A DNA stretch of 64,000 nucleotides from an uncultured Desulfovibrionaceae bacterium (GTDB taxonomy: Bacteria; Bacillota; Dethiobacteria; DTU022; UBA8154), in the NCBI GenBank assembly GCA_964567295.1, contig CAZMLU010000001.1, positions 8,606 through 72,605 of the forward strand, in the 5' to 3' direction. Every line of letters begins with the position of its first letter. The stretch's first letter is position 1. The notes under the pieces were generated by a model. The model did not search any database, was not told the origin of the DNA, and was given only the letters and a program-made list of their open reading frames with translations. A program made the translations under genes and the position numbers. Below, in pieces: positions 1 through 64,000 of this stretch.

Positions 1-176
1 TTCTGCAACATAAGGCGAATATCAAGACCCATGGAAAGGCCCTCCTGGTAAAACTCCTCTTCCAAAAGAGTAATGAGGGTGACCTCCATGGTTTTATGCA
101 GCTCTTTAATGAGGGAGAGAACATGGGTTTTGGCCCCTCCCGTATCTCCTCCGCTGATCAGGTGCAGTACTTTCAC
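1..176 (-). CDS. Glycosyltransferase (GT4-like), N-terminal fragment; the gene continues beyond the window start
   Basis: Minus-strand translation reads VKVLHLISGGDTGGAKTHVLSLIKEL..., a typical GT4 N-terminus. A GTG start at 176 overlaps the upstream gene's stop (GTGA), and a GGGAGGAA ribosome-binding site lies 6 nt upstream. Confidence 0.4.
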   Translation of the reverse strand, partial: MKVLHLISGGDTGGAKTHVLSLIKELHKTMEVTLITLLEEEFYQEGLSMGLDIRLMLQ

Positions 177-1327
177 GAACGTTCCTCCCGTTTTTTATCT
201 TCAGATTTTTCTCCAAAGAAGAATTGGTAGATGCGGTCACCGCAGCTGATAGTCTCCCCGCGAAAAACCTCGGAGAGCTCTAAAAGCCGCTCCCTTATTT
301 CTTCCCTGGATTCCCAGACCCTCATGCAACGTCGGTAAAGGCTTTCTGCGGTGAGGTTCTCCACCTTTTCCTCGGCGTCAAGCTCCAGGCGGGTAAGAAA
401 GGAGTCCACCTTGGGATCGTAACAGATCCCCACCATGGGAGTTCCCACGATGGAGGCGAAGATAAGGGAATGCAGGCGCACTCCGATAAAAAGGTCGATA
501 TGGGAAAACAGGGATAGGATCTCCTGTGGGGTAAGCTCCTCTTCTACCACGCAAGCTTCCCTCTGCATGGCGGCGGCAGCCCTGCGGGACGCAGGAAGAT
601 CCTGGGAGGGGAACATGGGCACAAAGACCACCGCGGCTCCCAGCTCCTCAGCTACCAGGTCTGCGGCGCGGGCTATCTCCTTCAAAAAGCTCTTCTCCAT
701 CTGCCATTCCCTCACCGAGATGCCCAACAGGGGGCGGCCGGGTGGAACCCGGGACAGCACATCCTGCACTTTGCCGCTCGGGCTTTCTCCCGTGTTAAGA
801 GGGCGCAGGTAAAAAGCAGGATCCACGGTGACCTGAAGGGGGGGGCGGGTGACCCCCAGGGAAAGCAGCTCCTTTTTAGAATCCGTATCGCGCACGGTGA
901 TCAGGTCCACCCCATTTACGATCCAGCGGGTAATAAAACGGTTAATCTTTTTGGTGATGGGCCCTACACCGTGGGCATAGAAAGCGGTGGGTTTTCTCAA
1001 AAGGCGGGCCAGGAAGACCAGGCCCAGGTAGTAGAGAACAGAAAGACCATAACCGGTCCTATCCTGCAGCAGCCCTCCTCCGCCGCTTATAAAAAGATCG
1101 CAGCGCCAGATGGCAGGCAGAATGGCCAAAAACTTGGTCCTGCCCACGGCCTTCACCCCATTGTTCCGGGTCGTCTTCTGGGGATCGGCCGAGAGAACGG
1201 TTATCTCCAGCGATCCCCCCCGCTCGGTAGCAGCGCGCCGCAATATCTGCAGCAGGCTTTCCAGGATAGCCTCGTCCCCTAAATTGTTAAAACCGTGGTA
1301 ACCGGATATGAGAACATTTTTGGTCAT
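173..1327 (-). CDS. csaB: Polysaccharide pyruvyl transferase (CsaB family); pyruvylates secondary cell-wall polymer
   Basis: 384-aa ORF with the N-terminal motif ISGYHGFNNLGDEAIL characteristic of CsaB-type pyruvyl transferases. Clustered with mnaA and tagO-like genes. Confidence 0.7.
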   Translation of the reverse strand: MTKNVLISGYHGFNNLGDEAILESLLQILRRAATERGGSLEITVLSADPQKTTRNNGVKAVGRTKFLAILPAIWRCDLFISGGGGLLQDRTGYGLSVLYYLGLVFLARLLRKPTAFYAHGVGPITKKINRFITRWIVNGVDLITVRDTDSKKELLSLGVTRPPLQVTVDPAFYLRPLNTGESPSGKVQDVLSRVPPGRPLLGISVREWQMEKSFLKEIARAADLVAEELGAAVVFVPMFPSQDLPASRRAAAAMQREACVVEEELTPQEILSLFSHIDLFIGVRLHSLIFASIVGTPMVGICYDPKVDSFLTRLELDAEEKVENLTAESLYRRCMRVWESREEIRERLLELSEVFRGETISCGDRIYQFFFGEKSEDKKREERS

Positions 1328-1432
1328 TACTCAGGTCCTATCTGTCGCAACATGTTTTATAAAGCCATCATAATTTAAAAAAGTAGTGCTGGCAAGCATA
1401 AAATGCGGGAATGAAAAACGCGGTAAGACAGT

Positions 1433-2596
1433 TCAGGGCAGCTGCACGAAGGGAGCAGGTGCCTGCTCCCGCAATCCAAAATGATAGAGAAGGCGGCCCA
1501 CAATGCGTTCCGAAGCGCTTCCGTCACCGTAAGGATTGGAGGCCCGTGCCATACGACGGTAGGCTTCCGCGTCCTTCAAAAGATGCGCTGCAAGCCGGAA
1601 TATCCTTTCGGAGGAGGTGCCGGCCAAGAGGGCCGTGCCGGCCTCCAGCGCCTCCGGCCTCTCCGTTACCTCCCGCAGCACCAGCACCGGTTTACCCAGT
1701 GAAGGAGCCTCTTCCTGGATCCCTCCCGAATCGGAGAGGACCAGGTAGGCCCTGGCCATCAGGTTGTGGAAAGAAAGGAGGTCCAGGGGTTCTAAGAGGA
1801 CGGCCCGGGAGTGTTCACCCAGGTAGCGATAAACGGTTTCCCGTACGGCAGGGTTCTTGTGGACGGGAAAGACCAGCAGGGTTTCGGGGAAAGCTTCCAG
1901 CAGGTCTCTCAGGGCGGTGCAGATCTCTTCCAAGGGGCGCCCCAGGTTTTCACGGCGGTGGGCCTCCACCAGCAGCACCCGGTAGGCATCAAAATCCAGC
2001 TGACGTAAGGAGGGATGGGGAAAAACAAAATCGTCCTGCACCGTGGTCTGCAGGGCATCGATCACGGTATTTCCGGTAACGAACACCTTGCCGGAAGGGA
2101 TTCCTTCCAGCCGAAGGTTTTCCGCGGCGGAGGCGGTAGGTGCAAAGTGCAGCTCCGCTATTACGCTGTTGAGGCGGCGATTGATCTCCTCCGGAAAGGG
2201 GGAGTACTTGTCCCCTGTGCGCAGGCCGGCCTCCACATGGCCCACGGCAACCTTGTGGTAAAAAGCGGCCAGGGACCCGGCCATGGTAGTGGTAGTATCG
2301 CCCTGTACCAGCACCATCTGCGGTTTCTCTTCCTCCATGATACTCTCCAAACCCTCCAGGGCACGGGCGGTGATATGGGTCAGGCTCTGTTTCTGCTGCA
2401 TGATATCCAGGTCGTGCTGTGGTTCCAGCCGAAAAAGACGCAACACCTGGTCCAACATCTCCCGGTGCTGGGCAGTAAGGCAGAGCACCGAATCCACTTC
2501 GGCTGTTTTCTCAAGCTGTTGGAGGAGCGGGGCCATCTTTATGGCCTCAGGGCGAGTGCCTACAATGCTCATGATTTTCAGGGGGGAACCGGACAA
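1433..2596 (-). CDS. mnaA: UDP-N-acetylglucosamine 2-epimerase (non-hydrolysing)
   Basis: The motif SIVGTRPEAIKMAP and the full-length epimerase body are present. The likely start is TTG at 2596, preceded by GAGGAGG at 7-nt spacing. Confidence 0.85.
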   Translation of the reverse strand: MSGSPLKIMSIVGTRPEAIKMAPLLQQLEKTAEVDSVLCLTAQHREMLDQVLRLFRLEPQHDLDIMQQKQSLTHITARALEGLESIMEEEKPQMVLVQGDTTTTMAGSLAAFYHKVAVGHVEAGLRTGDKYSPFPEEINRRLNSVIAELHFAPTASAAENLRLEGIPSGKVFVTGNTVIDALQTTVQDDFVFPHPSLRQLDFDAYRVLLVEAHRRENLGRPLEEICTALRDLLEAFPETLLVFPVHKNPAVRETVYRYLGEHSRAVLLEPLDLLSFHNLMARAYLVLSDSGGIQEEAPSLGKPVLVLREVTERPEALEAGTALLAGTSSERIFRLAAHLLKDAEAYRRMARASNPYGDGSASERIVGRLLYHFGLREQAPAPFVQLP

Positions 2597-2732
2597 AGAA
2601 AAACCTCCTCACCAAATTTTATAAAGAATTGCAAGAAATATAAATTAAAAGCCCCGCGCCACGGGCTGATTTTACACATGGAAGGGGCAAAATAATACAA
2701 AGAGACACTTTTTACTCCAGAAATTTCTTCTT

Positions 2733-3812
2733 CTACTTCTCCCTGGTGTTAAAACGATCGGAATAGGGCGGGGAGGGGCCGGGCGAGCTAAAAAAGCCCC
2801 GTATGCTGTTCAGGCGCCTCACCCCCAGCAGGAAAAGAAGAAAGATAACGGGAATCAGGTAGATATGAAGACCGCTGAAACGGTCAAATGCAATAGCGGC
2901 TAGACCGAAATAAATACTGGAGAGATAGAGCACCATAACCGTCTGCCTGGTGCTCAGGCCTACATTTAAAAGGCGATGATGGATATGGCCGTTATCAGCT
3001 TTGAAGATAGGGCGATGGCTGCGGTAACGGCGCCACATGGCATATAAGGTATCGGTTATGGGAAGTCCCAGGATTAGCACGGGAATAATTAGGGTGGTCA
3101 GTGTGGCCTGCTTTGTGACACCGATGATGGAAAAGCCGGCCAACATAAAACCCAAAAAAAGGCTTCCCGTATCTCCCAGGAAGATCCGCGCAGGGGAGAA
3201 ATTATGAGGCAGAAAACCCAGGGCTGCACCTGCCAGAACGAGAACCAGCAGGGGAACCTGGAGCGGAACCAGGGGAACTTCCCCCAGGGTCAGGGCAAAC
3301 ATGACCAGGGCCGCAATGGCAGAAACACCCGTTGCCAAGCCGTCAACACCGTCTATCAGGTTAACGGCATTGGTTATCCCCACCACCCAGATCACGGTGA
3401 GGGGGACGACCAGGGCACCCAGGAAAACCAAATCCTGGAAGGGAATGGTAATAAACTCGATCCGTATGTTATAGGCGACCAACACCAGGGCAGCTGCAAA
3501 CTGCCCGGCAAACTTGAGTTTGTAGGAAAGTCCTTTTATATCATCATAGAGACCCAGGAGCACGATAAGGGTGCTGCCCCAGAAAAGGCCCCAGAATTCA
3601 GCGCCTCCTCCTGTAAAAAGCAGGGTTATCCCTGCCGTTAACCAGAAAGCGAAGTAGACAGCCGCACCGCCAAGCAGGGGCATAGCCTTACCATGGAGCT
3701 TGCGCTTGTCAGGATAATCCAGGACGCCGACCCTGAACGCCAGGCGTCGAAATATTGGAGTAAAAATAAAGGAAAGCACAAAAGCCAGCACCAGGGGCAG
3801 GTATACCTGCAT
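2733..3812 (-). CDS. tagO: Undecaprenyl-phosphate GlcNAc-1-phosphate transferase (WecA/TagO/MraY family)
   Basis: 359-aa polytopic membrane protein. The N-terminus FRRLAFRVGVLDYPDKRKLHGKAMPLLGG and the DD/NxxD region fit WecA/TagO. Confidence 0.8.
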   Translation of the reverse strand: MQVYLPLVLAFVLSFIFTPIFRRLAFRVGVLDYPDKRKLHGKAMPLLGGAAVYFAFWLTAGITLLFTGGGAEFWGLFWGSTLIVLLGLYDDIKGLSYKLKFAGQFAAALVLVAYNIRIEFITIPFQDLVFLGALVVPLTVIWVVGITNAVNLIDGVDGLATGVSAIAALVMFALTLGEVPLVPLQVPLLVLVLAGAALGFLPHNFSPARIFLGDTGSLFLGFMLAGFSIIGVTKQATLTTLIIPVLILGLPITDTLYAMWRRYRSHRPIFKADNGHIHHRLLNVGLSTRQTVMVLYLSSIYFGLAAIAFDRFSGLHIYLIPVIFLLFLLGVRRLNSIRGFFSSPGPSPPYSDRFNTREK

Positions 3813-4019
3813 AAAAAGAGATCACCAAACTTTCCTAAAAAATTATGAACAAGGTTAAATTCGCGAAAGAGGGGAAAAAATCCTGCTGTTTAAAAAAATT
3901 TGGATGATGGTTATCTATATCACAATCCATCGCTTACTGGTAAATGACGTGCAAAAACCATTATGGTTACGCCTGCAGGAAAAATAAATTGCTGAACACC
4001 TTTGCCTTAATAAAAAAAA

Positions 4020-5087
4020 TCACTGCACCACATGGATGGGATTGCTGTAAATCCAGGGACGGGGCTTTCCCAGGCGCGGACACCAGTATACTTCCGCACG
4101 AAAAACACCCGGCTTTAAAACCTTGAAAGCCAGTACCTGCTGGCGGGTCTGATAGACTTCCTTCCCGTTTTTAAGCAGGCGAATAAGCCCCCGGGGGGAG
4201 GGAGAGACAATACGCAGCACGGTGGTGGGGGAGTGTGTGATCCTGCCGCACATGTAGACCTCTTCCTCGCCGCCATAGTTTAAAGCGGAAAAACGAAAGC
4301 CCCTGGCAGGATGCACATAATCGCTGCCAATAAAAAAATTACCGCACCGCAAAGCGGCAAGGAGCTGCTCAATGGCTTCCCGGGAATCTTCTTGCAGTTT
4401 TTTATTTAAAACTACGTGGGTGTTTAAGGTGCGAAATAAAAAGTTATAGTGGAAAAAATGCAGCTTCAAAGGCCCGAACTGTGCCGGAAAGCTGTGGGCA
4501 TCACTACCGGCAAAACCAAATACGGGGCGCCGGCGGTTGAGCTGGTCCCAGAGCTCCAGGCCTTCGGGATCAGGCCAGCGGGCGCCGCGATAGGTATCTA
4601 TATAATACCAGAAAAGGGCGCAGGCCATGTTGGAATAAGCTGATCTCCACAGGGAGCTGAAATTCCATATCTCAAGGCCTGAAAAGTTTTCTACATCCCG
4701 TTTGTCCCAGGGAAAGCTGCGGCCTTTCATGAAAAGGGGATTGGCCTTCTCCACGGGATGGGCCAGGTAACCGAAGCCTCCCCGAGCATTGACGGTATCT
4801 ATGACACGCTGAGGATTTTCGTTATCAGTAGGAATACCTTCTTCCTGCAGGCCAAAGGCAATATAGTGGTTTTTGACGGTGTTCAGTTCTATCCCCACCA
4901 GCACCAGTACCCCCTGGTGCCTGCCGCTCCAGCCCTCCTTCAAAGCCGCCAGGGTATTGTGATCCGTTATGCCCACAAAATCCAGGCCCGCCCGGCGCGC
5001 AGAGCTCACAATATCCTGGATTGAGCCGTTGCCGTCTGAAAAGGAAGAGTGAATATGAAGATGTCCTGTATACTCAAACTTATCCAT
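4020..5087 (-). CDS. PHP-domain metal-dependent phosphoesterase-like protein
   Basis: The HLHIHSSFSDGNGS motif marks a PHP domain. Start refined to the internal ATG at 5087 (MDKFEYTGH...), which has a GGTGA ribosome-binding site and avoids overlap with the upstream MreB-like gene. Confidence 0.6.
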   Translation of the reverse strand: MDKFEYTGHLHIHSSFSDGNGSIQDIVSSARRAGLDFVGITDHNTLAALKEGWSGRHQGVLVLVGIELNTVKNHYIAFGLQEEGIPTDNENPQRVIDTVNARGGFGYLAHPVEKANPLFMKGRSFPWDKRDVENFSGLEIWNFSSLWRSAYSNMACALFWYYIDTYRGARWPDPEGLELWDQLNRRRPVFGFAGSDAHSFPAQFGPLKLHFFHYNFLFRTLNTHVVLNKKLQEDSREAIEQLLAALRCGNFFIGSDYVHPARGFRFSALNYGGEEEVYMCGRITHSPTTVLRIVSPSPRGLIRLLKNGKEVYQTRQQVLAFKVLKPGVFRAEVYWCPRLGKPRPWIYSNPIHVVQ

Positions 5088-5151
5088 TTTTTCACCATTA
5101 TCCCGGGCAAAAAGAAGAACCCTTATCGTGATGTCCTCAGTAAAGGTGGTA

Positions 5152-6180
5152 TTAATAGGCAGTAGCCATATTTTTATTGGAGATAAGAGAACCTTCCAGG
5201 CGATCCAGGTATTCCAGGGCTTTTCCTGTCCCCATGGCCACGCTGCCGATGGGATCATCCGCTAGATAGGCAGGGACGCCTGTTTCTTGAGCGATAAGCT
5301 TGTGAATGCCGTCCAGCATAGCCCCGCCGCCTGTAAGAACAATTCCCTTTTCGATAATATCGCCGGAAAGCTCAGGCGGGGTAGTCTCCAAGACCTGGCG
5401 AATGCCATGGATAATGCTCAGGAGGGGGTCCCTGGTGGCTTCGGCTATCTGTTCCGTAGATACTTCCACGGAACGGGGTAGACCGCTTACCATGTCCCGA
5501 CCCCGGATCTGGGACTTCAATGAGCGGCCTCCAGGATATGCGGAACCGATCTCAATTTTCATGGCTTCTGCCGAGCGCTCCCCTATGAAGAGGTTGTACT
5601 CCTTGCGCAGGTAGCGTATAATTCCTTCGTCGAACCTATCTCCTCCCACCTTGACACTGGAGGAAACCACCGTCTCCCCCAGGGAAAGAACAGCGATATC
5701 AGTAGTTCCCCCGCCGATATCTACCACCATGCTGCCGCTGGGGCTGAATATATCCATTCCTGCTCCCAGCGCTGCGGCACGAGGCTCCTCGATCAGGTAG
5801 GCATTTTTTGCACCTGTACGTGTCACGGCTTCAATGACAGCCTTCTTCTCCACGGAGGTGGTCTGCACGGGAATGCAGACTACTACACGAGGCCTGAAGA
5901 GTCGCCGTGACTTGCAAACCCTGGAGATAAAATGCTTGAGCATGACTTCGGTAGCGTCAAAGTTCGCGATAACACCATCCTTGAGAGGTCTAACCGCCAC
6001 AATATTGCCAGGGGTGCGGCCCAGCATTTTTTGGGCCAGTTCTCCCACCGCTAACACCCTGCCGCTTCTCTGTTCAAAAGCCACCACGGAGGGTTCATTT
6101 AAAACAATTCCTTTTCCCTTCAAAAAAACCAATATTGTTGCCGTCCCCAGGTCAACGCCTAGATCTGTCCCTAAACCCAC
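5152..6180 (-). CDS. mbl: Rod-shape-determining actin homologue MreB/Mbl
   Basis: 342 aa; DLGTATILVFLKGKGIVLNEPSVVA and the actin ATPase motifs (DIGGGTTD, LTGGGA). Confidence 0.85.
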   Translation of the reverse strand: MGLGTDLGVDLGTATILVFLKGKGIVLNEPSVVAFEQRSGRVLAVGELAQKMLGRTPGNIVAVRPLKDGVIANFDATEVMLKHFISRVCKSRRLFRPRVVVCIPVQTTSVEKKAVIEAVTRTGAKNAYLIEEPRAAALGAGMDIFSPSGSMVVDIGGGTTDIAVLSLGETVVSSSVKVGGDRFDEGIIRYLRKEYNLFIGERSAEAMKIEIGSAYPGGRSLKSQIRGRDMVSGLPRSVEVSTEQIAEATRDPLLSIIHGIRQVLETTPPELSGDIIEKGIVLTGGGAMLDGIHKLIAQETGVPAYLADDPIGSVAMGTGKALEYLDRLEGSLISNKNMATAY

Positions 6181-6240
6181 CTATCACACCTCTTCCTTGT
6201 TTAGCGCAGATAATTCCTGCTACATGACATGGTATTCTTT

Positions 6241-6276
6241 ATCTTTCGTTATTTTTCGTTATTTTTCGTTATTTTT
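6241..6276. repeat. Intergenic tandem repeat, about 3.6 copies of the 10-bp unit CGTTATTTTT
   Basis: Direct reading: (tcttt)cgttatttttcgttatttttcgttattttt, lying between the mbl start and the recR stop. Confidence 0.9.
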
Positions 6277-6339
6277 CCTGTTCTTCCTTTATAAAATTAT
6301 TTTTGGAAACACAGAGAAGCCAAAATCAGGCTTTGCTTT

Positions 6340-6936
6340 TTAAATCTCCCGGCGCGCCTCCATGGCACGTCCCATGGTTAGCTCATCTGCATACTCCAGG
6401 TCTCCTCCCACGGGCAGACCAAAACCGATGCGGGTAACTTTTACCCCCAGCGGGCGTGCAGACTCGGCGATATAAAAAGCAGTCGCATCACCCTCTACGT
6501 TAGGGTTGGTAGCGATAACGACCTCCTCCACACGGTCTTCCTTGATAATCTCCATGAGAAAAGGGATCTGGAGTTCTTCGGGTCCCCTTCCTTCCATGGG
6601 AGAAAGGGCCCCATGGAGGACAAAGTAGCGCCCCTTGAACTGCCCGGTCTTTTCAATTACCAGGATGTCCCTGGGCTCTTGGACCACGCAGAGATATGTT
6701 TTTTCGCGCTTTTCGTCACGGCATATGGAGCAGACTTCCTCCTCCGTGAGATTGCGGCAGCGGGTGCAGCGCCTCACCCTTTTTTTTGCTTCCACCAGGG
6801 ATCTTGCAAAACTGCGCACTTCCTCCTCTTCCATAGAAAGGACATGATATGCCAAGCGCATGGCCGTTTTGGGACCTATGCCGGGTAGGCGGTTAAAAGA
6901 TTCCAATAACCTGGTTAATGCCGGTGAAAAATACAT
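6340..6936 (-). CDS. recR: Recombination protein RecR
   Basis: 198 aa; the helix-hairpin-helix motif NRLPGIGPKTAMRLAYHVL, the C4 zinc finger CTRCRNLTEEEVCSIC and a Toprim domain. Confidence 0.9.
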   Translation of the reverse strand: MYFSPALTRLLESFNRLPGIGPKTAMRLAYHVLSMEEEEVRSFARSLVEAKKRVRRCTRCRNLTEEEVCSICRDEKREKTYLCVVQEPRDILVIEKTGQFKGRYFVLHGALSPMEGRGPEELQIPFLMEIIKEDRVEEVVIATNPNVEGDATAFYIAESARPLGVKVTRIGFGLPVGGDLEYADELTMGRAMEARREI

Positions 6937-7003
6937 GAGGTTTTCCTACTTTCCTTTCCTAACTTATACTGCAGAGAATAGCTGATCAGCATATAGTTCA
7001 AAC

Positions 7004-7324
7004 TTAAAGAAGGTTGGGCGGCAAACCCAGCCCTCCGGCCAGCTTCTCCATCTCCGCTGAAACCATGGCATCAGCCTGGCGAATGGCTTCGTTAACCGCA
7101 CTCAGGACCAGGTCCTGGATCATCTCTACGTCATCTTCCTTGAGAAGCTCGGGACTAATCTCCAACTCCTGCAACTCCTTGCCACCGCTTACCACAGCAC
7201 GAACTGCCCCGCCGCCGCTGGTGGCTTCAACAGTGCGACCCTTTAATTCCTCCTGCAGCTCGGCCATTTTAGCCTGGGCTTTCTGCATCTCTTTAAACAT
7301 CTTTCCCATTTTTCCGTTTGGCAC
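7004..7324 (-). CDS. ybaB: Nucleoid-associated protein YbaB/EbfC
   Basis: 106 aa; MGKMFKEMQKAQAKMAELQEEL and conserved dnaX-ybaB-recR synteny. The true start may be one of the internal Met codons. Confidence 0.85.
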   Translation of the reverse strand: MPNGKMGKMFKEMQKAQAKMAELQEELKGRTVEATSGGGAVRAVVSGGKELQELEISPELLKEDDVEMIQDLVLSAVNEAIRQADAMVSAEMEKLAGGLGLPPNLL

Positions 7325-7364
7325 TTTTCTTATTCCCCCTCTCCGTTATGTTAACTCCAAAGTT

Positions 7365-9332
7365 TTATTTATCGGTAAAGAGGCGGTAATCCGCTTTTGT
7401 CCCTTTTACCTCGATAAGCTGTCCATTAAAAAGTTCCAACATCTGCCTGATAAAGTAATCGTCCTTTTCGTCCTTTTCGTCCTTTTCGCCCTTTTGGACA
7501 ACCTTCTCTTTTGCGGCGGCGTTTTTCCCCGTCTGCCCTGTTTTCTTTTCCTCCTGCCCCGCTTTTTCTGCCAGGATCACTTTCAGGGATACCTGTTCTT
7601 TTAGTATCTTGGAAAGGAGTGCCTCCAAATATTTTTTATTATCAGCAGACTCGATCCGCTTCTTTTGCACACCGGCAGTTGAAGGAAGGGCAACAGTAAG
7701 CAGGCTTCCTTTACGTGATTGCAAGCTTGCCTGATGAAAAGCGGAATACAGGAAGTGCTTACCCTCCTGCTTCAACAAAGGTAGAAATGTTTCCTCCCAA
7801 AACCGTGCCAGCTCTTCCGGAGGAGACCCGGGAGGAATCTGACCGGCACCTTCACTTTCGAAAACCTGGCTTTCACCTGTTACTTCCTCTGTTTCTGCCG
7901 CTTTTTCTGCCGCTTTTTCTGCCGCTTTTTCTGCCGCTTTTTCCCGCTTCAAGGTCTCTTCTGGCGGGGGTTGCTCCTCTGTCGAAGAAGCCTCTGGAAA
8001 CCTGTCCTCCTGGGCAGGAGGGGCTTCCTCGGGCAGAGGAATATCCTCCTCCTCAGCAGAAGGGGGCTTTCCTTCTTCCTCCTCAGCAGAAGGGGGCTTT
8101 CCTTCTTCCCAGACTGGGGCTTTTTCCTGCAGCATCCCCAGACCTGCCCGGGCCAATTTATCCTCCAGCTCCTCCAGGCGGGAAAGAAGTCCCTCGGGCG
8201 AAAGATAGTTGCGGAAGCGATAGGCACGGGCCATTCTCAAAAAGGACAGTTCCAGTAAAAACTGCGGCTGGGAGGCGCCTTTTAACTGGTAAGTAAGGTC
8301 CTGCAGGATCTCCAGCATTTCTAAAATCACAGCATGATGAAACTTTTCCCTGTGCTTATGGAGGTAGGGTGCCAGGGAGGGAACATCTTCCAGAACATCT
8401 TCCCGCCCGCTTCCCACCTGCAGCACCATCAGCTTGCGCAGGTAAAGAATAAGTTCGCGCAGGAAGCGGTGCAGATCCCTGCCACCGTGCATGATGGAGG
8501 CAATAGTCTCCAGGCCGCTCTCCGTATCATCATCTATCACTGCCTGGAGAAGGTTGTAGATAACCTCCGGCGAAGCCAGGCCCATGATCTCCAGGACTTC
8601 CTGCTGATCGATCTTTTCTCCTCCGTAAGCGCGACACTGTTCCAAGAAACCCAGGGCATCGCGCACGGAGCCTTCGGCCAGGCGGGCCAGCAGGTACAAG
8701 GTCTCCTCTTCCACGGAAAATTTCATTTCTGCTGCTATTTCACGGAGCTTGCCCACTACCTCGACCGGTTCCAGCAGGTGAAAATCAAAGCGCTGGCAGC
8801 GGGAAATAACCGTTGGAGGTAGTTTGTGAACCTCGGTAGTGGCCAGGATAAAAACCACTCCGGAAGGAGGTTCTTCCAGGGTTTTAAGCAATGCGTTAAA
8901 AGCTTCGTTGGTGAGCATATGCACTTCGTCGATAATGTACACCTTGTAACGGCTGGAGGCAGGGGCATAACGCACTTTTTCGCGCAGATCCCTGATCTCA
9001 TCAATGCCGCGGTTAGAAGCAGCATCCAGCTCCAGCACATCCATGCTGCGTCCATCCAGGATTTCCAGGCAGCTTTGACAGTTATTGCAGGGTTCAGGAT
9101 TTACCCCTTCCCTGCAGTTCAGGGCCCGCGAAAAAAGCTTGGCCAGGGTTGTCTTGCCTGTTCCCCGCAGTCCGCAAAAAAGATAGGCGTGGGCTACGCG
9201 GTCAGCCTTCAGCGCATTTTGCAGGGTGCGGGTAACATGCTCCTGCCCCACGACCTCGGAAAAGAGGCGAGGCCTGAATCGGCGGTATAACGCGGTATAA
9301 GTATTGTTTTTGAGGGAAAAACCCCTGGACAT
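7365..9332 (-). CDS. dnaX: DNA polymerase III subunit tau/gamma
   Basis: ALYRRFRPRLFSEVVGQEHV, the P-loop GLRGTGKTT and the Zn module CNNCQSC. Start set at the ATG at 9332 (GAGGTG ribosome-binding site) rather than 9365. The linker region is long and repetitive. Confidence 0.9.
   Translation of the reverse strand: MSRGFSLKNNTYTALYRRFRPRLFSEVVGQEHVTRTLQNALKADRVAHAYLFCGLRGTGKTTLAKLFSRALNCREGVNPEPCNNCQSCLEILDGRSMDVLELDAASNRGIDEIRDLREKVRYAPASSRYKVYIIDEVHMLTNEAFNALLKTLEEPPSGVVFILATTEVHKLPPTVISRCQRFDFHLLEPVEVVGKLREIAAEMKFSVEEETLYLLARLAEGSVRDALGFLEQCRAYGGEKIDQQEVLEIMGLASPEVIYNLLQAVIDDDTESGLETIASIMHGGRDLHRFLRELILYLRKLMVLQVGSGREDVLEDVPSLAPYLHKHREKFHHAVILEMLEILQDLTYQLKGASQPQFLLELSFLRMARAYRFRNYLSPEGLLSRLEELEDKLARAGLGMLQEKAPVWEEGKPPSAEEEEGKPPSAEEEDIPLPEEAPPAQEDRFPEASSTEEQPPPEETLKREKAAEKAAEKAAEKAAETEEVTGESQVFESEGAGQIPPGSPPEELARFWEETFLPLLKQEGKHFLYSAFHQASLQSRKGSLLTVALPSTAGVQKKRIESADNKKYLEALLSKILKEQVSLKVILAEKAGQEEKKTGQTGKNAAAKEKVVQKGEKDEKDEKDDYFIRQMLELFNGQLIEVKGTKADYRLFTDK
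7460..7495. repeat. Coding tandem repeat, 4 copies of a 9-bp unit (CGTCCTTTT), encoding (KDE)n at the DnaX C-terminus
   Basis: Direct reading inside dnaX. Confidence 0.85.
7895..7942. repeat. Coding tandem repeat, 4 copies of a 12-bp unit (CTGCCGCTTTTT), encoding (KAAE)4 in the DnaX linker
   Basis: Direct reading inside dnaX. Confidence 0.9.
8048..8107. repeat. Coding tandem duplication, 2 perfect copies of a 30-bp unit, encoding EEGKPPSAEE twice in the DnaX linker
   Basis: Direct reading inside dnaX. Confidence 0.9.
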
Positions 9333-9506
9333 TAAAACACCTCGATCTATGATGCCCTTGAACAAGTTATGGTAAAATGGTTTGCAGAAGCGTTAATTCT
9401 TCCTTTGTGTTACAGCTTAATTCGCTAAAGAGAAACATTTTCCTGCTCTGCCGGATTAGTTTGCTGCGATTTCGGACAGATTATTTAGGGAGGGGTAGAT
9501 AAAGCT

Positions 9507-9914
9507 ATGAAACCGGAAGAAGTATTTATCCTGGATAGTTCGGCGCTGTTAGTTTATTTTCAGGGAGGGGAAGCGGCAAAAAAAGTGGAGACGATACTGA
9601 AAAAAGGAGGCAAACACGGTGTGGAACTTTACCTGTCGGCAGTTGACTGGGGCAAGTGTTACAGCAGCCTGCTAAAAGGTGAAGATCCCCGGGAGATCAA
9701 GGTTTTCCTGGATAAAGTGGAGAATTCGGCGCTAAGCATAGTAGCCGTAAATAAAAAAATCTCCGCCGAAGCGGCCTTGCTGGTTGAAGAATACCGTGTG
9801 CCCTATGAAAAAGCATTTGCCCCCGCCCTGGGAGTCATTACTGACGGAATAGTGGTTACCGCAGATCCTGTACTGCATGGAGTGGAAGAAGCTGTAGATA
9901 TTTTTTGGCTGTGA
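9507..9914 (+). CDS. PIN-domain protein (VapC-like nuclease fold); a solo gene between ffs and dnaX
   Basis: 135 aa; the N-terminal VFILDSSALL... acidic pattern, preceded by a strong ribosome-binding site (GGGAGGGG). There is no upstream antitoxin-like ORF on the same strand. Confidence 0.5.
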   Translation: MKPEEVFILDSSALLVYFQGGEAAKKVETILKKGGKHGVELYLSAVDWGKCYSSLLKGEDPREIKVFLDKVENSALSIVAVNKKISAEAALLVEEYRVPYEKAFAPALGVITDGIVVTADPVLHGVEEAVDIFWL

Positions 9915-9929
9915 GGGTCAATAATTAAT

Positions 9930-10199
9930 GGCCGTGCACCTGCCTTTGACCCCGCCTCCCAGGCGTAACTCCGGTAGTTTGCTCGGCCCCAGCGCCCCCA
10001 TGGCACACGCACTGTTCCACTTACCGCTGCTTCCTTCCGGACCTGACGGGGTTTATGGAAGCACGTTGCACGGGACCGGGGCGTCTTCACCACTTGCCGA
10101 AGGCAGACCCTGAAAGATCGAGGGCCTAGGGCAGGAATTAAACCCTGCTTTAGCGGGTTGCAGGTTCAGGGCACCGCTACCTCCCCGTCTAGCACGGCC
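9930..10199 (-). ncRNA. ffs: Signal recognition particle RNA (long, Bacillus-type 4.5S/scRNA)
   Basis: The minus strand carries the conserved domain-IV motif GUCAGGUCCGGAAGGAAGCAGC. The 5' GGCCGUGC pairs with the 3' GCACGGCC to close an element of about 270 nt. The position upstream of dnaX matches the Firmicute scr-dnaX synteny. Confidence 0.75.
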
Positions 10200-10214
10200 A
10201 AACTCTAAACAAAA

Positions 10215-10306
10215 TGGCGGAGAGAGAGGGATTCGAACCCTCGATGCGGTTTTGCCGCATACCCGCTTTCCAGGCGAGCGCCTTCGTCCAACTCGGCCAT
10301 CTCTCC
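10215..10306 (-). tRNA. tRNA-Ser (anticodon GGA)
   Basis: Manual fold: acceptor GGAGAGA/TCTCTCC, D-arm GCCGAGTTGG, anticodon loop CUGGAAA, long variable arm, T-loop GGTTCGAATCC, encoded CCA. Confidence 0.9.
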
Positions 10307-10428
10307 GCGTCAAGACTACCTCTAAAAATATTATTCAGTTAGAAGACTGCAGGAGCGCTTCGCGTTCCTGCAGGGCTTATTATAACATATCTTTTCTGCA
10401 CTGTCATCCCTGGTAAAAAGTGTTCCGG

Positions 10429-11025
10429 TTACTCTTCTCTAAGATAACCCTTGTTAACGGCGTCTTCGATCATTGATTTGGCAAGGTCCCACAACGCAGG
10501 CGACCCTTCAGCTATCCTGCTGTTACGCTGCCAAACCTGTCTGGAGGAGATCTGGTGTTCTTGCCATGATTTGCCCGCGGAGCGGTAGTTAAGGGTTAAA
10601 GGCTGGAACCGATCCAGGGCTGCCGCAAAGCGTGCTTCCGGTGTGTTCTTCTCTTCAAATTCATCCCAGAGGGCCCTGAATTCTTGTTCCTGATCGGGAG
10701 GCAAAAGGCTAAACAGCTTGTCCGCTGCCCTTTTTTCCCTTCCCGCTTTGCCTGTGTTTTCTACTTCATCGTAACAGTAGGTATCCCCGGCCTCAATCTC
10801 CACCAAGTCATGGGTGATAACCATTTTTAAAACCCGCAAAATATCCATTTTTTCTTGCTCGAGGCCGTGTTCGAAAAAAAGAAGGCACATCAGCGATAGG
10901 TGCCAGGAGTGCTCGGCGTCATTTTCTTTCCTGGACCCGTCCTCCAGGTAATTCTGCCGGTAAATTTTCTTCAAGCGGTCAGCCTCAAGGAAAAAACGCA
11001 GCTGCTTTTGCATCCTTTCCTCCAT
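10429..11025 (-). CDS. HD-domain 5'-deoxynucleotidase (YfbR-like)
   Basis: 198 aa; the metal-binding motifs AEHSWH ... ITHDLVEIEAGDT. Confidence 0.7.
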   Translation of the reverse strand: MEERMQKQLRFFLEADRLKKIYRQNYLEDGSRKENDAEHSWHLSLMCLLFFEHGLEQEKMDILRVLKMVITHDLVEIEAGDTYCYDEVENTGKAGREKRAADKLFSLLPPDQEQEFRALWDEFEEKNTPEARFAAALDRFQPLTLNYRSAGKSWQEHQISSRQVWQRNSRIAEGSPALWDLAKSMIEDAVNKGYLREE

Positions 11026-11119
11026 TTTAAACTGCCTCCCCTCATGAACCGGTAGCAGTGAAAACTAAAAAGGCAATCTCACGTGATAATGATACCCCTT
11101 CAATATTCACGGCACCAGG

Positions 11120-11157
11120 AAAAAGAAAGCACTTCCGTATCTTAACCGGAAGTGCTC
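11120..11157 (-). terminator. Rho-independent terminator downstream of the csp gene
   Basis: Perfect 10-bp stem AGCACUUCCG / CGGAAGUGCU with a 9-nt loop, followed on the minus strand by UUCUUUUUCC. Confidence 0.75.
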
Positions 11158-11183
11158 TTTTAGGCTATCTCGCAACTTTAGAC

Positions 11184-11381
11184 TTACAGACGAACTACGT
11201 TTGCTGCTTGCAGGCCGCGATTGCCTTCCACGACATCAAATTCTACGCTTTGACCTTCGTCTAAAGTTTTGAATCCTTCACCCTGAATCGCAGAAAAGTG
11301 CACAAATACATCTTCTCCCTCTTCTCTTTCGATGAATCCGTAACCTTTGTCTGCATTAAACCATTTTACTTTGCCATCCAT
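11184..11381 (-). CDS. csp: Cold-shock protein (CspA family)
   Basis: [33 protein letters not shown]; start refined to the internal ATG at 11381, which has an AGGAGG ribosome-binding site. Confidence 0.9.
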
Positions 11382-11546
11382 GCTTGTAGGCCTCCTAAAA
11401 ATTTTTTGCTTAAAAAGCCGAATCACTTCCTACACCTTACGTCCTGCAAATACAGAGGCCTAAAGATGGTTCAGCTCTTCCAACTTTTAAACTAATAAAA
11501 GCATAACATATACAGAAAAAAATTGCAAGCCTTCTTTTGTATATTT

Positions 11547-12392
11547 TTAACATGTTTCTGCTTTAGCACATCTTTTCCAGTATATGATGATTCCAGCCGC
11601 GATAAAAGAGGCGGCCATAAGTTCTATGGATTCCTCTATTACAAAATCCATCAAGAAAAAACCGGGAATTGAACCACCCGTAAAAGTTTGGCTCAAGCGA
11701 TCTCCAATTAGTGGATAAAACCCCCTTTCCTCTCGGAACAGGGAAGCCACCGCTGCCAGGGCGTATAAGGTGCCACCGGCTACAAAGTAGAGGCGCACCT
11801 GCGCCACGGCAAAAGCTTCCCTCCAGTGGACCAGGACGGCATAAAGGAGAGGCAGCACAATGAGAAAAAAGACGATACCTTCTGCTAAGGTGCGATTCAT
11901 TCCCAGCAGCACTCCGGCATGTTCGGCCAGTAGATGCCGCGGGTCACCGGCATCCTCTATGAGCATGAGGATGAAGGCAATGGCCGCCAGGATCCAGAAT
12001 ATCTCTTCCCTGCGGCACCCTCCCCGCTCACGGTACATGCCGAAAAAAGCCGCAGCGCTAAGAGAAATATAGGCTAAAAAGATCCACTGCACCCATTCCA
12101 CTGGCCCCCTGTTACGGAACAAGTGCCACCAGAGCCCCCTCTCAGAGGATACCCCGCCGATGTTTACTACATCTACCAGGTAGACGGCCACCCAGCAGAG
12201 AACTATAAATAGCAAGGTTGAGGCGATAAGCACCAGGGACAGGGTGTGCTCTTTGAGCTGGAAAGTATTGAAGAAATCTTTGAAAAAGCGCACCGGACTC
12301 AGTGCTGGAAAGGGTTTCATCTTTAGCAAGGGGCTGCACCGGTCCTTTCTCTCTTTTTTCCTTCCGCTATGCTTAAAATGTGTATTTGTCAA
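11547..12392 (-). CDS. Polytopic membrane protein of unknown function
   Basis: 281-aa ORF with about 6 to 7 hydrophobic segments and no recognisable motifs. The start is uncertain; an internal Met at about 12320 is possible. Confidence 0.4.
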   Translation of the reverse strand: MTNTHFKHSGRKKERKDRCSPLLKMKPFPALSPVRFFKDFFNTFQLKEHTLSLVLIASTLLFIVLCWVAVYLVDVVNIGGVSSERGLWWHLFRNRGPVEWVQWIFLAYISLSAAAFFGMYRERGGCRREEIFWILAAIAFILMLIEDAGDPRHLLAEHAGVLLGMNRTLAEGIVFFLIVLPLLYAVLVHWREAFAVAQVRLYFVAGGTLYALAAVASLFREERGFYPLIGDRLSQTFTGGSIPGFFLMDFVIEESIELMAASFIAAGIIIYWKRCAKAETC

Positions 12393-12520
12393 TATACCTG
12401 CTTTTTCTCCTGCAGGCCACCATTTTCCTGCAAAAGGAGCATCCTTTTTTTACATTCTCCAGAAATAATTTACAGCTTCTAACTTCTAAAGCAGGGCTTC
12501 TTTTTTGCATCATTTTGCAT

Positions 12521-14533
12521 TTAGCGCATGGCCCGCATGGCATTTAGAACGGCCAACAGGGCCACGCCCACATCGGCGAAAACTGCTTCCCAGAGGGAAG
12601 CCAATCCGGCGGCTCCCAGGAGGAGGACAATGGCCTTGATACCCAGGGCTAAGACCACGTTCTGGACAACGATACCCCTGGTTTTTCGGGCGATGGATAT
12701 CGCTTCCGCCAGCTTGGAGGGCTCACCGGTCATAAGCACCACGTCGGCGGCTTCCACGGCGGCATCAGAGCCTATACCACCCATGGCCACCCCGATATCC
12801 GCCCGGGCAAGGGCAGGTGCGTCATTAATACCATCGCCGACAAAGGCAACTTTTTTCTTGCCTTTCTGCTCGCTTTGAAGCCGTTCCAAGATCTCCACTT
12901 TCTGGTGAGGAAGCAGCTCGGAGTATACACGGTCGAGACCAATTTTTTGGCCGATCTTGTCAGCAACCGCTTTTCTATCTCCTGTGAGCATAACAATATT
13001 ACGCACACCTAGATTTCTCAGGGCCTGCACGGCAGCAGAAGTATCTTCCCTCAGCACATCCTCCACTTTGATGCTGCCTGCATATTTTCCCCCTATCGCC
13101 AGGTGCACCCGGTTCCCGGATATTTCTTCTTGCACAGGAACCCCGTACTGCTCCAGCAGCCTGCTATTCCCCATAAGGACTTCTCCTTTCGGGGTCAGCA
13201 GTTTCACTCCTCTCCCCGATATCTCCGTAAAGCTTAGAGCCTTATAGTCTTCCTTTTCAGCACCTGTTTTGGCTGCTGCCGTGCCGGCACCTCCGGGCCT
13301 GACTTCTTTCTCTTCCCAGGCCCGCAAGACAGAAACAGCTACGGGATGGGAGGAATAACGAGAAGCAGAAGCAGCACAGCGCAAGAGTTCCCTTTTCGTA
13401 AAACCAAGGGCGGGGGATATTTCTTGGAGCTGGAAAGAGCCCCGGGTCAAAGTGCCTGTTTTATCAAAAATCACTGTGCCGATATCGCTGAGGGCCTCCA
13501 GAAAATTGCCTCCTTTGACCAGGATTCCCCTGCGGGATGCGCCGCCGATACCTCCCCAGAAACCCAGTGGAATGGATATAACAAGGGCACAAGGACAGGA
13601 TATGACCAGGAACACTAACGCCCTGTAGCTCCAGGTTGCAAAGGTCTGGTCGGCAATCAAGAGGGGCGGCAGCAAGGCCAGCAATACCGCCGCAGCTACC
13701 ACTACGGGGGTATAGTAGCGGGCGAAACGGGTTATAAAGCGTTCAGTCTGCGCTTTTCGGGAAGCCGCACTTTCTACCAGGGAGAGAATACGGCTCACTG
13801 TAGATTCTTTATATTCCCTGGCTACCTCTATACTTAACAGGCCGCCCTGGTTAATAGAGCCCGAGAGGACCTGGTCTCCAGCGTTTATCTCCCGCGGCAG
13901 GGACTCTCCGGTCAGGGCAGAGAGATCAAGGGTGGTTGAACCCTTAAGGACACTGCCGTCCAGGGGCACCCTTTCCCCCGGGCGGACTTCTATAATGTCC
14001 CCCGCCCGGACCAGGTGGGGAGATACTTTAGTGGTGCCTTCTCTCCCACGGAGATGGGCATAGTCAGGACGAATATCCATTAATTCCCGGATAGAACGGC
14101 GGGAACGTTCCACGGCTCGTCCTTGGAGCAGCTCGCCTACCTGGTAGAAAATCATTACCGCTACCCCTTCGGGATACTCCCCGATGGCAAAAGCCCCCAG
14201 GGTGGCTATGGACATGAGGAAATTTTCGTCGAAAACACTGCCCCGGATAATATTTCGCCCTGCCGTTAGCAGAACTCCGTTTCCCCAGAGCAGGTAGGCA
14301 GCGGCAAAAACAAGCAGCTCCGCCGGATCCTGCAGGGGCAGAAGAAGGCCAGCGGCGAACAATAGGGCGCCAACCCCGAAGAGGAAGGGCCTGGCGCGGG
14401 CAAAGAAATAGCTACCGGCAGCAACTATTTCCTTTTCTCCCTCCGGGCTACCGCTGACTGAGGAAAAGGGGGAATCTACGGTGCAACAACATCCCGCAGC
14501 GCCGGATACACAATTTTCGCTTTGAGCAGACAT
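12521..14533 (-). CDS. P1B-type heavy-metal-translocating ATPase (Zn/Cd/Co-type)
   Basis: 670 aa; the CPC motif (SCPCALV), DKTGTLT, HP, GDGINDAPAL and a Cys-rich N-terminus (CVSGAAGCCC). Adjacent to an ArsR/SmtB repressor. Confidence 0.9.
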   Translation of the reverse strand: MSAQSENCVSGAAGCCCTVDSPFSSVSGSPEGEKEIVAAGSYFFARARPFLFGVGALLFAAGLLLPLQDPAELLVFAAAYLLWGNGVLLTAGRNIIRGSVFDENFLMSIATLGAFAIGEYPEGVAVMIFYQVGELLQGRAVERSRRSIRELMDIRPDYAHLRGREGTTKVSPHLVRAGDIIEVRPGERVPLDGSVLKGSTTLDLSALTGESLPREINAGDQVLSGSINQGGLLSIEVAREYKESTVSRILSLVESAASRKAQTERFITRFARYYTPVVVAAAVLLALLPPLLIADQTFATWSYRALVFLVISCPCALVISIPLGFWGGIGGASRRGILVKGGNFLEALSDIGTVIFDKTGTLTRGSFQLQEISPALGFTKRELLRCAASASRYSSHPVAVSVLRAWEEKEVRPGGAGTAAAKTGAEKEDYKALSFTEISGRGVKLLTPKGEVLMGNSRLLEQYGVPVQEEISGNRVHLAIGGKYAGSIKVEDVLREDTSAAVQALRNLGVRNIVMLTGDRKAVADKIGQKIGLDRVYSELLPHQKVEILERLQSEQKGKKKVAFVGDGINDAPALARADIGVAMGGIGSDAAVEAADVVLMTGEPSKLAEAISIARKTRGIVVQNVVLALGIKAIVLLLGAAGLASLWEAVFADVGVALLAVLNAMRAMR

Positions 14534-14562
14534 TGCTATAACTTCCTTTCTGCTTTTCAGCT

Positions 14563-14925
14563 TTATTCGTTAATATGGCTTAAACCCTGCTTAAAAATAA
14601 GTTCGACATGCCTGTCATCCAGGGAATAATAGACCACTTTACCTTCTTTGCGGCGCTTGACCAGGCGGGCCTGCTTTAATACGCGAATCTGATGGGATAT
14701 GGCCGACTGCGACATATTCAACAGGTAGGCAATATCACATACACACATCTCTGACTCAAACAAGGCCCAGATTATCTTGATCCGGGTGGAATCACCAAAA
14801 ACCTTGAAAAGCTCGGCCAAATCATACAGGCTCTCCTCGGGAGGCATTTTCTCACGCACTTTGTCTATTACTTCCTCATGGATAATACTCGCTTCACATC
14901 TAATCTCATCTCTTTTTAAGGTCAC
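14563..14925 (-). CDS. ArsR/SmtB-family metalloregulator (CadC/CzrA-like)
   Basis: 120 aa; a winged helix-turn-helix with the CVCDIA alpha3 metal site and a C-terminal DxHx10Hx2E alpha5 site. Confidence 0.85.
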   Translation of the reverse strand: MTLKRDEIRCEASIIHEEVIDKVREKMPPEESLYDLAELFKVFGDSTRIKIIWALFESEMCVCDIAYLLNMSQSAISHQIRVLKQARLVKRRKEGKVVYYSLDDRHVELIFKQGLSHINE

Positions 14926-14943
14926 GGTATCACCGCCATTGTA

Positions 14944-14970
14944 TGTTCATATGAGCAGTTATTCATATAT
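14944..14970. promoter_or_regulatory. Candidate ArsR/SmtB operator: TTCATAT half-sites flanking a CATATG core
   Basis: TGTTCATATGAGCAGTTATTCATATAT lies immediately upstream of the repressor gene, in the divergent intergenic region. Confidence 0.35.
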
Positions 14971-15018
14971 TATTATAAACACCGGCGCTTAAACTGTCAA
15001 TTGAATTTCCGCAAATTT

Positions 15019-15040
15019 TTCTTCACTATTTCTTCACTAT
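15019..15040. repeat. Perfect tandem direct repeat, 2 copies of an 11-bp unit (TTCTTCACTAT), in the divergent promoter region
   Basis: Direct reading, upstream of the 15122 gene. Confidence 0.85.
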
Positions 15041-15121
15041 ACGTAACATAACCCGCAATTTTTGCGTCTTAATATATATGGAAAGAAAAAATAGCAGGAC
15101 TATAAAGGAGGATTACTAACT

Positions 15122-15733
15122 ATGAAAATGAAGTATTGGCTCTTTGGAATTATCATTCTCGTGCTTGCCGTAGCTTCAGTGACCATTGCCACACAGAATG
15201 CCAGTGAGAAGGGGGATCCGGCTCAAGAAGAGGTGGCCCATGAAGAAGGGGAAGAAGAAAATGGAAACGATGATAATATGGGCAGGGAGAACGGAGAGGT
15301 AGAAGAAAGCAAGGAAATTGAAAAGCATAGCGCAGAGGGACTGCTGACCGGGCAGATCGACAGCCACTCGGTAGAAATCGAAATTGACGGCCAGCCCCTG
15401 GCTTTTGCCCTGAGTGATGAACTGCGGGAAAAGGAGTTTGCCAGCGGAAAAATCAGCTTCCGGTATTATGTGGATGAAAACGGACGTTCGGTTATCACCC
15501 AGGCTGACTTCCAGGAGCCTCGGGAAGGCGAAGTAGATACCGCGGAGGTGACTTTTATCGGCCTGGCCGACAGCCATACGGCAGAAGTGGAGATGAACGG
15601 AGAAGCCCGGGCTTTTGGGCTGGGTGAAAATATTTCCTTTACCGGCATCGACACAGGCGAAAGAATCATTATCTTTTACCAGAAAAATGAACAGGGCCGC
15701 CAGGAAATCATTAAGATAGAGAAGGTATTTTAG
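15122..15733 (+). CDS. Secreted or membrane-anchored acidic protein with two internal repeats; possibly metal-associated
   Basis: 203 aa; an N-terminal signal anchor, a Glu/Asp-rich linker, and two roughly 55-aa repeats (DSHSVEIEIDGQPLAFAL and DSHTAEVEMNGEARAFGL). Divergent from the arsR-ATPase pair, with an AAAGGAGG ribosome-binding site. Confidence 0.5.
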   Translation: MKMKYWLFGIIILVLAVASVTIATQNASEKGDPAQEEVAHEEGEEENGNDDNMGRENGEVEESKEIEKHSAEGLLTGQIDSHSVEIEIDGQPLAFALSDELREKEFASGKISFRYYVDENGRSVITQADFQEPREGEVDTAEVTFIGLADSHTAEVEMNGEARAFGLGENISFTGIDTGERIIIFYQKNEQGRQEIIKIEKVF

Positions 15734-15861
15734 CTCCGGCCGGAAAGGATTAATGGAACTTGAAGCAGAATTTATTAAATATATGCAAAAGGGAGCAAAA
15801 TAAGGTCAATTATTGGTCCGGGAAACACCTTTTCTTAAATTTTCTTTGAGGAGGGAGCAAT

Positions 15862-16311
15862 ATGTACTATATCTTCATTGTAAATGATTTTCCGGTAAAT
15901 GAGGAAAGATTAGCGGCAGAGGATATTGTTAACAAATTATTCGGGCTGGGATACTGGTTACATACCGAAAAAACACCATTTGTGGAAAATTATGCCCCGG
16001 GGGATAAAGCGGTTGTTTACGTAGCTGGAATAGGCAGAAGATATTTTACCGGCTCATTTGAAATCGCCGGTAGTATTGCAAAAAATGATCTTCAACCTAC
16101 CGATAAGTATGAAAAAGAACTATTCTCCTTTTTTACGCTTGCTTCTCCCATATCTAATGTTGAAAAATGGAAAGAGCCTGTATATATCGATGATTTAATT
16201 GGAGAACTAAGTTTTATCAACCATAAAGACGATTTGGTACTGCTCACTAAACAATCGGCCAAATTAATCTCCAAGGAAGATTATCAGCTAATCTTAGACA
16301 AAGCTAGATGA
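15862..16311 (+). CDS. Hypothetical PUA-like (EVE/ASCH-type) small protein; an AT-rich orphan
   Basis: 149-aa ORF with a GAGGAGGG ribosome-binding site. Its AT content is markedly higher than the neighbours', and it lies immediately upstream of a tRNA-Ser. The fold assignment is tentative. Confidence 0.35.
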   Translation: MYYIFIVNDFPVNEERLAAEDIVNKLFGLGYWLHTEKTPFVENYAPGDKAVVYVAGIGRRYFTGSFEIAGSIAKNDLQPTDKYEKELFSFFTLASPISNVEKWKEPVYIDDLIGELSFINHKDDLVLLTKQSAKLISKEDYQLILDKAR

Positions 16312-16348
16312 ATATTGCCCTTTTTATCAAAGAGCAATTCTTGAAAAA

Positions 16349-16440
16349 TGGCGGAGAGAGTGGGATTCGAACCCACGAGGCGCGCTAACGCCTACTCGAT
16401 TTCGAGTCGAGCGCCTTCAACCGGACTCGGCCATCTCTCC
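16349..16440 (-). tRNA. tRNA-Ser (anticodon CGA)
   Basis: Manual fold: GGAGAGA acceptor, anticodon loop CUCGAAA, long variable arm, GGTTCGAATCC T-loop, encoded CCA. Confidence 0.9.
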
Positions 16441-16473
16441 GCGTCCTGTCTCATATTTTATGACACAATTCCC

Positions 16474-16502
16474 ATTATACAGCAGGCGAAATGGCTTGTA
16501 AA
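16474..16502 (-). promoter_or_regulatory. Sigma-A-type promoter for tRNA-Ser(CGA)
   Basis: On the minus strand: TTTACA, a 17-nt spacer, then TATAAT, about 30 nt upstream of the mature tRNA 5' end. Confidence 0.6.
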
Positions 16503-16562
16503 GCAGCTCAAGGCCCCAAAGATATACTTCGGGTTAATAAAGAAAGTTGGCTTCCCCTGACA

Positions 16563-16590
16563 TCAAAAAATGTTCTAACTTCGAAGAACA
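16563..16590 (-). terminator. Rho-independent terminator after the glutaredoxin-like selenoprotein gene
   Basis: On the minus strand: GUUCU-UCGAAGUU-AGAAC followed by AUUUUUUGA. Confidence 0.5.
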
Positions 16591-16602
16591 GGAGAGCAAA
16601 CT

Positions 16603-16941
16603 TTAAGCAGTTGTTATCTGCTGATGCTGGCAGTGAGGACAGGTCACCTTGATCTTGCCTTTCCCCCCGGGCACGCGCAACTTGGATGAGCAGTTTTCAC
16701 AAGAAATGGTAACCTTACTGAGCAGCTGGTCAAGCCTGGCCCGGTCAAACCCGGCCACTACTTCTTCCCCAATCAAAAAGGCTGGTACACCCTGCAGGCC
16801 CTTGCCGGTAAATTCTTGCATTGCTGCAGGATCCTTCTGAACATCTTTTTCTTCATAATCGATTCCTTTTTCGCGAAGATATCTCTTCGCCGTGTTGCAG
16901 TGGGATCAGGTTTGAGTTGTAAACATGATCACTTTTTCCAT
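16603..16941 (-). CDS. Glutaredoxin-like selenoprotein (UxxC active site) with a C-terminal zinc ribbon. The in-frame TGA at 16906..16908 is predicted to encode selenocysteine
   Basis: The ORF track shows only the C-terminal 72 aa. Extending the frame upstream gives MEKVIMFTTQT-[TGA]-SHCNTAKRYLREKGIDYEEKDVQKDPAAMQEF..., a complete Grx fold in which the TGA sits exactly where the first Cys of CPxC would be. The ATG at 16941 has an AGAGAGG ribosome-binding site, and there is a stem-loop 15 nt downstream of the UGA. Confidence 0.7.
16873..16890 (-). promoter_or_regulatory. Candidate bacterial SECIS hairpin
   Basis: GCGAAGA-GAUA-UCUUCGC, a 7-bp stem with a 4-nt loop, beginning 16 nt 3' of the in-frame UGA. 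Confidence 0.4.
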
Positions 16942-16979
16942 AATTAAAAACCTCTCTTTCTTTTTTTCATAATACTCTT

Positions 16980-17432
16980 TTACCTTCTTTCCTGGAAAAA
17001 CCCTCTTAATAGAAGCGCACAACTTTTTTCAAGGACCCCTTCAACCACTTCCAGGCGATGGTTGAGCCGTGGGTCATTTGTGATGTTGTAAAGGGAACAA
17101 ACGGCACCGGCCTTGGGGTCTCTGGCACCAAAAACCAGCCTGGGAACGCGAGCCTGGACCAGGGCTCCTGCACACATGGGACAGGGTTCCAGAGTTACAT
17201 AGAGGGTGGCTTCCAGCAGGCGCCAGCTGCCCAGCTTTTCGCCTCCCCGCCGCAGCACCAATATCTCGGCATGTGCGGTGGCATCTCTCAGTTCTTCACG
17301 GCGGTTGTGGTCTGCGACCAGAATTTCTCCTTCCTTAACCAACACGGCCCCTATAGGCACCTCGCCTTTCCGAAACGCCTCATTAGCCTGCTCCAGTGCT
17401 ATTTCCATATATTTTTCATCTTCTAATTTCAT
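16980..17432 (-). CDS. tadA: tRNA-specific adenosine deaminase
   Basis: 150 aa; HAEILVLRR ... TLEPCPMCAGAL, a CDA-fold zinc motif. Confidence 0.85.
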   Translation of the reverse strand: MKLEDEKYMEIALEQANEAFRKGEVPIGAVLVKEGEILVADHNRREELRDATAHAEILVLRRGGEKLGSWRLLEATLYVTLEPCPMCAGALVQARVPRLVFGARDPKAGAVCSLYNITNDPRLNHRLEVVEGVLEKSCALLLRGFFQERR

Positions 17433-17585
17433 CTGTAATCACTCACTCTATCAAAAACACTCCTGTACATCAATACTTTGCTCGCCTATCATTTCCAACA
17501 ACAGAGTAATAGTCTTATGGGAAAAAATTTGAAATAGCGCCCATCCTCGAGTCCTTTTTTTGCACAGATACATCTTGCTACTCAG

Positions 17586-18170
17586 TTAATTGTTCCATAA
17601 CTCGGGGAAAATATAAACAGATAATAAATAGACCAGAGCAATAAAATTGGCATTGCCGAACAAGACGGCAATAAAAACAGGCCAAAACTTAACCCTCCCC
17701 AGCCCCAGGGCAATCATTAAGATATCCTGGGGCAGGGGAGCGATGGAAGTGTAAATATAGGCGAATAAAGGCACCTTCCAGGGGTTTCTTTTGTTTATCC
17801 AAATGGAAAATATTTTTAAGCGTTTGTTCGTAAATTCGTCCAGAGCATAATGTCCTTTATATCCCAGGAAAAAAAAGACTGTATCCCCAATAGCACAGGC
17901 AGGAGCTGCTAAAAACACGAGGTAAAAAACATTAAATTCACCGCTACTGGCCAGGGTTATAAGAGATATATAATAAGGCAAAGATGTAAATCCGGAGACA
18001 CCTATTAAAGCAGTCAGAAAAATAACAAGATATCCCGTTTCTACCCCTATAAGCTCAACCAGTTCCCTCGGTGAAGCAAAAAACAGAAAACCGATCCAGA
18101 TTAAGACGAATAACAAAAGGATTATAAACCCCTTATGTTTTTTTTTAAAAAATTTCCGTGTTTTCACCAA
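17586..18170 (-). CDS. Small polytopic membrane protein (DedA/VTT-like?); an AT-rich gene
   Basis: 194 aa with a basic N-terminus followed by 4 to 5 transmembrane segments. Its AT content is much higher than the flanks. The family assignment is uncertain. Confidence 0.4.
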   Translation of the reverse strand: MVKTRKFFKKKHKGFIILLLFVLIWIGFLFFASPRELVELIGVETGYLVIFLTALIGVSGFTSLPYYISLITLASSGEFNVFYLVFLAAPACAIGDTVFFFLGYKGHYALDEFTNKRLKIFSIWINKRNPWKVPLFAYIYTSIAPLPQDILMIALGLGRVKFWPVFIAVLFGNANFIALVYLLSVYIFPELWNN

Positions 18171-18222
18171 GCATTTCTCCCCAGAGGGAATATGGAGGAA
18201 ACCATAAATAATATGGTAGTTT

Positions 18223-18262
18223 GCAAAAGAGGGCGGGGTATTTAAGACCCCGCCCTCTTTTG
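18223..18262 (-). terminator. Strong bidirectional rho-independent terminator downstream of the tRNA cluster
   Basis: AAGAGGGCGGGGU-auuuaaga-ACCCCGCCCUCUU, a 12 to 13-bp GC-rich stem flanked by an A-run and a U-run. Confidence 0.75.
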
Positions 18263-18272
18263 CGCTTGTAAG

Positions 18273-18349
<77 letters not shown>

Positions 18350-18355
18350 ATGGCA

Positions 18356-18450
18356 TGGCGGAGAGAGAGGGATTCGAACCCTCGAAGCGGGCTTTAACCC
18401 GCTTAATCGCTTAGCAGGCGACCGCCTTCGACCAACTCGGCCATCTCTCC
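18356..18450 (-). tRNA. tRNA-Ser (anticodon GCU)
   Basis: Manual fold: anticodon loop CUGCUAA, long variable arm, GGAGAGA acceptor, CCA. Confidence 0.9.
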
Positions 18451-18465
18451 GCGTTTTTCGCGCTC

Positions 18466-18553
18466 TGGCGGAGGGGGTGGGATTCGAACCCACGGCTCTT
18501 ACGAGTCACCGGTTTTCAAGACCGGCTCCTTAAACCACTCGGACACCCCTCCC
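18466..18553 (-). tRNA. tRNA-Ser (anticodon UGA)
   Basis: Manual fold: anticodon loop CUUGAAA, long variable arm, GGGAGGG acceptor, CCA. Confidence 0.9.
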
Positions 18554-18565
18554 CTTGCGTTTTTT

Positions 18566-18594
18566 AGTATAACATACCCTAAAATTATAGTCAA
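18566..18594 (-). promoter_or_regulatory. Sigma-A-type promoter for the tRNA-Ser/Ser/Arg cluster
   Basis: On the minus strand: TTGACT, a 17-nt spacer, then TATACT, 11 nt before the tRNA-Ser(UGA) 5' end. Confidence 0.6.
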
Positions 18595-18721
18595 TAAGCG
18601 CTGCTGCCCCAAAAAGCCGGACCCCAACACCCCAATTTTTAAGGCAGTATAGCAAGACAGGCCGCTAAGCTATAAAGACCTTGTCACGGTAACCGGCCAA
18701 GCAAACGCTCCGTGATCTCAC

Positions 18722-20608
18722 CTATTGCTCCGCCTGGCTGAGCTGAGCCAACCCCAGCCTTTTCAGGGTTTCAGCCGTGGGAATACCGTTATCGTCCCAT
18801 CCCCGCAGCTGATAGTAGCGTGAAAGCATGTTCAACAGTTCGGCATGCGAAATAGATGATCCAGAGCTGGCGCCACGCGGAAGAGGCTCGCTCACCCTTC
18901 CGGGCAGTGTATCGTGGGCACGGTTGAAGCCTTCCCGAACATTGAACATGCGGCAAAGATTGTAAACCCTTTCCCCCAGGAGCATGAGCTTTGTTACCGA
19001 ATAATCATTGCCGGTGATTATTCGCAACAGCTCGGAAAGAAAAGCGGGGGTTACGGGTCCTGAATCCCAAGCGATAAAGCGGCAGATGATCAGGGTATCC
19101 TGAAAAGAACGCAGGTCCTGGGCGATAACTTCAAATTCAGGCTTCAGTTTTTTGGACATGCGCGAAATAGCCCTGAACTTTTTGTCCAGGCCGATGGAAG
19201 GCATAAGTCTTCCCGATTCGATAGTTTCATCGTGCATACCCTGCATGTGACAGGCCCCGCGGTTGGAAGTAGCATAGGAAAGGCCCTGCCCTACCTTGGC
19301 CCTGGGCATATGCACCGCAAAAGCCTGGTTTTTAACCTGCATGGCAAAGTAGGGGGAAGCACGGCCAACCATACGGGAGGCCTCCTCCAGGCCTTCGGCG
19401 AGGAGGGCCCCCAGGCCCTTTTTATAGGCGATATCCTTTATCAAGCCCAGCAGTGCCTCTTCGTTACCCCAGGTCAACTCCAAACCACCGGTATCTTCCT
19501 TGCTCAGGTATCCCTTCTCGTAGCATTCCATGGCCCAGGCAATGGACAGGCCGGTATTAATCCCGTCCAATCCGTAGTGGTTGCAGAGTTCGTGGGCCTT
19601 GGCTACAGCGGAAAGGTTGAAAATGCCCACGCAGCTGCCAAGGGCTCCGATGGTTTCAAATTCGGGACCACCATAGGCAGTATTGTTGGTCTTATAAGGA
19701 CCATCCTTCACCTGCACGACCCTTTTACAGGCCACGGGACAACCCGGGCAGGCCTCTCGACCGATGAGAATCGTGTCCGTCATGGTCTCTCCCATGAGCG
19801 GGTTGATATTCTCGGAATAACCTTCCCGAAAATTGTAGGCGGGATACATACCCATTTCGTTATAAGGACCCACACCGCTGGCTGTGCCATAATTCCTTAA
19901 GACCTGGCAGCCGGCATCTTCCCTGGTATGCTGGTTAAGTTCCTTAATACGGTCCCGCAGGCGTTCAGGCTCGGCTACTTCCGTATCCTGGCCGCCAAAG
20001 GTTACCACCGCTTTGAGATTTTTGGAGCCCAGCACAGCTCCTGCTCCACTGCGTCCGGAAACACGATTGAAGCCGTTTATCACACAGGCATAGCGGACCA
20101 GGTTTTCTCCGGCCGGACCGATAGTAGCTACCTGCAGCCTTTTATTAGCATAATCGAAACGGATCTTTTCAGTTGTCTCCGCCACTCCCAAACCCCACAG
20201 GTGGGAAGCATCTTTCAGGGCAATTTCTTCATCGGTAGCCATCAAATAGAGGGGTCTTGAGGCTTTGCCCTGCACGATAATCAGATCAAACCCGGCTCTT
20301 TTCAGCATACGCCCAAAAGCCCCGCCGGCGTTTGCATCGCCCCAACCCCCGGTAAGAGGGGACTTGAAGCAGAGAAGATGGCGGCTCGAGCCGGGCAGAT
20401 TGGTGTTGTCGAAAGGCCCGGTGCTAAAGATCAGGCGGTTCTCAGGGCCAAGAGGATCTGCCCCGGCCGGGACTTCCTCATAAAGAAAATGGGCCCCCAG
20501 GCCGCGGCCTCCCACGTACTTCTGAACCAGTTCTTCTGCCAGCACTTCTGTCTTGACCTCTTCCCTGGTTAAATCCACCCTTAATATTTTTCCGCTGTAA
20601 CCGTACAC
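18722..20608 (-). CDS. aor: Tungsten-containing aldehyde:ferredoxin oxidoreductase (AOR family)
   Basis: 628 aa; the N-terminus MYGYSGKILRVDL (GTG start) and AOR family length and motifs (CPGCPVACK, the [4Fe-4S] and pterin-binding regions). Confidence 0.85.
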   Translation of the reverse strand: MYGYSGKILRVDLTREEVKTEVLAEELVQKYVGGRGLGAHFLYEEVPAGADPLGPENRLIFSTGPFDNTNLPGSSRHLLCFKSPLTGGWGDANAGGAFGRMLKRAGFDLIIVQGKASRPLYLMATDEEIALKDASHLWGLGVAETTEKIRFDYANKRLQVATIGPAGENLVRYACVINGFNRVSGRSGAGAVLGSKNLKAVVTFGGQDTEVAEPERLRDRIKELNQHTREDAGCQVLRNYGTASGVGPYNEMGMYPAYNFREGYSENINPLMGETMTDTILIGREACPGCPVACKRVVQVKDGPYKTNNTAYGGPEFETIGALGSCVGIFNLSAVAKAHELCNHYGLDGINTGLSIAWAMECYEKGYLSKEDTGGLELTWGNEEALLGLIKDIAYKKGLGALLAEGLEEASRMVGRASPYFAMQVKNQAFAVHMPRAKVGQGLSYATSNRGACHMQGMHDETIESGRLMPSIGLDKKFRAISRMSKKLKPEFEVIAQDLRSFQDTLIICRFIAWDSGPVTPAFLSELLRIITGNDYSVTKLMLLGERVYNLCRMFNVREGFNRAHDTLPGRVSEPLPRGASSGSSISHAELLNMLSRYYQLRGWDDNGIPTAETLKRLGLAQLSQAEQ

Positions 20609-20735
20609 ACTACCACGCCTTTCCCTTTAAGCTGTATTGCAATCCACCAAATATATTGTAGCAGATACATCCAAAGCATTTTAATAGCAGAGGAAATCCA
20701 AAAATTTTGTCCGCAGCGCAGCTGACCAATGCTGC

Positions 20736-22124
20736 TTAATCCAGCACGCGGGCAAAAGAATATTTTTCTAAAAATTTTTGTATACCTTCTTTCAGGTAAA
20801 CTTCTTCTGCTTCATCGGCAGGGCAGCGTAAATTTTCCCAACTCTCCCATAAGGGTTGTAGCAGTTTTTCTTCACCCAAGCCCCTTTTTTGCAGACCTTT
20901 TTCTGCTATCTGCAGCACCTCATAGCAGATATCCTTGATTCTCTCACCGGCCATATGTGCCTGCATGCCGTTGCGGAGCGCATCCTCCCGCCCTTCTTCC
21001 AGGTCTTCCCATTCAAAGGTATCCACAAAAGACTGGGCTGGAAGCAGCTTCTCCATAATGCCCAGGGTAAAGGCCGCCGGAACCAGCAGTCTGCCTGGAG
21101 GCTGCTGGCAGTTGACACGGTTCTCCAGGGTATAGTAGCCGGAAAGCCGCGCATCGTTCCAGCAGAAGGTGTAGTGCAGGTCAAAATCTTCATCTCTGGG
21201 GACAAGGGGGACCCTCTCCCCATTTTCCGTTTCACCGGTCGCCTTTTTGGCTGCTGCCCAGTACTCGGCAAAAGAGGAGTAGTGCCCGATCCCGTAGTAT
21301 TCTTTATCCCGCTTGACGTAGACCGGCTTAAAACCGGAAATAAAGATCATATAATCTGTAAGGGAGCCAAAACGGCGCGGAGTCATACCGACACGGGGAT
21401 TGCCGGGTAGCCAGCGGTGCCATAAATTTTGGCTAAGGGCCTTATACTCGCGGTCTACCGTTCCGCCCCAGATATTAGAATTAGCATTCAGGGCAACCTC
21501 CATCCCCGAAAGGGCGTTAAAGACATTGACTGCCGCTGCCGTTTCTTCCGTAGTGACATCCACGTGGACCTGGTTGGTGCAGGTCACGGTAAAATAATTT
21601 ACCCTGCGGTTTCCGAAAGATTTATTCCAAAAAAGGTTGCGCTGCTTTTTGGTCATCAAGTCGTCGCTGGGAGAAGTAAGGGGCTGCATACCATAACAGA
21701 GGAAATAAACTCCTCCGCCTTGCTGCTCCCGGAAATTTTCCAACAGCTCCGCCAGAAATTTAATTTTTTCTTGCAAATACCAGAGATTTTCTTTGTAGCC
21801 CAGGGATAGCTCCAGCTTGCAGTAACCGGTTTCGGTGCCGGCCAGGTCTTCTGCAGGTTCTCCATTCAGCGTAGCACCGATGGGCTGCTTATAATAAGGA
21901 TCGGTAATTACATCCCACCCTTCTGTCCCCAGGAATTCCCATAATTTTTGCATGGTTTCCCGGGAGACTGCCTCGCCTTTGTGGTTAACCACCGGGAATT
22001 TTAGCTCCACGCCCACATGCCTTTTTCCTCCTTCCCTTTCTTCGTCCTTCTCCTCGAAGCTCTCCTCCCATTGTTCTATAACTTCATCCAGCTGATCATT
22101 GTCCTTATGGTTTAACATAATCAC
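20736..22124 (-). CDS. Carboxylate-amine ligase of the glutamate-cysteine ligase family 2 (GCS2/EgtA/YbdK-like)
   Basis: 462 aa; an HVGVELKF... N-terminal motif and an NQVHVDV motif typical of GCS2-type gamma-glutamyl ligases. The assignment is moderate. Confidence 0.5.
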   Translation of the reverse strand: MIMLNHKDNDQLDEVIEQWEESFEEKDEEREGGKRHVGVELKFPVVNHKGEAVSRETMQKLWEFLGTEGWDVITDPYYKQPIGATLNGEPAEDLAGTETGYCKLELSLGYKENLWYLQEKIKFLAELLENFREQQGGGVYFLCYGMQPLTSPSDDLMTKKQRNLFWNKSFGNRRVNYFTVTCTNQVHVDVTTEETAAAVNVFNALSGMEVALNANSNIWGGTVDREYKALSQNLWHRWLPGNPRVGMTPRRFGSLTDYMIFISGFKPVYVKRDKEYYGIGHYSSFAEYWAAAKKATGETENGERVPLVPRDEDFDLHYTFCWNDARLSGYYTLENRVNCQQPPGRLLVPAAFTLGIMEKLLPAQSFVDTFEWEDLEEGREDALRNGMQAHMAGERIKDICYEVLQIAEKGLQKRGLGEEKLLQPLWESWENLRCPADEAEEVYLKEGIQKFLEKYSFARVLD

Positions 22125-22332
22125 TCTCTCCCCACAAATAGAATAAAATTGCAGAAACGGGCCCTGAACGCTCCGCTTACAATACCTGTTCCAACAGGGG
22201 CGCTTAATTCATTTAAACGGTCCTGATAGTTAAAGGGCTGTAAGTAATGAGCAAAAGAGCCCGTAAGCTGTTTTTATCTTTATATTATGGCACCAAAAAC
22301 TTTTTCTTTCTATGTTCTTTTACGGGCCTGCC

Positions 22333-23586
22333 TTACATGATCTGTCCGCTACCTTCTACTACGTACTTATAAGAGGTAAGATCTCGCAGGCCAACCGGCC
22401 CGCGGGCGTGTAGTTTATCGGTAGAAAGGCCTACTTCGGCACCCATTCCCAACTGTTCTCCGTCATTGAACATGGTGGAAGCATTCACCAGCACAACTCC
22501 TGAGTCTACTTTACGGGTAAATTTTTTTGCGGCGTTGTAATCATCGGTAACGATTACATCTGTATGGTGGGAGCCGTAGGTGTTGATGTGTTCAACGGCT
22601 TCCTCCAGTGAGGCTACCACTTTTACCGAAAAGATGAGATCCAGATATTCTGTGCTCCAGTCCTCTTCGGTGGCATCCTCCATCCATCCCAAGATTTCCT
22701 TGGCCTTGGAGCACCCCTTAAGCGTTACACCGTCCTTTACCAACGCTTCGGCTACAGGGGGTAAGAGGCGTCTTGCTGCTTTTTCGTGGATCAACAGGGT
22801 CTCTGCCGCATTGCATACCTCTGGCATGAGGAGCTTGGAGTTGTGAGTTACTTTAACGGCAACCCCCTCCGGGGCGCTTTGATCCAGGTAGACATGGCAG
22901 ATGCCATTATAATGCTTAATGATAGGCACCGTGCCATTTTTCTTGACCAGGTCTATAAGACCCACCCCACCGCGGGGTATAAGGAGATCCAGGTATTCAT
23001 CCAGGGTAATAAGCGTATTGACTGCCTCGCGATCGGAGCTGCTGATTACTTGCAGCGCTTCGGTGGGAAGGCCACTTTGTTTTAGTGTTTTTTCCCAGAG
23101 TTCGCCCATTATACTAATGCTGCGCAGCGCTTCGGACCCACCTCTCATTATAGCTGCGTTACCGGCTTTGAGACAAAGAGCGCCCACGTTGGGAACTACA
23201 TGAGGACGCGCTTCAAAGATCATGCCCACTACTCCGATAGGGACCCGCATTTTTTTGACCTCCAGACCGCCGGGACGCCTGTTGCAATAATCGGTGTCTC
23301 CCACCGGATCAGGAAGCGCGGCGATACCTTCCAGGGCGGCTGCACGCGATTCAATCTTAGCCCGGTCGAATTTGAGGCGATTGAGAAGGTTGGGGTTTAT
23401 GCCTTTTTCCTGGGCTTCCTTGCAATCATCCTGGTTTGCCTGGGCTACCTCGCTGATATTCTCCCGCAGCTTGTGGGCCATAAGAAGCAGTGCCTCGTTT
23501 TTGGGGGCCGTCTCTGTAGTAGCCAGGATCCTGGAAGCTTCCTTCGCCTTTCGGGCCTTTTCTCTGACAATATCGGCAATTTTCAC
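22333..23586 (-). CDS. proA: Gamma-glutamyl phosphate reductase (glutamate-5-semialdehyde dehydrogenase)
   Basis: 417 aa; full-length ProA-like ALDH fold (VPIGVVGMIFEARPHV..., the catalytic Cys region). There is no proB nearby. Confidence 0.85.
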   Translation of the reverse strand: MKIADIVREKARKAKEASRILATTETAPKNEALLLMAHKLRENISEVAQANQDDCKEAQEKGINPNLLNRLKFDRAKIESRAAALEGIAALPDPVGDTDYCNRRPGGLEVKKMRVPIGVVGMIFEARPHVVPNVGALCLKAGNAAIMRGGSEALRSISIMGELWEKTLKQSGLPTEALQVISSSDREAVNTLITLDEYLDLLIPRGGVGLIDLVKKNGTVPIIKHYNGICHVYLDQSAPEGVAVKVTHNSKLLMPEVCNAAETLLIHEKAARRLLPPVAEALVKDGVTLKGCSKAKEILGWMEDATEEDWSTEYLDLIFSVKVVASLEEAVEHINTYGSHHTDVIVTDDYNAAKKFTRKVDSGVVLVNASTMFNDGEQLGMGAEVGLSTDKLHARGPVGLRDLTSYKYVVEGSGQIM

Positions 23587-23626
23587 GAGAACACCATCCT
23601 TTTTATCTTTTTTCTAAACCTCAAAC

Positions 23627-24277
23627 CTATTCAATACCAAGCTCGTTTTTTACCACTTTTACTGCTTCCAGTACATTTTCTCCATAAAGATCAGCCTTGA
23701 TTTCTTCGGCAAACTCTTCTGTTACCGGTGCTCCGCCCACGATGATCTTAAGCTTACCATCTTTTCTAAACCCTGCACCGTCTATGGCTTCCACTGTCTG
23801 CGTCATGGCCGGCATGGTGCTGGTAAGCAGCGCGGACATACCTACTATATTGGGTTTGTATTTTTCAATAGCATCTACAAAGGCACCTGGAGCAACATTG
23901 ATACCGATATCGATCACTTCAAAACCGTTTGCGGTAAACATCATCTCTACCAGGCTTTTACCGATATCGTGGATATCTCCTTCCACTGTCCCCAGAACCA
24001 TCTTGCCCTTCATCCTCACTTCTTTCTGCTGGGATTCCAACAAGGGGCGCAGTATTTCCAGGGCCGAGTGCATGGTGCGAGCAGAAAGCATTACTTCGGG
24101 AATAAACATTTCATCTGCCGCAAAGCTCTTGCTTACCACTTCCATGCCCGACATGAGTCCTTCTTCCAGAACTACCTCCGGCTCCATGCCTTCATCCAAC
24201 GCTTTCTGTACCAGGGATTTTACCCCATCGATATCTCCTTCAATTATAGTCTTAGATAGTTCTTCCATCATTGACAT
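23627..24277 (-). CDS. Corrinoid (B12-binding) protein of a methyltransferase system
   Basis: A B12-binding cap plus a Rossmann fold with the DxHxxG motif (GDIHDIGKS). Start set at the internal Met (MSMMEEL) to avoid overlap with the upstream gene. Confidence 0.8.
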   Translation of the reverse strand: MSMMEELSKTIIEGDIDGVKSLVQKALDEGMEPEVVLEEGLMSGMEVVSKSFAADEMFIPEVMLSARTMHSALEILRPLLESQQKEVRMKGKMVLGTVEGDIHDIGKSLVEMMFTANGFEVIDIGINVAPGAFVDAIEKYKPNIVGMSALLTSTMPAMTQTVEAIDGAGFRKDGKLKIIVGGAPVTEEFAEEIKADLYGENVLEAVKVVKNELGIE

Positions 24278-24305
24278 AAATAAAAATCTCCTTTCCTGTT
24301 GAGTA

Positions 24306-25118
24306 TCATATAACCAGAACGCCTTTGCGGAAAGCCCGTAGATATTTTCCACAGTACGGGTCTTGTCCTGTTAAGGCCCGGGTGGCAAAGACAGAACTCA
24401 TTACCGCCTTATCTAAGGGATTAAGAAGGGCAGAATCCAGGCCCACTCCCATAGCCAGAACCAGGTATGTCCTATTGAGAAGAGCACGCTGGGGCAGGCC
24501 GTGAGAAATGTTGGTCAAACCGATTGTAGTCTTAACACCCAGTTTATCTCTGAATTGTTGCAGTGACTCCAAGGTTACCTCGCCGCTTTTGTCATCAACA
24601 CCCAGGGGAAAAGCCAACGGGTCAAAGTAAAAACTCTCCTTCGAGAAACCCATTTTCTCAGCCCGTTCTAATATTTCAGTGGCCACCTGGAGCCGGCCTT
24701 CCACATCCTTGGGTATACCTTTATCGGTAGCAGGGAGGGCAACAACAGAGCAATCGTACTGGCGAGCCAGTTCCAGGAAGGGTTCCAATCTCCCTTCTTC
24801 AGCGCTGATCGAATTAAGCATGGCTCCCTGACCGAACGCTTTCAAGCCTGACTCTAAAACTTCTATACTCGTAGTATCAATTGTCAAAGGTTTCTGTGTT
24901 ACTTCTTTGATCAACTCTACCGCCCATTTCATATCTTCTACTTCCTTTTCAGCTTTTCCCCTGCCGGTAGCCACATTGACATCTATATAATCTGCACCGG
25001 CTTCGTCCTGTTGCCGGGCTAAATCCTGAATAAAATCGCTATCGTGGTTGATAACAGCCTCCCGCACCGATTTGCGTGTGGCGTTAATAAGTTCTCCGAT
25101 AATAAGCATAAAAACCAC
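24306..25118 (-). CDS. Methyl-corrinoid:tetrahydrofolate methyltransferase (pterin-binding MtrH/MtgA/AcsE-like, the MT2 component)
   Basis: 270 aa; a pterin-binding TIM barrel (IGELINATRKS ... DYIDVNV ... LTIDTT). Confidence 0.75.
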   Translation of the reverse strand: MVFMLIIGELINATRKSVREAVINHDSDFIQDLARQQDEAGADYIDVNVATGRGKAEKEVEDMKWAVELIKEVTQKPLTIDTTSIEVLESGLKAFGQGAMLNSISAEEGRLEPFLELARQYDCSVVALPATDKGIPKDVEGRLQVATEILERAEKMGFSKESFYFDPLAFPLGVDDKSGEVTLESLQQFRDKLGVKTTIGLTNISHGLPQRALLNRTYLVLAMGVGLDSALLNPLDKAVMSSVFATRALTGQDPYCGKYLRAFRKGVLVI

Positions 25119-25151
25119 TCCTTATTAATTGATCTTCCTGGTCTGGCGGTC

Positions 25152-26588
25152 TTACTTGATCTCCTTGAAATCTGCCTGGACTTTTTCCCGTGGCCCCTGC
25201 TGTAAGGGGTCTGCCTGATGATTCTTTAACAATTCTTTGGCAATCCTCCTGGCACGCTCAGCGGCATCCAGGGAACCATCTTTTTCCCAAAGTTTTCTGG
25301 ACTGCCTATCCGAAACTTTCGTATAGTAAAATTCGTTACGAAAATGTTTGATCGTGTGCTGCTCCGAGAGAAAGTTTCCGCCCGGGCCAACACGACGGAG
25401 CACTTCTTCGGCAAGAGTATCTTCATTAACCTCTATTCCCTTTACGGCTCTGAGGCAGATACCGATAATCTCGTTATCGATCACCATCTGCTCATAAGAA
25501 GCAGTTGTGCAGAACTCCAGGATCCCCGCAGCGTCATGAATATAGTTGGCACCGGCCAGAGAGGCTATCATTGAAGTAGCAGCTTTTTCATATCCCGCCT
25601 GGCAGTCAGGCAATTTACTATCAGACATACCTGCTGTGGCATAAAAAGGAATACCGTAATGTTGAGCCATCTGTGCCAAACCGGAGTTGATCAACCCCGA
25701 CTCAATACTTCCGGCCAGGTAAGAACCTGATTTCATATCCATGTTGGTAGCCACGGAACCATAAAGAGTTGGGGTGCCTGGGTTTACCAGTTGGGCCAGG
25801 ATAACCCCGGTCAAGGTTTCTATATTATTGGTAGCGATAGTGCCGGCCAGTGTACAAGGGCCGGTAGCACCGGCCAACGGCTCAGCAGGTGTCGCCAGGG
25901 GCAAGCCCTGGCGTGCCACTTCAATGAGAAAATCGGTATACTTGTTATCCAACAACATTGGACTCATAACGCAGGTTATGAAAGAAACAAAAGGTCTTTC
26001 CCTTAATTTGGCAGGCCCGCCGGCCAGCATCTCAGACATTTGTATCACTCGCTTAAGGCCTTCTAAGGTATAGGTTCCACCCATCACATGCTTGGAGGTG
26101 TTGGAAAAAGAGTGGAAAAAGCGGTTAACATCCACTTCCTGCAACTGCAGGTCCGTAGGGTATACGTTGATCACAAAAAAGGATACATTGTCAAGGGCAT
26201 CGGTTATCAGGGCAAAGTTTTTAACGTCTTCCAGGGTTGTGGGTCGCCGCTGGCCAGTCTCCAGGTCCAGGCAATTCAGCACTGTCCCACCGGTTCCCGA
26301 GTAGGTACGAGAGCCTTCCAGGGTCAGATCATGCTCTTCTTTGCGGCCGCAGAGGACCACCTTAGAAGGTGCAGAGTTTACCGCTTCTTCCAGCATAGAC
26401 CGTGGGATCTTCACAATCTGGGTTTCGTGGTCAACACCTGCCCCTTTTTGTTCAAAAATCTCCAGCGCCTGATTGTTGGGAATCTTGACCCCTACTTCTT
26501 CCATAAGACGCACAGTCATTTCATGAATGGAGTTAATATCTTTGTCGGTGAGAGGTTTGAAGCGCCCACCCTGTTCACCATGTATCAT
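25152..26588 (-). CDS. MttB-superfamily quaternary-amine:corrinoid methyltransferase (non-pyrrolysine member)
   Basis: 478 aa, uninterrupted (no in-frame TAG). The N-terminal LTDKDINSIHEMTVRLMEEVGV pattern and the length are typical of the MttB/MtgB family. Confidence 0.85.
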   Translation of the reverse strand: MIHGEQGGRFKPLTDKDINSIHEMTVRLMEEVGVKIPNNQALEIFEQKGAGVDHETQIVKIPRSMLEEAVNSAPSKVVLCGRKEEHDLTLEGSRTYSGTGGTVLNCLDLETGQRRPTTLEDVKNFALITDALDNVSFFVINVYPTDLQLQEVDVNRFFHSFSNTSKHVMGGTYTLEGLKRVIQMSEMLAGGPAKLRERPFVSFITCVMSPMLLDNKYTDFLIEVARQGLPLATPAEPLAGATGPCTLAGTIATNNIETLTGVILAQLVNPGTPTLYGSVATNMDMKSGSYLAGSIESGLINSGLAQMAQHYGIPFYATAGMSDSKLPDCQAGYEKAATSMIASLAGANYIHDAAGILEFCTTASYEQMVIDNEIIGICLRAVKGIEVNEDTLAEEVLRRVGPGGNFLSEQHTIKHFRNEFYYTKVSDRQSRKLWEKDGSLDAAERARRIAKELLKNHQADPLQQGPREKVQADFKEIK

Positions 26589-26621
26589 TTAACAGCCTCC
26601 TAATCGATTGTTTTATAACTA

Positions 26622-27866
26622 CTACTTGGTTACACGAATGATCGACACCAGCCCGTGTCCCAACCCCATACCCCGTTGCAAGCTCATCTCCAAGCTGCGC
26701 AGGGCCAGTCCCAGCTGAGTCTCGATGAGATCGGCGCGTACATCACCGTAAAGTTCACGGCTGGCATCCACTGTAACTTTCATGGCCTTGTACCCTTTCT
26801 TTAAGGCCGGGAAAGAAGTTTCCGGCTCCCTGGGGTGAGCGGCGCCCCGATTGTCATAATGTTCCAGCAGATCGATTGTATAATTTATGAGGGAGTTCCA
26901 GGCTCCCGCCAGGTTGGAAAGTATCCTGTTCTGCCAGGCAAAGCCTTCCTTGGGGCGGTAGTCGACCAGCAGGTCGGGGAAATAGGTACGCAGGCCGGGC
27001 TCAAAAAGAGAGGAGACCATCAGACGGAGAAGCTGGGGGTTATCATTGTAGGTTCCCGTCTCCATATGGCGCCCCACAAAAATGGAACGGTCAAAAAAGC
27101 GCAAAATCTCCAGGTCAACTCCAGTTTTTTGGGAAGCTCTATCCACAATCTCTGAAACCTCTTGTGGAGTCATGAGCCTCATTGGAAAAGAGGAAACCTC
27201 TATTTCGTCTCGCTGCTCCTCGTCGTAGAGGTAATTGATTTTGTAATCAATATAGGGGCGCTGATGAATATCTTGAGTCCACAAGTTTTGCCACTCGTAA
27301 GAGTAACGACCGACCCAGTCCCCGAGAATAATGCTGCCATCATGGCCATGCCTGGCGATATCCATCAACAGCTTTTCTATCTCCTGGTCTGTACAGTGCG
27401 AAAATGTCCCGTAGGAGGTAAAGTAGAGATCATAGGGCGCTTCATTCTCCTCCAGGGGAAGCCCGTCGGAAAAATCACCTTTGCAGAAGTTGACATGATC
27501 GTAATGCCCCAGGAGGTTTTCACCTTCTTTGAGCAGCTCAATGCTCAGATCCACTCCTTTATAATGCTCTAAAAGCTCTTCCGGTATAAGGCGGTTATCA
27601 TGTTCCGAGAGCCGGGACTTGGCCGGAAGAGTGCTAAGGAGCTGGTAACCGTCCCCGGTCCCACATCCCAGGTCATAAAAACGCAGCCCTTCTTTCTCCT
27701 TTTTCTTTTCGTTCACGATGGACTCCAGGTAAGGCCTCAAGAAAAAGCAGGTAATCATATCTTCCCAGACCACTCGAACATGATCATATTTTCCGCGCAG
27801 ACTTCGGACATGTTCACTGTATCGACCATGAGCAACCGCTTCTTGGTAAGCTTCATTAGCTTTCAT
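26622..27866 (-). CDS. Class I SAM-dependent methyltransferase, EgtD-like (histidine-specific Methyltransf_33-like), with a roughly 200-aa C-terminal extension
   Basis: 414 aa; motif I FYDLGCGTGDG, GVDLS, F.KGDF...LP and FTSYGTFSH ... HDGSIILGDWV. The last of these echoes the EgtD motifs (CGDF; FLGSTIGN; PGDSLLLGTD). Confidence 0.55.
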   Translation of the reverse strand: MKANEAYQEAVAHGRYSEHVRSLRGKYDHVRVVWEDMITCFFLRPYLESIVNEKKKEKEGLRFYDLGCGTGDGYQLLSTLPAKSRLSEHDNRLIPEELLEHYKGVDLSIELLKEGENLLGHYDHVNFCKGDFSDGLPLEENEAPYDLYFTSYGTFSHCTDQEIEKLLMDIARHGHDGSIILGDWVGRYSYEWQNLWTQDIHQRPYIDYKINYLYDEEQRDEIEVSSFPMRLMTPQEVSEIVDRASQKTGVDLEILRFFDRSIFVGRHMETGTYNDNPQLLRLMVSSLFEPGLRTYFPDLLVDYRPKEGFAWQNRILSNLAGAWNSLINYTIDLLEHYDNRGAAHPREPETSFPALKKGYKAMKVTVDASRELYGDVRADLIETQLGLALRSLEMSLQRGMGLGHGLVSIIRVTK

Positions 27867-27869
27867 TGT

Positions 27870-28565
27870 CTATTTATCCCCCCTTACCATAAGTTTTTCG
27901 GCAAGAGTAACTGCAGCGAATGCATCCGCTCCGTAAGCATCAGCTCCTATTTCTTGGGCAAATTGATCTGAAGTTGGTGCTCCGCCGATGATCACTTTTA
28001 CTTTATCCCGTAGATTCCTACTCTCCAGTTCTTTAATGGTCTTAGCCATTAAGGGCATCGTGGTATCCAGAAGAGCGGAAAGCCCTATAAGGCCGGCTTC
28101 TTCTTTTTCTACTTCATCTGCGATACGGCTGGCCGGAACATTAATACCCAGGTCAACTACAGCGAATCCGGCGCCTTTAAGCATAATAGAGACCAGGTTT
28201 TTGCCGATATCGTGAATATCTTTTTCCACAGTAGCCATGATCACTTTCCCCTTACCCTCTTTGCTTCCCTTTTTAACAAGGTGGGGCTCCATAATCTCCA
28301 TGGCTGCGCCTACAGCTTCCGCTGAAGAAAGCATATCGGGAATGAAGTATTCTCCTGTTTCATATTTTTCTCCTACCAATTCCATGCCGCGGCTTAATCC
28401 CTCAGCGAGGATCTTCTCTACATCCATGCCTTGCTCAAGGGCCTCTTCGACAAGCTCGGTAACACCCGGCTGCCCCTCAAACCCTTCATCTATACCTTCA
28501 TCATCCTTATCCCTGCGTCCTTGCAGAACATTCGAAACAATTTTTTCAATATAGTCTTCTGACAT
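27870..28565 (-). CDS. Corrinoid (B12-binding) protein of a methyltransferase system
   Basis: 231 aa; DxHxxG (EKDIHDIGKN) and a B12-binding Rossmann domain. Confidence 0.85.
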   Translation of the reverse strand: MSEDYIEKIVSNVLQGRRDKDDEGIDEGFEGQPGVTELVEEALEQGMDVEKILAEGLSRGMELVGEKYETGEYFIPDMLSSAEAVGAAMEIMEPHLVKKGSKEGKGKVIMATVEKDIHDIGKNLVSIMLKGAGFAVVDLGINVPASRIADEVEKEEAGLIGLSALLDTTMPLMAKTIKELESRNLRDKVKVIIGGAPTSDQFAQEIGADAYGADAFAAVTLAEKLMVRGDK

Positions 28566-28686
28566 AACCCTTCCTCCTTAAGCGAATATACGTTCGTTTT
28601 TTGGTGATATTCCTCCTACGGAAACCTTAAGCTAAGCCACCGGATCTTCACAAGTGCTGCGGCAAAGCATATGAAGGCACCATTCT

Positions 28687-30225
28687 TCACTCCGCATAGG
28701 GATTAAGACGAGCCAAAAGGCCTGGAACACGGTCAAATATCTCTTTGCAGATCTCCTGCGATAGGTGATTTGGTGGATTGGAAAGCAGCTTTTGGACCTG
28801 TGCGTGAGCTTCCAACAGTGTATCGTCCTGGTCCTCCAAGTCGCCCTGGAAGGGATAATTGGGGAATATCCCACCCCGGCGCAGGGCGCGACGGGCATAA
28901 CGGGCGTAAAGCCTGTTTGGGCTGTTCATTACCTTGTTGATAATATCTTTCTGCTCTTCCATTGTTTCGGTAGAGACCTCGGGTTCACGGCATAAGAACT
29001 TGGCCATGCCAATATGGTGATTGTCCAACAGGGCCTGCTCCACAGAAAAAGTCATTGTTTTCTCCAATAGGCCAAAAGAATAATGGATCAAGCCCGGGGC
29101 AGCCAGCGGCACGGTTGAGTGAGTAAGCATTTTTTCCGCTGCGGCCTGCATTCCTGGCACCTTGGAGTCACCTACTCCTGCAGTGGAATAACAGGGTATC
29201 CCATAATGCTTGGCCATTTGAGCGCAACAAGCATTATAGTGAAAGAGCTCGGGCACACCGTACATATCATGCAGATTGTCCATGCGCGCCCGAACGGGCA
29301 CTGCACCGTAAATAACCGGCGCTCCCGGTGCGGCTAACTGGTTAATAATAACTCCCGTAAGCACCTCTGCATTTACCTGGGCCACCATCCCTGCCTCATC
29401 TATAGGAGCTGTAGAACCTCCCTGGGGTGAGGTAGATATGATTACGGGAAGTCCCATGCGGGATACCGCCATAAGCTTCTCGGCAGTCTCATCCACTACC
29501 TGTAAAGGGCTTTTGATCACCGAGGTGATAAAAGAAACCAGGGGATTTTCCTTTAGCGCTTCTCGACCACCCGCGATAATCTCTGCCATCTTAACCACAT
29601 TATCCAGCTGGCGAAAATCGGTAAGGCCTCCCATAACATGCTTTGACGTGTTGTTGAGCGAAGCAAAAAACTTGTTAACGTCCTTGTTTTCTTCGGTAAT
29701 ATCCTTGTCCTGAACATTTACATTGCGCAGGAAAAAATCCAGGTTCTCCAGGTTTTCAGCCAGATGGGCTGAAACACAGAGATCGGCCACAGTCCCCCTT
29801 CTGCGAGTTATGGCGGGAAACACTCTTTTGTTTTGGGGATTATCCTGGGAGACAAACGTTTCCGGATGAACTTCCAACCAGATATTAGTTTCCGAACCTG
29901 AACCAAAATGGACCCTCATCTCTTCTGTATCCAACTGCAAGCTGTGTTCGGGATCTCTGGCACCCAGGGTTATCTTATGGGGAACAGTTTCCAGCACCTG
30001 CTCTACTACGCGCGGGGGAATGCTTACCCACCAGGCTTCATGCTCACCTTCCCTGGTGGGGGTAGAACTCGCCCCCGCCTTTTCCAGCATCCCCACAGCC
30101 TCCCTGTTGTAAAACAGAATTCCGGGCTTTTCCAACAGTGCCAGGGAAGTACGATGCACCAGTTCCACTTGCTCCGCAGTTAATCGATTGTACGGATTAC
30201 GTACTACTACTCCTTTTCTACTCAA
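28687..30225 (-). CDS. MttB-superfamily quaternary-amine:corrinoid methyltransferase (non-pyrrolysine member), second paralogue
   Basis: 512 aa, uninterrupted. LTAEQVELVHRTSLALLEKPGI aligns with the paralogue's N-terminus. The apparent start is TTG, with no adjacent SD; the nearest AGGAGG is 36 nt upstream. Confidence 0.8.
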   Translation of the reverse strand: MSRKGVVVRNPYNRLTAEQVELVHRTSLALLEKPGILFYNREAVGMLEKAGASSTPTREGEHEAWWVSIPPRVVEQVLETVPHKITLGARDPEHSLQLDTEEMRVHFGSGSETNIWLEVHPETFVSQDNPQNKRVFPAITRRRGTVADLCVSAHLAENLENLDFFLRNVNVQDKDITEENKDVNKFFASLNNTSKHVMGGLTDFRQLDNVVKMAEIIAGGREALKENPLVSFITSVIKSPLQVVDETAEKLMAVSRMGLPVIISTSPQGGSTAPIDEAGMVAQVNAEVLTGVIINQLAAPGAPVIYGAVPVRARMDNLHDMYGVPELFHYNACCAQMAKHYGIPCYSTAGVGDSKVPGMQAAAEKMLTHSTVPLAAPGLIHYSFGLLEKTMTFSVEQALLDNHHIGMAKFLCREPEVSTETMEEQKDIINKVMNSPNRLYARYARRALRRGGIFPNYPFQGDLEDQDDTLLEAHAQVQKLLSNPPNHLSQEICKEIFDRVPGLLARLNPYAE

Positions 30226-30511
30226 TATTACGCCTGGCCAATATTTAAACCAGGACTAAACACCTCCTGTAGTTTTTTACGGCAGTGCCGTTTGTTTCCA
30301 GGCAGGATATCAAAGGACCCCGGTTTTAGCTAAAACAAAAGACAGCTTCTGAACCTTCTGCCCGGACCTTTGCATAGGTCGCTGCCAAATTTTTTTCATA
30401 GTAAAAGAAATATCACTATTCTTATTTCGACGCTAAATTGATTATTCCTGCATAATTTTCAAAAAAGGCATAAAGGGGCCAGAAGATTGCCCGCTCAAGT
30501 CTTGATAGGGT

Positions 30512-33554
<3,043 letters not shown>

Positions 33555-33660
33555 GATATCACGATCCTTAACGCCTGATTGCCAGGGTAAATTTTTTCCA
33601 TATTTCCTTTCATTTTATCTTAAAAGGTCCCGAAAAACAACCTGCTCGCAAAGGAGATGC

Positions 33661-33692
33661 AAAAAAGCCCGCCCCCATGGAAGAAGGCGGGG
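33661..33692 (-). terminator. Putative rho-independent terminator after the GerMN lipoprotein gene
   Basis: On the minus strand: a CCCGCC/GGCGGG stem (large loop) followed by CUUUUUUGC. Confidence 0.4.
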
Positions 33693-33734
33693 TAGGGCCG
33701 TGTTCATGGCGCATACTTGTTGATTACATCGTTT

Positions 33735-35900
33735 TTATTCCGGATTGATATAGAAGGGACGCTGCAGTTTTGTTTGCAGTACCAATTCCTCATTGGGAGG
33801 AGACCATTGCTTCCCTTCCACCTTGAAAACCAACTCATCAGGAGCAAAGTTTTCCGCTAATGTTAACAAGAGAGCATCAACCAGGAGCTTTGCGAGGGCT
33901 TCCTCTTCAGGGTTGTTTGCCTCTTCATCCTCCGGAAACAGCTTTTCAAAACAGCTTTCCCAGTCCAGGATAATTTCATTTTCGGTAACCCTTATGCTTC
34001 TTAGCTCCGGCACCAGCGGTAGAAACCGCCTGCTCTCCGAGAGTATAGCATCTACCATCTCTTCCGCTGAGTCATTCCTGCCAGTACGCCCGGGCAAGTT
34101 ATCGGCCTCTTGAGGCAAAATATAATAGCGTGTCCCCGAAAAATAAGGGATATATATTTTCTTCTCATTTTCTGCCAAATGTTTCGGCGGAAAAACCTTC
34201 TTCAGGGGCAGCTCTTCCGTGCCAAAAGCTTGAGCGGGCTGCCCGTCCACAAGAAACGAAATTCCGCCAACGGCTGAAAACTCGGAAACAGTCAGCAGTA
34301 AGGAATCGATCATCCCGCCGGCCTGGGCAGAGCCGGCCATGCGGTTCAATTCCGGGGGCAGATCCAGGTAAACCAGGTCATCCTCCTGCCATGTTTCCAG
34401 GGAAATATCTTTAGGAATAGTCCTGGATAAACCGCTGAGACGCCTGGGTCCTTTAACCAGTTCATCGACCGCACTCTGTAAGAGGTTCTCGGAATCGTTC
34501 ACCTTTCTATTTACCGGAATCAGCTGCATGCCGCGCTCATCATAGAAGTATAAGGTGACAAATTGCTCTTCTCTATCTATATCCTGGACAATAGGCCTGT
34601 ACATAACCCCGTTCTCAACGTCTACTTCTTCGCCTTCAGCCTGGATAGCTCTTGGAGCTGATATACCCAAAATGAAGATATTGCCATCGCTGGCAGCCAA
34701 AGCCAGAATACTACCCGTATCAGAAAGTGCTATTTTCTCAATGCGGCTGGCCATCTCCACTTCTTGGACGATATCACCTTCAATGTCTACTACCATTACT
34801 TTACTGAAGTCCTCGCTGTACTCCTGCCAGGAAGACACCACTATTTTCTCTCCTCCCTTGGAATGCTGCACTAAGGCTCCTCCGGGGATTCTTTTTTTCC
34901 ATAAAAGCTCTCCTTCCCTATCCAGGAAGAAAAGATTGTCTTCTCCTCCGGCAAAGGTGCTGTAAGCAATAACATGCTCTCCTCTTTCCGTTACTCCCAG
35001 CCAATCTGCCTCTTGTTCCGAGGAATAACTCCACAGCAGCTCTGGAGAATCGCCCCTTATATTATAATAATACAACTCTCCTTCATAATAAGCGGCAAAG
35101 TAGCGTCCGTTTTCGGAAAAAGAAACTCGGTCAACCTCTTCTTCCCACATGACTTCTTTTTCACTCAAAGCAACAAGATATTTCTGTTCTTCTCTTTCTT
35201 CCACTACGTAGAGCTCTCCCCAGGGCAAGAGGTGAAGGTCTTCAATAAGTGCTGTTTCCTTCTCCCACAGCAGCTGCCCCCATTTGCTGAAAAAGTAAAG
35301 AGTATGGCGATCTTCTTCTTCGTCGTAAGCCGCTACAGCAAGGTATTCCCCACCGGAAGAAAGGGCTATCCGGGAAACCTCTCCGGGAAAAGAGCTTTCC
35401 CACACCTTGCGCCCCTCTCCGCTAAAAAAAATCACCTTGCCCTCGTCTGTCCCCACGGCGACATAATCTCCAAGAGAAGTAATCGCGGCATCAACAGGAT
35501 TTCCATCAAAAAATGCTTCCCACAAAAGGCGACCCTGATCATCGAGCATATTTATTGCACGGGCATCGGAACTGAAAAGGATCTCTTCCCCGCTGTCTGA
35601 AACAGCAAGCTCATAGATGACTATCTCCGGGTTCACCACCGTAAAACGTCCCAACAAGATGTTGTCCTCATCATTGCCTTGCCCTGCCACAGTGGGCTCA
35701 ACTGGAACTTCTTCCGAATGGGAAACACCCCACTCGCAACCGCTTGTACCCGCCCCCAACAGCATAAAAGCTAAAAGCAGGAACAATAAACGGGCCCGAA
35801 AAAGCCTCACCTTTTCCTCGCGGGATGCGCCTTTATCATTATGAAAATTGTTTTGCTCATTTTTTCTCTTGAAATATCTTGATTTCAAAATCTGCCTCAC
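33735..35900 (-). CDS. Lipoprotein with beta-propeller-like repeats and two C-terminal GerMN (sporulation/germination) domains
   Basis: 721 aa; a signal peptide with the lipobox-like LLGAGTSGC, repeated YVAVG/DEGKVIFF-type blades, and two GerMN-like segments at the C-terminus. Confidence 0.55.
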   Translation of the reverse strand: MRQILKSRYFKRKNEQNNFHNDKGASREEKVRLFRARLLFLLLAFMLLGAGTSGCEWGVSHSEEVPVEPTVAGQGNDEDNILLGRFTVVNPEIVIYELAVSDSGEEILFSSDARAINMLDDQGRLLWEAFFDGNPVDAAITSLGDYVAVGTDEGKVIFFSGEGRKVWESSFPGEVSRIALSSGGEYLAVAAYDEEEDRHTLYFFSKWGQLLWEKETALIEDLHLLPWGELYVVEEREEQKYLVALSEKEVMWEEEVDRVSFSENGRYFAAYYEGELYYYNIRGDSPELLWSYSSEQEADWLGVTERGEHVIAYSTFAGGEDNLFFLDREGELLWKKRIPGGALVQHSKGGEKIVVSSWQEYSEDFSKVMVVDIEGDIVQEVEMASRIEKIALSDTGSILALAASDGNIFILGISAPRAIQAEGEEVDVENGVMYRPIVQDIDREEQFVTLYFYDERGMQLIPVNRKVNDSENLLQSAVDELVKGPRRLSGLSRTIPKDISLETWQEDDLVYLDLPPELNRMAGSAQAGGMIDSLLLTVSEFSAVGGISFLVDGQPAQAFGTEELPLKKVFPPKHLAENEKKIYIPYFSGTRYYILPQEADNLPGRTGRNDSAEEMVDAILSESRRFLPLVPELRSIRVTENEIILDWESCFEKLFPEDEEANNPEEEALAKLLVDALLLTLAENFAPDELVFKVEGKQWSPPNEELVLQTKLQRPFYINPE

Positions 35901-36036
35901 TCCTGCAAAAGAAAAATAAAAATATTACACCAAGCATATAATATGCCTTTCCTGGCACCACGTTCCATTTTAAACCAAAATCATTAAGCACATATTATCT
36001 ATTTCTTAAGATTTCATAATAATTAATCCCCTCTGT

Positions 36037-37491
36037 TCAACTACCGTAAACACCCGGTTCTAACGGAAAAGAATCATTCTCGGTCTGTAGGGTTGGGTCT
36101 ATCGGAAGGGTAAATGAAAAAATGCTCCCTTCATCTTCCCGGCTTGTTACACTAATTTCTCCCCCATAAAGTTCCACAATTTCCTTGCAGATAGCCAAAC
36201 CCAGTCCAGTTCCACCCAACAGGCGGGAGCGGGCTTTATCTACCCGGTAAAAGCGCTCAAAAACAAAGGGAATGGATTCCTCCGGGATACCGCAACCGGT
36301 ATCCTCTACCATAATTTGAACTGTATTCTCTTTACAAAAAGCGCTCAGTTTTACCCAGCCGCCCTCTTCTGTAAACTTCAACGCGTTATCGAACAGGTTT
36401 ATTAGAACCCTCTTCAGTGCTTCTGCAGAGATTTGGAGCAAAGGCAAATTTTCATCTATCTCGGTAAAGAACTGCAAGCCTTTTTGTTCTGCCCTGGGAA
36501 TGATAGTTTCCAAAACTTCATCCAGAACAGGACGCAGAGGAACTATATCTTTCTGCTCGGTAACTTCTTGCCTACGGGTAAGTTCCAACAGGTCTTCTAC
36601 CAGGTAGATCATGCGTTGGGTCTCCTGGCTTATATCCTCCAAAAACTCCTTCTGCTCCTGCGGCTTCATTTCGTAGTTCTGCAAGGACTGGAGGCACAGG
36701 TTGATCGAAGCAAGGGGAGTGCGTAATTCGTGAGAAACGTCGCCCACAAATCGGGTAAGACGCTGGTTCATCCCTTTTACTTTTTCCGCCATAATGTTAA
36801 ACTGTTCTGCCAGCTGCCCTATTTCATCCCTTCTGTTAACGGGAATGTTCTGCTCCAGGTCCCCTTCTGCCATCTGTCGGGCAGCATCTGTCAACCTTTT
36901 AATAGGAACGGTCAGGTGATGTGCAAAAAGAACCGCCAGGGTTCCAGCCAGTAAAACCGCCGAAAGGGTTGAGAAAAACATGAATTGGCGAATCGTGGAG
37001 AGCGCGTCGTAGACCGGTTCCAGTGAAGCAGAAAGAAAAACCGCTCCCTGTGGAGAAACCCTCTCTCCCACCGGGACCGCTACCTGCATTACCCACTGCT
37101 CAGACTGCTGGCTGTACTGGATGGTTTGCCCCACCTGCCCTTCCAAGGCAGCCTCCACTTCTTCTCGTTCCAACTCAGTGCCCAGCCTTCCACCTATACG
37201 AACAGAATCTCCCACTACAAGGTACTGAGGATCGACGATAACTACCCGTGCATCAATCTGTCTGCTAAAAGTTTCCGCCACGCTGCTAAGGAGCACCGGA
37301 TCGGCCTCTTCCCGCAAATAGGTAGAAACAAGCTCAGCTACCAGTCCTCCTGTGCGCTGTAAGTTTTCCTCCTCGGTAGCCAGGTAATGCTGTTCCAACA
37401 TATTTAAAAGAACAATGCCGGTAGCCAGCATTACCGCCAAGATAAGCAGGAGGTATGTAATCGTCATGCGCAGGCGTATGCTCTTGATCAT
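36037..37491 (-). CDS. Sensor histidine kinase (transmembrane, HAMP + HisKA + HATPase)
   Basis: 484 aa; the H-box SHELRTPL and the N, G1 (DTGCGI) and G2 (GGTGLGL) boxes. Confidence 0.85.
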   Translation of the reverse strand: MIKSIRLRMTITYLLLILAVMLATGIVLLNMLEQHYLATEEENLQRTGGLVAELVSTYLREEADPVLLSSVAETFSRQIDARVVIVDPQYLVVGDSVRIGGRLGTELEREEVEAALEGQVGQTIQYSQQSEQWVMQVAVPVGERVSPQGAVFLSASLEPVYDALSTIRQFMFFSTLSAVLLAGTLAVLFAHHLTVPIKRLTDAARQMAEGDLEQNIPVNRRDEIGQLAEQFNIMAEKVKGMNQRLTRFVGDVSHELRTPLASINLCLQSLQNYEMKPQEQKEFLEDISQETQRMIYLVEDLLELTRRQEVTEQKDIVPLRPVLDEVLETIIPRAEQKGLQFFTEIDENLPLLQISAEALKRVLINLFDNALKFTEEGGWVKLSAFCKENTVQIMVEDTGCGIPEESIPFVFERFYRVDKARSRLLGGTGLGLAICKEIVELYGGEISVTSREDEGSIFSFTLPIDPTLQTENDSFPLEPGVYGS

Positions 37492-37502
37492 TAAGAGATA
37501 TT

Positions 37503-38189
37503 TTACCCCTCCCTGAATTTATAACCGGTGCCCCAAACGGTGAGAATATAGTCTGGTTCAGCGGGATTTTCTTCTATCTTTTCACGTAAATGCCTGATAT
37601 GGACGTCTACTGTCCGGGCATCTCCCCCGTAGCCATATCCCCATACCTGCTCCAGAAGCTGTTCTCTGGAAAATACTTTGCCAGGGTTAGAAGCGAGAAA
37701 ACTAAGAAGAGCATACTCCCTGGAAGTAAGGGGGATGTCCTTGTCTTTGATAGTAAGACGGTGTTTGATAAGATCTATCTTCATTGCACCAATACGGATA
37801 GTTTTTTTACCAAGATCGGTCTGTGGAACGGCACGTCTCAAAATAGCCTTTATCCTGGCTATTAGCTCCCTGGTGTTAAAAGGCTTGGTAATATAATCGT
37901 CGGCCCCCAGTTCCAGCCCCAAAATCTTGTCTATATCCTCATCACGAGCAGTAAGCATAATTATGGGTAGATCGGACTGGCGGCGGAGCGCCCGGCAGAC
38001 TTCAAAACCATCTATCTTGGGAAGCATAAGGTCCAATACCACAAGGTCTGCTTCATCATTTTCAAAAAAATTTAGGGCTTCTTGCCCATCGTAGGCAACC
38101 ACTACCTGAAAGCCCTCTTTTTCAAGGCTAAATTTCAAGGCTTTGGCCAGGGTTTGTTCGTCTTCTACCAGGAGAATCTTTTTCTCCAT
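37503..38189 (-). CDS. OmpR/PhoB-family response regulator
   Basis: 228 aa; a receiver domain (LLVEDE ... DLVVLDLMLP) plus a winged-helix domain (SREQLLEQVWGY). Confidence 0.9.
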   Translation of the reverse strand: MEKKILLVEDEQTLAKALKFSLEKEGFQVVVAYDGQEALNFFENDEADLVVLDLMLPKIDGFEVCRALRRQSDLPIIMLTARDEDIDKILGLELGADDYITKPFNTRELIARIKAILRRAVPQTDLGKKTIRIGAMKIDLIKHRLTIKDKDIPLTSREYALLSFLASNPGKVFSREQLLEQVWGYGYGGDARTVDVHIRHLREKIEENPAEPDYILTVWGTGYKFREG

Positions 38190-38193
38190 CTTA

Positions 38194-38961
38194 TCAGCGC
38201 TCCTTTTCGCTCAGCTCACGATAACGTTCCATTACTTTCAACATATCTTCCCATACAGGCCTTTTCTTGGAAGGGTCGCGCAGCAAGGCCGCTGGATGAA
38301 AGGTAGGCATCAACGGGCGCCCTCCGAATTCGTTCCAATTGCCCCGCTCCCTGGTGATAGAAAAATTTGGGCGGAGCAGGGTTTTTGAGGCAACGGCACC
38401 CAGGCATACCATGAGAAGGGGATCAATTAGCTCTATTTGCTTCTCCAGCAAGGGTAGACAGGTCTCAATCTCCTCTCGCTGAGGGGCCCTATTGTCGGGA
38501 GGACGACACTTAACAATATTTGCTATGTAGACTTCTTCCCGCTGTAGGCCAGCTGCTGCCAGGATGCGGTTCAGAAGTTGGCCGGCTTTTCCTACAAAGG
38601 GGCGGCCCAGTTTATCTTCTTCCCCTCCCGGCCCCTCCCCGATAAACATGAGCCCGGCCCGGAGATCACCTTCACCAAAAACTACCCCGCTTGCTCCTTC
38701 TCTCAGTGAGCAGCTCCTGCATTCCAGGCAGACTTTCTTCCATTCTTCCAGGGAGCTATCCTCATTTTCTGCTGTCTTCTCCCGCAGCAAAAAATTATTG
38801 TGGCCTTCTTGGGCTTCATTGTTCGCTATATCATTGTAATCCTTATAATTTGACTTATATTGGCCTAAATAACTGAGAATATTGAACTGCTCTTCCAATA
38901 GGCTCACCTCTAAGTTAATATTCTGCATAATATTGCATATTCCTCTTCTTGTTTCATTCAC
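38194..38961 (-). CDS. Uracil-DNA glycosylase, family 4, with an N-terminal extension of about 80 aa
   Basis: The family-4 motifs CxxC ... GEGPGxxED ... PFVGKAG ... HPAALLR are preceded by a low-complexity extension. Confidence 0.8.
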   Translation of the reverse strand: MNETRRGICNIMQNINLEVSLLEEQFNILSYLGQYKSNYKDYNDIANNEAQEGHNNFLLREKTAENEDSSLEEWKKVCLECRSCSLREGASGVVFGEGDLRAGLMFIGEGPGGEEDKLGRPFVGKAGQLLNRILAAAGLQREEVYIANIVKCRPPDNRAPQREEIETCLPLLEKQIELIDPLLMVCLGAVASKTLLRPNFSITRERGNWNEFGGRPLMPTFHPAALLRDPSKKRPVWEDMLKVMERYRELSEKER

Positions 38962-41900
38962 TTAAAGGCCCCTGTTATACTTTTGGGTAAGTTTTCTCAG
39001 TTTTTCTCCCCGCCCGGTCTTTAACCAGCGGGAGGAAAAGCGCCAACGCCAGTTATTCTCTATAGTTCCGGGGGAGTTCATGCGCCCCTCACTACCCAGT
39101 CCGAATATATCCTGCAGCGGTATGATTACTTTTTCCGCGTCACTACGCAGTGCCATATCTATGAAAAACCATGGAATATCCTTTTCTTCTTGGGGTTTCC
39201 CCGGCAAAAGCCCCTTACGCCCCTTGTTCCGGTACCAGCCCAACAGGGTATCGTTGTCATGGGTGCCTGTATAAAGAACGTTGTTTTTATCATATAAAGG
39301 AAAGTGAAAGCCCCCATTTCCCTCTTCCAGAGCAAATTGCAGTATTTTCATGCCCGGCAGGTCAAAGCGAACCCTCAGTTCGTCCACTGCAGGGGTGATA
39401 TAACCCAGATCTTCAGCTATAAGGGGCAAAGCTCCCAGATCTCTTTCCACGCTTGCGAAAAAAATCTCTCCTGGTCCCTTTACCCATTGGCCGTTAACAG
39501 CAGTCTCCGCTCCTGCAGGAACTTCCCAATATGCTTCAAACGCGCGGAAGTGGTCTATACGAATAATATCAACCTGCCCTGCCAGAACTTTCAGCCGTTC
39601 TCTCCACCACAGGAAGTCGTCTTTCTCCATCTCTTCCCAGCGATAATGAGGGTTTCCCCATAGTTGGCCGGTCTCGCTAAAATAGTCTGGAGGCACGCCT
39701 GCCATGGTCAGCGGATCACCCTTTTCATCCAGCCGAAAGAGGGAGGGATTAGCCCAGACATCGCAGCTGTCATGAGCTACAAAAATGGGCAGATCCCCGA
39801 TAATCTTTACTTCTTTGCTTGCGGCATAGTCCCGTATTTTCCTCCACTGAGTAAAAAATATGTACTGCAGAAATTTTGTGAACTCCACTTCTTTTTTCAA
39901 GAGGCGGCGGTATCTCTCCAACTCCTCCGGTTGGCGAAAGGCTGCCCCTTCTTCCCAGGCATTCCATCTCTTCCCTTCGAAGTGCACTTTCAAAGCGCTA
40001 AAAAGAGCATAATCTTCCAGCCAGTTGCTATTTGAGTCACAGAACTCCCTGTACCGGGGAGAATTCTCTTCGCCCCGCTCCAAAAATCTAATAAACGCTT
40101 GGCGCAAAAGGGGTTCCTTAATCCTCCTGGCTAACTCAAAATCAGCACGGTCTTCCTCTAAAAGAGGCATGGATTCCAGATCCGAATGAGACAGAAGCCC
40201 CTCTTCCTGCAGCCGCAGCGGATCTATTAAGAGTGGGTTGCCGGCAAAGGCGGAGAAACACTGGTAAGGTGACTCCCCCAGGGCGGGAGGGTTTAGGGGC
40301 AGGATCTGCCATAGGCTCTGCCCACTCGATTTTAAAAAATCTATAAACTCAAACGCTTCTTTACCCATACCTCCAACGCCATAAGGAGAGGGAAGCGATG
40401 TTAGATGTAGAAGAATCCCGCTTTCCCTCCTGCTGCCGTAGTTATCACCCCAGCGTTCCCGGAGTAGGACCTTGCCTTCCAAGGGCTCCAGGGTCAGAGC
40501 CAATTTTCCTTCCTGAAGAGGGATCTCGGAGTAACCGTCCAGTGGATCTATCATCCGTTCTTGGCTCCAAGCGCTTATATCCAACAAGAGGAATGCTTGA
40601 TTCCAGGGATCGGCATTTATAGCTGTTAGTGCCATGTTATTTTTCTTTTCTGCTCCAAACTCATCCCTGCCTCCTTCTATCAATCTAACAAAACAGTAGA
40701 CTTTTTCTTCGGCGTGAAGTGGGAGCCAGCGGCCTGTTCTCAAGACATCATAATGGTTGCGTAAAGCAATGAGTCGACGATACCAATCCTGCAGTTCTCC
40801 GTCTTCTTCTCCCCAGGGAAAAGTGCCCCGGTTTTCTGGATCTTTGCCTCCTTCACTTCCTACTTCATCGCCGTAATAGAGGCAAGGTGCGCCAGGAAAG
40901 GTGAACTGCCAGAGAGCTGCTGCTTTCAACCTGGTCTTTTGGATGCTCCGTTTATGTTCCCGGTCTAATTCTTGGGGAAGAGCTTCGCCAAGGACTGTAA
41001 AGATACGGGCAACATCATGCCCGCCGATTAGATTGAGGAGACTAAAAAAATGGGGGCGGGGATAATTTTCATAAATGCTCATCAGGGTTCTGTTAATCTC
41101 TACAGCATTGCGTTTAAGAAGCAAAAAATCCACCAGGGCGTTGCGAAAAGGATAATTGGTAACCCCGTCCAACTCTTTCCCCAGCAGGTATTCCCTTCTT
41201 CTGTCATAGCTTTCCTTGTGGGAAGCGTCTTCCCACACCTCTCCGATAAGAACGGAATCAGGGTCCATCTCCTTCAGGGCGCGGCGAAATTCTTGAAGAA
41301 AGTCACCGGGAAGCTCATCTACAACATCCAGGCGCCACCCTTTGATACCCTTTTTCCCCCAATACTTCAAAACACTGTTTTCATCAAAGATTATAAAACG
41401 CAGGTATGACGGTTCCAGTTCATTAACATTGGGCATGTTATCTATGTCCCACCAGCATTCATAGCTGTCAGGGTATTCGCTAAAAGAAAACCAGGAGAAG
41501 TAGGGTGATTCAGGAGATTGGAAGGCGCCCAGGGATTCGTAGTTGCCTTCCTTGTTAAAATAAATACTATCGCTACCAGTATGACTGAAGACACCATCCA
41601 AAATTACGGAGATTCCCAGCTTTTCTGCTTCACTGCAAAGCTGCTCGAAGAAAGCATTATCGCCAAACATGGGATCTATTTTATGGTAATCACCTGTATC
41701 GTATTTATGGTTGCTGGGGGATTCAAAGAGAGGGTTAAAATAAATAGCTTTTATCCCCAGGGCCTTCAGGTAAGGAAGCTTTTTTCTTACCCCATAGAGG
41801 TTACCCCCAAAGAAATCCCAGCGGGCCACCTTGCCGCTGCCCATTTCCCTGATATAGAACGTCTTGTTATCCCAATGAGAATGGAGGAGACTGTTTTTTT

Positions 41901-42396
41901 TGGGATTCAACACTTTTCCCTCCTCCATCCCGTTGCAAAAGCGTTCCACAAAAATCTGGTAGACTACGGCATCTTTGAACCATGAAGGGGTGGAAAAATC
42001 CTTTTTGTAAACGGTCACCTGGTAAGGAGGAGGTAAAGTTTCTGCTACCTGGCCCGCTCCTCCCATTCCTGTAGCGTCGCTACCATAATACAGGGTTTTA
42101 TTATCTCCTGTAACCACTCTAAAAAAATACCATAGAAGGCAAGGAAAAGAAGGCATGCGAAGCTTTGTATTGTAAATCCTTTCCTCTCCCTTTACCTGCA
42201 TAAGTTCTAACTGTATTCTGGAAACGCTTTTCCCGCCTCCAGCTTCCTCACGGTAAAGCTCCAGGATTACCTCTTTTAACGGGTCAATTGCTCTTACCAT
42301 TAGCCTTAGTTCTAACTCATCTTCGCAGGGCAAGGCTCCGAAAGGGTTTCTGTAGAAGAGAGTATGGGTATTGTGGTAAATCTTTACATTTGACAA
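38962..42396 (-). CDS. Fusion protein: a GH13 alpha-amylase/neopullulanase-like domain plus a GH77 4-alpha-glucanotransferase (amylomaltase) domain
   Basis: 1144 aa; the N-terminal half has GH13 regions I to IV (DGVFSHTG, GWRLDVVDE, GEVWE, IGGHD). The C-terminal half begins with the MalQ-type ILLHLTSLPSPYGVGGMG ... NPLLIDP. Confidence 0.75.
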   Translation of the reverse strand: MSNVKIYHNTHTLFYRNPFGALPCEDELELRLMVRAIDPLKEVILELYREEAGGGKSVSRIQLELMQVKGEERIYNTKLRMPSFPCLLWYFFRVVTGDNKTLYYGSDATGMGGAGQVAETLPPPYQVTVYKKDFSTPSWFKDAVVYQIFVERFCNGMEEGKVLNPKKNSLLHSHWDNKTFYIREMGSGKVARWDFFGGNLYGVRKKLPYLKALGIKAIYFNPLFESPSNHKYDTGDYHKIDPMFGDNAFFEQLCSEAEKLGISVILDGVFSHTGSDSIYFNKEGNYESLGAFQSPESPYFSWFSFSEYPDSYECWWDIDNMPNVNELEPSYLRFIIFDENSVLKYWGKKGIKGWRLDVVDELPGDFLQEFRRALKEMDPDSVLIGEVWEDASHKESYDRRREYLLGKELDGVTNYPFRNALVDFLLLKRNAVEINRTLMSIYENYPRPHFFSLLNLIGGHDVARIFTVLGEALPQELDREHKRSIQKTRLKAAALWQFTFPGAPCLYYGDEVGSEGGKDPENRGTFPWGEEDGELQDWYRRLIALRNHYDVLRTGRWLPLHAEEKVYCFVRLIEGGRDEFGAEKKNNMALTAINADPWNQAFLLLDISAWSQERMIDPLDGYSEIPLQEGKLALTLEPLEGKVLLRERWGDNYGSRRESGILLHLTSLPSPYGVGGMGKEAFEFIDFLKSSGQSLWQILPLNPPALGESPYQCFSAFAGNPLLIDPLRLQEEGLLSHSDLESMPLLEEDRADFELARRIKEPLLRQAFIRFLERGEENSPRYREFCDSNSNWLEDYALFSALKVHFEGKRWNAWEEGAAFRQPEELERYRRLLKKEVEFTKFLQYIFFTQWRKIRDYAASKEVKIIGDLPIFVAHDSCDVWANPSLFRLDEKGDPLTMAGVPPDYFSETGQLWGNPHYRWEEMEKDDFLWWRERLKVLAGQVDIIRIDHFRAFEAYWEVPAGAETAVNGQWVKGPGEIFFASVERDLGALPLIAEDLGYITPAVDELRVRFDLPGMKILQFALEEGNGGFHFPLYDKNNVLYTGTHDNDTLLGWYRNKGRKGLLPGKPQEEKDIPWFFIDMALRSDAEKVIIPLQDIFGLGSEGRMNSPGTIENNWRWRFSSRWLKTGRGEKLRKLTQKYNRGL

Positions 42397-42495
42397 AAAA
42401 ATACTCCTATCACGAAAATGAAGGCTTTGATGGCAAAGTAAAACACCGGGTTTGCGTAGAAAACCTCCCTGCCATATGCTTACATTTTTTCAAGC

Positions 42496-44946
42496 TTAAG
42501 AGGAATGCTGTTGTGCCGCGATCTCTTTTACAGGTTCTATTCCCCAGATCTCCTCTGCATACTCCGAGACGGTGCGATCGCTGGAAAATTTCCCGGAACA
42601 GGCAATATTGGTGATGGACATTTCCAACCATTTGCCCCGGTCCCGGTAGTGCCTATCGACACTATCACAAGCTTCTGCATAGGAAAAATAATCCTTCAGG
42701 ACGAAGTATTCATCGTTTTCGGTGAGCAGTAGATCGTAAATCTCCTTAAATTCCTTATTTTGCGAAGAAGGAAATCCTTGTTTAAGCTGGTCCATCAACT
42801 TTCTTATTCTATGCTCTTCGTTATATATATCCACAGATCGATATCCGCCGGAGCGGTAATAGCTTAGCACTTCACTGGGTGAGAGGCCAAAGATAAACAT
42901 GTTATCACTGCCCACCTCTTCCAATATTTCTATATTGGCACCGTCAAGTGTGCCCAGTGTAACAGCCCCATTCATCATGAATTTCATGTTGCCCGTGCCT
43001 GAGGCTTCCTTCGTGGCCGTGGAGATCTGCTTACTTATATCGGCCGCGGGAATGACCATTTCCGCCAGGGAAACACGGTAATTTTCCAGGAATACCATCT
43101 TGATTTTATCCTGCAGATGTTTATCTGAATTTACTGCAGCAGCAACTGTATTAATCAGTTTTATAGTATCTTTGGCAAGCAGATAACCCGGTGCCGCCTT
43201 CCCGGCGAAGATAAAAGTACGAGGATGTATATCAAGGCTCGGATCCTCTCTAAGCCGATTATAGAGCTCCATAATATGGAGCACGTTTAATATCTGCCTT
43301 TTGTAAGCATGTATGCGCTTAACCTGCACGTCAAAAATAGAGTTTATATCCACCGCCACCCCGTTTTTTTCCTTTATATATTGGGCCAGGAATTGTTTGC
43401 GTTGATTCTTAGCTTTTTGAGCCTCTTCCTGAAAGGCCCTGTCACGAGCATAACCTTGCAGCTGTTTAAGCTGAATGGGGTCCTTGATCCAACCCCGACC
43501 GATTGCAGAGCTGATCAGCTCTGCCAGTTCGGGGTTGGCTTTTAAAAGCCAGCGACGGTGTGTTATCCCATTGGTCTTATTGTTAAATTTTTGGGGAAAG
43601 GCCTGGTAAAAATCTTTCATCTCTCTTTTTTTCAGGATCTTTGTATGAATTTTAGCTACCCCGTTAACGCTATGGCTTCCTGCAACCGCCAGATGTGACA
43701 TTTTTACCTGTCCATCAGCAATAATGGCCATTTTTCCGATCTTCCCCCACTGGCCCGGGTATTTTTCCCATAGTCCACGGCAGAAACTTTCGTTCATCTC
43801 TTCCACAATCATGAATATACGGGGCAAAAGGGTTTTAAAAACATCTTCCGGCCAGGTTTCCAGTGCTTCGGACAGGGTGGTATGGTTGGTATAAGAGATA
43901 ACCTGTCCGGTAATGTGGAATGCTTCCTCCCAGCCCAAGCCTTCTTCATCCATGAGCAGGCGCATCAGTTCCGGTATGGCCAGGGCCGGGTGTGTATCGT
44001 TTATATGTATGGCTATCTTTTGCGGAAGGTTCTTCAAAGAGTCATTATGCTTTTTAAAGCGACGAATAATCCCCTGCAAGCTTGCTGAAACCAGGAAGTA
44101 TTCCTGCTTAAGGCGCAGCACCCTGCCTTCATGATAGGTATCATCGGGATAGAGAAATTGAGAGATGGACTCCGATTCGTACTTATTATCCAGAGCTTTT
44201 TTCTGGCCGTTATGGGCAGAGGTAAAATAATCATGGCACTGAGGGTCTACCTCGGCGCTCCAGAGACGAAGAGTATTAACCAGGGGACTGCCATAGCCGC
44301 AGACGGGAATGTCATAGGGAACGGCCATAACCACCTGGTAGCCTTCATGGTGGAAAACGAGCCTGCCGTTTTGCCACTCCGGGCGGATATCGCCGCCGAA
44401 TTTGACTTCAAGGGCCTTATCAGATTTGCGGATTTCCCAAACGTTACCTTCCCGCAGCCAATACTCGGGTAGCTCCACCTGGTAGCCATCAATTATTCTC
44501 TGCTCAAAAAGGCCGTATTTATAACGGATCCCGCATCCGTGACCGGGAAGGTTCAGGGACGCCATGGAATCCAGGAAGCAAGCTGCCAAACGTCCCAGGC
44601 CGCCATTACCCAAACCTGCGTCAGGTTCCTGCTCTTCAAGCCTATCCAGATCAATGCCCAACTCTTGTAAACCTTCCGCACAGAGTTCTCTTATACCCAG
44701 GTTTATAAGGTTGTTACCTGCGAGCCTTCCCAATAAGAATTCCATGGAGAGATAATAAACCTGCTTAACACCTGCGTTTTTATAGAGTTCGTTGGTTGCA
44801 ATCCAGCCCCTGGTCAGATATTCCCTAATGAGAACTCCAAGGGCGATATACTTATCCGCATCCGTTGCTTCCTCCAGGCTTGTACCCCTTAACAGCTCCA
44901 GTTTCTGGATGTAAGCATTTTTAAAGCTATCTTTGTCTCGAAACAT
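42496..44946 (-). CDS. glgP: Glycogen/maltodextrin phosphorylase
   Basis: GT35 family; the EASGTGNMKFMMNG pyridoxal-phosphate motif. Start refined to the internal Met (MFRDKDSFKNAY...). Confidence 0.9.
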   Translation of the reverse strand: MFRDKDSFKNAYIQKLELLRGTSLEEATDADKYIALGVLIREYLTRGWIATNELYKNAGVKQVYYLSMEFLLGRLAGNNLINLGIRELCAEGLQELGIDLDRLEEQEPDAGLGNGGLGRLAACFLDSMASLNLPGHGCGIRYKYGLFEQRIIDGYQVELPEYWLREGNVWEIRKSDKALEVKFGGDIRPEWQNGRLVFHHEGYQVVMAVPYDIPVCGYGSPLVNTLRLWSAEVDPQCHDYFTSAHNGQKKALDNKYESESISQFLYPDDTYHEGRVLRLKQEYFLVSASLQGIIRRFKKHNDSLKNLPQKIAIHINDTHPALAIPELMRLLMDEEGLGWEEAFHITGQVISYTNHTTLSEALETWPEDVFKTLLPRIFMIVEEMNESFCRGLWEKYPGQWGKIGKMAIIADGQVKMSHLAVAGSHSVNGVAKIHTKILKKREMKDFYQAFPQKFNNKTNGITHRRWLLKANPELAELISSAIGRGWIKDPIQLKQLQGYARDRAFQEEAQKAKNQRKQFLAQYIKEKNGVAVDINSIFDVQVKRIHAYKRQILNVLHIMELYNRLREDPSLDIHPRTFIFAGKAAPGYLLAKDTIKLINTVAAAVNSDKHLQDKIKMVFLENYRVSLAEMVIPAADISKQISTATKEASGTGNMKFMMNGAVTLGTLDGANIEILEEVGSDNMFIFGLSPSEVLSYYRSGGYRSVDIYNEEHRIRKLMDQLKQGFPSSQNKEFKEIYDLLLTENDEYFVLKDYFSYAEACDSVDRHYRDRGKWLEMSITNIACSGKFSSDRTVSEYAEEIWGIEPVKEIAAQQHSS

Positions 44947-44968
44947 AAAACCCCAACACCACCGTCTT

Positions 44969-46414
44969 TTAATTATGCAGCAAACTGCTGTAAAGCTTTT
45001 GATACTGCTCTGCTGAACTCTTCCAGCTGAAATCCATCTCTGTGGCATTTTTCATTATAAGTGCCCATTTTTCCCTGTCTTGATAAGTCTTTAAGGCTTC
45101 TTTCAGGGTAGAGAGGAGCGCTTCCTTTTTATATTCGGTAAAAACAAAACCGTTTCCTTCCCCTGTTTTGGCATCAAAAGGCAGTACTGTATCTTTTAAG
45201 CCACCGGTCTCTCTTACCAGTGGAATTGTCCCGTAGCGCAAGGCGATCAGTTGCCCGATACCACAGGGTTCATAGAGGGAAGGCATTAGAAACAGATCGG
45301 CCCCAGCGTAGATACGTCGCGCCAACTGTTCGTCAAAGCGGAGCTGCACAGCTATTTTGTGCGGATAATCATAAGAAGCCCCCCGCAGAAAGGCTTCGTA
45401 TTTCTGCTCTCCGGTACCGAGAAAGACCAGCTGCAGCTCCAAAGCCATAATCTCCTCCAAGGCTTCTCTCAGTAGGTCCAGTCCTTTCTGCTCTACCAGG
45501 CGGTTGATAAAGGCTACCAGTGGAATCTCTTCGTTTTGGGGAAGTCCCAGGCTTTCCTGCAAGAAGGGTTTGTTTTTGCATTTTTCAGTATAAGAAGCCC
45601 TGTAGGGAAACTTAACCTGGGGATCTCCCGTGGGATCATAAAACTGGTAATCTATGCCGTTTATGATCCCGGAGAGGCTATGCTTTCTTTTTTGAAGCAG
45701 CCCTTCAAGCTTTTCCCCGTATTCCGGGGTCTGGATCTCCCTTACATAGGTTTCACTCACAGTTGTGAGATAATCGGCAAAAACGAGGCCTGCTTTCAGG
45801 TAACTTCCCTGGCCGTAAAACTCAATCCCTTCCATGGAATAATACTCTTCAGGCAGGTCCAACAACTCCTCTAACATTTCCCAGGGAAATAGTCCCTGGT
45901 AATTTAGGTTGTGCACGGTGAATACACTTTTTATATCTTGAAAAAAAGGATGCTGCCCGTAAAGAGCTTTTAGAAAAAGGTTGACAAGGCCGGTGTGCCA
46001 ATCATGAGTGTGCAGGATCTGCGGTTTAAATCCCAGGTAAGGTAGTGATTCCAAGACGGCTCGGCAAAAAAAGGCGAACCTTTCGGCATCATCCCTGAAA
46101 TCGTAGATTCCGTGACGATCAAAGTAGTACTCATTATCGATAAAGTATACAGGCATCCCTTCCGACTCCAGTTCTAAAAGGCTGAAGTGCTGATATCTCC
46201 ATCCCATAGAAAGGGGCATTTTTTTTCGCAGAGACATTTTTTCCTTGAACGGGAAAGGCACATCCCTGTAAAGAGGAAGGATGAGGCGGGCATCCACCCC
46301 CTTTTTCCTGAGCTCTAAGGGCAGAGAACCAATAACATCAGCCAGGCCTCCAGTCTTAATAAAAGGAACAGCTTCTGAGGCTGCAAACAGCACTTCCATT
46401 CTTTTATCACTCAC
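44969..46414 (-). CDS. glgA: Glycogen synthase (ADP-glucose type)
   Basis: 481 aa; the KTGGLADV motif and the GT5 fold. The true start may be the internal MEVLFAASE... Confidence 0.9.
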   Translation of the reverse strand: MSDKRMEVLFAASEAVPFIKTGGLADVIGSLPLELRKKGVDARLILPLYRDVPFPFKEKMSLRKKMPLSMGWRYQHFSLLELESEGMPVYFIDNEYYFDRHGIYDFRDDAERFAFFCRAVLESLPYLGFKPQILHTHDWHTGLVNLFLKALYGQHPFFQDIKSVFTVHNLNYQGLFPWEMLEELLDLPEEYYSMEGIEFYGQGSYLKAGLVFADYLTTVSETYVREIQTPEYGEKLEGLLQKRKHSLSGIINGIDYQFYDPTGDPQVKFPYRASYTEKCKNKPFLQESLGLPQNEEIPLVAFINRLVEQKGLDLLREALEEIMALELQLVFLGTGEQKYEAFLRGASYDYPHKIAVQLRFDEQLARRIYAGADLFLMPSLYEPCGIGQLIALRYGTIPLVRETGGLKDTVLPFDAKTGEGNGFVFTEYKKEALLSTLKEALKTYQDREKWALIMKNATEMDFSWKSSAEQYQKLYSSLLHN

Positions 46415-46419
46415 CTTTA

Positions 46420-47529
46420 TTATATTTCTTTTTCTTTGGGAATAAGAACCGAGAGGCCGCTTCTACCAGTAACGGTTTTTCCCCTGGAGATCTTTACTTC
46501 TTTGTCCAGGATGGCGTTTTGAACTCGCGCACCTTCTTTTATCTCTCCACGGCGCATAATGATGCTATCTTTAACCTGTGCGCCAGGGTGCACTTTTACA
46601 CCTCGAAAAAGAATGCTGTTTTCTACTTTTCCAGCGATCTGACAACCATTTGCCAGCAGGGAGTTGGTTACCTGGGCGCCGTTTAAGTAGCCGACGGGAG
46701 GATCGTCTTTCGTCCTGGTAGAGATGGGGCCCTTGCCAGAGAAGAGCTCCTCCCGCACCCGGGAGTATAGCAAATCCATGCTGCACCTGTAATACTGGAG
46801 CACGGAATTAATAACTCCTATGTAACCCGTAGCTGGAAAAGCGTAAATTTTCAAAGAGTCTATGTTGTCTATAATACCATTTTGTAACAAATCTCCGTAA
46901 TCTGAGTTGAGCCTGCTTTTAACGATCTCCAGCAGAAATCTCTTGGAGAGCAGGTATGTTCCCAGCAGCTTTTTGCTGCTTTCCAATTCTCCGGGCGTTT
47001 TTTCAATACGCCGAACACGGCCTCCTTCTTCCACTTCCAGTCCCCGGGAAAGTATCTGGTTTTTAAGGCCATCTTTATCACTATAAAAAAGGGTTATATC
47101 AGCCTCTTCCCGGCAGTGAAATTTGAAGGCAGAGGTAAAATCCAGGTTGCACACCATATTACCTCCGGAGATAAGAACATACTGCTGTCGGCGATGGTTG
47201 AAAAAATCCTGGTGGCTGTAAAAGTTAAAAAGATCGCCTTTATAGTTAGCAGCAGGATAATAAACGGGAGGAAGTATGATAAGACCGTTTTTTTTGCGGT
47301 GTAAATCCCATTCCTGCCCGGAGCCCAGATGCTCCATAAGGGAGCGATAGTTGTTAAGGGGGAAGACAGCCACATTCTGAATCCCCGAATTGACCATGCT
47401 CGAGAGTATAAAATCAACCAGGCGGTATTTTCCACCGAAGGGAACGGAAGCAATACAACGCGGACGGGTCAGCTCACCCAAAGTATCGTCTCTTATATCT
47501 ACGTTAATAACACCCAGCACATCTTTCAT
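46420..47529 (-). CDS. glgD: Glucose-1-phosphate adenylyltransferase regulatory subunit
   Basis: 369 aa; GlgC-like but lacking catalytic residues, in the Firmicute glgBCDAP order. Confidence 0.8.
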   Translation of the reverse strand: MKDVLGVINVDIRDDTLGELTRPRCIASVPFGGKYRLVDFILSSMVNSGIQNVAVFPLNNYRSLMEHLGSGQEWDLHRKKNGLIILPPVYYPAANYKGDLFNFYSHQDFFNHRRQQYVLISGGNMVCNLDFTSAFKFHCREEADITLFYSDKDGLKNQILSRGLEVEEGGRVRRIEKTPGELESSKKLLGTYLLSKRFLLEIVKSRLNSDYGDLLQNGIIDNIDSLKIYAFPATGYIGVINSVLQYYRCSMDLLYSRVREELFSGKGPISTRTKDDPPVGYLNGAQVTNSLLANGCQIAGKVENSILFRGVKVHPGAQVKDSIIMRRGEIKEGARVQNAILDKEVKISRGKTVTGRSGLSVLIPKEKEI

Positions 47530-47531
47530 GG

Positions 47532-48698
47532 CTACTCTCCTCTTAATACAGAATTAGGAAGTATGCTGCAGTTCTCTTCCACCAGGATTATCTCCTCTCG
47601 CGAAGATTGCAACCCCGAGACCAGGGAACCACTGCCGATCTCTGTATTTTCGTCGATGATAGCTTTTTCAACTACCACCTTTTCATTAATCTTAACGTTG
47701 GGCATGAGAATTGAATCTCTAATAATAGAATCCTTTCCCACATGAACACCGTAAAAAAGCACTGAACGTTCCACGCTTCCGTAAACAGAGCAGCCCTCAT
47801 TGACCAGGGAGTTGGTGATTTTTGCCTCTTGGGAGATGTAGAGGGGTGTTTGATTCAGGTTCCTGGTGTAAATAGGCCAGCTATTATCATAGAGATTTAA
47901 TCCTGACGTCGGGGAAAGCAAGTCCATATTGGCTTCCCAAAAGCTCTCGATGGTGCCTACATCTTTCCAATAGCCCCGGAAAGGATAGGCATACATGTGG
48001 AGGCCGTCTTTTAACATTAAAGGAATGACGTCTTTTCCGAAGTCATTACTGGATTCAGGATTGGCCTCATCTTTTTCCAGGTATTCTTTTAAAATGTCCT
48101 TATCGAAAAAGTAGATTCCCATGGAGGCCAGGTTGCTGCGGGGATGGGCAGGTTTTTCTTGAAATTCTTGAATTCGCCCGTCCTCACCTCTGCTCATCAC
48201 TCCAAAACGGCTGGCCTCTTTCCAGGGAACCTCTATTACGGCAATGGTTACCTGGGCCTTTTTCTCGCGGTGATAGGCCAACATAAGGTCATAGTCCATT
48301 TTGTAGATGTGATCTCCGGAGATGACCAGGACGTGGGAAGGATCATATTTTTCGACGAAGAAAAAATTCTGGTAGATTGCGTCAGCAGTTCCTTTGTACC
48401 ATTTACCACCGTCCTGCCGAACGAAGGGAGGAAGAATGGCTGCTCCACCGCTTCTAATGTCCAGATCCCAGGGGGTACCCGCGCCGATATGAGAATTGAG
48501 AATCAACGGCTCGTACTGGGTCAGGACCCCTACAGTGTCAATGCCCGAATTGGTGCAATTGCTCAGTGTAAAGTCGATGATACGGTATTTTCCTCCAAAA
48601 GGGAGAGCGGGCTTGGCCATTAACCTGGTCAAAAAGCCCAGCCTTTTACCCTCTCCTCCTGCCAGAAGCATGGCAATACTTTCTTTGCGCCTGGCCAT
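47532..48698 (-). CDS. glgC: Glucose-1-phosphate adenylyltransferase
   Basis: 388 aa; LAGGEGKRL ... a nucleotidyltransferase plus a left-handed beta-helix. Confidence 0.9.
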
Positions 48699-48721
48699 CC
48701 TTCCCCCTCCTTACTGCATCA

Positions 48722-50626
48722 TTATACAGGCTCGAAAATAGCCAGCGCCAGGGGAGGAACTTTTATTCTCAGGCTAAAGTGCTGGTTGTGCCATGCCGAT
48801 GAAGATGCCTGTAGCGGCATCTTGTTCAGCTGCCCCGATCCTCCATACTCTTCCCTGTCACTGTTAAAAACTTCCCGGTAAAGCCCTGGCTCAGGAACAC
48901 CAATGTTGTAATTCTCGTGTAGCGTAGGTGCAAAATTACAGACCCCTACAAGTAATCCTTTTACCCCTTTATCTTTTCGCACAAAGGTAACGATACTCTG
49001 TTTATAATCATGAGGGTCGATCCACTCAAATCCTTCTTTTGCACTGTCCAGTTCCCAGAGGCTCTCTTTGCCAAGATAAAAAAAGTTTAACTGCATCACA
49101 TAATGCTGTAGTTGGCGATGTTTTTCATGTTGCAGCAGGTTCCAGTCCAATTGCCGTTCCTCGCTCCATTCCCGGAACTGGCCAAATTCTCCGCCCATAA
49201 AGTGCAGTATTTTTCCAGGGTGGAGAGCCATATACCCGTAGAGGAGTCGCAAGTTGGCAAATTTCTGCCAATAGTCGCCCGGCATCTTCTCTAACAGAGC
49301 TTTTTTACCATGAACCACCTCATCGTGCGAAAGAGGGAGAATGTAATTTTCAGAAAACGCATACCAGAAAGAAAAGGTAAGACGGTTATGATGCCACTTG
49401 CGGTACACAGGGTCCATTTCCATGTAGGAAAGTATATCGTTCATCCAGCCCATGTTCCATTTAAAGTTAAAACCCAGACCTCCTGTATAGGTGGGGTTGG
49501 TAACCTGGGGCCATGCGGTGGACTCTTCAGCAATCATCAAGGCTTCCGGATAGTATTTAAATACCTGGGCGTTCAGTTTCTGCAAAAAGTTAATGCCCTC
49601 CAGGTTTTCACGTCCGCCGTAAATATTGGGAAGCCATTCCCGGCCCTTTTTGCCATAATCCAGGTAGAGCATGCTGGCCACGGCATCCACCCGAAAGCCG
49701 TCAATATGGTAAACATCCATCCAGAAAAGGGCGTTAGAGATCAGAAAACTTTGCACCTGGGGGCAGCCCAAGTCGAAGCAGAGAGTGCCCCATTCCGGGC
49801 TTTCAGCACGGTGCGGATCTTTATATTCGTAAAGGGGGGTCCCGTCAAAGCGGGCCAGGCCATGAGCATCTTTACAAAAATGTCCGGGAACCCAATCCAT
49901 AATAACTCCCAGGCCTTTTTGGTGACAGAGATCCACAAAGTACATGAAATCCTGGGGAGTCCCGTACCTGCTGGTCAGAGAAAAGTAACCCGTAGCCTGG
50001 TAGCCCCAAGAGCCGTCAAAGGGATGCTCTGTTAAAGGAAGCAGCTCCAGGTGAGTATAGCCCATATCGACGGCATAGTCCGCTAATTCTTCAGCCAACT
50101 GGCGATAGTTATAAAAATCCCCGTTTTCGCTTCGCCTCCAGGAACCCAGGTGCACCTCATAGATAAGAAGAGGACGCTCGTGGGGGTGAGTTTTCTTTTG
50201 TTCCTGCCGCCAGTCTTTATCTCCCCAGGTATATTTTGACAGGGAAACAATCCGTGAAGCCGTCCCCGGCCTTTGTTCGGCAGCAAAGCCAAAAGGGTCC
50301 GCTTTTAAGAACGTTTCACCCCCGGGGCCTTGAATTTCGTATTTATAAAGCTGTCCTTCCCTGGCTTCAGGAATAAAAAGGGACCAGATACCCGAATCCT
50401 TTAACATCCGCAGAGAGTGTTGGTGCCCATCCCAGTTATTAAATTCCCCCGCCACTCTTACCTGGAGGGCATGGGGCGCCCAAACAGTAAAACGAACACC
50501 ACTGGTTTTACTTCCGCTCTCCTGCTGGAGATGTGCGCCAAGCACCTTGTAACCACGGAAGAGACTTCCTTCTCCGAAGAGGTAAAGATCATATGCAGTA
50601 GGGAGTGTAGAGCCATTAGTGGTCAT
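48722..50626 (-). CDS. glgB: 1,4-alpha-glucan branching enzyme
   Basis: 634 aa; GH13 branching-enzyme motifs (DWVPGHF, GFRVDAVASM, EESTAWP). Confidence 0.9.
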   Translation of the reverse strand: MTTNGSTLPTAYDLYLFGEGSLFRGYKVLGAHLQQESGSKTSGVRFTVWAPHALQVRVAGEFNNWDGHQHSLRMLKDSGIWSLFIPEAREGQLYKYEIQGPGGETFLKADPFGFAAEQRPGTASRIVSLSKYTWGDKDWRQEQKKTHPHERPLLIYEVHLGSWRRSENGDFYNYRQLAEELADYAVDMGYTHLELLPLTEHPFDGSWGYQATGYFSLTSRYGTPQDFMYFVDLCHQKGLGVIMDWVPGHFCKDAHGLARFDGTPLYEYKDPHRAESPEWGTLCFDLGCPQVQSFLISNALFWMDVYHIDGFRVDAVASMLYLDYGKKGREWLPNIYGGRENLEGINFLQKLNAQVFKYYPEALMIAEESTAWPQVTNPTYTGGLGFNFKWNMGWMNDILSYMEMDPVYRKWHHNRLTFSFWYAFSENYILPLSHDEVVHGKKALLEKMPGDYWQKFANLRLLYGYMALHPGKILHFMGGEFGQFREWSEERQLDWNLLQHEKHRQLQHYVMQLNFFYLGKESLWELDSAKEGFEWIDPHDYKQSIVTFVRKDKGVKGLLVGVCNFAPTLHENYNIGVPEPGLYREVFNSDREEYGGSGQLNKMPLQASSSAWHNQHFSLRIKVPPLALAIFEPV

Positions 50627-50704
50627 AAAATATAATCCTTTCCATATAGCTGATTAACTGAGATTAAAACTGGTATTATAGCTGAATACGTGAAATTGCG
50701 GTGT

Positions 50705-52021
50705 TTAATACCAGTTAAAAACTTTATGGTATAAAAAGCGCTGATAGAAAATTGTTGCCAAGAGAAGTAAGATTCCTGAGCCCAGATAAGAGATTCGCAG
50801 CCCATCCTGGGTTGCAGCTGTTAAAGGAAAAAGAGAAAGAAAAAGGCCTAAAATTGCCGAGCCTCCGGCCATGGATAGTTTTGCCACCAGTCCCTGGCTA
50901 GCATAAAGCATAGCTTCCCTCTGCTCACCTTTTTGCAACCTACGCCGCTCGGATATCTCAGCTACTACCGCATTCGGTAAAACCAACAGCAGCAATATCG
51001 GTCCGACAGCTGCAGCAAGCAGCAAGGCAACATGCACCTGGGCTGTTCCCGGTAACAGTTCCCCGCCGGCCAGCGAAAAGAGGGCCACAAAGATTCCGGC
51101 CAGCAGCAGAGCATTGCGATAGGCGACATCTTTCCCTTTCTTCTTTACTCTTTTATAGGTCAGACCAATTCCTGTTCCCCCACCCAGCAGCAAAATCACC
51201 AGAGCTAAGGGGGAAAGGTCATGATAAGAACTGATACCCAGCATTGATGTGGCCAGATAGGGCAGTAGCATTACTTGCATGATTACGGCAGCCCAAGTGA
51301 AAGCCTGGGTGGCTACCCAGAAAAGAAAAATCTTATCTTTCCCCAGTGAGGACCAGGCTTTAAGCCAGCTCACGGAAAGGAGTTCGGGCGAAGTGGAAAC
51401 CTTCCTTTCTTCGATTACCATGGTGGGCCAAAGCAGGGTAAAAGCTATGGGTATTGAAAAAAATAGCGTGAGCGAGGGAAGTCCCAGCAGGGGCCCTAAA
51501 ATTGATGAAGCTAAAAAGCCCATACCGGCTCCACCTCCGTAAAAAGCAATCTGCTTAACCGCAAGAGCAACCCTTTCCCCATCGTCTCGGGCTAATTCCG
51601 GAAGCAGCGCCAGGTACGGAACAGCAACAACGCTGTAGAAGAAAAAGAAAAAACAGAGAAAAACTGTCACCCACAGAAAATTAACTGCAGCGGCCCCTTC
51701 CATTGGAGGTCGCCATAATAGCACAAAGGAAAGGAGTAAAAACAAAGCGCCCCATAACATAAAAGGCTTACGCCGACCCCATCGGGAATGTGCGCGATCA
51801 CTGAAAAAAGCCACCACGGGATCGCTCAAGGCATCAATCACTCTACCCATAACCATTGCCACACTGACTTTACCGATATCCAGGTAAAATGTCATCTCCA
51901 CAGAAGGCGGTGGCGAATAGAAATATATAATCCACTGGGCAACCATCTGGTGGGCAAGGCCCAAGCCGAACATAACTACAGGGTACCACTTTTTTGTTCC
52001 AGGTGATAGGTTTCCCGGCAT
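50705..52021 (-). CDS. MFS-type transporter
   Basis: Roughly 12 transmembrane segments and a glycoside-pentoside-cation symporter-like organisation. The start is uncertain: GTG at 52036 or ATG at 52021. Confidence 0.6.
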   Translation of the reverse strand: MPGNLSPGTKKWYPVVMFGLGLAHQMVAQWIIYFYSPPPSVEMTFYLDIGKVSVAMVMGRVIDALSDPVVAFFSDRAHSRWGRRKPFMLWGALFLLLSFVLLWRPPMEGAAAVNFLWVTVFLCFFFFFYSVVAVPYLALLPELARDDGERVALAVKQIAFYGGGAGMGFLASSILGPLLGLPSLTLFFSIPIAFTLLWPTMVIEERKVSTSPELLSVSWLKAWSSLGKDKIFLFWVATQAFTWAAVIMQVMLLPYLATSMLGISSYHDLSPLALVILLLGGGTGIGLTYKRVKKKGKDVAYRNALLLAGIFVALFSLAGGELLPGTAQVHVALLLAAAVGPILLLLVLPNAVVAEISERRRLQKGEQREAMLYASQGLVAKLSMAGGSAILGLFLSLFPLTAATQDGLRISYLGSGILLLLATIFYQRFLYHKVFNWY

Positions 52022-52142
52022 CCCCTTACCACTCACTCCTTGAAGCTCGAAACCAAAAAGATAAGGACTGTGTTCCGTCTAACGGAATATTCATTTTTTG
52101 GAAAGTTTGTTTTCTTTTCTTTTCATTGTATCATCTTTTGGG

Positions 52143-52170
52143 CAAAATAAAAAGAAAGGCAGCGCCTTTC
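52143..52170 (-). terminator. Rho-independent terminator after pdxT
   Basis: GAAAGGC-agc-GCCUUUC hairpin flanked by an A-run and a U-run (bidirectional). Confidence 0.65.
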
Positions 52171-52232
52171 CTCTATTTTTTTCTAACCGGCTCTAGGCAA
52201 TAAGTCAAAGTTTTATTATAGTTTGGTTGAAC

Positions 52233-52853
52233 TTAAGATGCTGTGGAAGTCATCTTGGTGGTCCTGCATTCCATAGCTATCTGCAGAAAATAACCGTGGA
52301 AACGCAGATCGTCAGTCAATTCCGGATGAAAAGCCGTAGCGATAATATTACCCTGGCGAGCTCCTACTACAGCATTTTCAAATTTAGCCAATATCTCTAC
52401 CTCTGGACTAACGGAAGTAATGAGAGGGGCACGTATAAAGACAGCACAAAAAGGCTCAATCCCCAGCACTTTAACCTCCAGGTCCGCCTCAAAGCTTTCC
52501 TGCTGCCGGCCATAAGCGTTGCGTCTCACGGAAACAGACATCAGGGAAAGAATAGGGGCCTGCCCCTCCACCTCTTCTGCCAGAAGCACCAGGCCAGCGC
52601 AGGTGCCAAACAGGGGCTTTCCCCTGGCAGCAAATTTGTATATCTCTTCTTGGAATCCGTAAAGACTTCCCAACCTCCCGATGGTGGTGCTCTCTCCGCC
52701 GGGAAGCACCAAACCGTCCAGTTCCTTTAAAAGGTAAGGGTCTTTTCTTACCTCCACAGCTGTGCTACCACATCTTTCCACAGCTTCCATATGTTTAGAG
52801 ACAGCGCCCTGGAGAGCAAGCACTCCAATTTTTAGATCCTTGAAGTCGTTCAT
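52233..52853 (-). CDS. pdxT: Pyridoxal 5'-phosphate synthase glutaminase subunit
   Basis: 206 aa; a class I glutamine amidotransferase (GTCAG ... catalytic His/Glu). Confidence 0.9.
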   Translation of the reverse strand: MNDFKDLKIGVLALQGAVSKHMEAVERCGSTAVEVRKDPYLLKELDGLVLPGGESTTIGRLGSLYGFQEEIYKFAARGKPLFGTCAGLVLLAEEVEGQAPILSLMSVSVRRNAYGRQQESFEADLEVKVLGIEPFCAVFIRAPLITSVSPEVEILAKFENAVVGARQGNIIATAFHPELTDDLRFHGYFLQIAMECRTTKMTSTAS

Positions 52854-52928
52854 TTCCTTTCACTGCCTTTCTTTGTCCTTTCAGAAGGAAGCTGCAATCC
52901 CTTTTCCAAAAACAGGCATTACTTTTTA

Positions 52929-53816
52929 TTAAGCACCCCTTATCTGCATGCGGTCGGCATCAGTTAACATGGCCATATCAATCCCGGCCATAGCCTCTCC
53001 TATTTTTCTGGAAACTTTTACCAGGACCTCGGGATCGTCAAAGTGCAGGGTGGCTTCTACGATGGCATAGGCTCTTTTTTGGGGATCGCGGGCCTTGAAA
53101 ATGCCCGAGCCTACAAAAACACCGTCCGCACCCAGCTGCATCATAAGAGCCGCATCGGCGGGCGTGGCTACGCCACCAGCAGCAAAATTCACCACCGGAA
53201 GCTTGCCCAGAGTCTTTACCTCTTTCAGCAGTTCGTATGGCGCTCCGATTTCCCTGGCAATAACCATTAATTCCTCCTCCGGTGCAGTTTCTACCTGGCG
53301 TATCTGGGCCATTACCTGTCGCAAATGTCTCACCGCTTCTACAACGTTCCCGGTGCCAGGCTCCCCCTTGGTCCGGATCATCGCGGCCCCCTCACCGATA
53401 CGACGCAGAGCTTCCCCCAAATCCCTTGCTCCACAGACAAAGGGAACTGTAAACTTGTGCTTGTTTATATGATATTTTTCATCAGCAGGGGTTAGAACTT
53501 CACTTTCATCGATATAATCAACACCAAGAGATTCCAGTATCTGTGCCTCTGCCTGGTGGCCGATACGACATTTAGCCATAACCGGAATTGTTACCGCTTC
53601 CATGATGGCAGTTACAATCTCCGGATCTGCCATGCGGGCCACACCACCGGTGGCCCTGATATCAGCAGGAACCTTTTCCAGGGCCATTACCGCAACAGCT
53701 CCCGCTGCTTCAGCAATTTTTGCCTGTTCCGGGTTGATCACATCCATAATGACCCCGCCTTTTTGCATTTCGGCCATGCCTTTTTTCACCCTGAACGTAC
53801 CTTTATTCACTGCCAT
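52929..53816 (-). CDS. pdxS: Pyridoxal 5'-phosphate synthase lyase subunit
   Basis: 295 aa; a highly conserved PdxS barrel (GGVIMDV ... AKCRIGH ... [11 protein letters not shown]). Confidence 0.9.
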
Positions 53817-53872
53817 GCCAACAAGCCTCCTGTTATTCCTCCAAAATAGCCTTACCCTGTTCAGCTTTATCC

Positions 53873-53901
53873 CATTTTACTACATAGAACACCTTTAAAC
53901 A
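53873..53901 (-). promoter_or_regulatory. Candidate sigma-A promoter for pdxST
   Basis: On the minus strand: TTGTTT, a 17-nt spacer, then TAAAAT, about 55 nt upstream of the pdxS ATG (ribosome-binding site ACAGGAGG). Confidence 0.45.
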
Positions 53902-53923
53902 AGTCGGTTAATGGTATGAATGA

Positions 53924-55042
53924 TTAGGCCTCAAATTTTGTTTCCAGGTGGGTCTTACGTGCATGGCGCAAGAGGGCTATTTCAATAAGCTTGTCGATAA
54001 GTTCCACATAAGGCAATCCGCTAGCTTCCCACAGTTTGGGATACATGCTGATATTTGTAAAGCCGGGCATGGTATTGATTTCGTTTACGTAGATCCGCTG
54101 CTCCTCTTCAAGGTAAAAGAAATCAACTCTTCCCAGCCCGCTGCATTCTACAGCCTGGAAGGCATATAACGCCAACTTCCTGAGTTCCTCCTCCACCCCT
54201 GGTTCCAGCGGGGCAGGGATCAGAAGCCGTGAACGTTCATCAAGGTATTTTGCTTTGTAATCGTAGAAATCATTGCAGGGAATCACCTCGCCGGGCACAG
54301 ACGCCAGCGGGTTTTCATCTCCAAGGACACTGCATTCCAATTCGCGACCGGGAATAAACTCCTCCACTACCACCTTCAAATCATAGCGAAGCGCTTCTTG
54401 AACCCCCCTGTAAAGCATATCCCTTGAAGAGACCTTGCTGACGCCTACACTGGAACCCAGGTTGGCAGGTTTTATAAAGCAGGGATAGCCAAACCTCTTT
54501 TCTATAAGAGCAACAAGGTTCTCCTTTTCTGCTTCCCAGCGCAAAGTGCTGAAGTAAAAAAAATCGCCCTGAGGTAGACCATTATGGCGAAAAAGAATTT
54601 TCATGACTGCTTTGTCCATAGCTGCAGCAGAAGAGAGCACTCCTGCTCCCACGTAAGGAAGGCCGGCCATTTCCAATAACCCCTGGACGGTGCCATCTTC
54701 TCCGTATGTTCCATGCAGAACAGGAAAAACAGCGTCCAGGGGAATAAATGATTCCGCTTCTGTTGAGGAACCTACATCCAAAAGCAACAGCCCGGAAGCG
54801 AAAGGTTTAGTTGCCAGTGAAGCATAAAAACACGAGCCGGGGATATCTTTCTGGAGCAAGGCCTCCATGGGGTTGCCCCCAGCCAACCAAAATCCGTCCT
54901 CGGTAATCCCTACCGGTACAATGTTATACTTCTCCTTGTCCATAGCCTCAATAACCGAAGCTGCAGATTTCAGAGAAACAGCATGCTCGCCGGACCTTCC
55001 CCCAAAAAGAACAGCAACAGTTAACTTTTTTCCTTTTGCCAA
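53924..55042 (-). CDS. ddl: D-alanine--D-alanine ligase
   Basis: KKLTVAVLFGGRSGEHAVSL... and an ATP-grasp domain. Probable TTG start at 55042 with a GGGGGTG ribosome-binding site; the ORF track extends to 55120. Confidence 0.8.
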   Translation of the reverse strand: MAKGKKLTVAVLFGGRSGEHAVSLKSAASVIEAMDKEKYNIVPVGITEDGFWLAGGNPMEALLQKDIPGSCFYASLATKPFASGLLLLDVGSSTEAESFIPLDAVFPVLHGTYGEDGTVQGLLEMAGLPYVGAGVLSSAAAMDKAVMKILFRHNGLPQGDFFYFSTLRWEAEKENLVALIEKRFGYPCFIKPANLGSSVGVSKVSSRDMLYRGVQEALRYDLKVVVEEFIPGRELECSVLGDENPLASVPGEVIPCNDFYDYKAKYLDERSRLLIPAPLEPGVEEELRKLALYAFQAVECSGLGRVDFFYLEEEQRIYVNEINTMPGFTNISMYPKLWEASGLPYVELIDKLIEIALLRHARKTHLETKFEA

Positions 55043-55152
55043 AGAATGCACCCCCGCAGAAAAGGTTGCAGGCCTCTTCAAACACTCAAACAGGCCCAAA
55101 ACTTTCAAAGGGCAGGACACGTCACGTGGACTGGTCCCTTGTCCCGCCCTAA

Positions 55153-57240
55153 CTACTTCTCTTCTTTGGCTGTCTTAGCCGCTGCCACAATTTTTTCCCT
55201 TTCGTGAGAAGGAACTTCTTCGTAATGAGAATGCTTCATGGTGAAAAAACCTCTGCCTTGGGTCATAGAGCGAAGATCTATGGCGTATGTGAACATCTCC
55301 GCCAGGGGAACCTGGGCTTTGATGGTCTGGAGTCCCTCTCCGGGATTCATGCCCTGGATCCGCCCCCTCCTGCTGTTCAAATCCCCCATGATGTCACCCA
55401 TATAGTTTTCGGGAATGATAACCTCTACCTCCATGATAGGCTCTAATAGTATGGGTTCGGACTGCTCCATGGCTCCTCGGAAAGCCATGGCTCCAGCTAT
55501 TTTAAAAGCCATCTCGGAAGAATCCACCGGGTGGTACGAACCGTCATAGAGAGTGGCTTTGATGTCAACCACAGGATAGCCGGCCACGATTCCCTCTTCC
55601 ATGGCTTCCAAGATTCCTTTTTCTACTGCTGGTATATACTGGCGCGGGACCACACCTCCCACGATCTTGTCTTCGAATTCAAATCCTTCGCCGCGGGGCA
55701 TGGGGGTTAGGCTCAAGTGAACATGGCCGAACTGACCACGTCCGCCACTCTGCTTTTTATACTTTCCTTCCTTGGAAGCGCTGCTGCGGATAGTTTCTTG
55801 GTAAGGAACTTTTGGGGTTTTAAGCTCTACTTCTACTCCGAACTTTTTAGATAACCGTTCCACGATAACATCCAAATGGGTATCTCCCATTCCCGATATC
55901 ACCACTTCTTTGGTATCAGTCCTTCTTTCCACGGAAAAAGAAGGATCTTCCTCCAGGAAGCGTGCTAATCCAGAGCTAACTTTTTCTTCGTCTCCCTTGG
56001 CTTTAGGCTCCATTGCAAAGGAGAGGACGGGCTCTGGAAATTCGATGGGGGGAAAAACGATGGGATTTGCCTTATCGCAAAAAGTGTCATTGGTCACCGT
56101 AGCGGACAACTTGGTTACAGCACCGATATCACCGGCAACAATTTCATCACTTTGAATCTGGTTTTTCCCGCTCATGAAAAAAAGGTTTCCGACACGTTCC
56201 ATTTTATCCTTGCTGGAATTGTAAACCTGGGAGTCGGGCTTCATCTTGCCAGAAAAGGCCCGGAAGTAATTAACCCTACCCACATAAGGGTCGGCAATGG
56301 TCTTAAAAACCAGGGCTGAGAAAGGATCTGAAATTGACGGCTCCCTGGTGGTTTCTTCGTCTTTTTCTGGTATCTTCCCCTGAACCGGAGTTCTCTCGGC
56401 GGCAGAGGGAAGAGCTCCTACTATCAGATCTAAAAGGGGTTGTAAGCCGTAGTTTAGGGTGGCCGCACCACAGAGAACAGGTACAATTTTCCCCTCCAGT
56501 GTGCCCTTTCGCAGCGCGCCATTAATCTCTTCCTCGCTTAGAGATTCTTCTTCCAGGTATTTTTCCATTAATGCATCATCGGCTTCCGCAGCCGCTTCTA
56601 TCACTTTCTCCCTCATCTCTGCCGCCATGTCGTTAAATTCAGCAGGAATTTCTTCTTCTTTAATAGAGCCACTGGCGTCATCCTGGAAAAGAAGAGCTTT
56701 CATTTTTACCAGATCTACCACTCCACGGAAAGATTCTTCCTGCCCCAAAGGAAATTGCAAGGGAAATACCTTGACACCAAAAAATTGCCGAAGCTGTTCC
56801 AGGGTTTTATCAAAATCAGCATTTTCCCTGTTCACCTTGTTGATAAAGATAGCCCTGGGAAGTTTAAATTCATCGGCAAAGCTCCAGACTTTTTCTGTTC
56901 CAACCTCAACTCCGGATACGGCACATACAACCACCACAGCTGACTCTACGACTCGTAGAGCTGCCTTCACATCGCCTACAAAGTCAAAATAACCCGGCGT
57001 ATCCAGAAGGTTTATTTTTGCGCCCTTCCATTCCAGAGGTGCCAGGGCCGAGCCAATGGTAACACCTCTTTTAACTTCTTCGGGATCGAAGTCTGTAGTA
57101 GTATTACCATCCTCGACCCTACCCAACCTGTTAATTGCACCTGTAGTGTAAAGAGCTGCTTCTGTTAGCGATGTCTTGCCCGCTCTGCCGTGAGAAATAA
57201 AAGCTACATTGCGTATCTGTCCAGTATCGTAACCTTTCAT
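55153..57240 (-). CDS. Elongation factor G paralogue (EF-G2-like translational GTPase)
   Basis: All five EF-G domains are present. The G1 motif reads SHGRAGKTS, which deviates from the canonical AHIDAGKTT. The start is ambiguous: ATG at 57240 or GTG at 57279. Confidence 0.8.
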   Translation of the reverse strand: MKGYDTGQIRNVAFISHGRAGKTSLTEAALYTTGAINRLGRVEDGNTTTDFDPEEVKRGVTIGSALAPLEWKGAKINLLDTPGYFDFVGDVKAALRVVESAVVVVCAVSGVEVGTEKVWSFADEFKLPRAIFINKVNRENADFDKTLEQLRQFFGVKVFPLQFPLGQEESFRGVVDLVKMKALLFQDDASGSIKEEEIPAEFNDMAAEMREKVIEAAAEADDALMEKYLEEESLSEEEINGALRKGTLEGKIVPVLCGAATLNYGLQPLLDLIVGALPSAAERTPVQGKIPEKDEETTREPSISDPFSALVFKTIADPYVGRVNYFRAFSGKMKPDSQVYNSSKDKMERVGNLFFMSGKNQIQSDEIVAGDIGAVTKLSATVTNDTFCDKANPIVFPPIEFPEPVLSFAMEPKAKGDEEKVSSGLARFLEEDPSFSVERRTDTKEVVISGMGDTHLDVIVERLSKKFGVEVELKTPKVPYQETIRSSASKEGKYKKQSGGRGQFGHVHLSLTPMPRGEGFEFEDKIVGGVVPRQYIPAVEKGILEAMEEGIVAGYPVVDIKATLYDGSYHPVDSSEMAFKIAGAMAFRGAMEQSEPILLEPIMEVEVIIPENYMGDIMGDLNSRRGRIQGMNPGEGLQTIKAQVPLAEMFTYAIDLRSMTQGRGFFTMKHSHYEEVPSHEREKIVAAAKTAKEEK

Positions 57241-57395
57241 AAATAACCCGGCTTTGAAGGAGAAAAACCGGGTAAACACCTCCTCCCGTCCTTGTTATTA
57301 AATGCAGCCAGCATTATACAAACTATTTCAGCAAAAACACAATCACAACCAGCCGGAGAAAGCTGTCTAAACCTTTGAGGTTTTCTAAGCAGGGA

Positions 57396-57905
57396 TTACC
57401 TCTTTTTTACCTTCTCCTTCACATAGTTGATAAGTCCACCTTTTGCAATTATTTCCTGCATAAACGGAGGGAAAGGAACCGCTTTATATTTTTGCCCTCC
57501 CGTAAGCTCTTTTATTTCTCCGTTTTCCAGGTCAACCTCTACTTCCTCACCCTCTTGTAAAGAGTTGGCCGCTTCTGCTGATTCCAAAATAGGCAGACCG
57601 ATATTGATAGCATTTCGATAAAAGATACGGGCAAAGCTTTCCGCAATCACACAGGCAATACCGGCCTCCTTAATAGCCAGGGGTGCATGCTCGCGAGAAC
57701 TGCCGCAACCGAAATTCTTTCCCCCTACAATTATATCTCCGGGAGATGCCTTTTGCATAAAGTCGGGATCGGCATCTTCCATGCAATGCGACGCCAGTTC
57801 TGCCGGATCAGAAGTATTAAGGTAGCGAGCCGGAATAATTGCATCGGTATCTACATTATCCCCGAATTTCCATGCCTTTCCTTTTATCTTGCCCATATAA
57901 GTCAC
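57396..57905 (-). CDS. leuD: 3-isopropylmalate dehydratase small subunit (LeuD / aconitase-X small-subunit type)
   Basis: 169 aa; the aconitase swivel domain ([11 protein letters not shown]). Confidence 0.85.
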
Positions 57906-59167
57906 CTCCGAATTTCTTCAGGATGGGCGATACGACCCGCAACAGCTGAAGCTGCTGCGACGGCAGCTCCCGACAGGTATACTTTGCTTTCCGGATGACC
58001 CATTCGACCCACAAAATTGCGGTTGGTGGTAGCCAGGGCCACTTCTCCTTGGGCCAGTATCCCCATGTGGCCTCCCAGACAGGGACCGCAGGTAGGTGTG
58101 CTTACAGCAGCCTCTGCGTCGATAAAAATATCGATAAGACCCTCTCTAATGGCTTCACGGTAAATGGCCTGGGTAGCCGGAATAATTAATAGCCGCACGT
58201 TCGGATGAACCTTGCGCCCTTTTATAAAACTCGCTGCTGTGCGCAAATCCTCTAACCTGCCGTTGGTACAGGAGCCGATCACTACCTGATCCAGGGGAGT
58301 GCCGGCCGCTTCCGAAACCGGCCGCGCATTGGCCGGGCTAAAAGGCAAGGAAACCTGCGGTTCCAGCTCATCGACATCCCAGCGATATTCTTCCAGGACT
58401 GGGGCATCTATATCGCTGGCAATAGCTTTATAATCTCTGCGAGCGCGACCCTTCAGGTAGCTGTGAGTGACATTATCCACAGGAATTAGCCCCACTTTGG
58501 CACCGGCTTCTATAGCCATATTGGAGATGGTAAAACGTCCATCCATGCTCAGATTCTCAATAGCTTCCCCTGTAAATTCCAGAGCACAGTAACGTGCTCC
58601 TTCAACTCCCAGCTTTCCTATAGCATACAGGATCAGGTCTTTTCCTTCCAAGAAGGGAGCCATTTTGCCTTGGAAAATGATGCGTATGGTCGGGGGAACT
58701 TTGAACCAGAGTTCGCCTGTGGCCATTACGGCGGCCAGATCCGTGCTACCTACTCCGGTGGCAAAAGCCCCCAGGGCACCGTATGTACAGGTATGGGAAT
58801 CGGCTCCGATTATTACCTCTCCGGGATGTACCAACCCCAGTTCCGGCAAAAGAGCATGTTCTATCCCCATACGTCCTACTTCGTAATAATGAAGAATTTC
58901 CTGCTCCCGGGAAAAATCACGCATCAGCTTAACCTGTCCGGCGGTTTGAATATCCTTGTTAGGAGTAAAATGATCCGGTATCAAAGCTATCCGTTCCCGG
59001 TCAAAAACTTTTTCCACACCTATCTTTCTAAATTCATTGATGGCTACTGGAGCAGTAATATCATTTCCCAAGGCCAGGTCTATCCTGGCATTGAGAAGCT
59101 CCCCGGGTGACACTTCACCCCGGCCGGCGGCTTGGGCCAGGATTTTTTCTGCCATGGTCATCCCCAT
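57902..59167 (-). CDS. leuC: 3-isopropylmalate dehydratase large subunit
   Basis: 421 aa; the aconitase-family [4Fe-4S] Cys ligands, and a 4-nt overlap with leuD. Confidence 0.85.
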
Positions 59168-59247
59168 ACCCTTTCCTCCTTTTTCTGCGAGTCCTGCAGG
59201 AGAGCAAAATTCTTAGCAGCGTTTAGTAAGTTTTTCTTTCTTCATGG

Positions 59248-59745
59248 CTAGCGAACGTCGCGAGTCACCTTTCCACCCCTGAGCAGGGCAATATTACCGG
59301 TGCTTACTACTTCCTTGATTCCAAACTCTTGCATCATAAGTGTAAAAGCCTGGAGCTTGTCTTCATCACCGGTTACCTCAACAATCATGGAATCAGGAGA
59401 GATATCTATTATCCTTGCTCTAAAAGTTTCTACCATCTGCTGAATATCGCTGCGGAATTCAGGTTCTGCCCTTACCTTCAGCAGCATCAACTCACGCCCG
59501 ACAGAAGGCTCTTCTGTCATATCTCCCACCTTGATAACATTAACTAGCTTGTTGAGTTGTTTTATGATCTGTTCCAATGTAACGGGATCGGCCTCCAGGG
59601 TAACGGTCATACGTGAGATGCCCGGCTCCAGGGTGCGCCCCACAGCAATATTTTGAATATTATACCCTCTGCGGCTGAAGAGACCAGATACCCTGGCAAG
59701 AACCCCCGGCCTATCTTCTACAAGTATCGCCAGAATCCTTTTCAC
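59248..59745 (-). CDS. ilvN: Acetolactate synthase small (regulatory) subunit
   Basis: 165 aa; an ACT domain (ILAILVEDRPGVLARVSGLFSRRGYNI). Confidence 0.85.
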   Translation of the reverse strand: MKRILAILVEDRPGVLARVSGLFSRRGYNIQNIAVGRTLEPGISRMTVTLEADPVTLEQIIKQLNKLVNVIKVGDMTEEPSVGRELMLLKVRAEPEFRSDIQQMVETFRARIIDISPDSMIVEVTGDEDKLQAFTLMMQEFGIKEVVSTGNIALLRGGKVTRDVR

Positions 59746-61418
59746 CCCTTCTCACCCCCGATCATTTCTACGATGGAGGTGTTGGGAGCTACCATGGGAA
59801 GAACATTTTCTTCCGGGTCCACTACAAAATCAATAACCACGGGGCCAGGGGTTTGTAGCGCGGTTTCTATGGTGGAGGAAGTCTCTGCCGGTGTCTCTAC
59901 ACGCAAGCCGGTGGCGCCATAAGCCTCAGCCAACCTAACAAAGTCGGGACTGCCGGACATGGAAGTCTGGGAATATCGTCCCTCGTAGAAAAATTTCTGC
60001 CACTGCCGCACCATCCCCAAGTACTGATTATTTATAACAGCAACTTTAACAGGTAGATTGTAGTGAACTGCAGTGGCTAACTCCTGGGAATTCATTTGTA
60101 TGCTCCCGTCTCCGGCAAAACAGATAACCAGGTGGTCAGGATGGGCCACCTGAGCACCCAGCGCAGCAGGAAGCCCAAAACCCATTGTTCCCAATCCTCC
60201 TGATGATAACAAGGTGCGAGGATATTTAAAACGATAATACTGAGCTACCCACATCTGGTGCTGACCTACATCTGTAGTTACAATGGCTTCCCCTTCTGTC
60301 AGGCGAGAGAATTCTTCGATAACATACTGGGGCTTGAGCAAAGAAGAGTTCCGCTCATAATACAGGGGGTGCCTCCTTTTCCACTCCTGGACTTTTTCGC
60401 ACCACTGCGCCGTATCCCCGGGTTTTAAATGCCTTAAAAATTCCTTCAGTACCAGTTCAACGTCTCCTACTATAGGAATATCTACCATGACATTCTTGCC
60501 TATCTCCGCCGGATCGATGTCGACATGAATAACCCGCGCGCCCGGTGCAAAAGTATCAAGGCGCCCCGTCACCCTGTCATCAAACCGGGCACCGATTGTA
60601 ATAAGTAGATCGGTTTCATTTATAGCGTGGTTAGCAGCATATGTTCCGTGCATTCCAGGCATGCCTAGAAAAAGTGGGAAGTCGGAAGGGATACTTCCCA
60701 ATCCGGTCAGGGTGGTTGTGACCGGGATGGAGCCTTTACGGGAAAGCTCCAGCAGCTCCTCATGAGCATTAGAACTAATCACCCCTCCTCCGGCGTAAAG
60801 AAGAGGAGCTTTGGCTTTTCTGATAGCGGCAACTGCCCGGGTAATCTGCTTCATATGCCCGCCATAAGTGGGCCGATAACTGGGCATTTCTACCTTATCA
60901 GGATAATTAAAGTCTCCCTGTGCCACCTGAATATCCTTGGGAAGGTCTATCAGGACAGGTCCTTTACGTCCGGTCCCTGCGATATGAAATGCTTCCTTAA
61001 AAACATGAGGCAGCTCTCCCACTTCTTTTACCAGGTAGCTGTGCTTGGTAATGGGAAGAGTTATCCCCGTGATATCAGCCTCCTGGAAGGCATCTGTGCC
61101 GATATAAGCAGTAGCAACCTGGCCGGTAATAAACACCATAGGGATAGAATCCATGTAGGCGGTAGCAATGCCGGTAACCAGGTTCGTGGCACCGGGACCG
61201 GAGGTGGCAAAAACCACCCCTGTTTTTCCTGTGGTCCTTGCATAACCATCCGCTGCGTGCGCAGCTCCCTGTTCATGACGCGTCAGTATATGTCTAAAAC
61301 CGCTCTTATATATCTCGTCATAAAGGGTCAAAACGGCACCTCCCGGGAAGCCAAAAACAACCTCAACTTCTTCCGCTTCCAGAGCTGCCAAAACCATTTG
61401 GGCACCAGTAAGTTCCAT
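59742..61418 (-). CDS. ilvB: Acetolactate synthase large subunit
   Basis: 558 aa; ThDP-binding motifs (GDGS ... N) and an FAD-binding middle domain. Confidence 0.9.
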   Translation of the reverse strand: MELTGAQMVLAALEAEEVEVVFGFPGGAVLTLYDEIYKSGFRHILTRHEQGAAHAADGYARTTGKTGVVFATSGPGATNLVTGIATAYMDSIPMVFITGQVATAYIGTDAFQEADITGITLPITKHSYLVKEVGELPHVFKEAFHIAGTGRKGPVLIDLPKDIQVAQGDFNYPDKVEMPSYRPTYGGHMKQITRAVAAIRKAKAPLLYAGGGVISSNAHEELLELSRKGSIPVTTTLTGLGSIPSDFPLFLGMPGMHGTYAANHAINETDLLITIGARFDDRVTGRLDTFAPGARVIHVDIDPAEIGKNVMVDIPIVGDVELVLKEFLRHLKPGDTAQWCEKVQEWKRRHPLYYERNSSLLKPQYVIEEFSRLTEGEAIVTTDVGQHQMWVAQYYRFKYPRTLLSSGGLGTMGFGLPAALGAQVAHPDHLVICFAGDGSIQMNSQELATAVHYNLPVKVAVINNQYLGMVRQWQKFFYEGRYSQTSMSGSPDFVRLAEAYGATGLRVETPAETSSTIETALQTPGPVVIDFVVDPEENVLPMVAPNTSIVEMIGGEKG

Positions 61419-61420
61419 TG

Positions 61421-63124
61421 TTATTCTCCCTCCTCGGCCTGCAGCGCCTCCAAGACAGCTCCCCTGCCCGCTGAGGTAACCATAGAAGCATAACGCAACA
61501 GGTAACCCTCACGCACTTTCAAAGGAGGCAGAGCAAGCTCTTTTTCTCGTTTTTGCCATTCTTCTTCGGAAATAAGAAGATCCAACCTTTTGCCCGGTAT
61601 ATCAATTTTTATAGTGTCGCCTTCCTGTACCAGAGCCAGCGGGCCCTTTTCCATGGCTTCAGGAGATATATGGCCAATAGCAGCTCCCCTAGTGGCACCG
61701 GAAAAACGACCATCTGTAATAAGCGCCACTTCTTTATCCAACCCCATGCCGGCCACTGCAGAGGTTGGGGCCAACATTTCCCGCATACCAGGACCTCCCT
61801 TGGGTCCTTCAAAACGGATGACGATCACATCACCCGGAACAATCTTCCCTTCCAACACTGCAGCTACGGCCTCTTCTTCCTGATCAAAGACCCTCGCCCG
61901 GAGAGTACGGTTAGACATCTCCGGAGCAACAGCACCCTGCTTTACGACCGCTCCACCGGGAGCAAGATTGCCGAATAGAATGGCCAGCCCTCCCTCCTCG
62001 CGGTAGGGGTCCTTTAAGAGGCTTACCACCGTACCCTCTGCTTCTGAAGCAAAAGCAATATTAGAAGATACTTTTTCCGCCGTAACGGTAAGTAGATCTC
62101 CATCTATAAGTTCGCCGCGAAGCAGTTCTTTCATCACCGTCCCGATTCCCCCTACCCGATCCAGATCTTCGATATGATGTGAACCTCCCGGACTGAGCGA
62201 ACAGAGCTGAGGAGTGCGGGAGCTGATAGTATTTATCTCTTCCAACTCCCAGCGGATCCCAAGTTCATGGGCAATAGCAGGAAGATGGAGAACGGTATTG
62301 GTGGAACACCCCAGTGCCATATCCACTGCCAGGGAATTGCGGAAAGCCTTGGAGGTCATAATCTGGGAAGGGAGGATATCTTTTTCCCATAGCTCCAATA
62401 CTTTCATACCTGCCTCCCTGGCAAGCCTGAGGCGGTGGGCATAAACAGCGGGAACAGTACCGTTCCCGGGCAAAGCCATTCCCAACGCTTCGGTCATGCA
62501 ATTCATGGAATTAGCAGTAAACATGCCGGCACAGGAGCCGCATCCCGGACAGGCAGAAAGCTCCAACTGCTCCAGTTCTTTTTCTGTCATACGCCCCGCC
62601 TTAACGGCACCCACCCCTTCGAAAACACTGCTCAGGTCCACTTTTTTCCCCTGGAATTCTCCTGCTAACATAGGCCCTCCACTGACAAAAATTGAGGGAA
62701 GGTCCAACCTGCCAGCAGCCATGAGCATGCCAGGTACAATTTTGTCGCAATTGGGGATAAAAACCAGGGCGTCAAACCTGTGAGCCTGTACCATGGCTTC
62801 TACGGAGTCGGCTACCAACTCCCTGCTGGCCAGTGAATATTTCATTCCGGAGTGGCCCATCGCAATTCCGTCACATATGCCTATGGTATTAAACTCCAAG
62901 GGGAGCCCGCCAGCCTCATAAATTCCTGCTTTTACTGCTGCCGCTATTTTATCCAGGTGCACATGCCCTGGAATAATCTCGTTTGCAGAATTCACAACGC
63001 CGATAAGAGGTTTTTTCAGCTCTGCAGGGTGGTACCCCATAGCGAAAAAAAGCGAACGATGCGGTGCCCTTTCCACTCCTGTTTTAACTGAATCGCTGCG
63101 CATAATGGTTCCTCCTTTTTTCAA
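61421..63124 (-). CDS. ilvD: Dihydroxy-acid dehydratase
   Basis: 567 aa; the ILVD/EDD family (CDGIAMGH ... CPGCGSC). The start may be the Met at 63103. Confidence 0.9.
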
Positions 63125-63999
63125 TATACTCCGGTTCCGTTATTCTGAGCATAGTCATGAAATTTTTCCATTAATTTTTTCGTTACGGAGCCTGGAACTC
63201 CTTCACCGATCTCTCTTCTGTCGATGGAGATAACAGGGATAAGTTCAGCGGCAGTGCCGGTCATAAAACATTCTTGAGCGATAAAAAGATCATGCCTTGT
63301 AAATGGAGTTTCTTTAACTACCATTCCTTCTTCTCGTGCCAGGGCAAGAACCACGTTCCTGGTGATGCCCTCCAGTATCCCGAGATAAGTGGGCGGAGTC
63401 AACAGTTCCCCCTTTTTGTTCACGATAAAGACGTTGGAGCCGGAACCCTCAACCACGTAACCTTCTGAATTAAGCATGATGGCTTCCATAGCCCCTGATT
63501 GGGCTGCCTCAATTTTCACCAGGATGTTATTTAGGTAGTTGAGTGATTTTATGCGAGGTTCCAAGGTATCTGAAATGCGCTGGCGTGTAACCGCAGTAAT
63601 GATCTCTAATCCATGATCATAATATTCCTGTGGAAAAAGGGAGATCTTATCAGCAATTATAACCACTGTGGCCTTCGGACATTTTCGCGGGTCTAGTCCT
63701 AAATCCCCCGGACCACGTGAAACCACAATCCTTATGTAAGCGTCTCTAAGCTGATTCAAGCGGAGCGTTTCCAGGGTAGCTTCTTCCATTTCCTTTAAAG
63801 ATAAGGGGATTTCCAGCAAAATATGCCTGGCGGATTCATAAAGCCTTTCCAGGTGCTCCTGAAGCTTAAAAACACGTCCGTTATAGGCCCTTATCCCTTC
63901 GAAAACACCATCACCATAAAGATATCCATGATCGAAAACAGATACTTTGGCATCCTCTTTGGGTACATAGTGGCCGTCAAGATAAATTTGAATGCTCAT
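63121..63999 (-). CDS. ilvE: Branched-chain amino acid aminotransferase (class IV)
   Basis: 292 aa; the fold-type IV PLP enzyme motifs ([11 protein letters not shown] ... the ET.SN region). Confidence 0.85.
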
Positions 64000-64000
64000 A

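Follow-up and report, generated by a model that had tools for sequence, protein, structure and literature searches.

A probable selenocysteine-containing glutaredoxin with a zinc-ribbon tail, missed by gene calling in an uncultured Bacillota bacterium

Background

Glutaredoxins of the UxxC type (Grx, PF00462) are among the prokaryotic selenoproteins that have been verified experimentally (PMC13188914, PMC9312934), and a selenoprotein glutaredoxin was counted in Alkaliphilus, Moorella and Geobacter already in 2006 (PMC1794560). One of them is cGrx1 of Clostridium (Alkaliphilus) oremlandii OhILAs, a native selenoprotein. Its active site is of the U/C-P-x-C type, and it has been proposed as the reductant of a selenoprotein MsrA; the crystallised proteins carry Cys in place of selenocysteine (Sec) (PMC7642778). 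In bacteria, the UGA codon that is read as Sec is followed by a SECIS hairpin. In a published model of this element the loop has 3-9 nt, the stem has 4-16 bp and one of the first two bases of the loop is a G; the distance from UGA to the loop is 16-37 nt and the minimum free energy is -7.5 kcal/mol or lower (PMC13188914).

Here we analyse a gene on a stretch of 64,000 nucleotides (called the window in the following) from an uncultured Bacillota bacterium, which occupies positions 8697..72696 of a 74-kb contig record. The gene had been proposed, from the letters alone, to be a selenoprotein that the list of open reading frames had missed. We find it very likely that the minus strand at 16941..16603 gives rise to a full-length, 112-residue glutaredoxin in which Sec replaces the catalytic Cys.

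Results

Reading frame and start

On the minus strand, the segment 16941..16603 translates as a single frame, the sole internal stop of which is the TGA at 16908..16906. The conceptual translation is MEKVIMFTTQT-(stop)-SHCNTAKRYLREKG...GVPAFLIGEEVVAGFDRARLDQLLSKVTISCENCSSKLRVPGGKGKIKVTCPHCQHQQITTA-(stop), or, written out in full with the internal stop, MEKVIMFTTQT-(stop)-SHCNTAKRYLREKGIDYEEKDVQKDPAAMQEFTGKGLQGVPAFLIGEEVVAGFDRARLDQLLSKVTISCENCSSKLRVPGGKGKIKVTCPHCQHQQITTA-(stop). The original prediction had stated that the upstream part of the gene is missing from the ORF track, and this is the case: the mechanical ORF list holds only a 72-aa piece (16603..16821), and the frame runs on from it through one TGA to an ATG. 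The Shine-Dalgarno sequence that was said to precede this ATG is also there (Table 1), and the predicted N-terminus lines up with the M-K-x-[IV]-[IV] at which the homologues begin. In public gene calls we see the same 72-residue fragment (P0001, 100% identical), for which no Pfam domain is given. The sequence of the N-terminal region is found on six contigs from different samples, and since all six are identical over this region, the TGA is not an assembly error.

Table 1. Positions of the gene, its predicted elements and its upstream neighbour in the window.
Feature	Position	Strand	Basis or remark
Proposed 112-residue Sec-glutaredoxin with C-terminal zinc ribbon	16603..16941	-	one frame, one internal TGA; homologues collinear over residues 1-112
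Start, proposed Sec codon and stop	ATG 16941..16939; UGA 16908..16906; TAA 16605..16603	-	read from sequence
Shine-Dalgarno-like AGAGG	16951..16955	-	9-nt spacer to ATG
In-frame UGA, proposed Sec codon, residue 12, first position of UxxC	16906..16908	-	TGA 48/66, Cys 18/66; kept in L093
Predicted redox motif U12-S13-H14-C15	16897..16908	-	family consensus U/C-P-H-C
SECIS-like hairpin GCGAAGA-GAUA-UCUUCGC, 7 bp, 4-nt loop	16873..16890	-	encodes A18-R23
Glutaredoxin (thioredoxin-fold) domain, residues 3-75, cis-Pro loop G51-V52-P53	16717..16935	-	PF00462; 7c10; P0107 model
Predicted C-terminal zinc ribbon, residues 78-108 (C81, C84, C101, C104)	16618..16710	-	invariant Cys; P0107 model strands
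tadA-like deaminase (dCMP_cyt_deam_1), context only	16980..17432	-	ends 38 nt upstream of ATG

The UGA codon and the active site in the family

A profile built from the first matches gave 80 loci in GTDB species representatives, and in 63 of these the match extends over glutaredoxin domain and zinc ribbon alike. The loci belong almost exclusively to Clostridia; for example, we find Tissierella, Syntrophomonas, Clostridium, Desulfosporosinus, Desulfitobacterium, Alkaliphilus, Geosporobacter, Acetobacterium and Fusibacter, together with many MAGs. Close predicted Sec relatives without a ribbon exist as well (P0014 and P0015, of 76 residues, and the loci L072-L074).

For the comparison of codons we used 66 sequences, that is, the window and 65 GTDB loci. 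The codon aligned with the window TGA is TGA in 48 of them and TGT or TGC in 18, and it is never TGG. The proposal that the TGA takes the place of the first active-site Cys of a glutaredoxin CxxC is thus confirmed, and the Cys homologues do align with the putative Sec when the extended translation is compared with them. Taken at the level of sequence, Sec forms are the predicted majority within a large clostridial subfamily of glutaredoxins with a zinc ribbon. The frame is conserved at the protein level on both flanks of the UGA in these 66 related genes, and without exception the 11 codons on its 5' side follow the pattern M-K-x-[IV]-[IVT]-[ML]-[FY]-[TS]-[TS]-x-T.

Across 108 homologues, C15 never varies and at least 90% have P13, which makes the Ser13 of the window protein an exception. 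This Ser in place of a nearly invariant Pro in the UxxC motif counts against the reading of the codon as Sec.

The closest relative and selection on the frame

The closest relative of the gene lies on another contig (locus L093), where the protein is 87% identical and the DNA of the gene 81%. The TGA and the stem are retained there, with one G-C pair changed to G-U and GGUA as the loop. We counted 46 synonymous and 13 non-synonymous codon changes between the two genes. Third positions hold 52 of the 65 base differences, and three synonymous changes lie 5' of the TGA; neither a frameshift nor a second stop has appeared. The 38 nt before the ATG are identical at only 15 of 38 positions. This is the pattern of purifying selection on the whole frame of 112 codons, on both sides of the UGA.

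The hairpin downstream of the UGA

The original prediction had also described a 7-bp hairpin with a GAUA loop in a position compatible with a SECIS, and we find it as described. It begins 15 nt after the A of the UGA and has a folding energy of -10.8 kcal/mol, a value that is reached by 2 of 200 dinucleotide shuffles (z = -3.85). All constraints of the bacterial SECIS model are satisfied: the loop has 4 nt with a G at position 1, the stem has 7 bp and the spacing is 22 nt, at the energy just given.

In the family, hairpins with at least six contiguous pairs are present in 34 of the 48 TGA forms and in none of the 18 Cys forms. Their location is constant, and they come in two registers that differ by one base. 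In the sequences that fit the register of the window (n = 20), 86% of the cells are paired, compared with 31-60% when the 3' partner is slid, a count that leans towards structure because these 20 sequences were chosen for pairing there. Three of the seven stem pairs show changes on both sides (e.g. G-C, C-G and U-A at columns 21:34).

As a test free of this bias, we then recoded codons 6-14 after the UGA synonymously, such that the peptide stays the same, and compared the folding energies. The TGA forms have a mean of -7.0 kcal/mol and their synonymous recodings one of -2.5 kcal/mol (Wilcoxon p 7e-15), and the difference is individually significant at p <= 0.05 for 29 of the 48 TGA forms. For the window, the values are -10.8 and -2.3 kcal/mol (p 0.01). 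The Cys forms, at -1.9 compared with -2.0 kcal/mol, do not differ from their recodings. The sequences are related, and the p-values of the comparison between Sec and Cys forms therefore overstate their independence; despite this kinship, the contrast in folding between TGA and Cys forms is clear. The restriction of the hairpin to TGA forms, the compensatory changes and the selection at the RNA level together support the view that the predicted element behaves as a SECIS.

The loop of the window hairpin departs from the pattern of its relatives, which likewise counts against the Sec reading. A G-U is found at positions 27-28 after the U of the UGA in 42 of the 48 TGA forms, and the window is the sole one among the 48 with A-U at these positions, with its G one base earlier. 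Neither the GAUA loop nor Ser13 breaks a defining rule, although both leave room for a reduced efficiency of recoding or an altered redox potential.

Scanning 16780..16960 against Rfam at E <= 10, we obtained chance matches and no SECIS family (Rfam holds no general model of the bacterial SECIS), and the scan of the whole window at gathering thresholds gave chance matches only and likewise no SECIS family. A PYLIS_3 match in Rfam was considered as a sign of pyrrolysine and rejected; the ORF at that place has no in-frame TAG.

The glutaredoxin domain

All domain scores were computed with Cys substituted for the internal stop. The Pfam Glutaredoxin model PF00462 matches residues 4-62 with 55.8 bits (cutoff 22.9), over profile positions 1-60 of 60. 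As for the cis-Pro loop, all 108 homologues have G51 and V52, and at least 90% of them have P53. The best solved relative of the window protein is 7c10 (E 1.6e-18), with 33 of 73 residues identical by a hand count from the alignment. It is very probable that the window gene is a missed member of a known, experimentally validated selenoprotein family, since this closest solved structure, C. oremlandii Grx1, is a native selenoprotein.

As a structure model we used the AlphaFold prediction for a Cys homologue (P0107), which is 52% identical to the window protein and also has a C-S-H-C motif. The model (mean pLDDT 83.9) has a glutaredoxin fold with residue 13 as the first of helix 1, and four short strands come after this fold. 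It superimposes on 7c10 with a TM score of 0.93 and an rmsd of 0.8 A at 46% identity. A fold search with the same model returned no solved structure that holds both a glutaredoxin and a ribbon domain.

The zinc-ribbon tail

At the C-terminus a CxxC...CxxC zinc ribbon had been recognised, and this is the likely reading. Its four cysteines (C81, C84, C101 and C104) are invariant in the 108 homologues, in which R89, P91, K94 and G95 between the knuckles are nearly invariant, and the four short strands of the AlphaFold model lie at residues 76-110 of the Cys homologue. The last 35 residues match several zinc-ribbon models, all of them below threshold. When the tail alone is compared with domain models, the best one is Zn_ribbon_4 (PF13717, E 3e-5) with 24.3 bits, below the threshold of 30.3; the MJ0042-type model TIGR02098 scores 15.7 bits, below its threshold of 20.9. 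We did not find a rubredoxin model for the tail at E <= 1.

The fusion had been called unusual, and here the original prediction was mistaken: the family comprises at least 335 protein clusters at E <= 1e-10, and glutaredoxin plus zinc ribbon is its standard architecture. The same module also ends proteins of 130-170 residues in Parvimonas, Peptoniphilus, Finegoldia, Carnobacterium, Loigolactobacillus and spirochaetes. The shared pattern is ...C-x-x-C-x-x-x-[LM]-R-V-P-[KR]-G-K-G-K-I-K-[VI]-T-C-P-x-C..., and the N-terminal parts of these proteins include long hydrophobic stretches that are apparently membrane-spanning. A search of the literature for a fusion of glutaredoxin and zinc ribbon found nothing relevant.

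Genomic neighbourhood and selenocysteine machinery

It had been noted that tadA lies directly upstream in the same orientation. The deaminase gene is indeed on the same strand and 38 nt away, and the arrangement is also found in L093, but it is specific to this lineage and not conserved across the family. Among 64 loci we found nothing in common in the neighbourhood beyond close relatives, and for this reason no partner can be deduced from it. In particular, look-ups in the window and on the contig gave no MsrA gene near the window gene, and there are no nrd (ribonucleotide reductase) genes in the window or the related loci.

A search for tRNA-Sec in the window with ARAGORN gave five tRNAs, four for Ser and one for Arg, none of which has a UCA anticodon. 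Likewise, exact-protein look-ups that began at the start of the 74-kb contig and reached about window position 60600 revealed no selA, selB or selD. When all TGA-joined pairs of ORFs in the window were inspected for a nearby Cys, this gene was the only credible selenoprotein candidate. The lack of Sec machinery on the contig, as far as it was covered, and of a second candidate in the window both count against the Sec reading. The genetic code is the standard one, since TGA is the terminator of 10 of the 45 long ORFs in the window. As to the host, its ArgRS shares 60-66% identity with sequences of Dethiobacteria MAGs, and 59% with that of Dethiobacter alkaliphilus.

Annotation in the databases

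Gene callers routinely truncate or mistranslate selenoproteins. Among the best 120 of at least 335 clusters (E <= 1e-10), the position of the UGA is shown as W in 66 and as C in 44, and about nine sequences are truncated just after the TGA. Sec is shown at this position in none of these best 120 clusters, whose names are exclusively "glutaredoxin family protein" or similar. The misannotation thus appears to be systematic for this family. Because the Sec forms are mistranslated or truncated, counts of the selenoproteome of Clostridia that are based on such gene calls will miss the family.

Alternative explanations

Potentially, the gene could be a relic, either because its lineage has lost the ability to decode Sec or because a nonsense mutation has hit the Cys codon, in which case noise or a 72-aa fragment would be all that is left. 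One may point to the lack of Sec machinery on the contig as far as it was searched, to a loop without the conserved G27 of the family, to the Ser that stands for Pro in the active site and to the fact that gene callers report only the fragment. However, TGA is the majority state of the codon (48 of 66 sequences), which argues that it is ancestral here and not a new lesion, and the hairpin of the window is among the most stable of the set. Moreover, the ratio of 46 synonymous to 13 non-synonymous changes relative to L093 holds for the entire ORF, the 11 codons 5' of the TGA among them, and decay in the form of frameshifts or further stops is missing from that comparison. We consider a relic improbable. 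Still more improbable is that only the ORF from M41 to the end is made, i.e. a product of 72 aa with the zinc ribbon and a part of the thioredoxin fold, with an untranslated leader upstream and the hairpin in a regulatory role. While residue 41 has an ATG codon and the callers report exactly this ORF, residues 1-40 are conserved as protein with synonymous variation across the 66 genes, and they hold the catalytic motif and helix 1. M41 itself is not conserved (the position is mostly R, next to an A40 that is at least 90% conserved), and half a thioredoxin fold, with neither strand 1 nor helix 1, would probably be unstable.

A different possibility is that the UGA is translated without any selenium, as Trp or Gly in a variant code or by near-cognate suppression. 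The W that stands at this position in 66 of the best 120 of at least 335 database clusters could be taken in this sense. It is, however, the table-4 translation of a TGA, as a check of the DNA has shown for P0003/L007, and TGG occurs in no GTDB locus. The termination of long window ORFs by TGA (10 of 45) speaks against a variant code, a Trp in the place of the nucleophile would abolish the chemistry of a glutaredoxin, and there would be no role for a hairpin that is selected in TGA forms only. We therefore give this explanation hardly any weight, about as little as the one in which only the fragment is made.

Discussion

If the UGA is read as Sec, the product would be a 112-residue thiol-disulfide oxidoreductase of the glutaredoxin family, with U12 of the U-S-H-C motif as the attacking residue. 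By analogy with the established bacterial mechanism, SelB carrying Sec-tRNASec would bind the hairpin that begins 15 nt after the UGA, such that Sec is inserted and termination is avoided. While reducing disulfides or sulfenic or selenenic substrates, the enzyme would form a selenenylsulfide between U12 and C15; this catalytic role is suggested by the homology with C. oremlandii Grx1, for which such chemistry has been shown by experiment and whose proposed substrate is MsrA. The reductant of the putative oxidoreductase could be glutathione, another thiol or thioredoxin reductase.

The tail with its four cysteines would bind a metal, probably zinc, and would most likely serve as a module for docking to a partner or for targeting, and not for catalysis. 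This is the weakest step of the proposed mechanism. Since we found neither a paper on the fusion nor a conserved neighbourhood, we can only infer the docking role. A wider idea, which we regard as tentative, is that the zinc-ribbon-tailed seleno-glutaredoxins form a clostridial subfamily of their own, widespread and not yet described, in which the tail is a partner-specific module for docking or electron entry to the Sec centre. In this view, the tail could even bind iron in a rubredoxin-like centre and so provide a route of reduction that does not depend on glutathione.

In practical terms, the annotation of the locus is corrected from a hypothetical protein of 72 residues to one of 112 residues with a predicted Sec. 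An uncultured Bacillota lineage near Dethiobacteria thereby gains a candidate thiol oxidoreductase that depends on selenium, and attention is drawn to an uncharacterised architecture of glutaredoxin and zinc ribbon. The general understanding of Sec decoding and of glutaredoxins is left as it was.

Comparison with known systems

The hairpin may be set beside the SECIS of E. coli fdhF, the prototype of these elements. Both are stem-loops inside the ORF just after the UGA, but there is no similarity in sequence between them. The loop of a bacterial SECIS is usually G followed by G or U, whereas that of the window is G-A-U-A. The tail resembles MJ0042-type or Zn_ribbon_4 modules in its CxxC-x(16)-CPxC arrangement and in the V-P and basic stretch between the knuckles.

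Several families share the fold of the N-terminal domain. The top NCBIfam match is the YruB family TIGR02196, which aligns residues 3-74 with profile positions 1-73 of 74; its 82.4 bits are below the cutoff of 88.55, and the members that define this family are Cys forms that lack the ribbon. The NrdH-redoxins and a thioredoxin-like protein of Bacillus cereus (BC3987) have a small glutaredoxin fold of similar length, with TM scores of 0.84-0.91 to the target, but with 48.9 bits on the NrdH-redoxin model TIGR02194 (cutoff 85.75) the window protein falls outside that family. The UXX-star families (NF041212, NF041114, NF041211 and NF047338) combine a glutaredoxin fold with Sec. Their similarity to the window protein is weak and all are below cutoff (51.1 vs 66, 30.7 vs 72 and 31.9 vs 100 bits), so that it is not assigned to them. 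Going by the family name, their Sec is presumably located three residues from the C-terminus, and the proposed Sec of the window protein is residue 12 of 112.

In both sequence and structure, the best match to the window protein is cGrx1 of C. oremlandii (7C10/7C12). Its U/C-P-H-C motif is located at the start of helix 1, the same position as that of the window motif, which reads U-S-H-C. cGrx1 is a chain of 84 residues without a zinc ribbon, whereas the window protein continues into a tail of 35 residues with four cysteines.

Database annotation and a possible conversion to cysteine

The Grx-ribbon family comprises the proposed selenocysteine glutaredoxins with a C-terminal zinc ribbon and their cysteine forms. 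Of its 120 best public protein clusters (within P0003-P0136), 66 have tryptophan at the Sec position, corresponding to the table 4 translation of TGA (one entry checked). About 9 of the best 120 have a protein start directly after the TGA, and in none of these 120 did we see Sec at that position. The family thus seems to be misannotated systematically.

One member with a cysteine codon at this position, from a Desulfotomaculaceae MAG (L018, 3001..3342; C-S-H-C), keeps 6 of 7 hairpin pairs at the SECIS position, which suggests a recent Sec-to-Cys conversion whose RNA structure is now decaying.

Genomic neighbourhood and the zinc-ribbon module

Table: Features of the window and of related loci
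Feature	Location	Strand	Remark
tRNA-Ser, tRNA-Arg and seryl-tRNA synthetase genes	window 10215..10306, 16349..16440, 18273..18552, 30512..31879
Heavy-metal P-type ATPase gene	window 12521..14533	minus
GCS2-family gene	window 20736..22124	minus	glutamate-cysteine ligase type 2 / YbdK-like
Methyltransferase/corrinoid gene cluster	window about 23627..30225	minus	Pfam labels
Rfam PYLIS_3 match	window 25529..25628	minus	58.8 bits; inside ORF 25152..26588
Zinc-ribbon-tailed 130-170-residue family	L075-L088, e.g. L077 2713..3105
Same family, further loci	L026/L031/L032/L035/L049, about 1720..2170

In four Acetobacterium loci (L031, L032, L035, L051; about 3362..5076) the Cys-form gene is directly followed by a gene for a 569-residue protein, an arrangement conserved only within this genus. 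Judged from its sequence by inspection, this protein is probably akin to the CoA-disulfide reductase / NADH oxidase type of pyridine-nucleotide disulfide oxidoreductases, and is a possible reductant partner. In the window, some 4 kb separate the glutaredoxin gene from the GCS2-family gene, which may be relevant to the identity of the organism's low-molecular-weight thiol. The window and three other loci (L011, L015 and L068) each have a gene for a heavy-metal P-type ATPase no more than 3 kb from the Grx-ribbon gene; 4 of 64 loci are too few to establish an association.

The zinc-ribbon module (R-V-P-x-G-K-G-K-I-K-V-T-C-P-x-C) also forms the C-terminus of a second family, of 130-170 residues, found in Firmicutes and spirochaetes, with one larger reading frame of 407 residues (L079). 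These proteins matched no curated family; the long hydrophobic stretches of their N-terminal parts look membrane-spanning. Acetobacterium has a gene of this second family immediately upstream of its Cys-form Grx-ribbon gene, with a J-domain protein adjoining.

The window encodes four tRNA-Ser (anticodons GGA, CGA, GCU and UGA), one tRNA-Arg and a seryl-tRNA synthetase; tRNA-Sec is not among its long-arm tRNAs. The tRNA-Ser(CGA) gene has a strong promoter-like site (16502..16474, 11/12 match).

PYLIS_3 is the Rfam model of the mttB pyrrolysine insertion element. Since the 478-residue MttB-family reading frame containing the match has no in-frame TAG, it encodes a non-pyrrolysine MttB homologue; the match is attributed to sequence similarity and was rejected as a sign of pyrrolysine use. 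The surrounding cluster, with two MttB-family methyltransferases, two B12-binding corrinoid proteins, a pterin-binding protein and an aldehyde-dehydrogenase-like gene (Pfam labels), looks like a demethylation pathway for quaternary amines or methylamines feeding tetrahydrofolate.

Comparison with the closest relative

The window gene departs from its family at two highly conserved points. Its hairpin loop (16880..16883) reads GAUA where the family has N-G-U-N; compared with L093, a codon AGG has become AGA, a synonymous change. Its active site reads U-S-H-C where the family has U-P-H-C (Ser13 codon, 16903..16905). L093, its relative at 87% protein identity, has the loop GGUA and the active site U-P-H-C.
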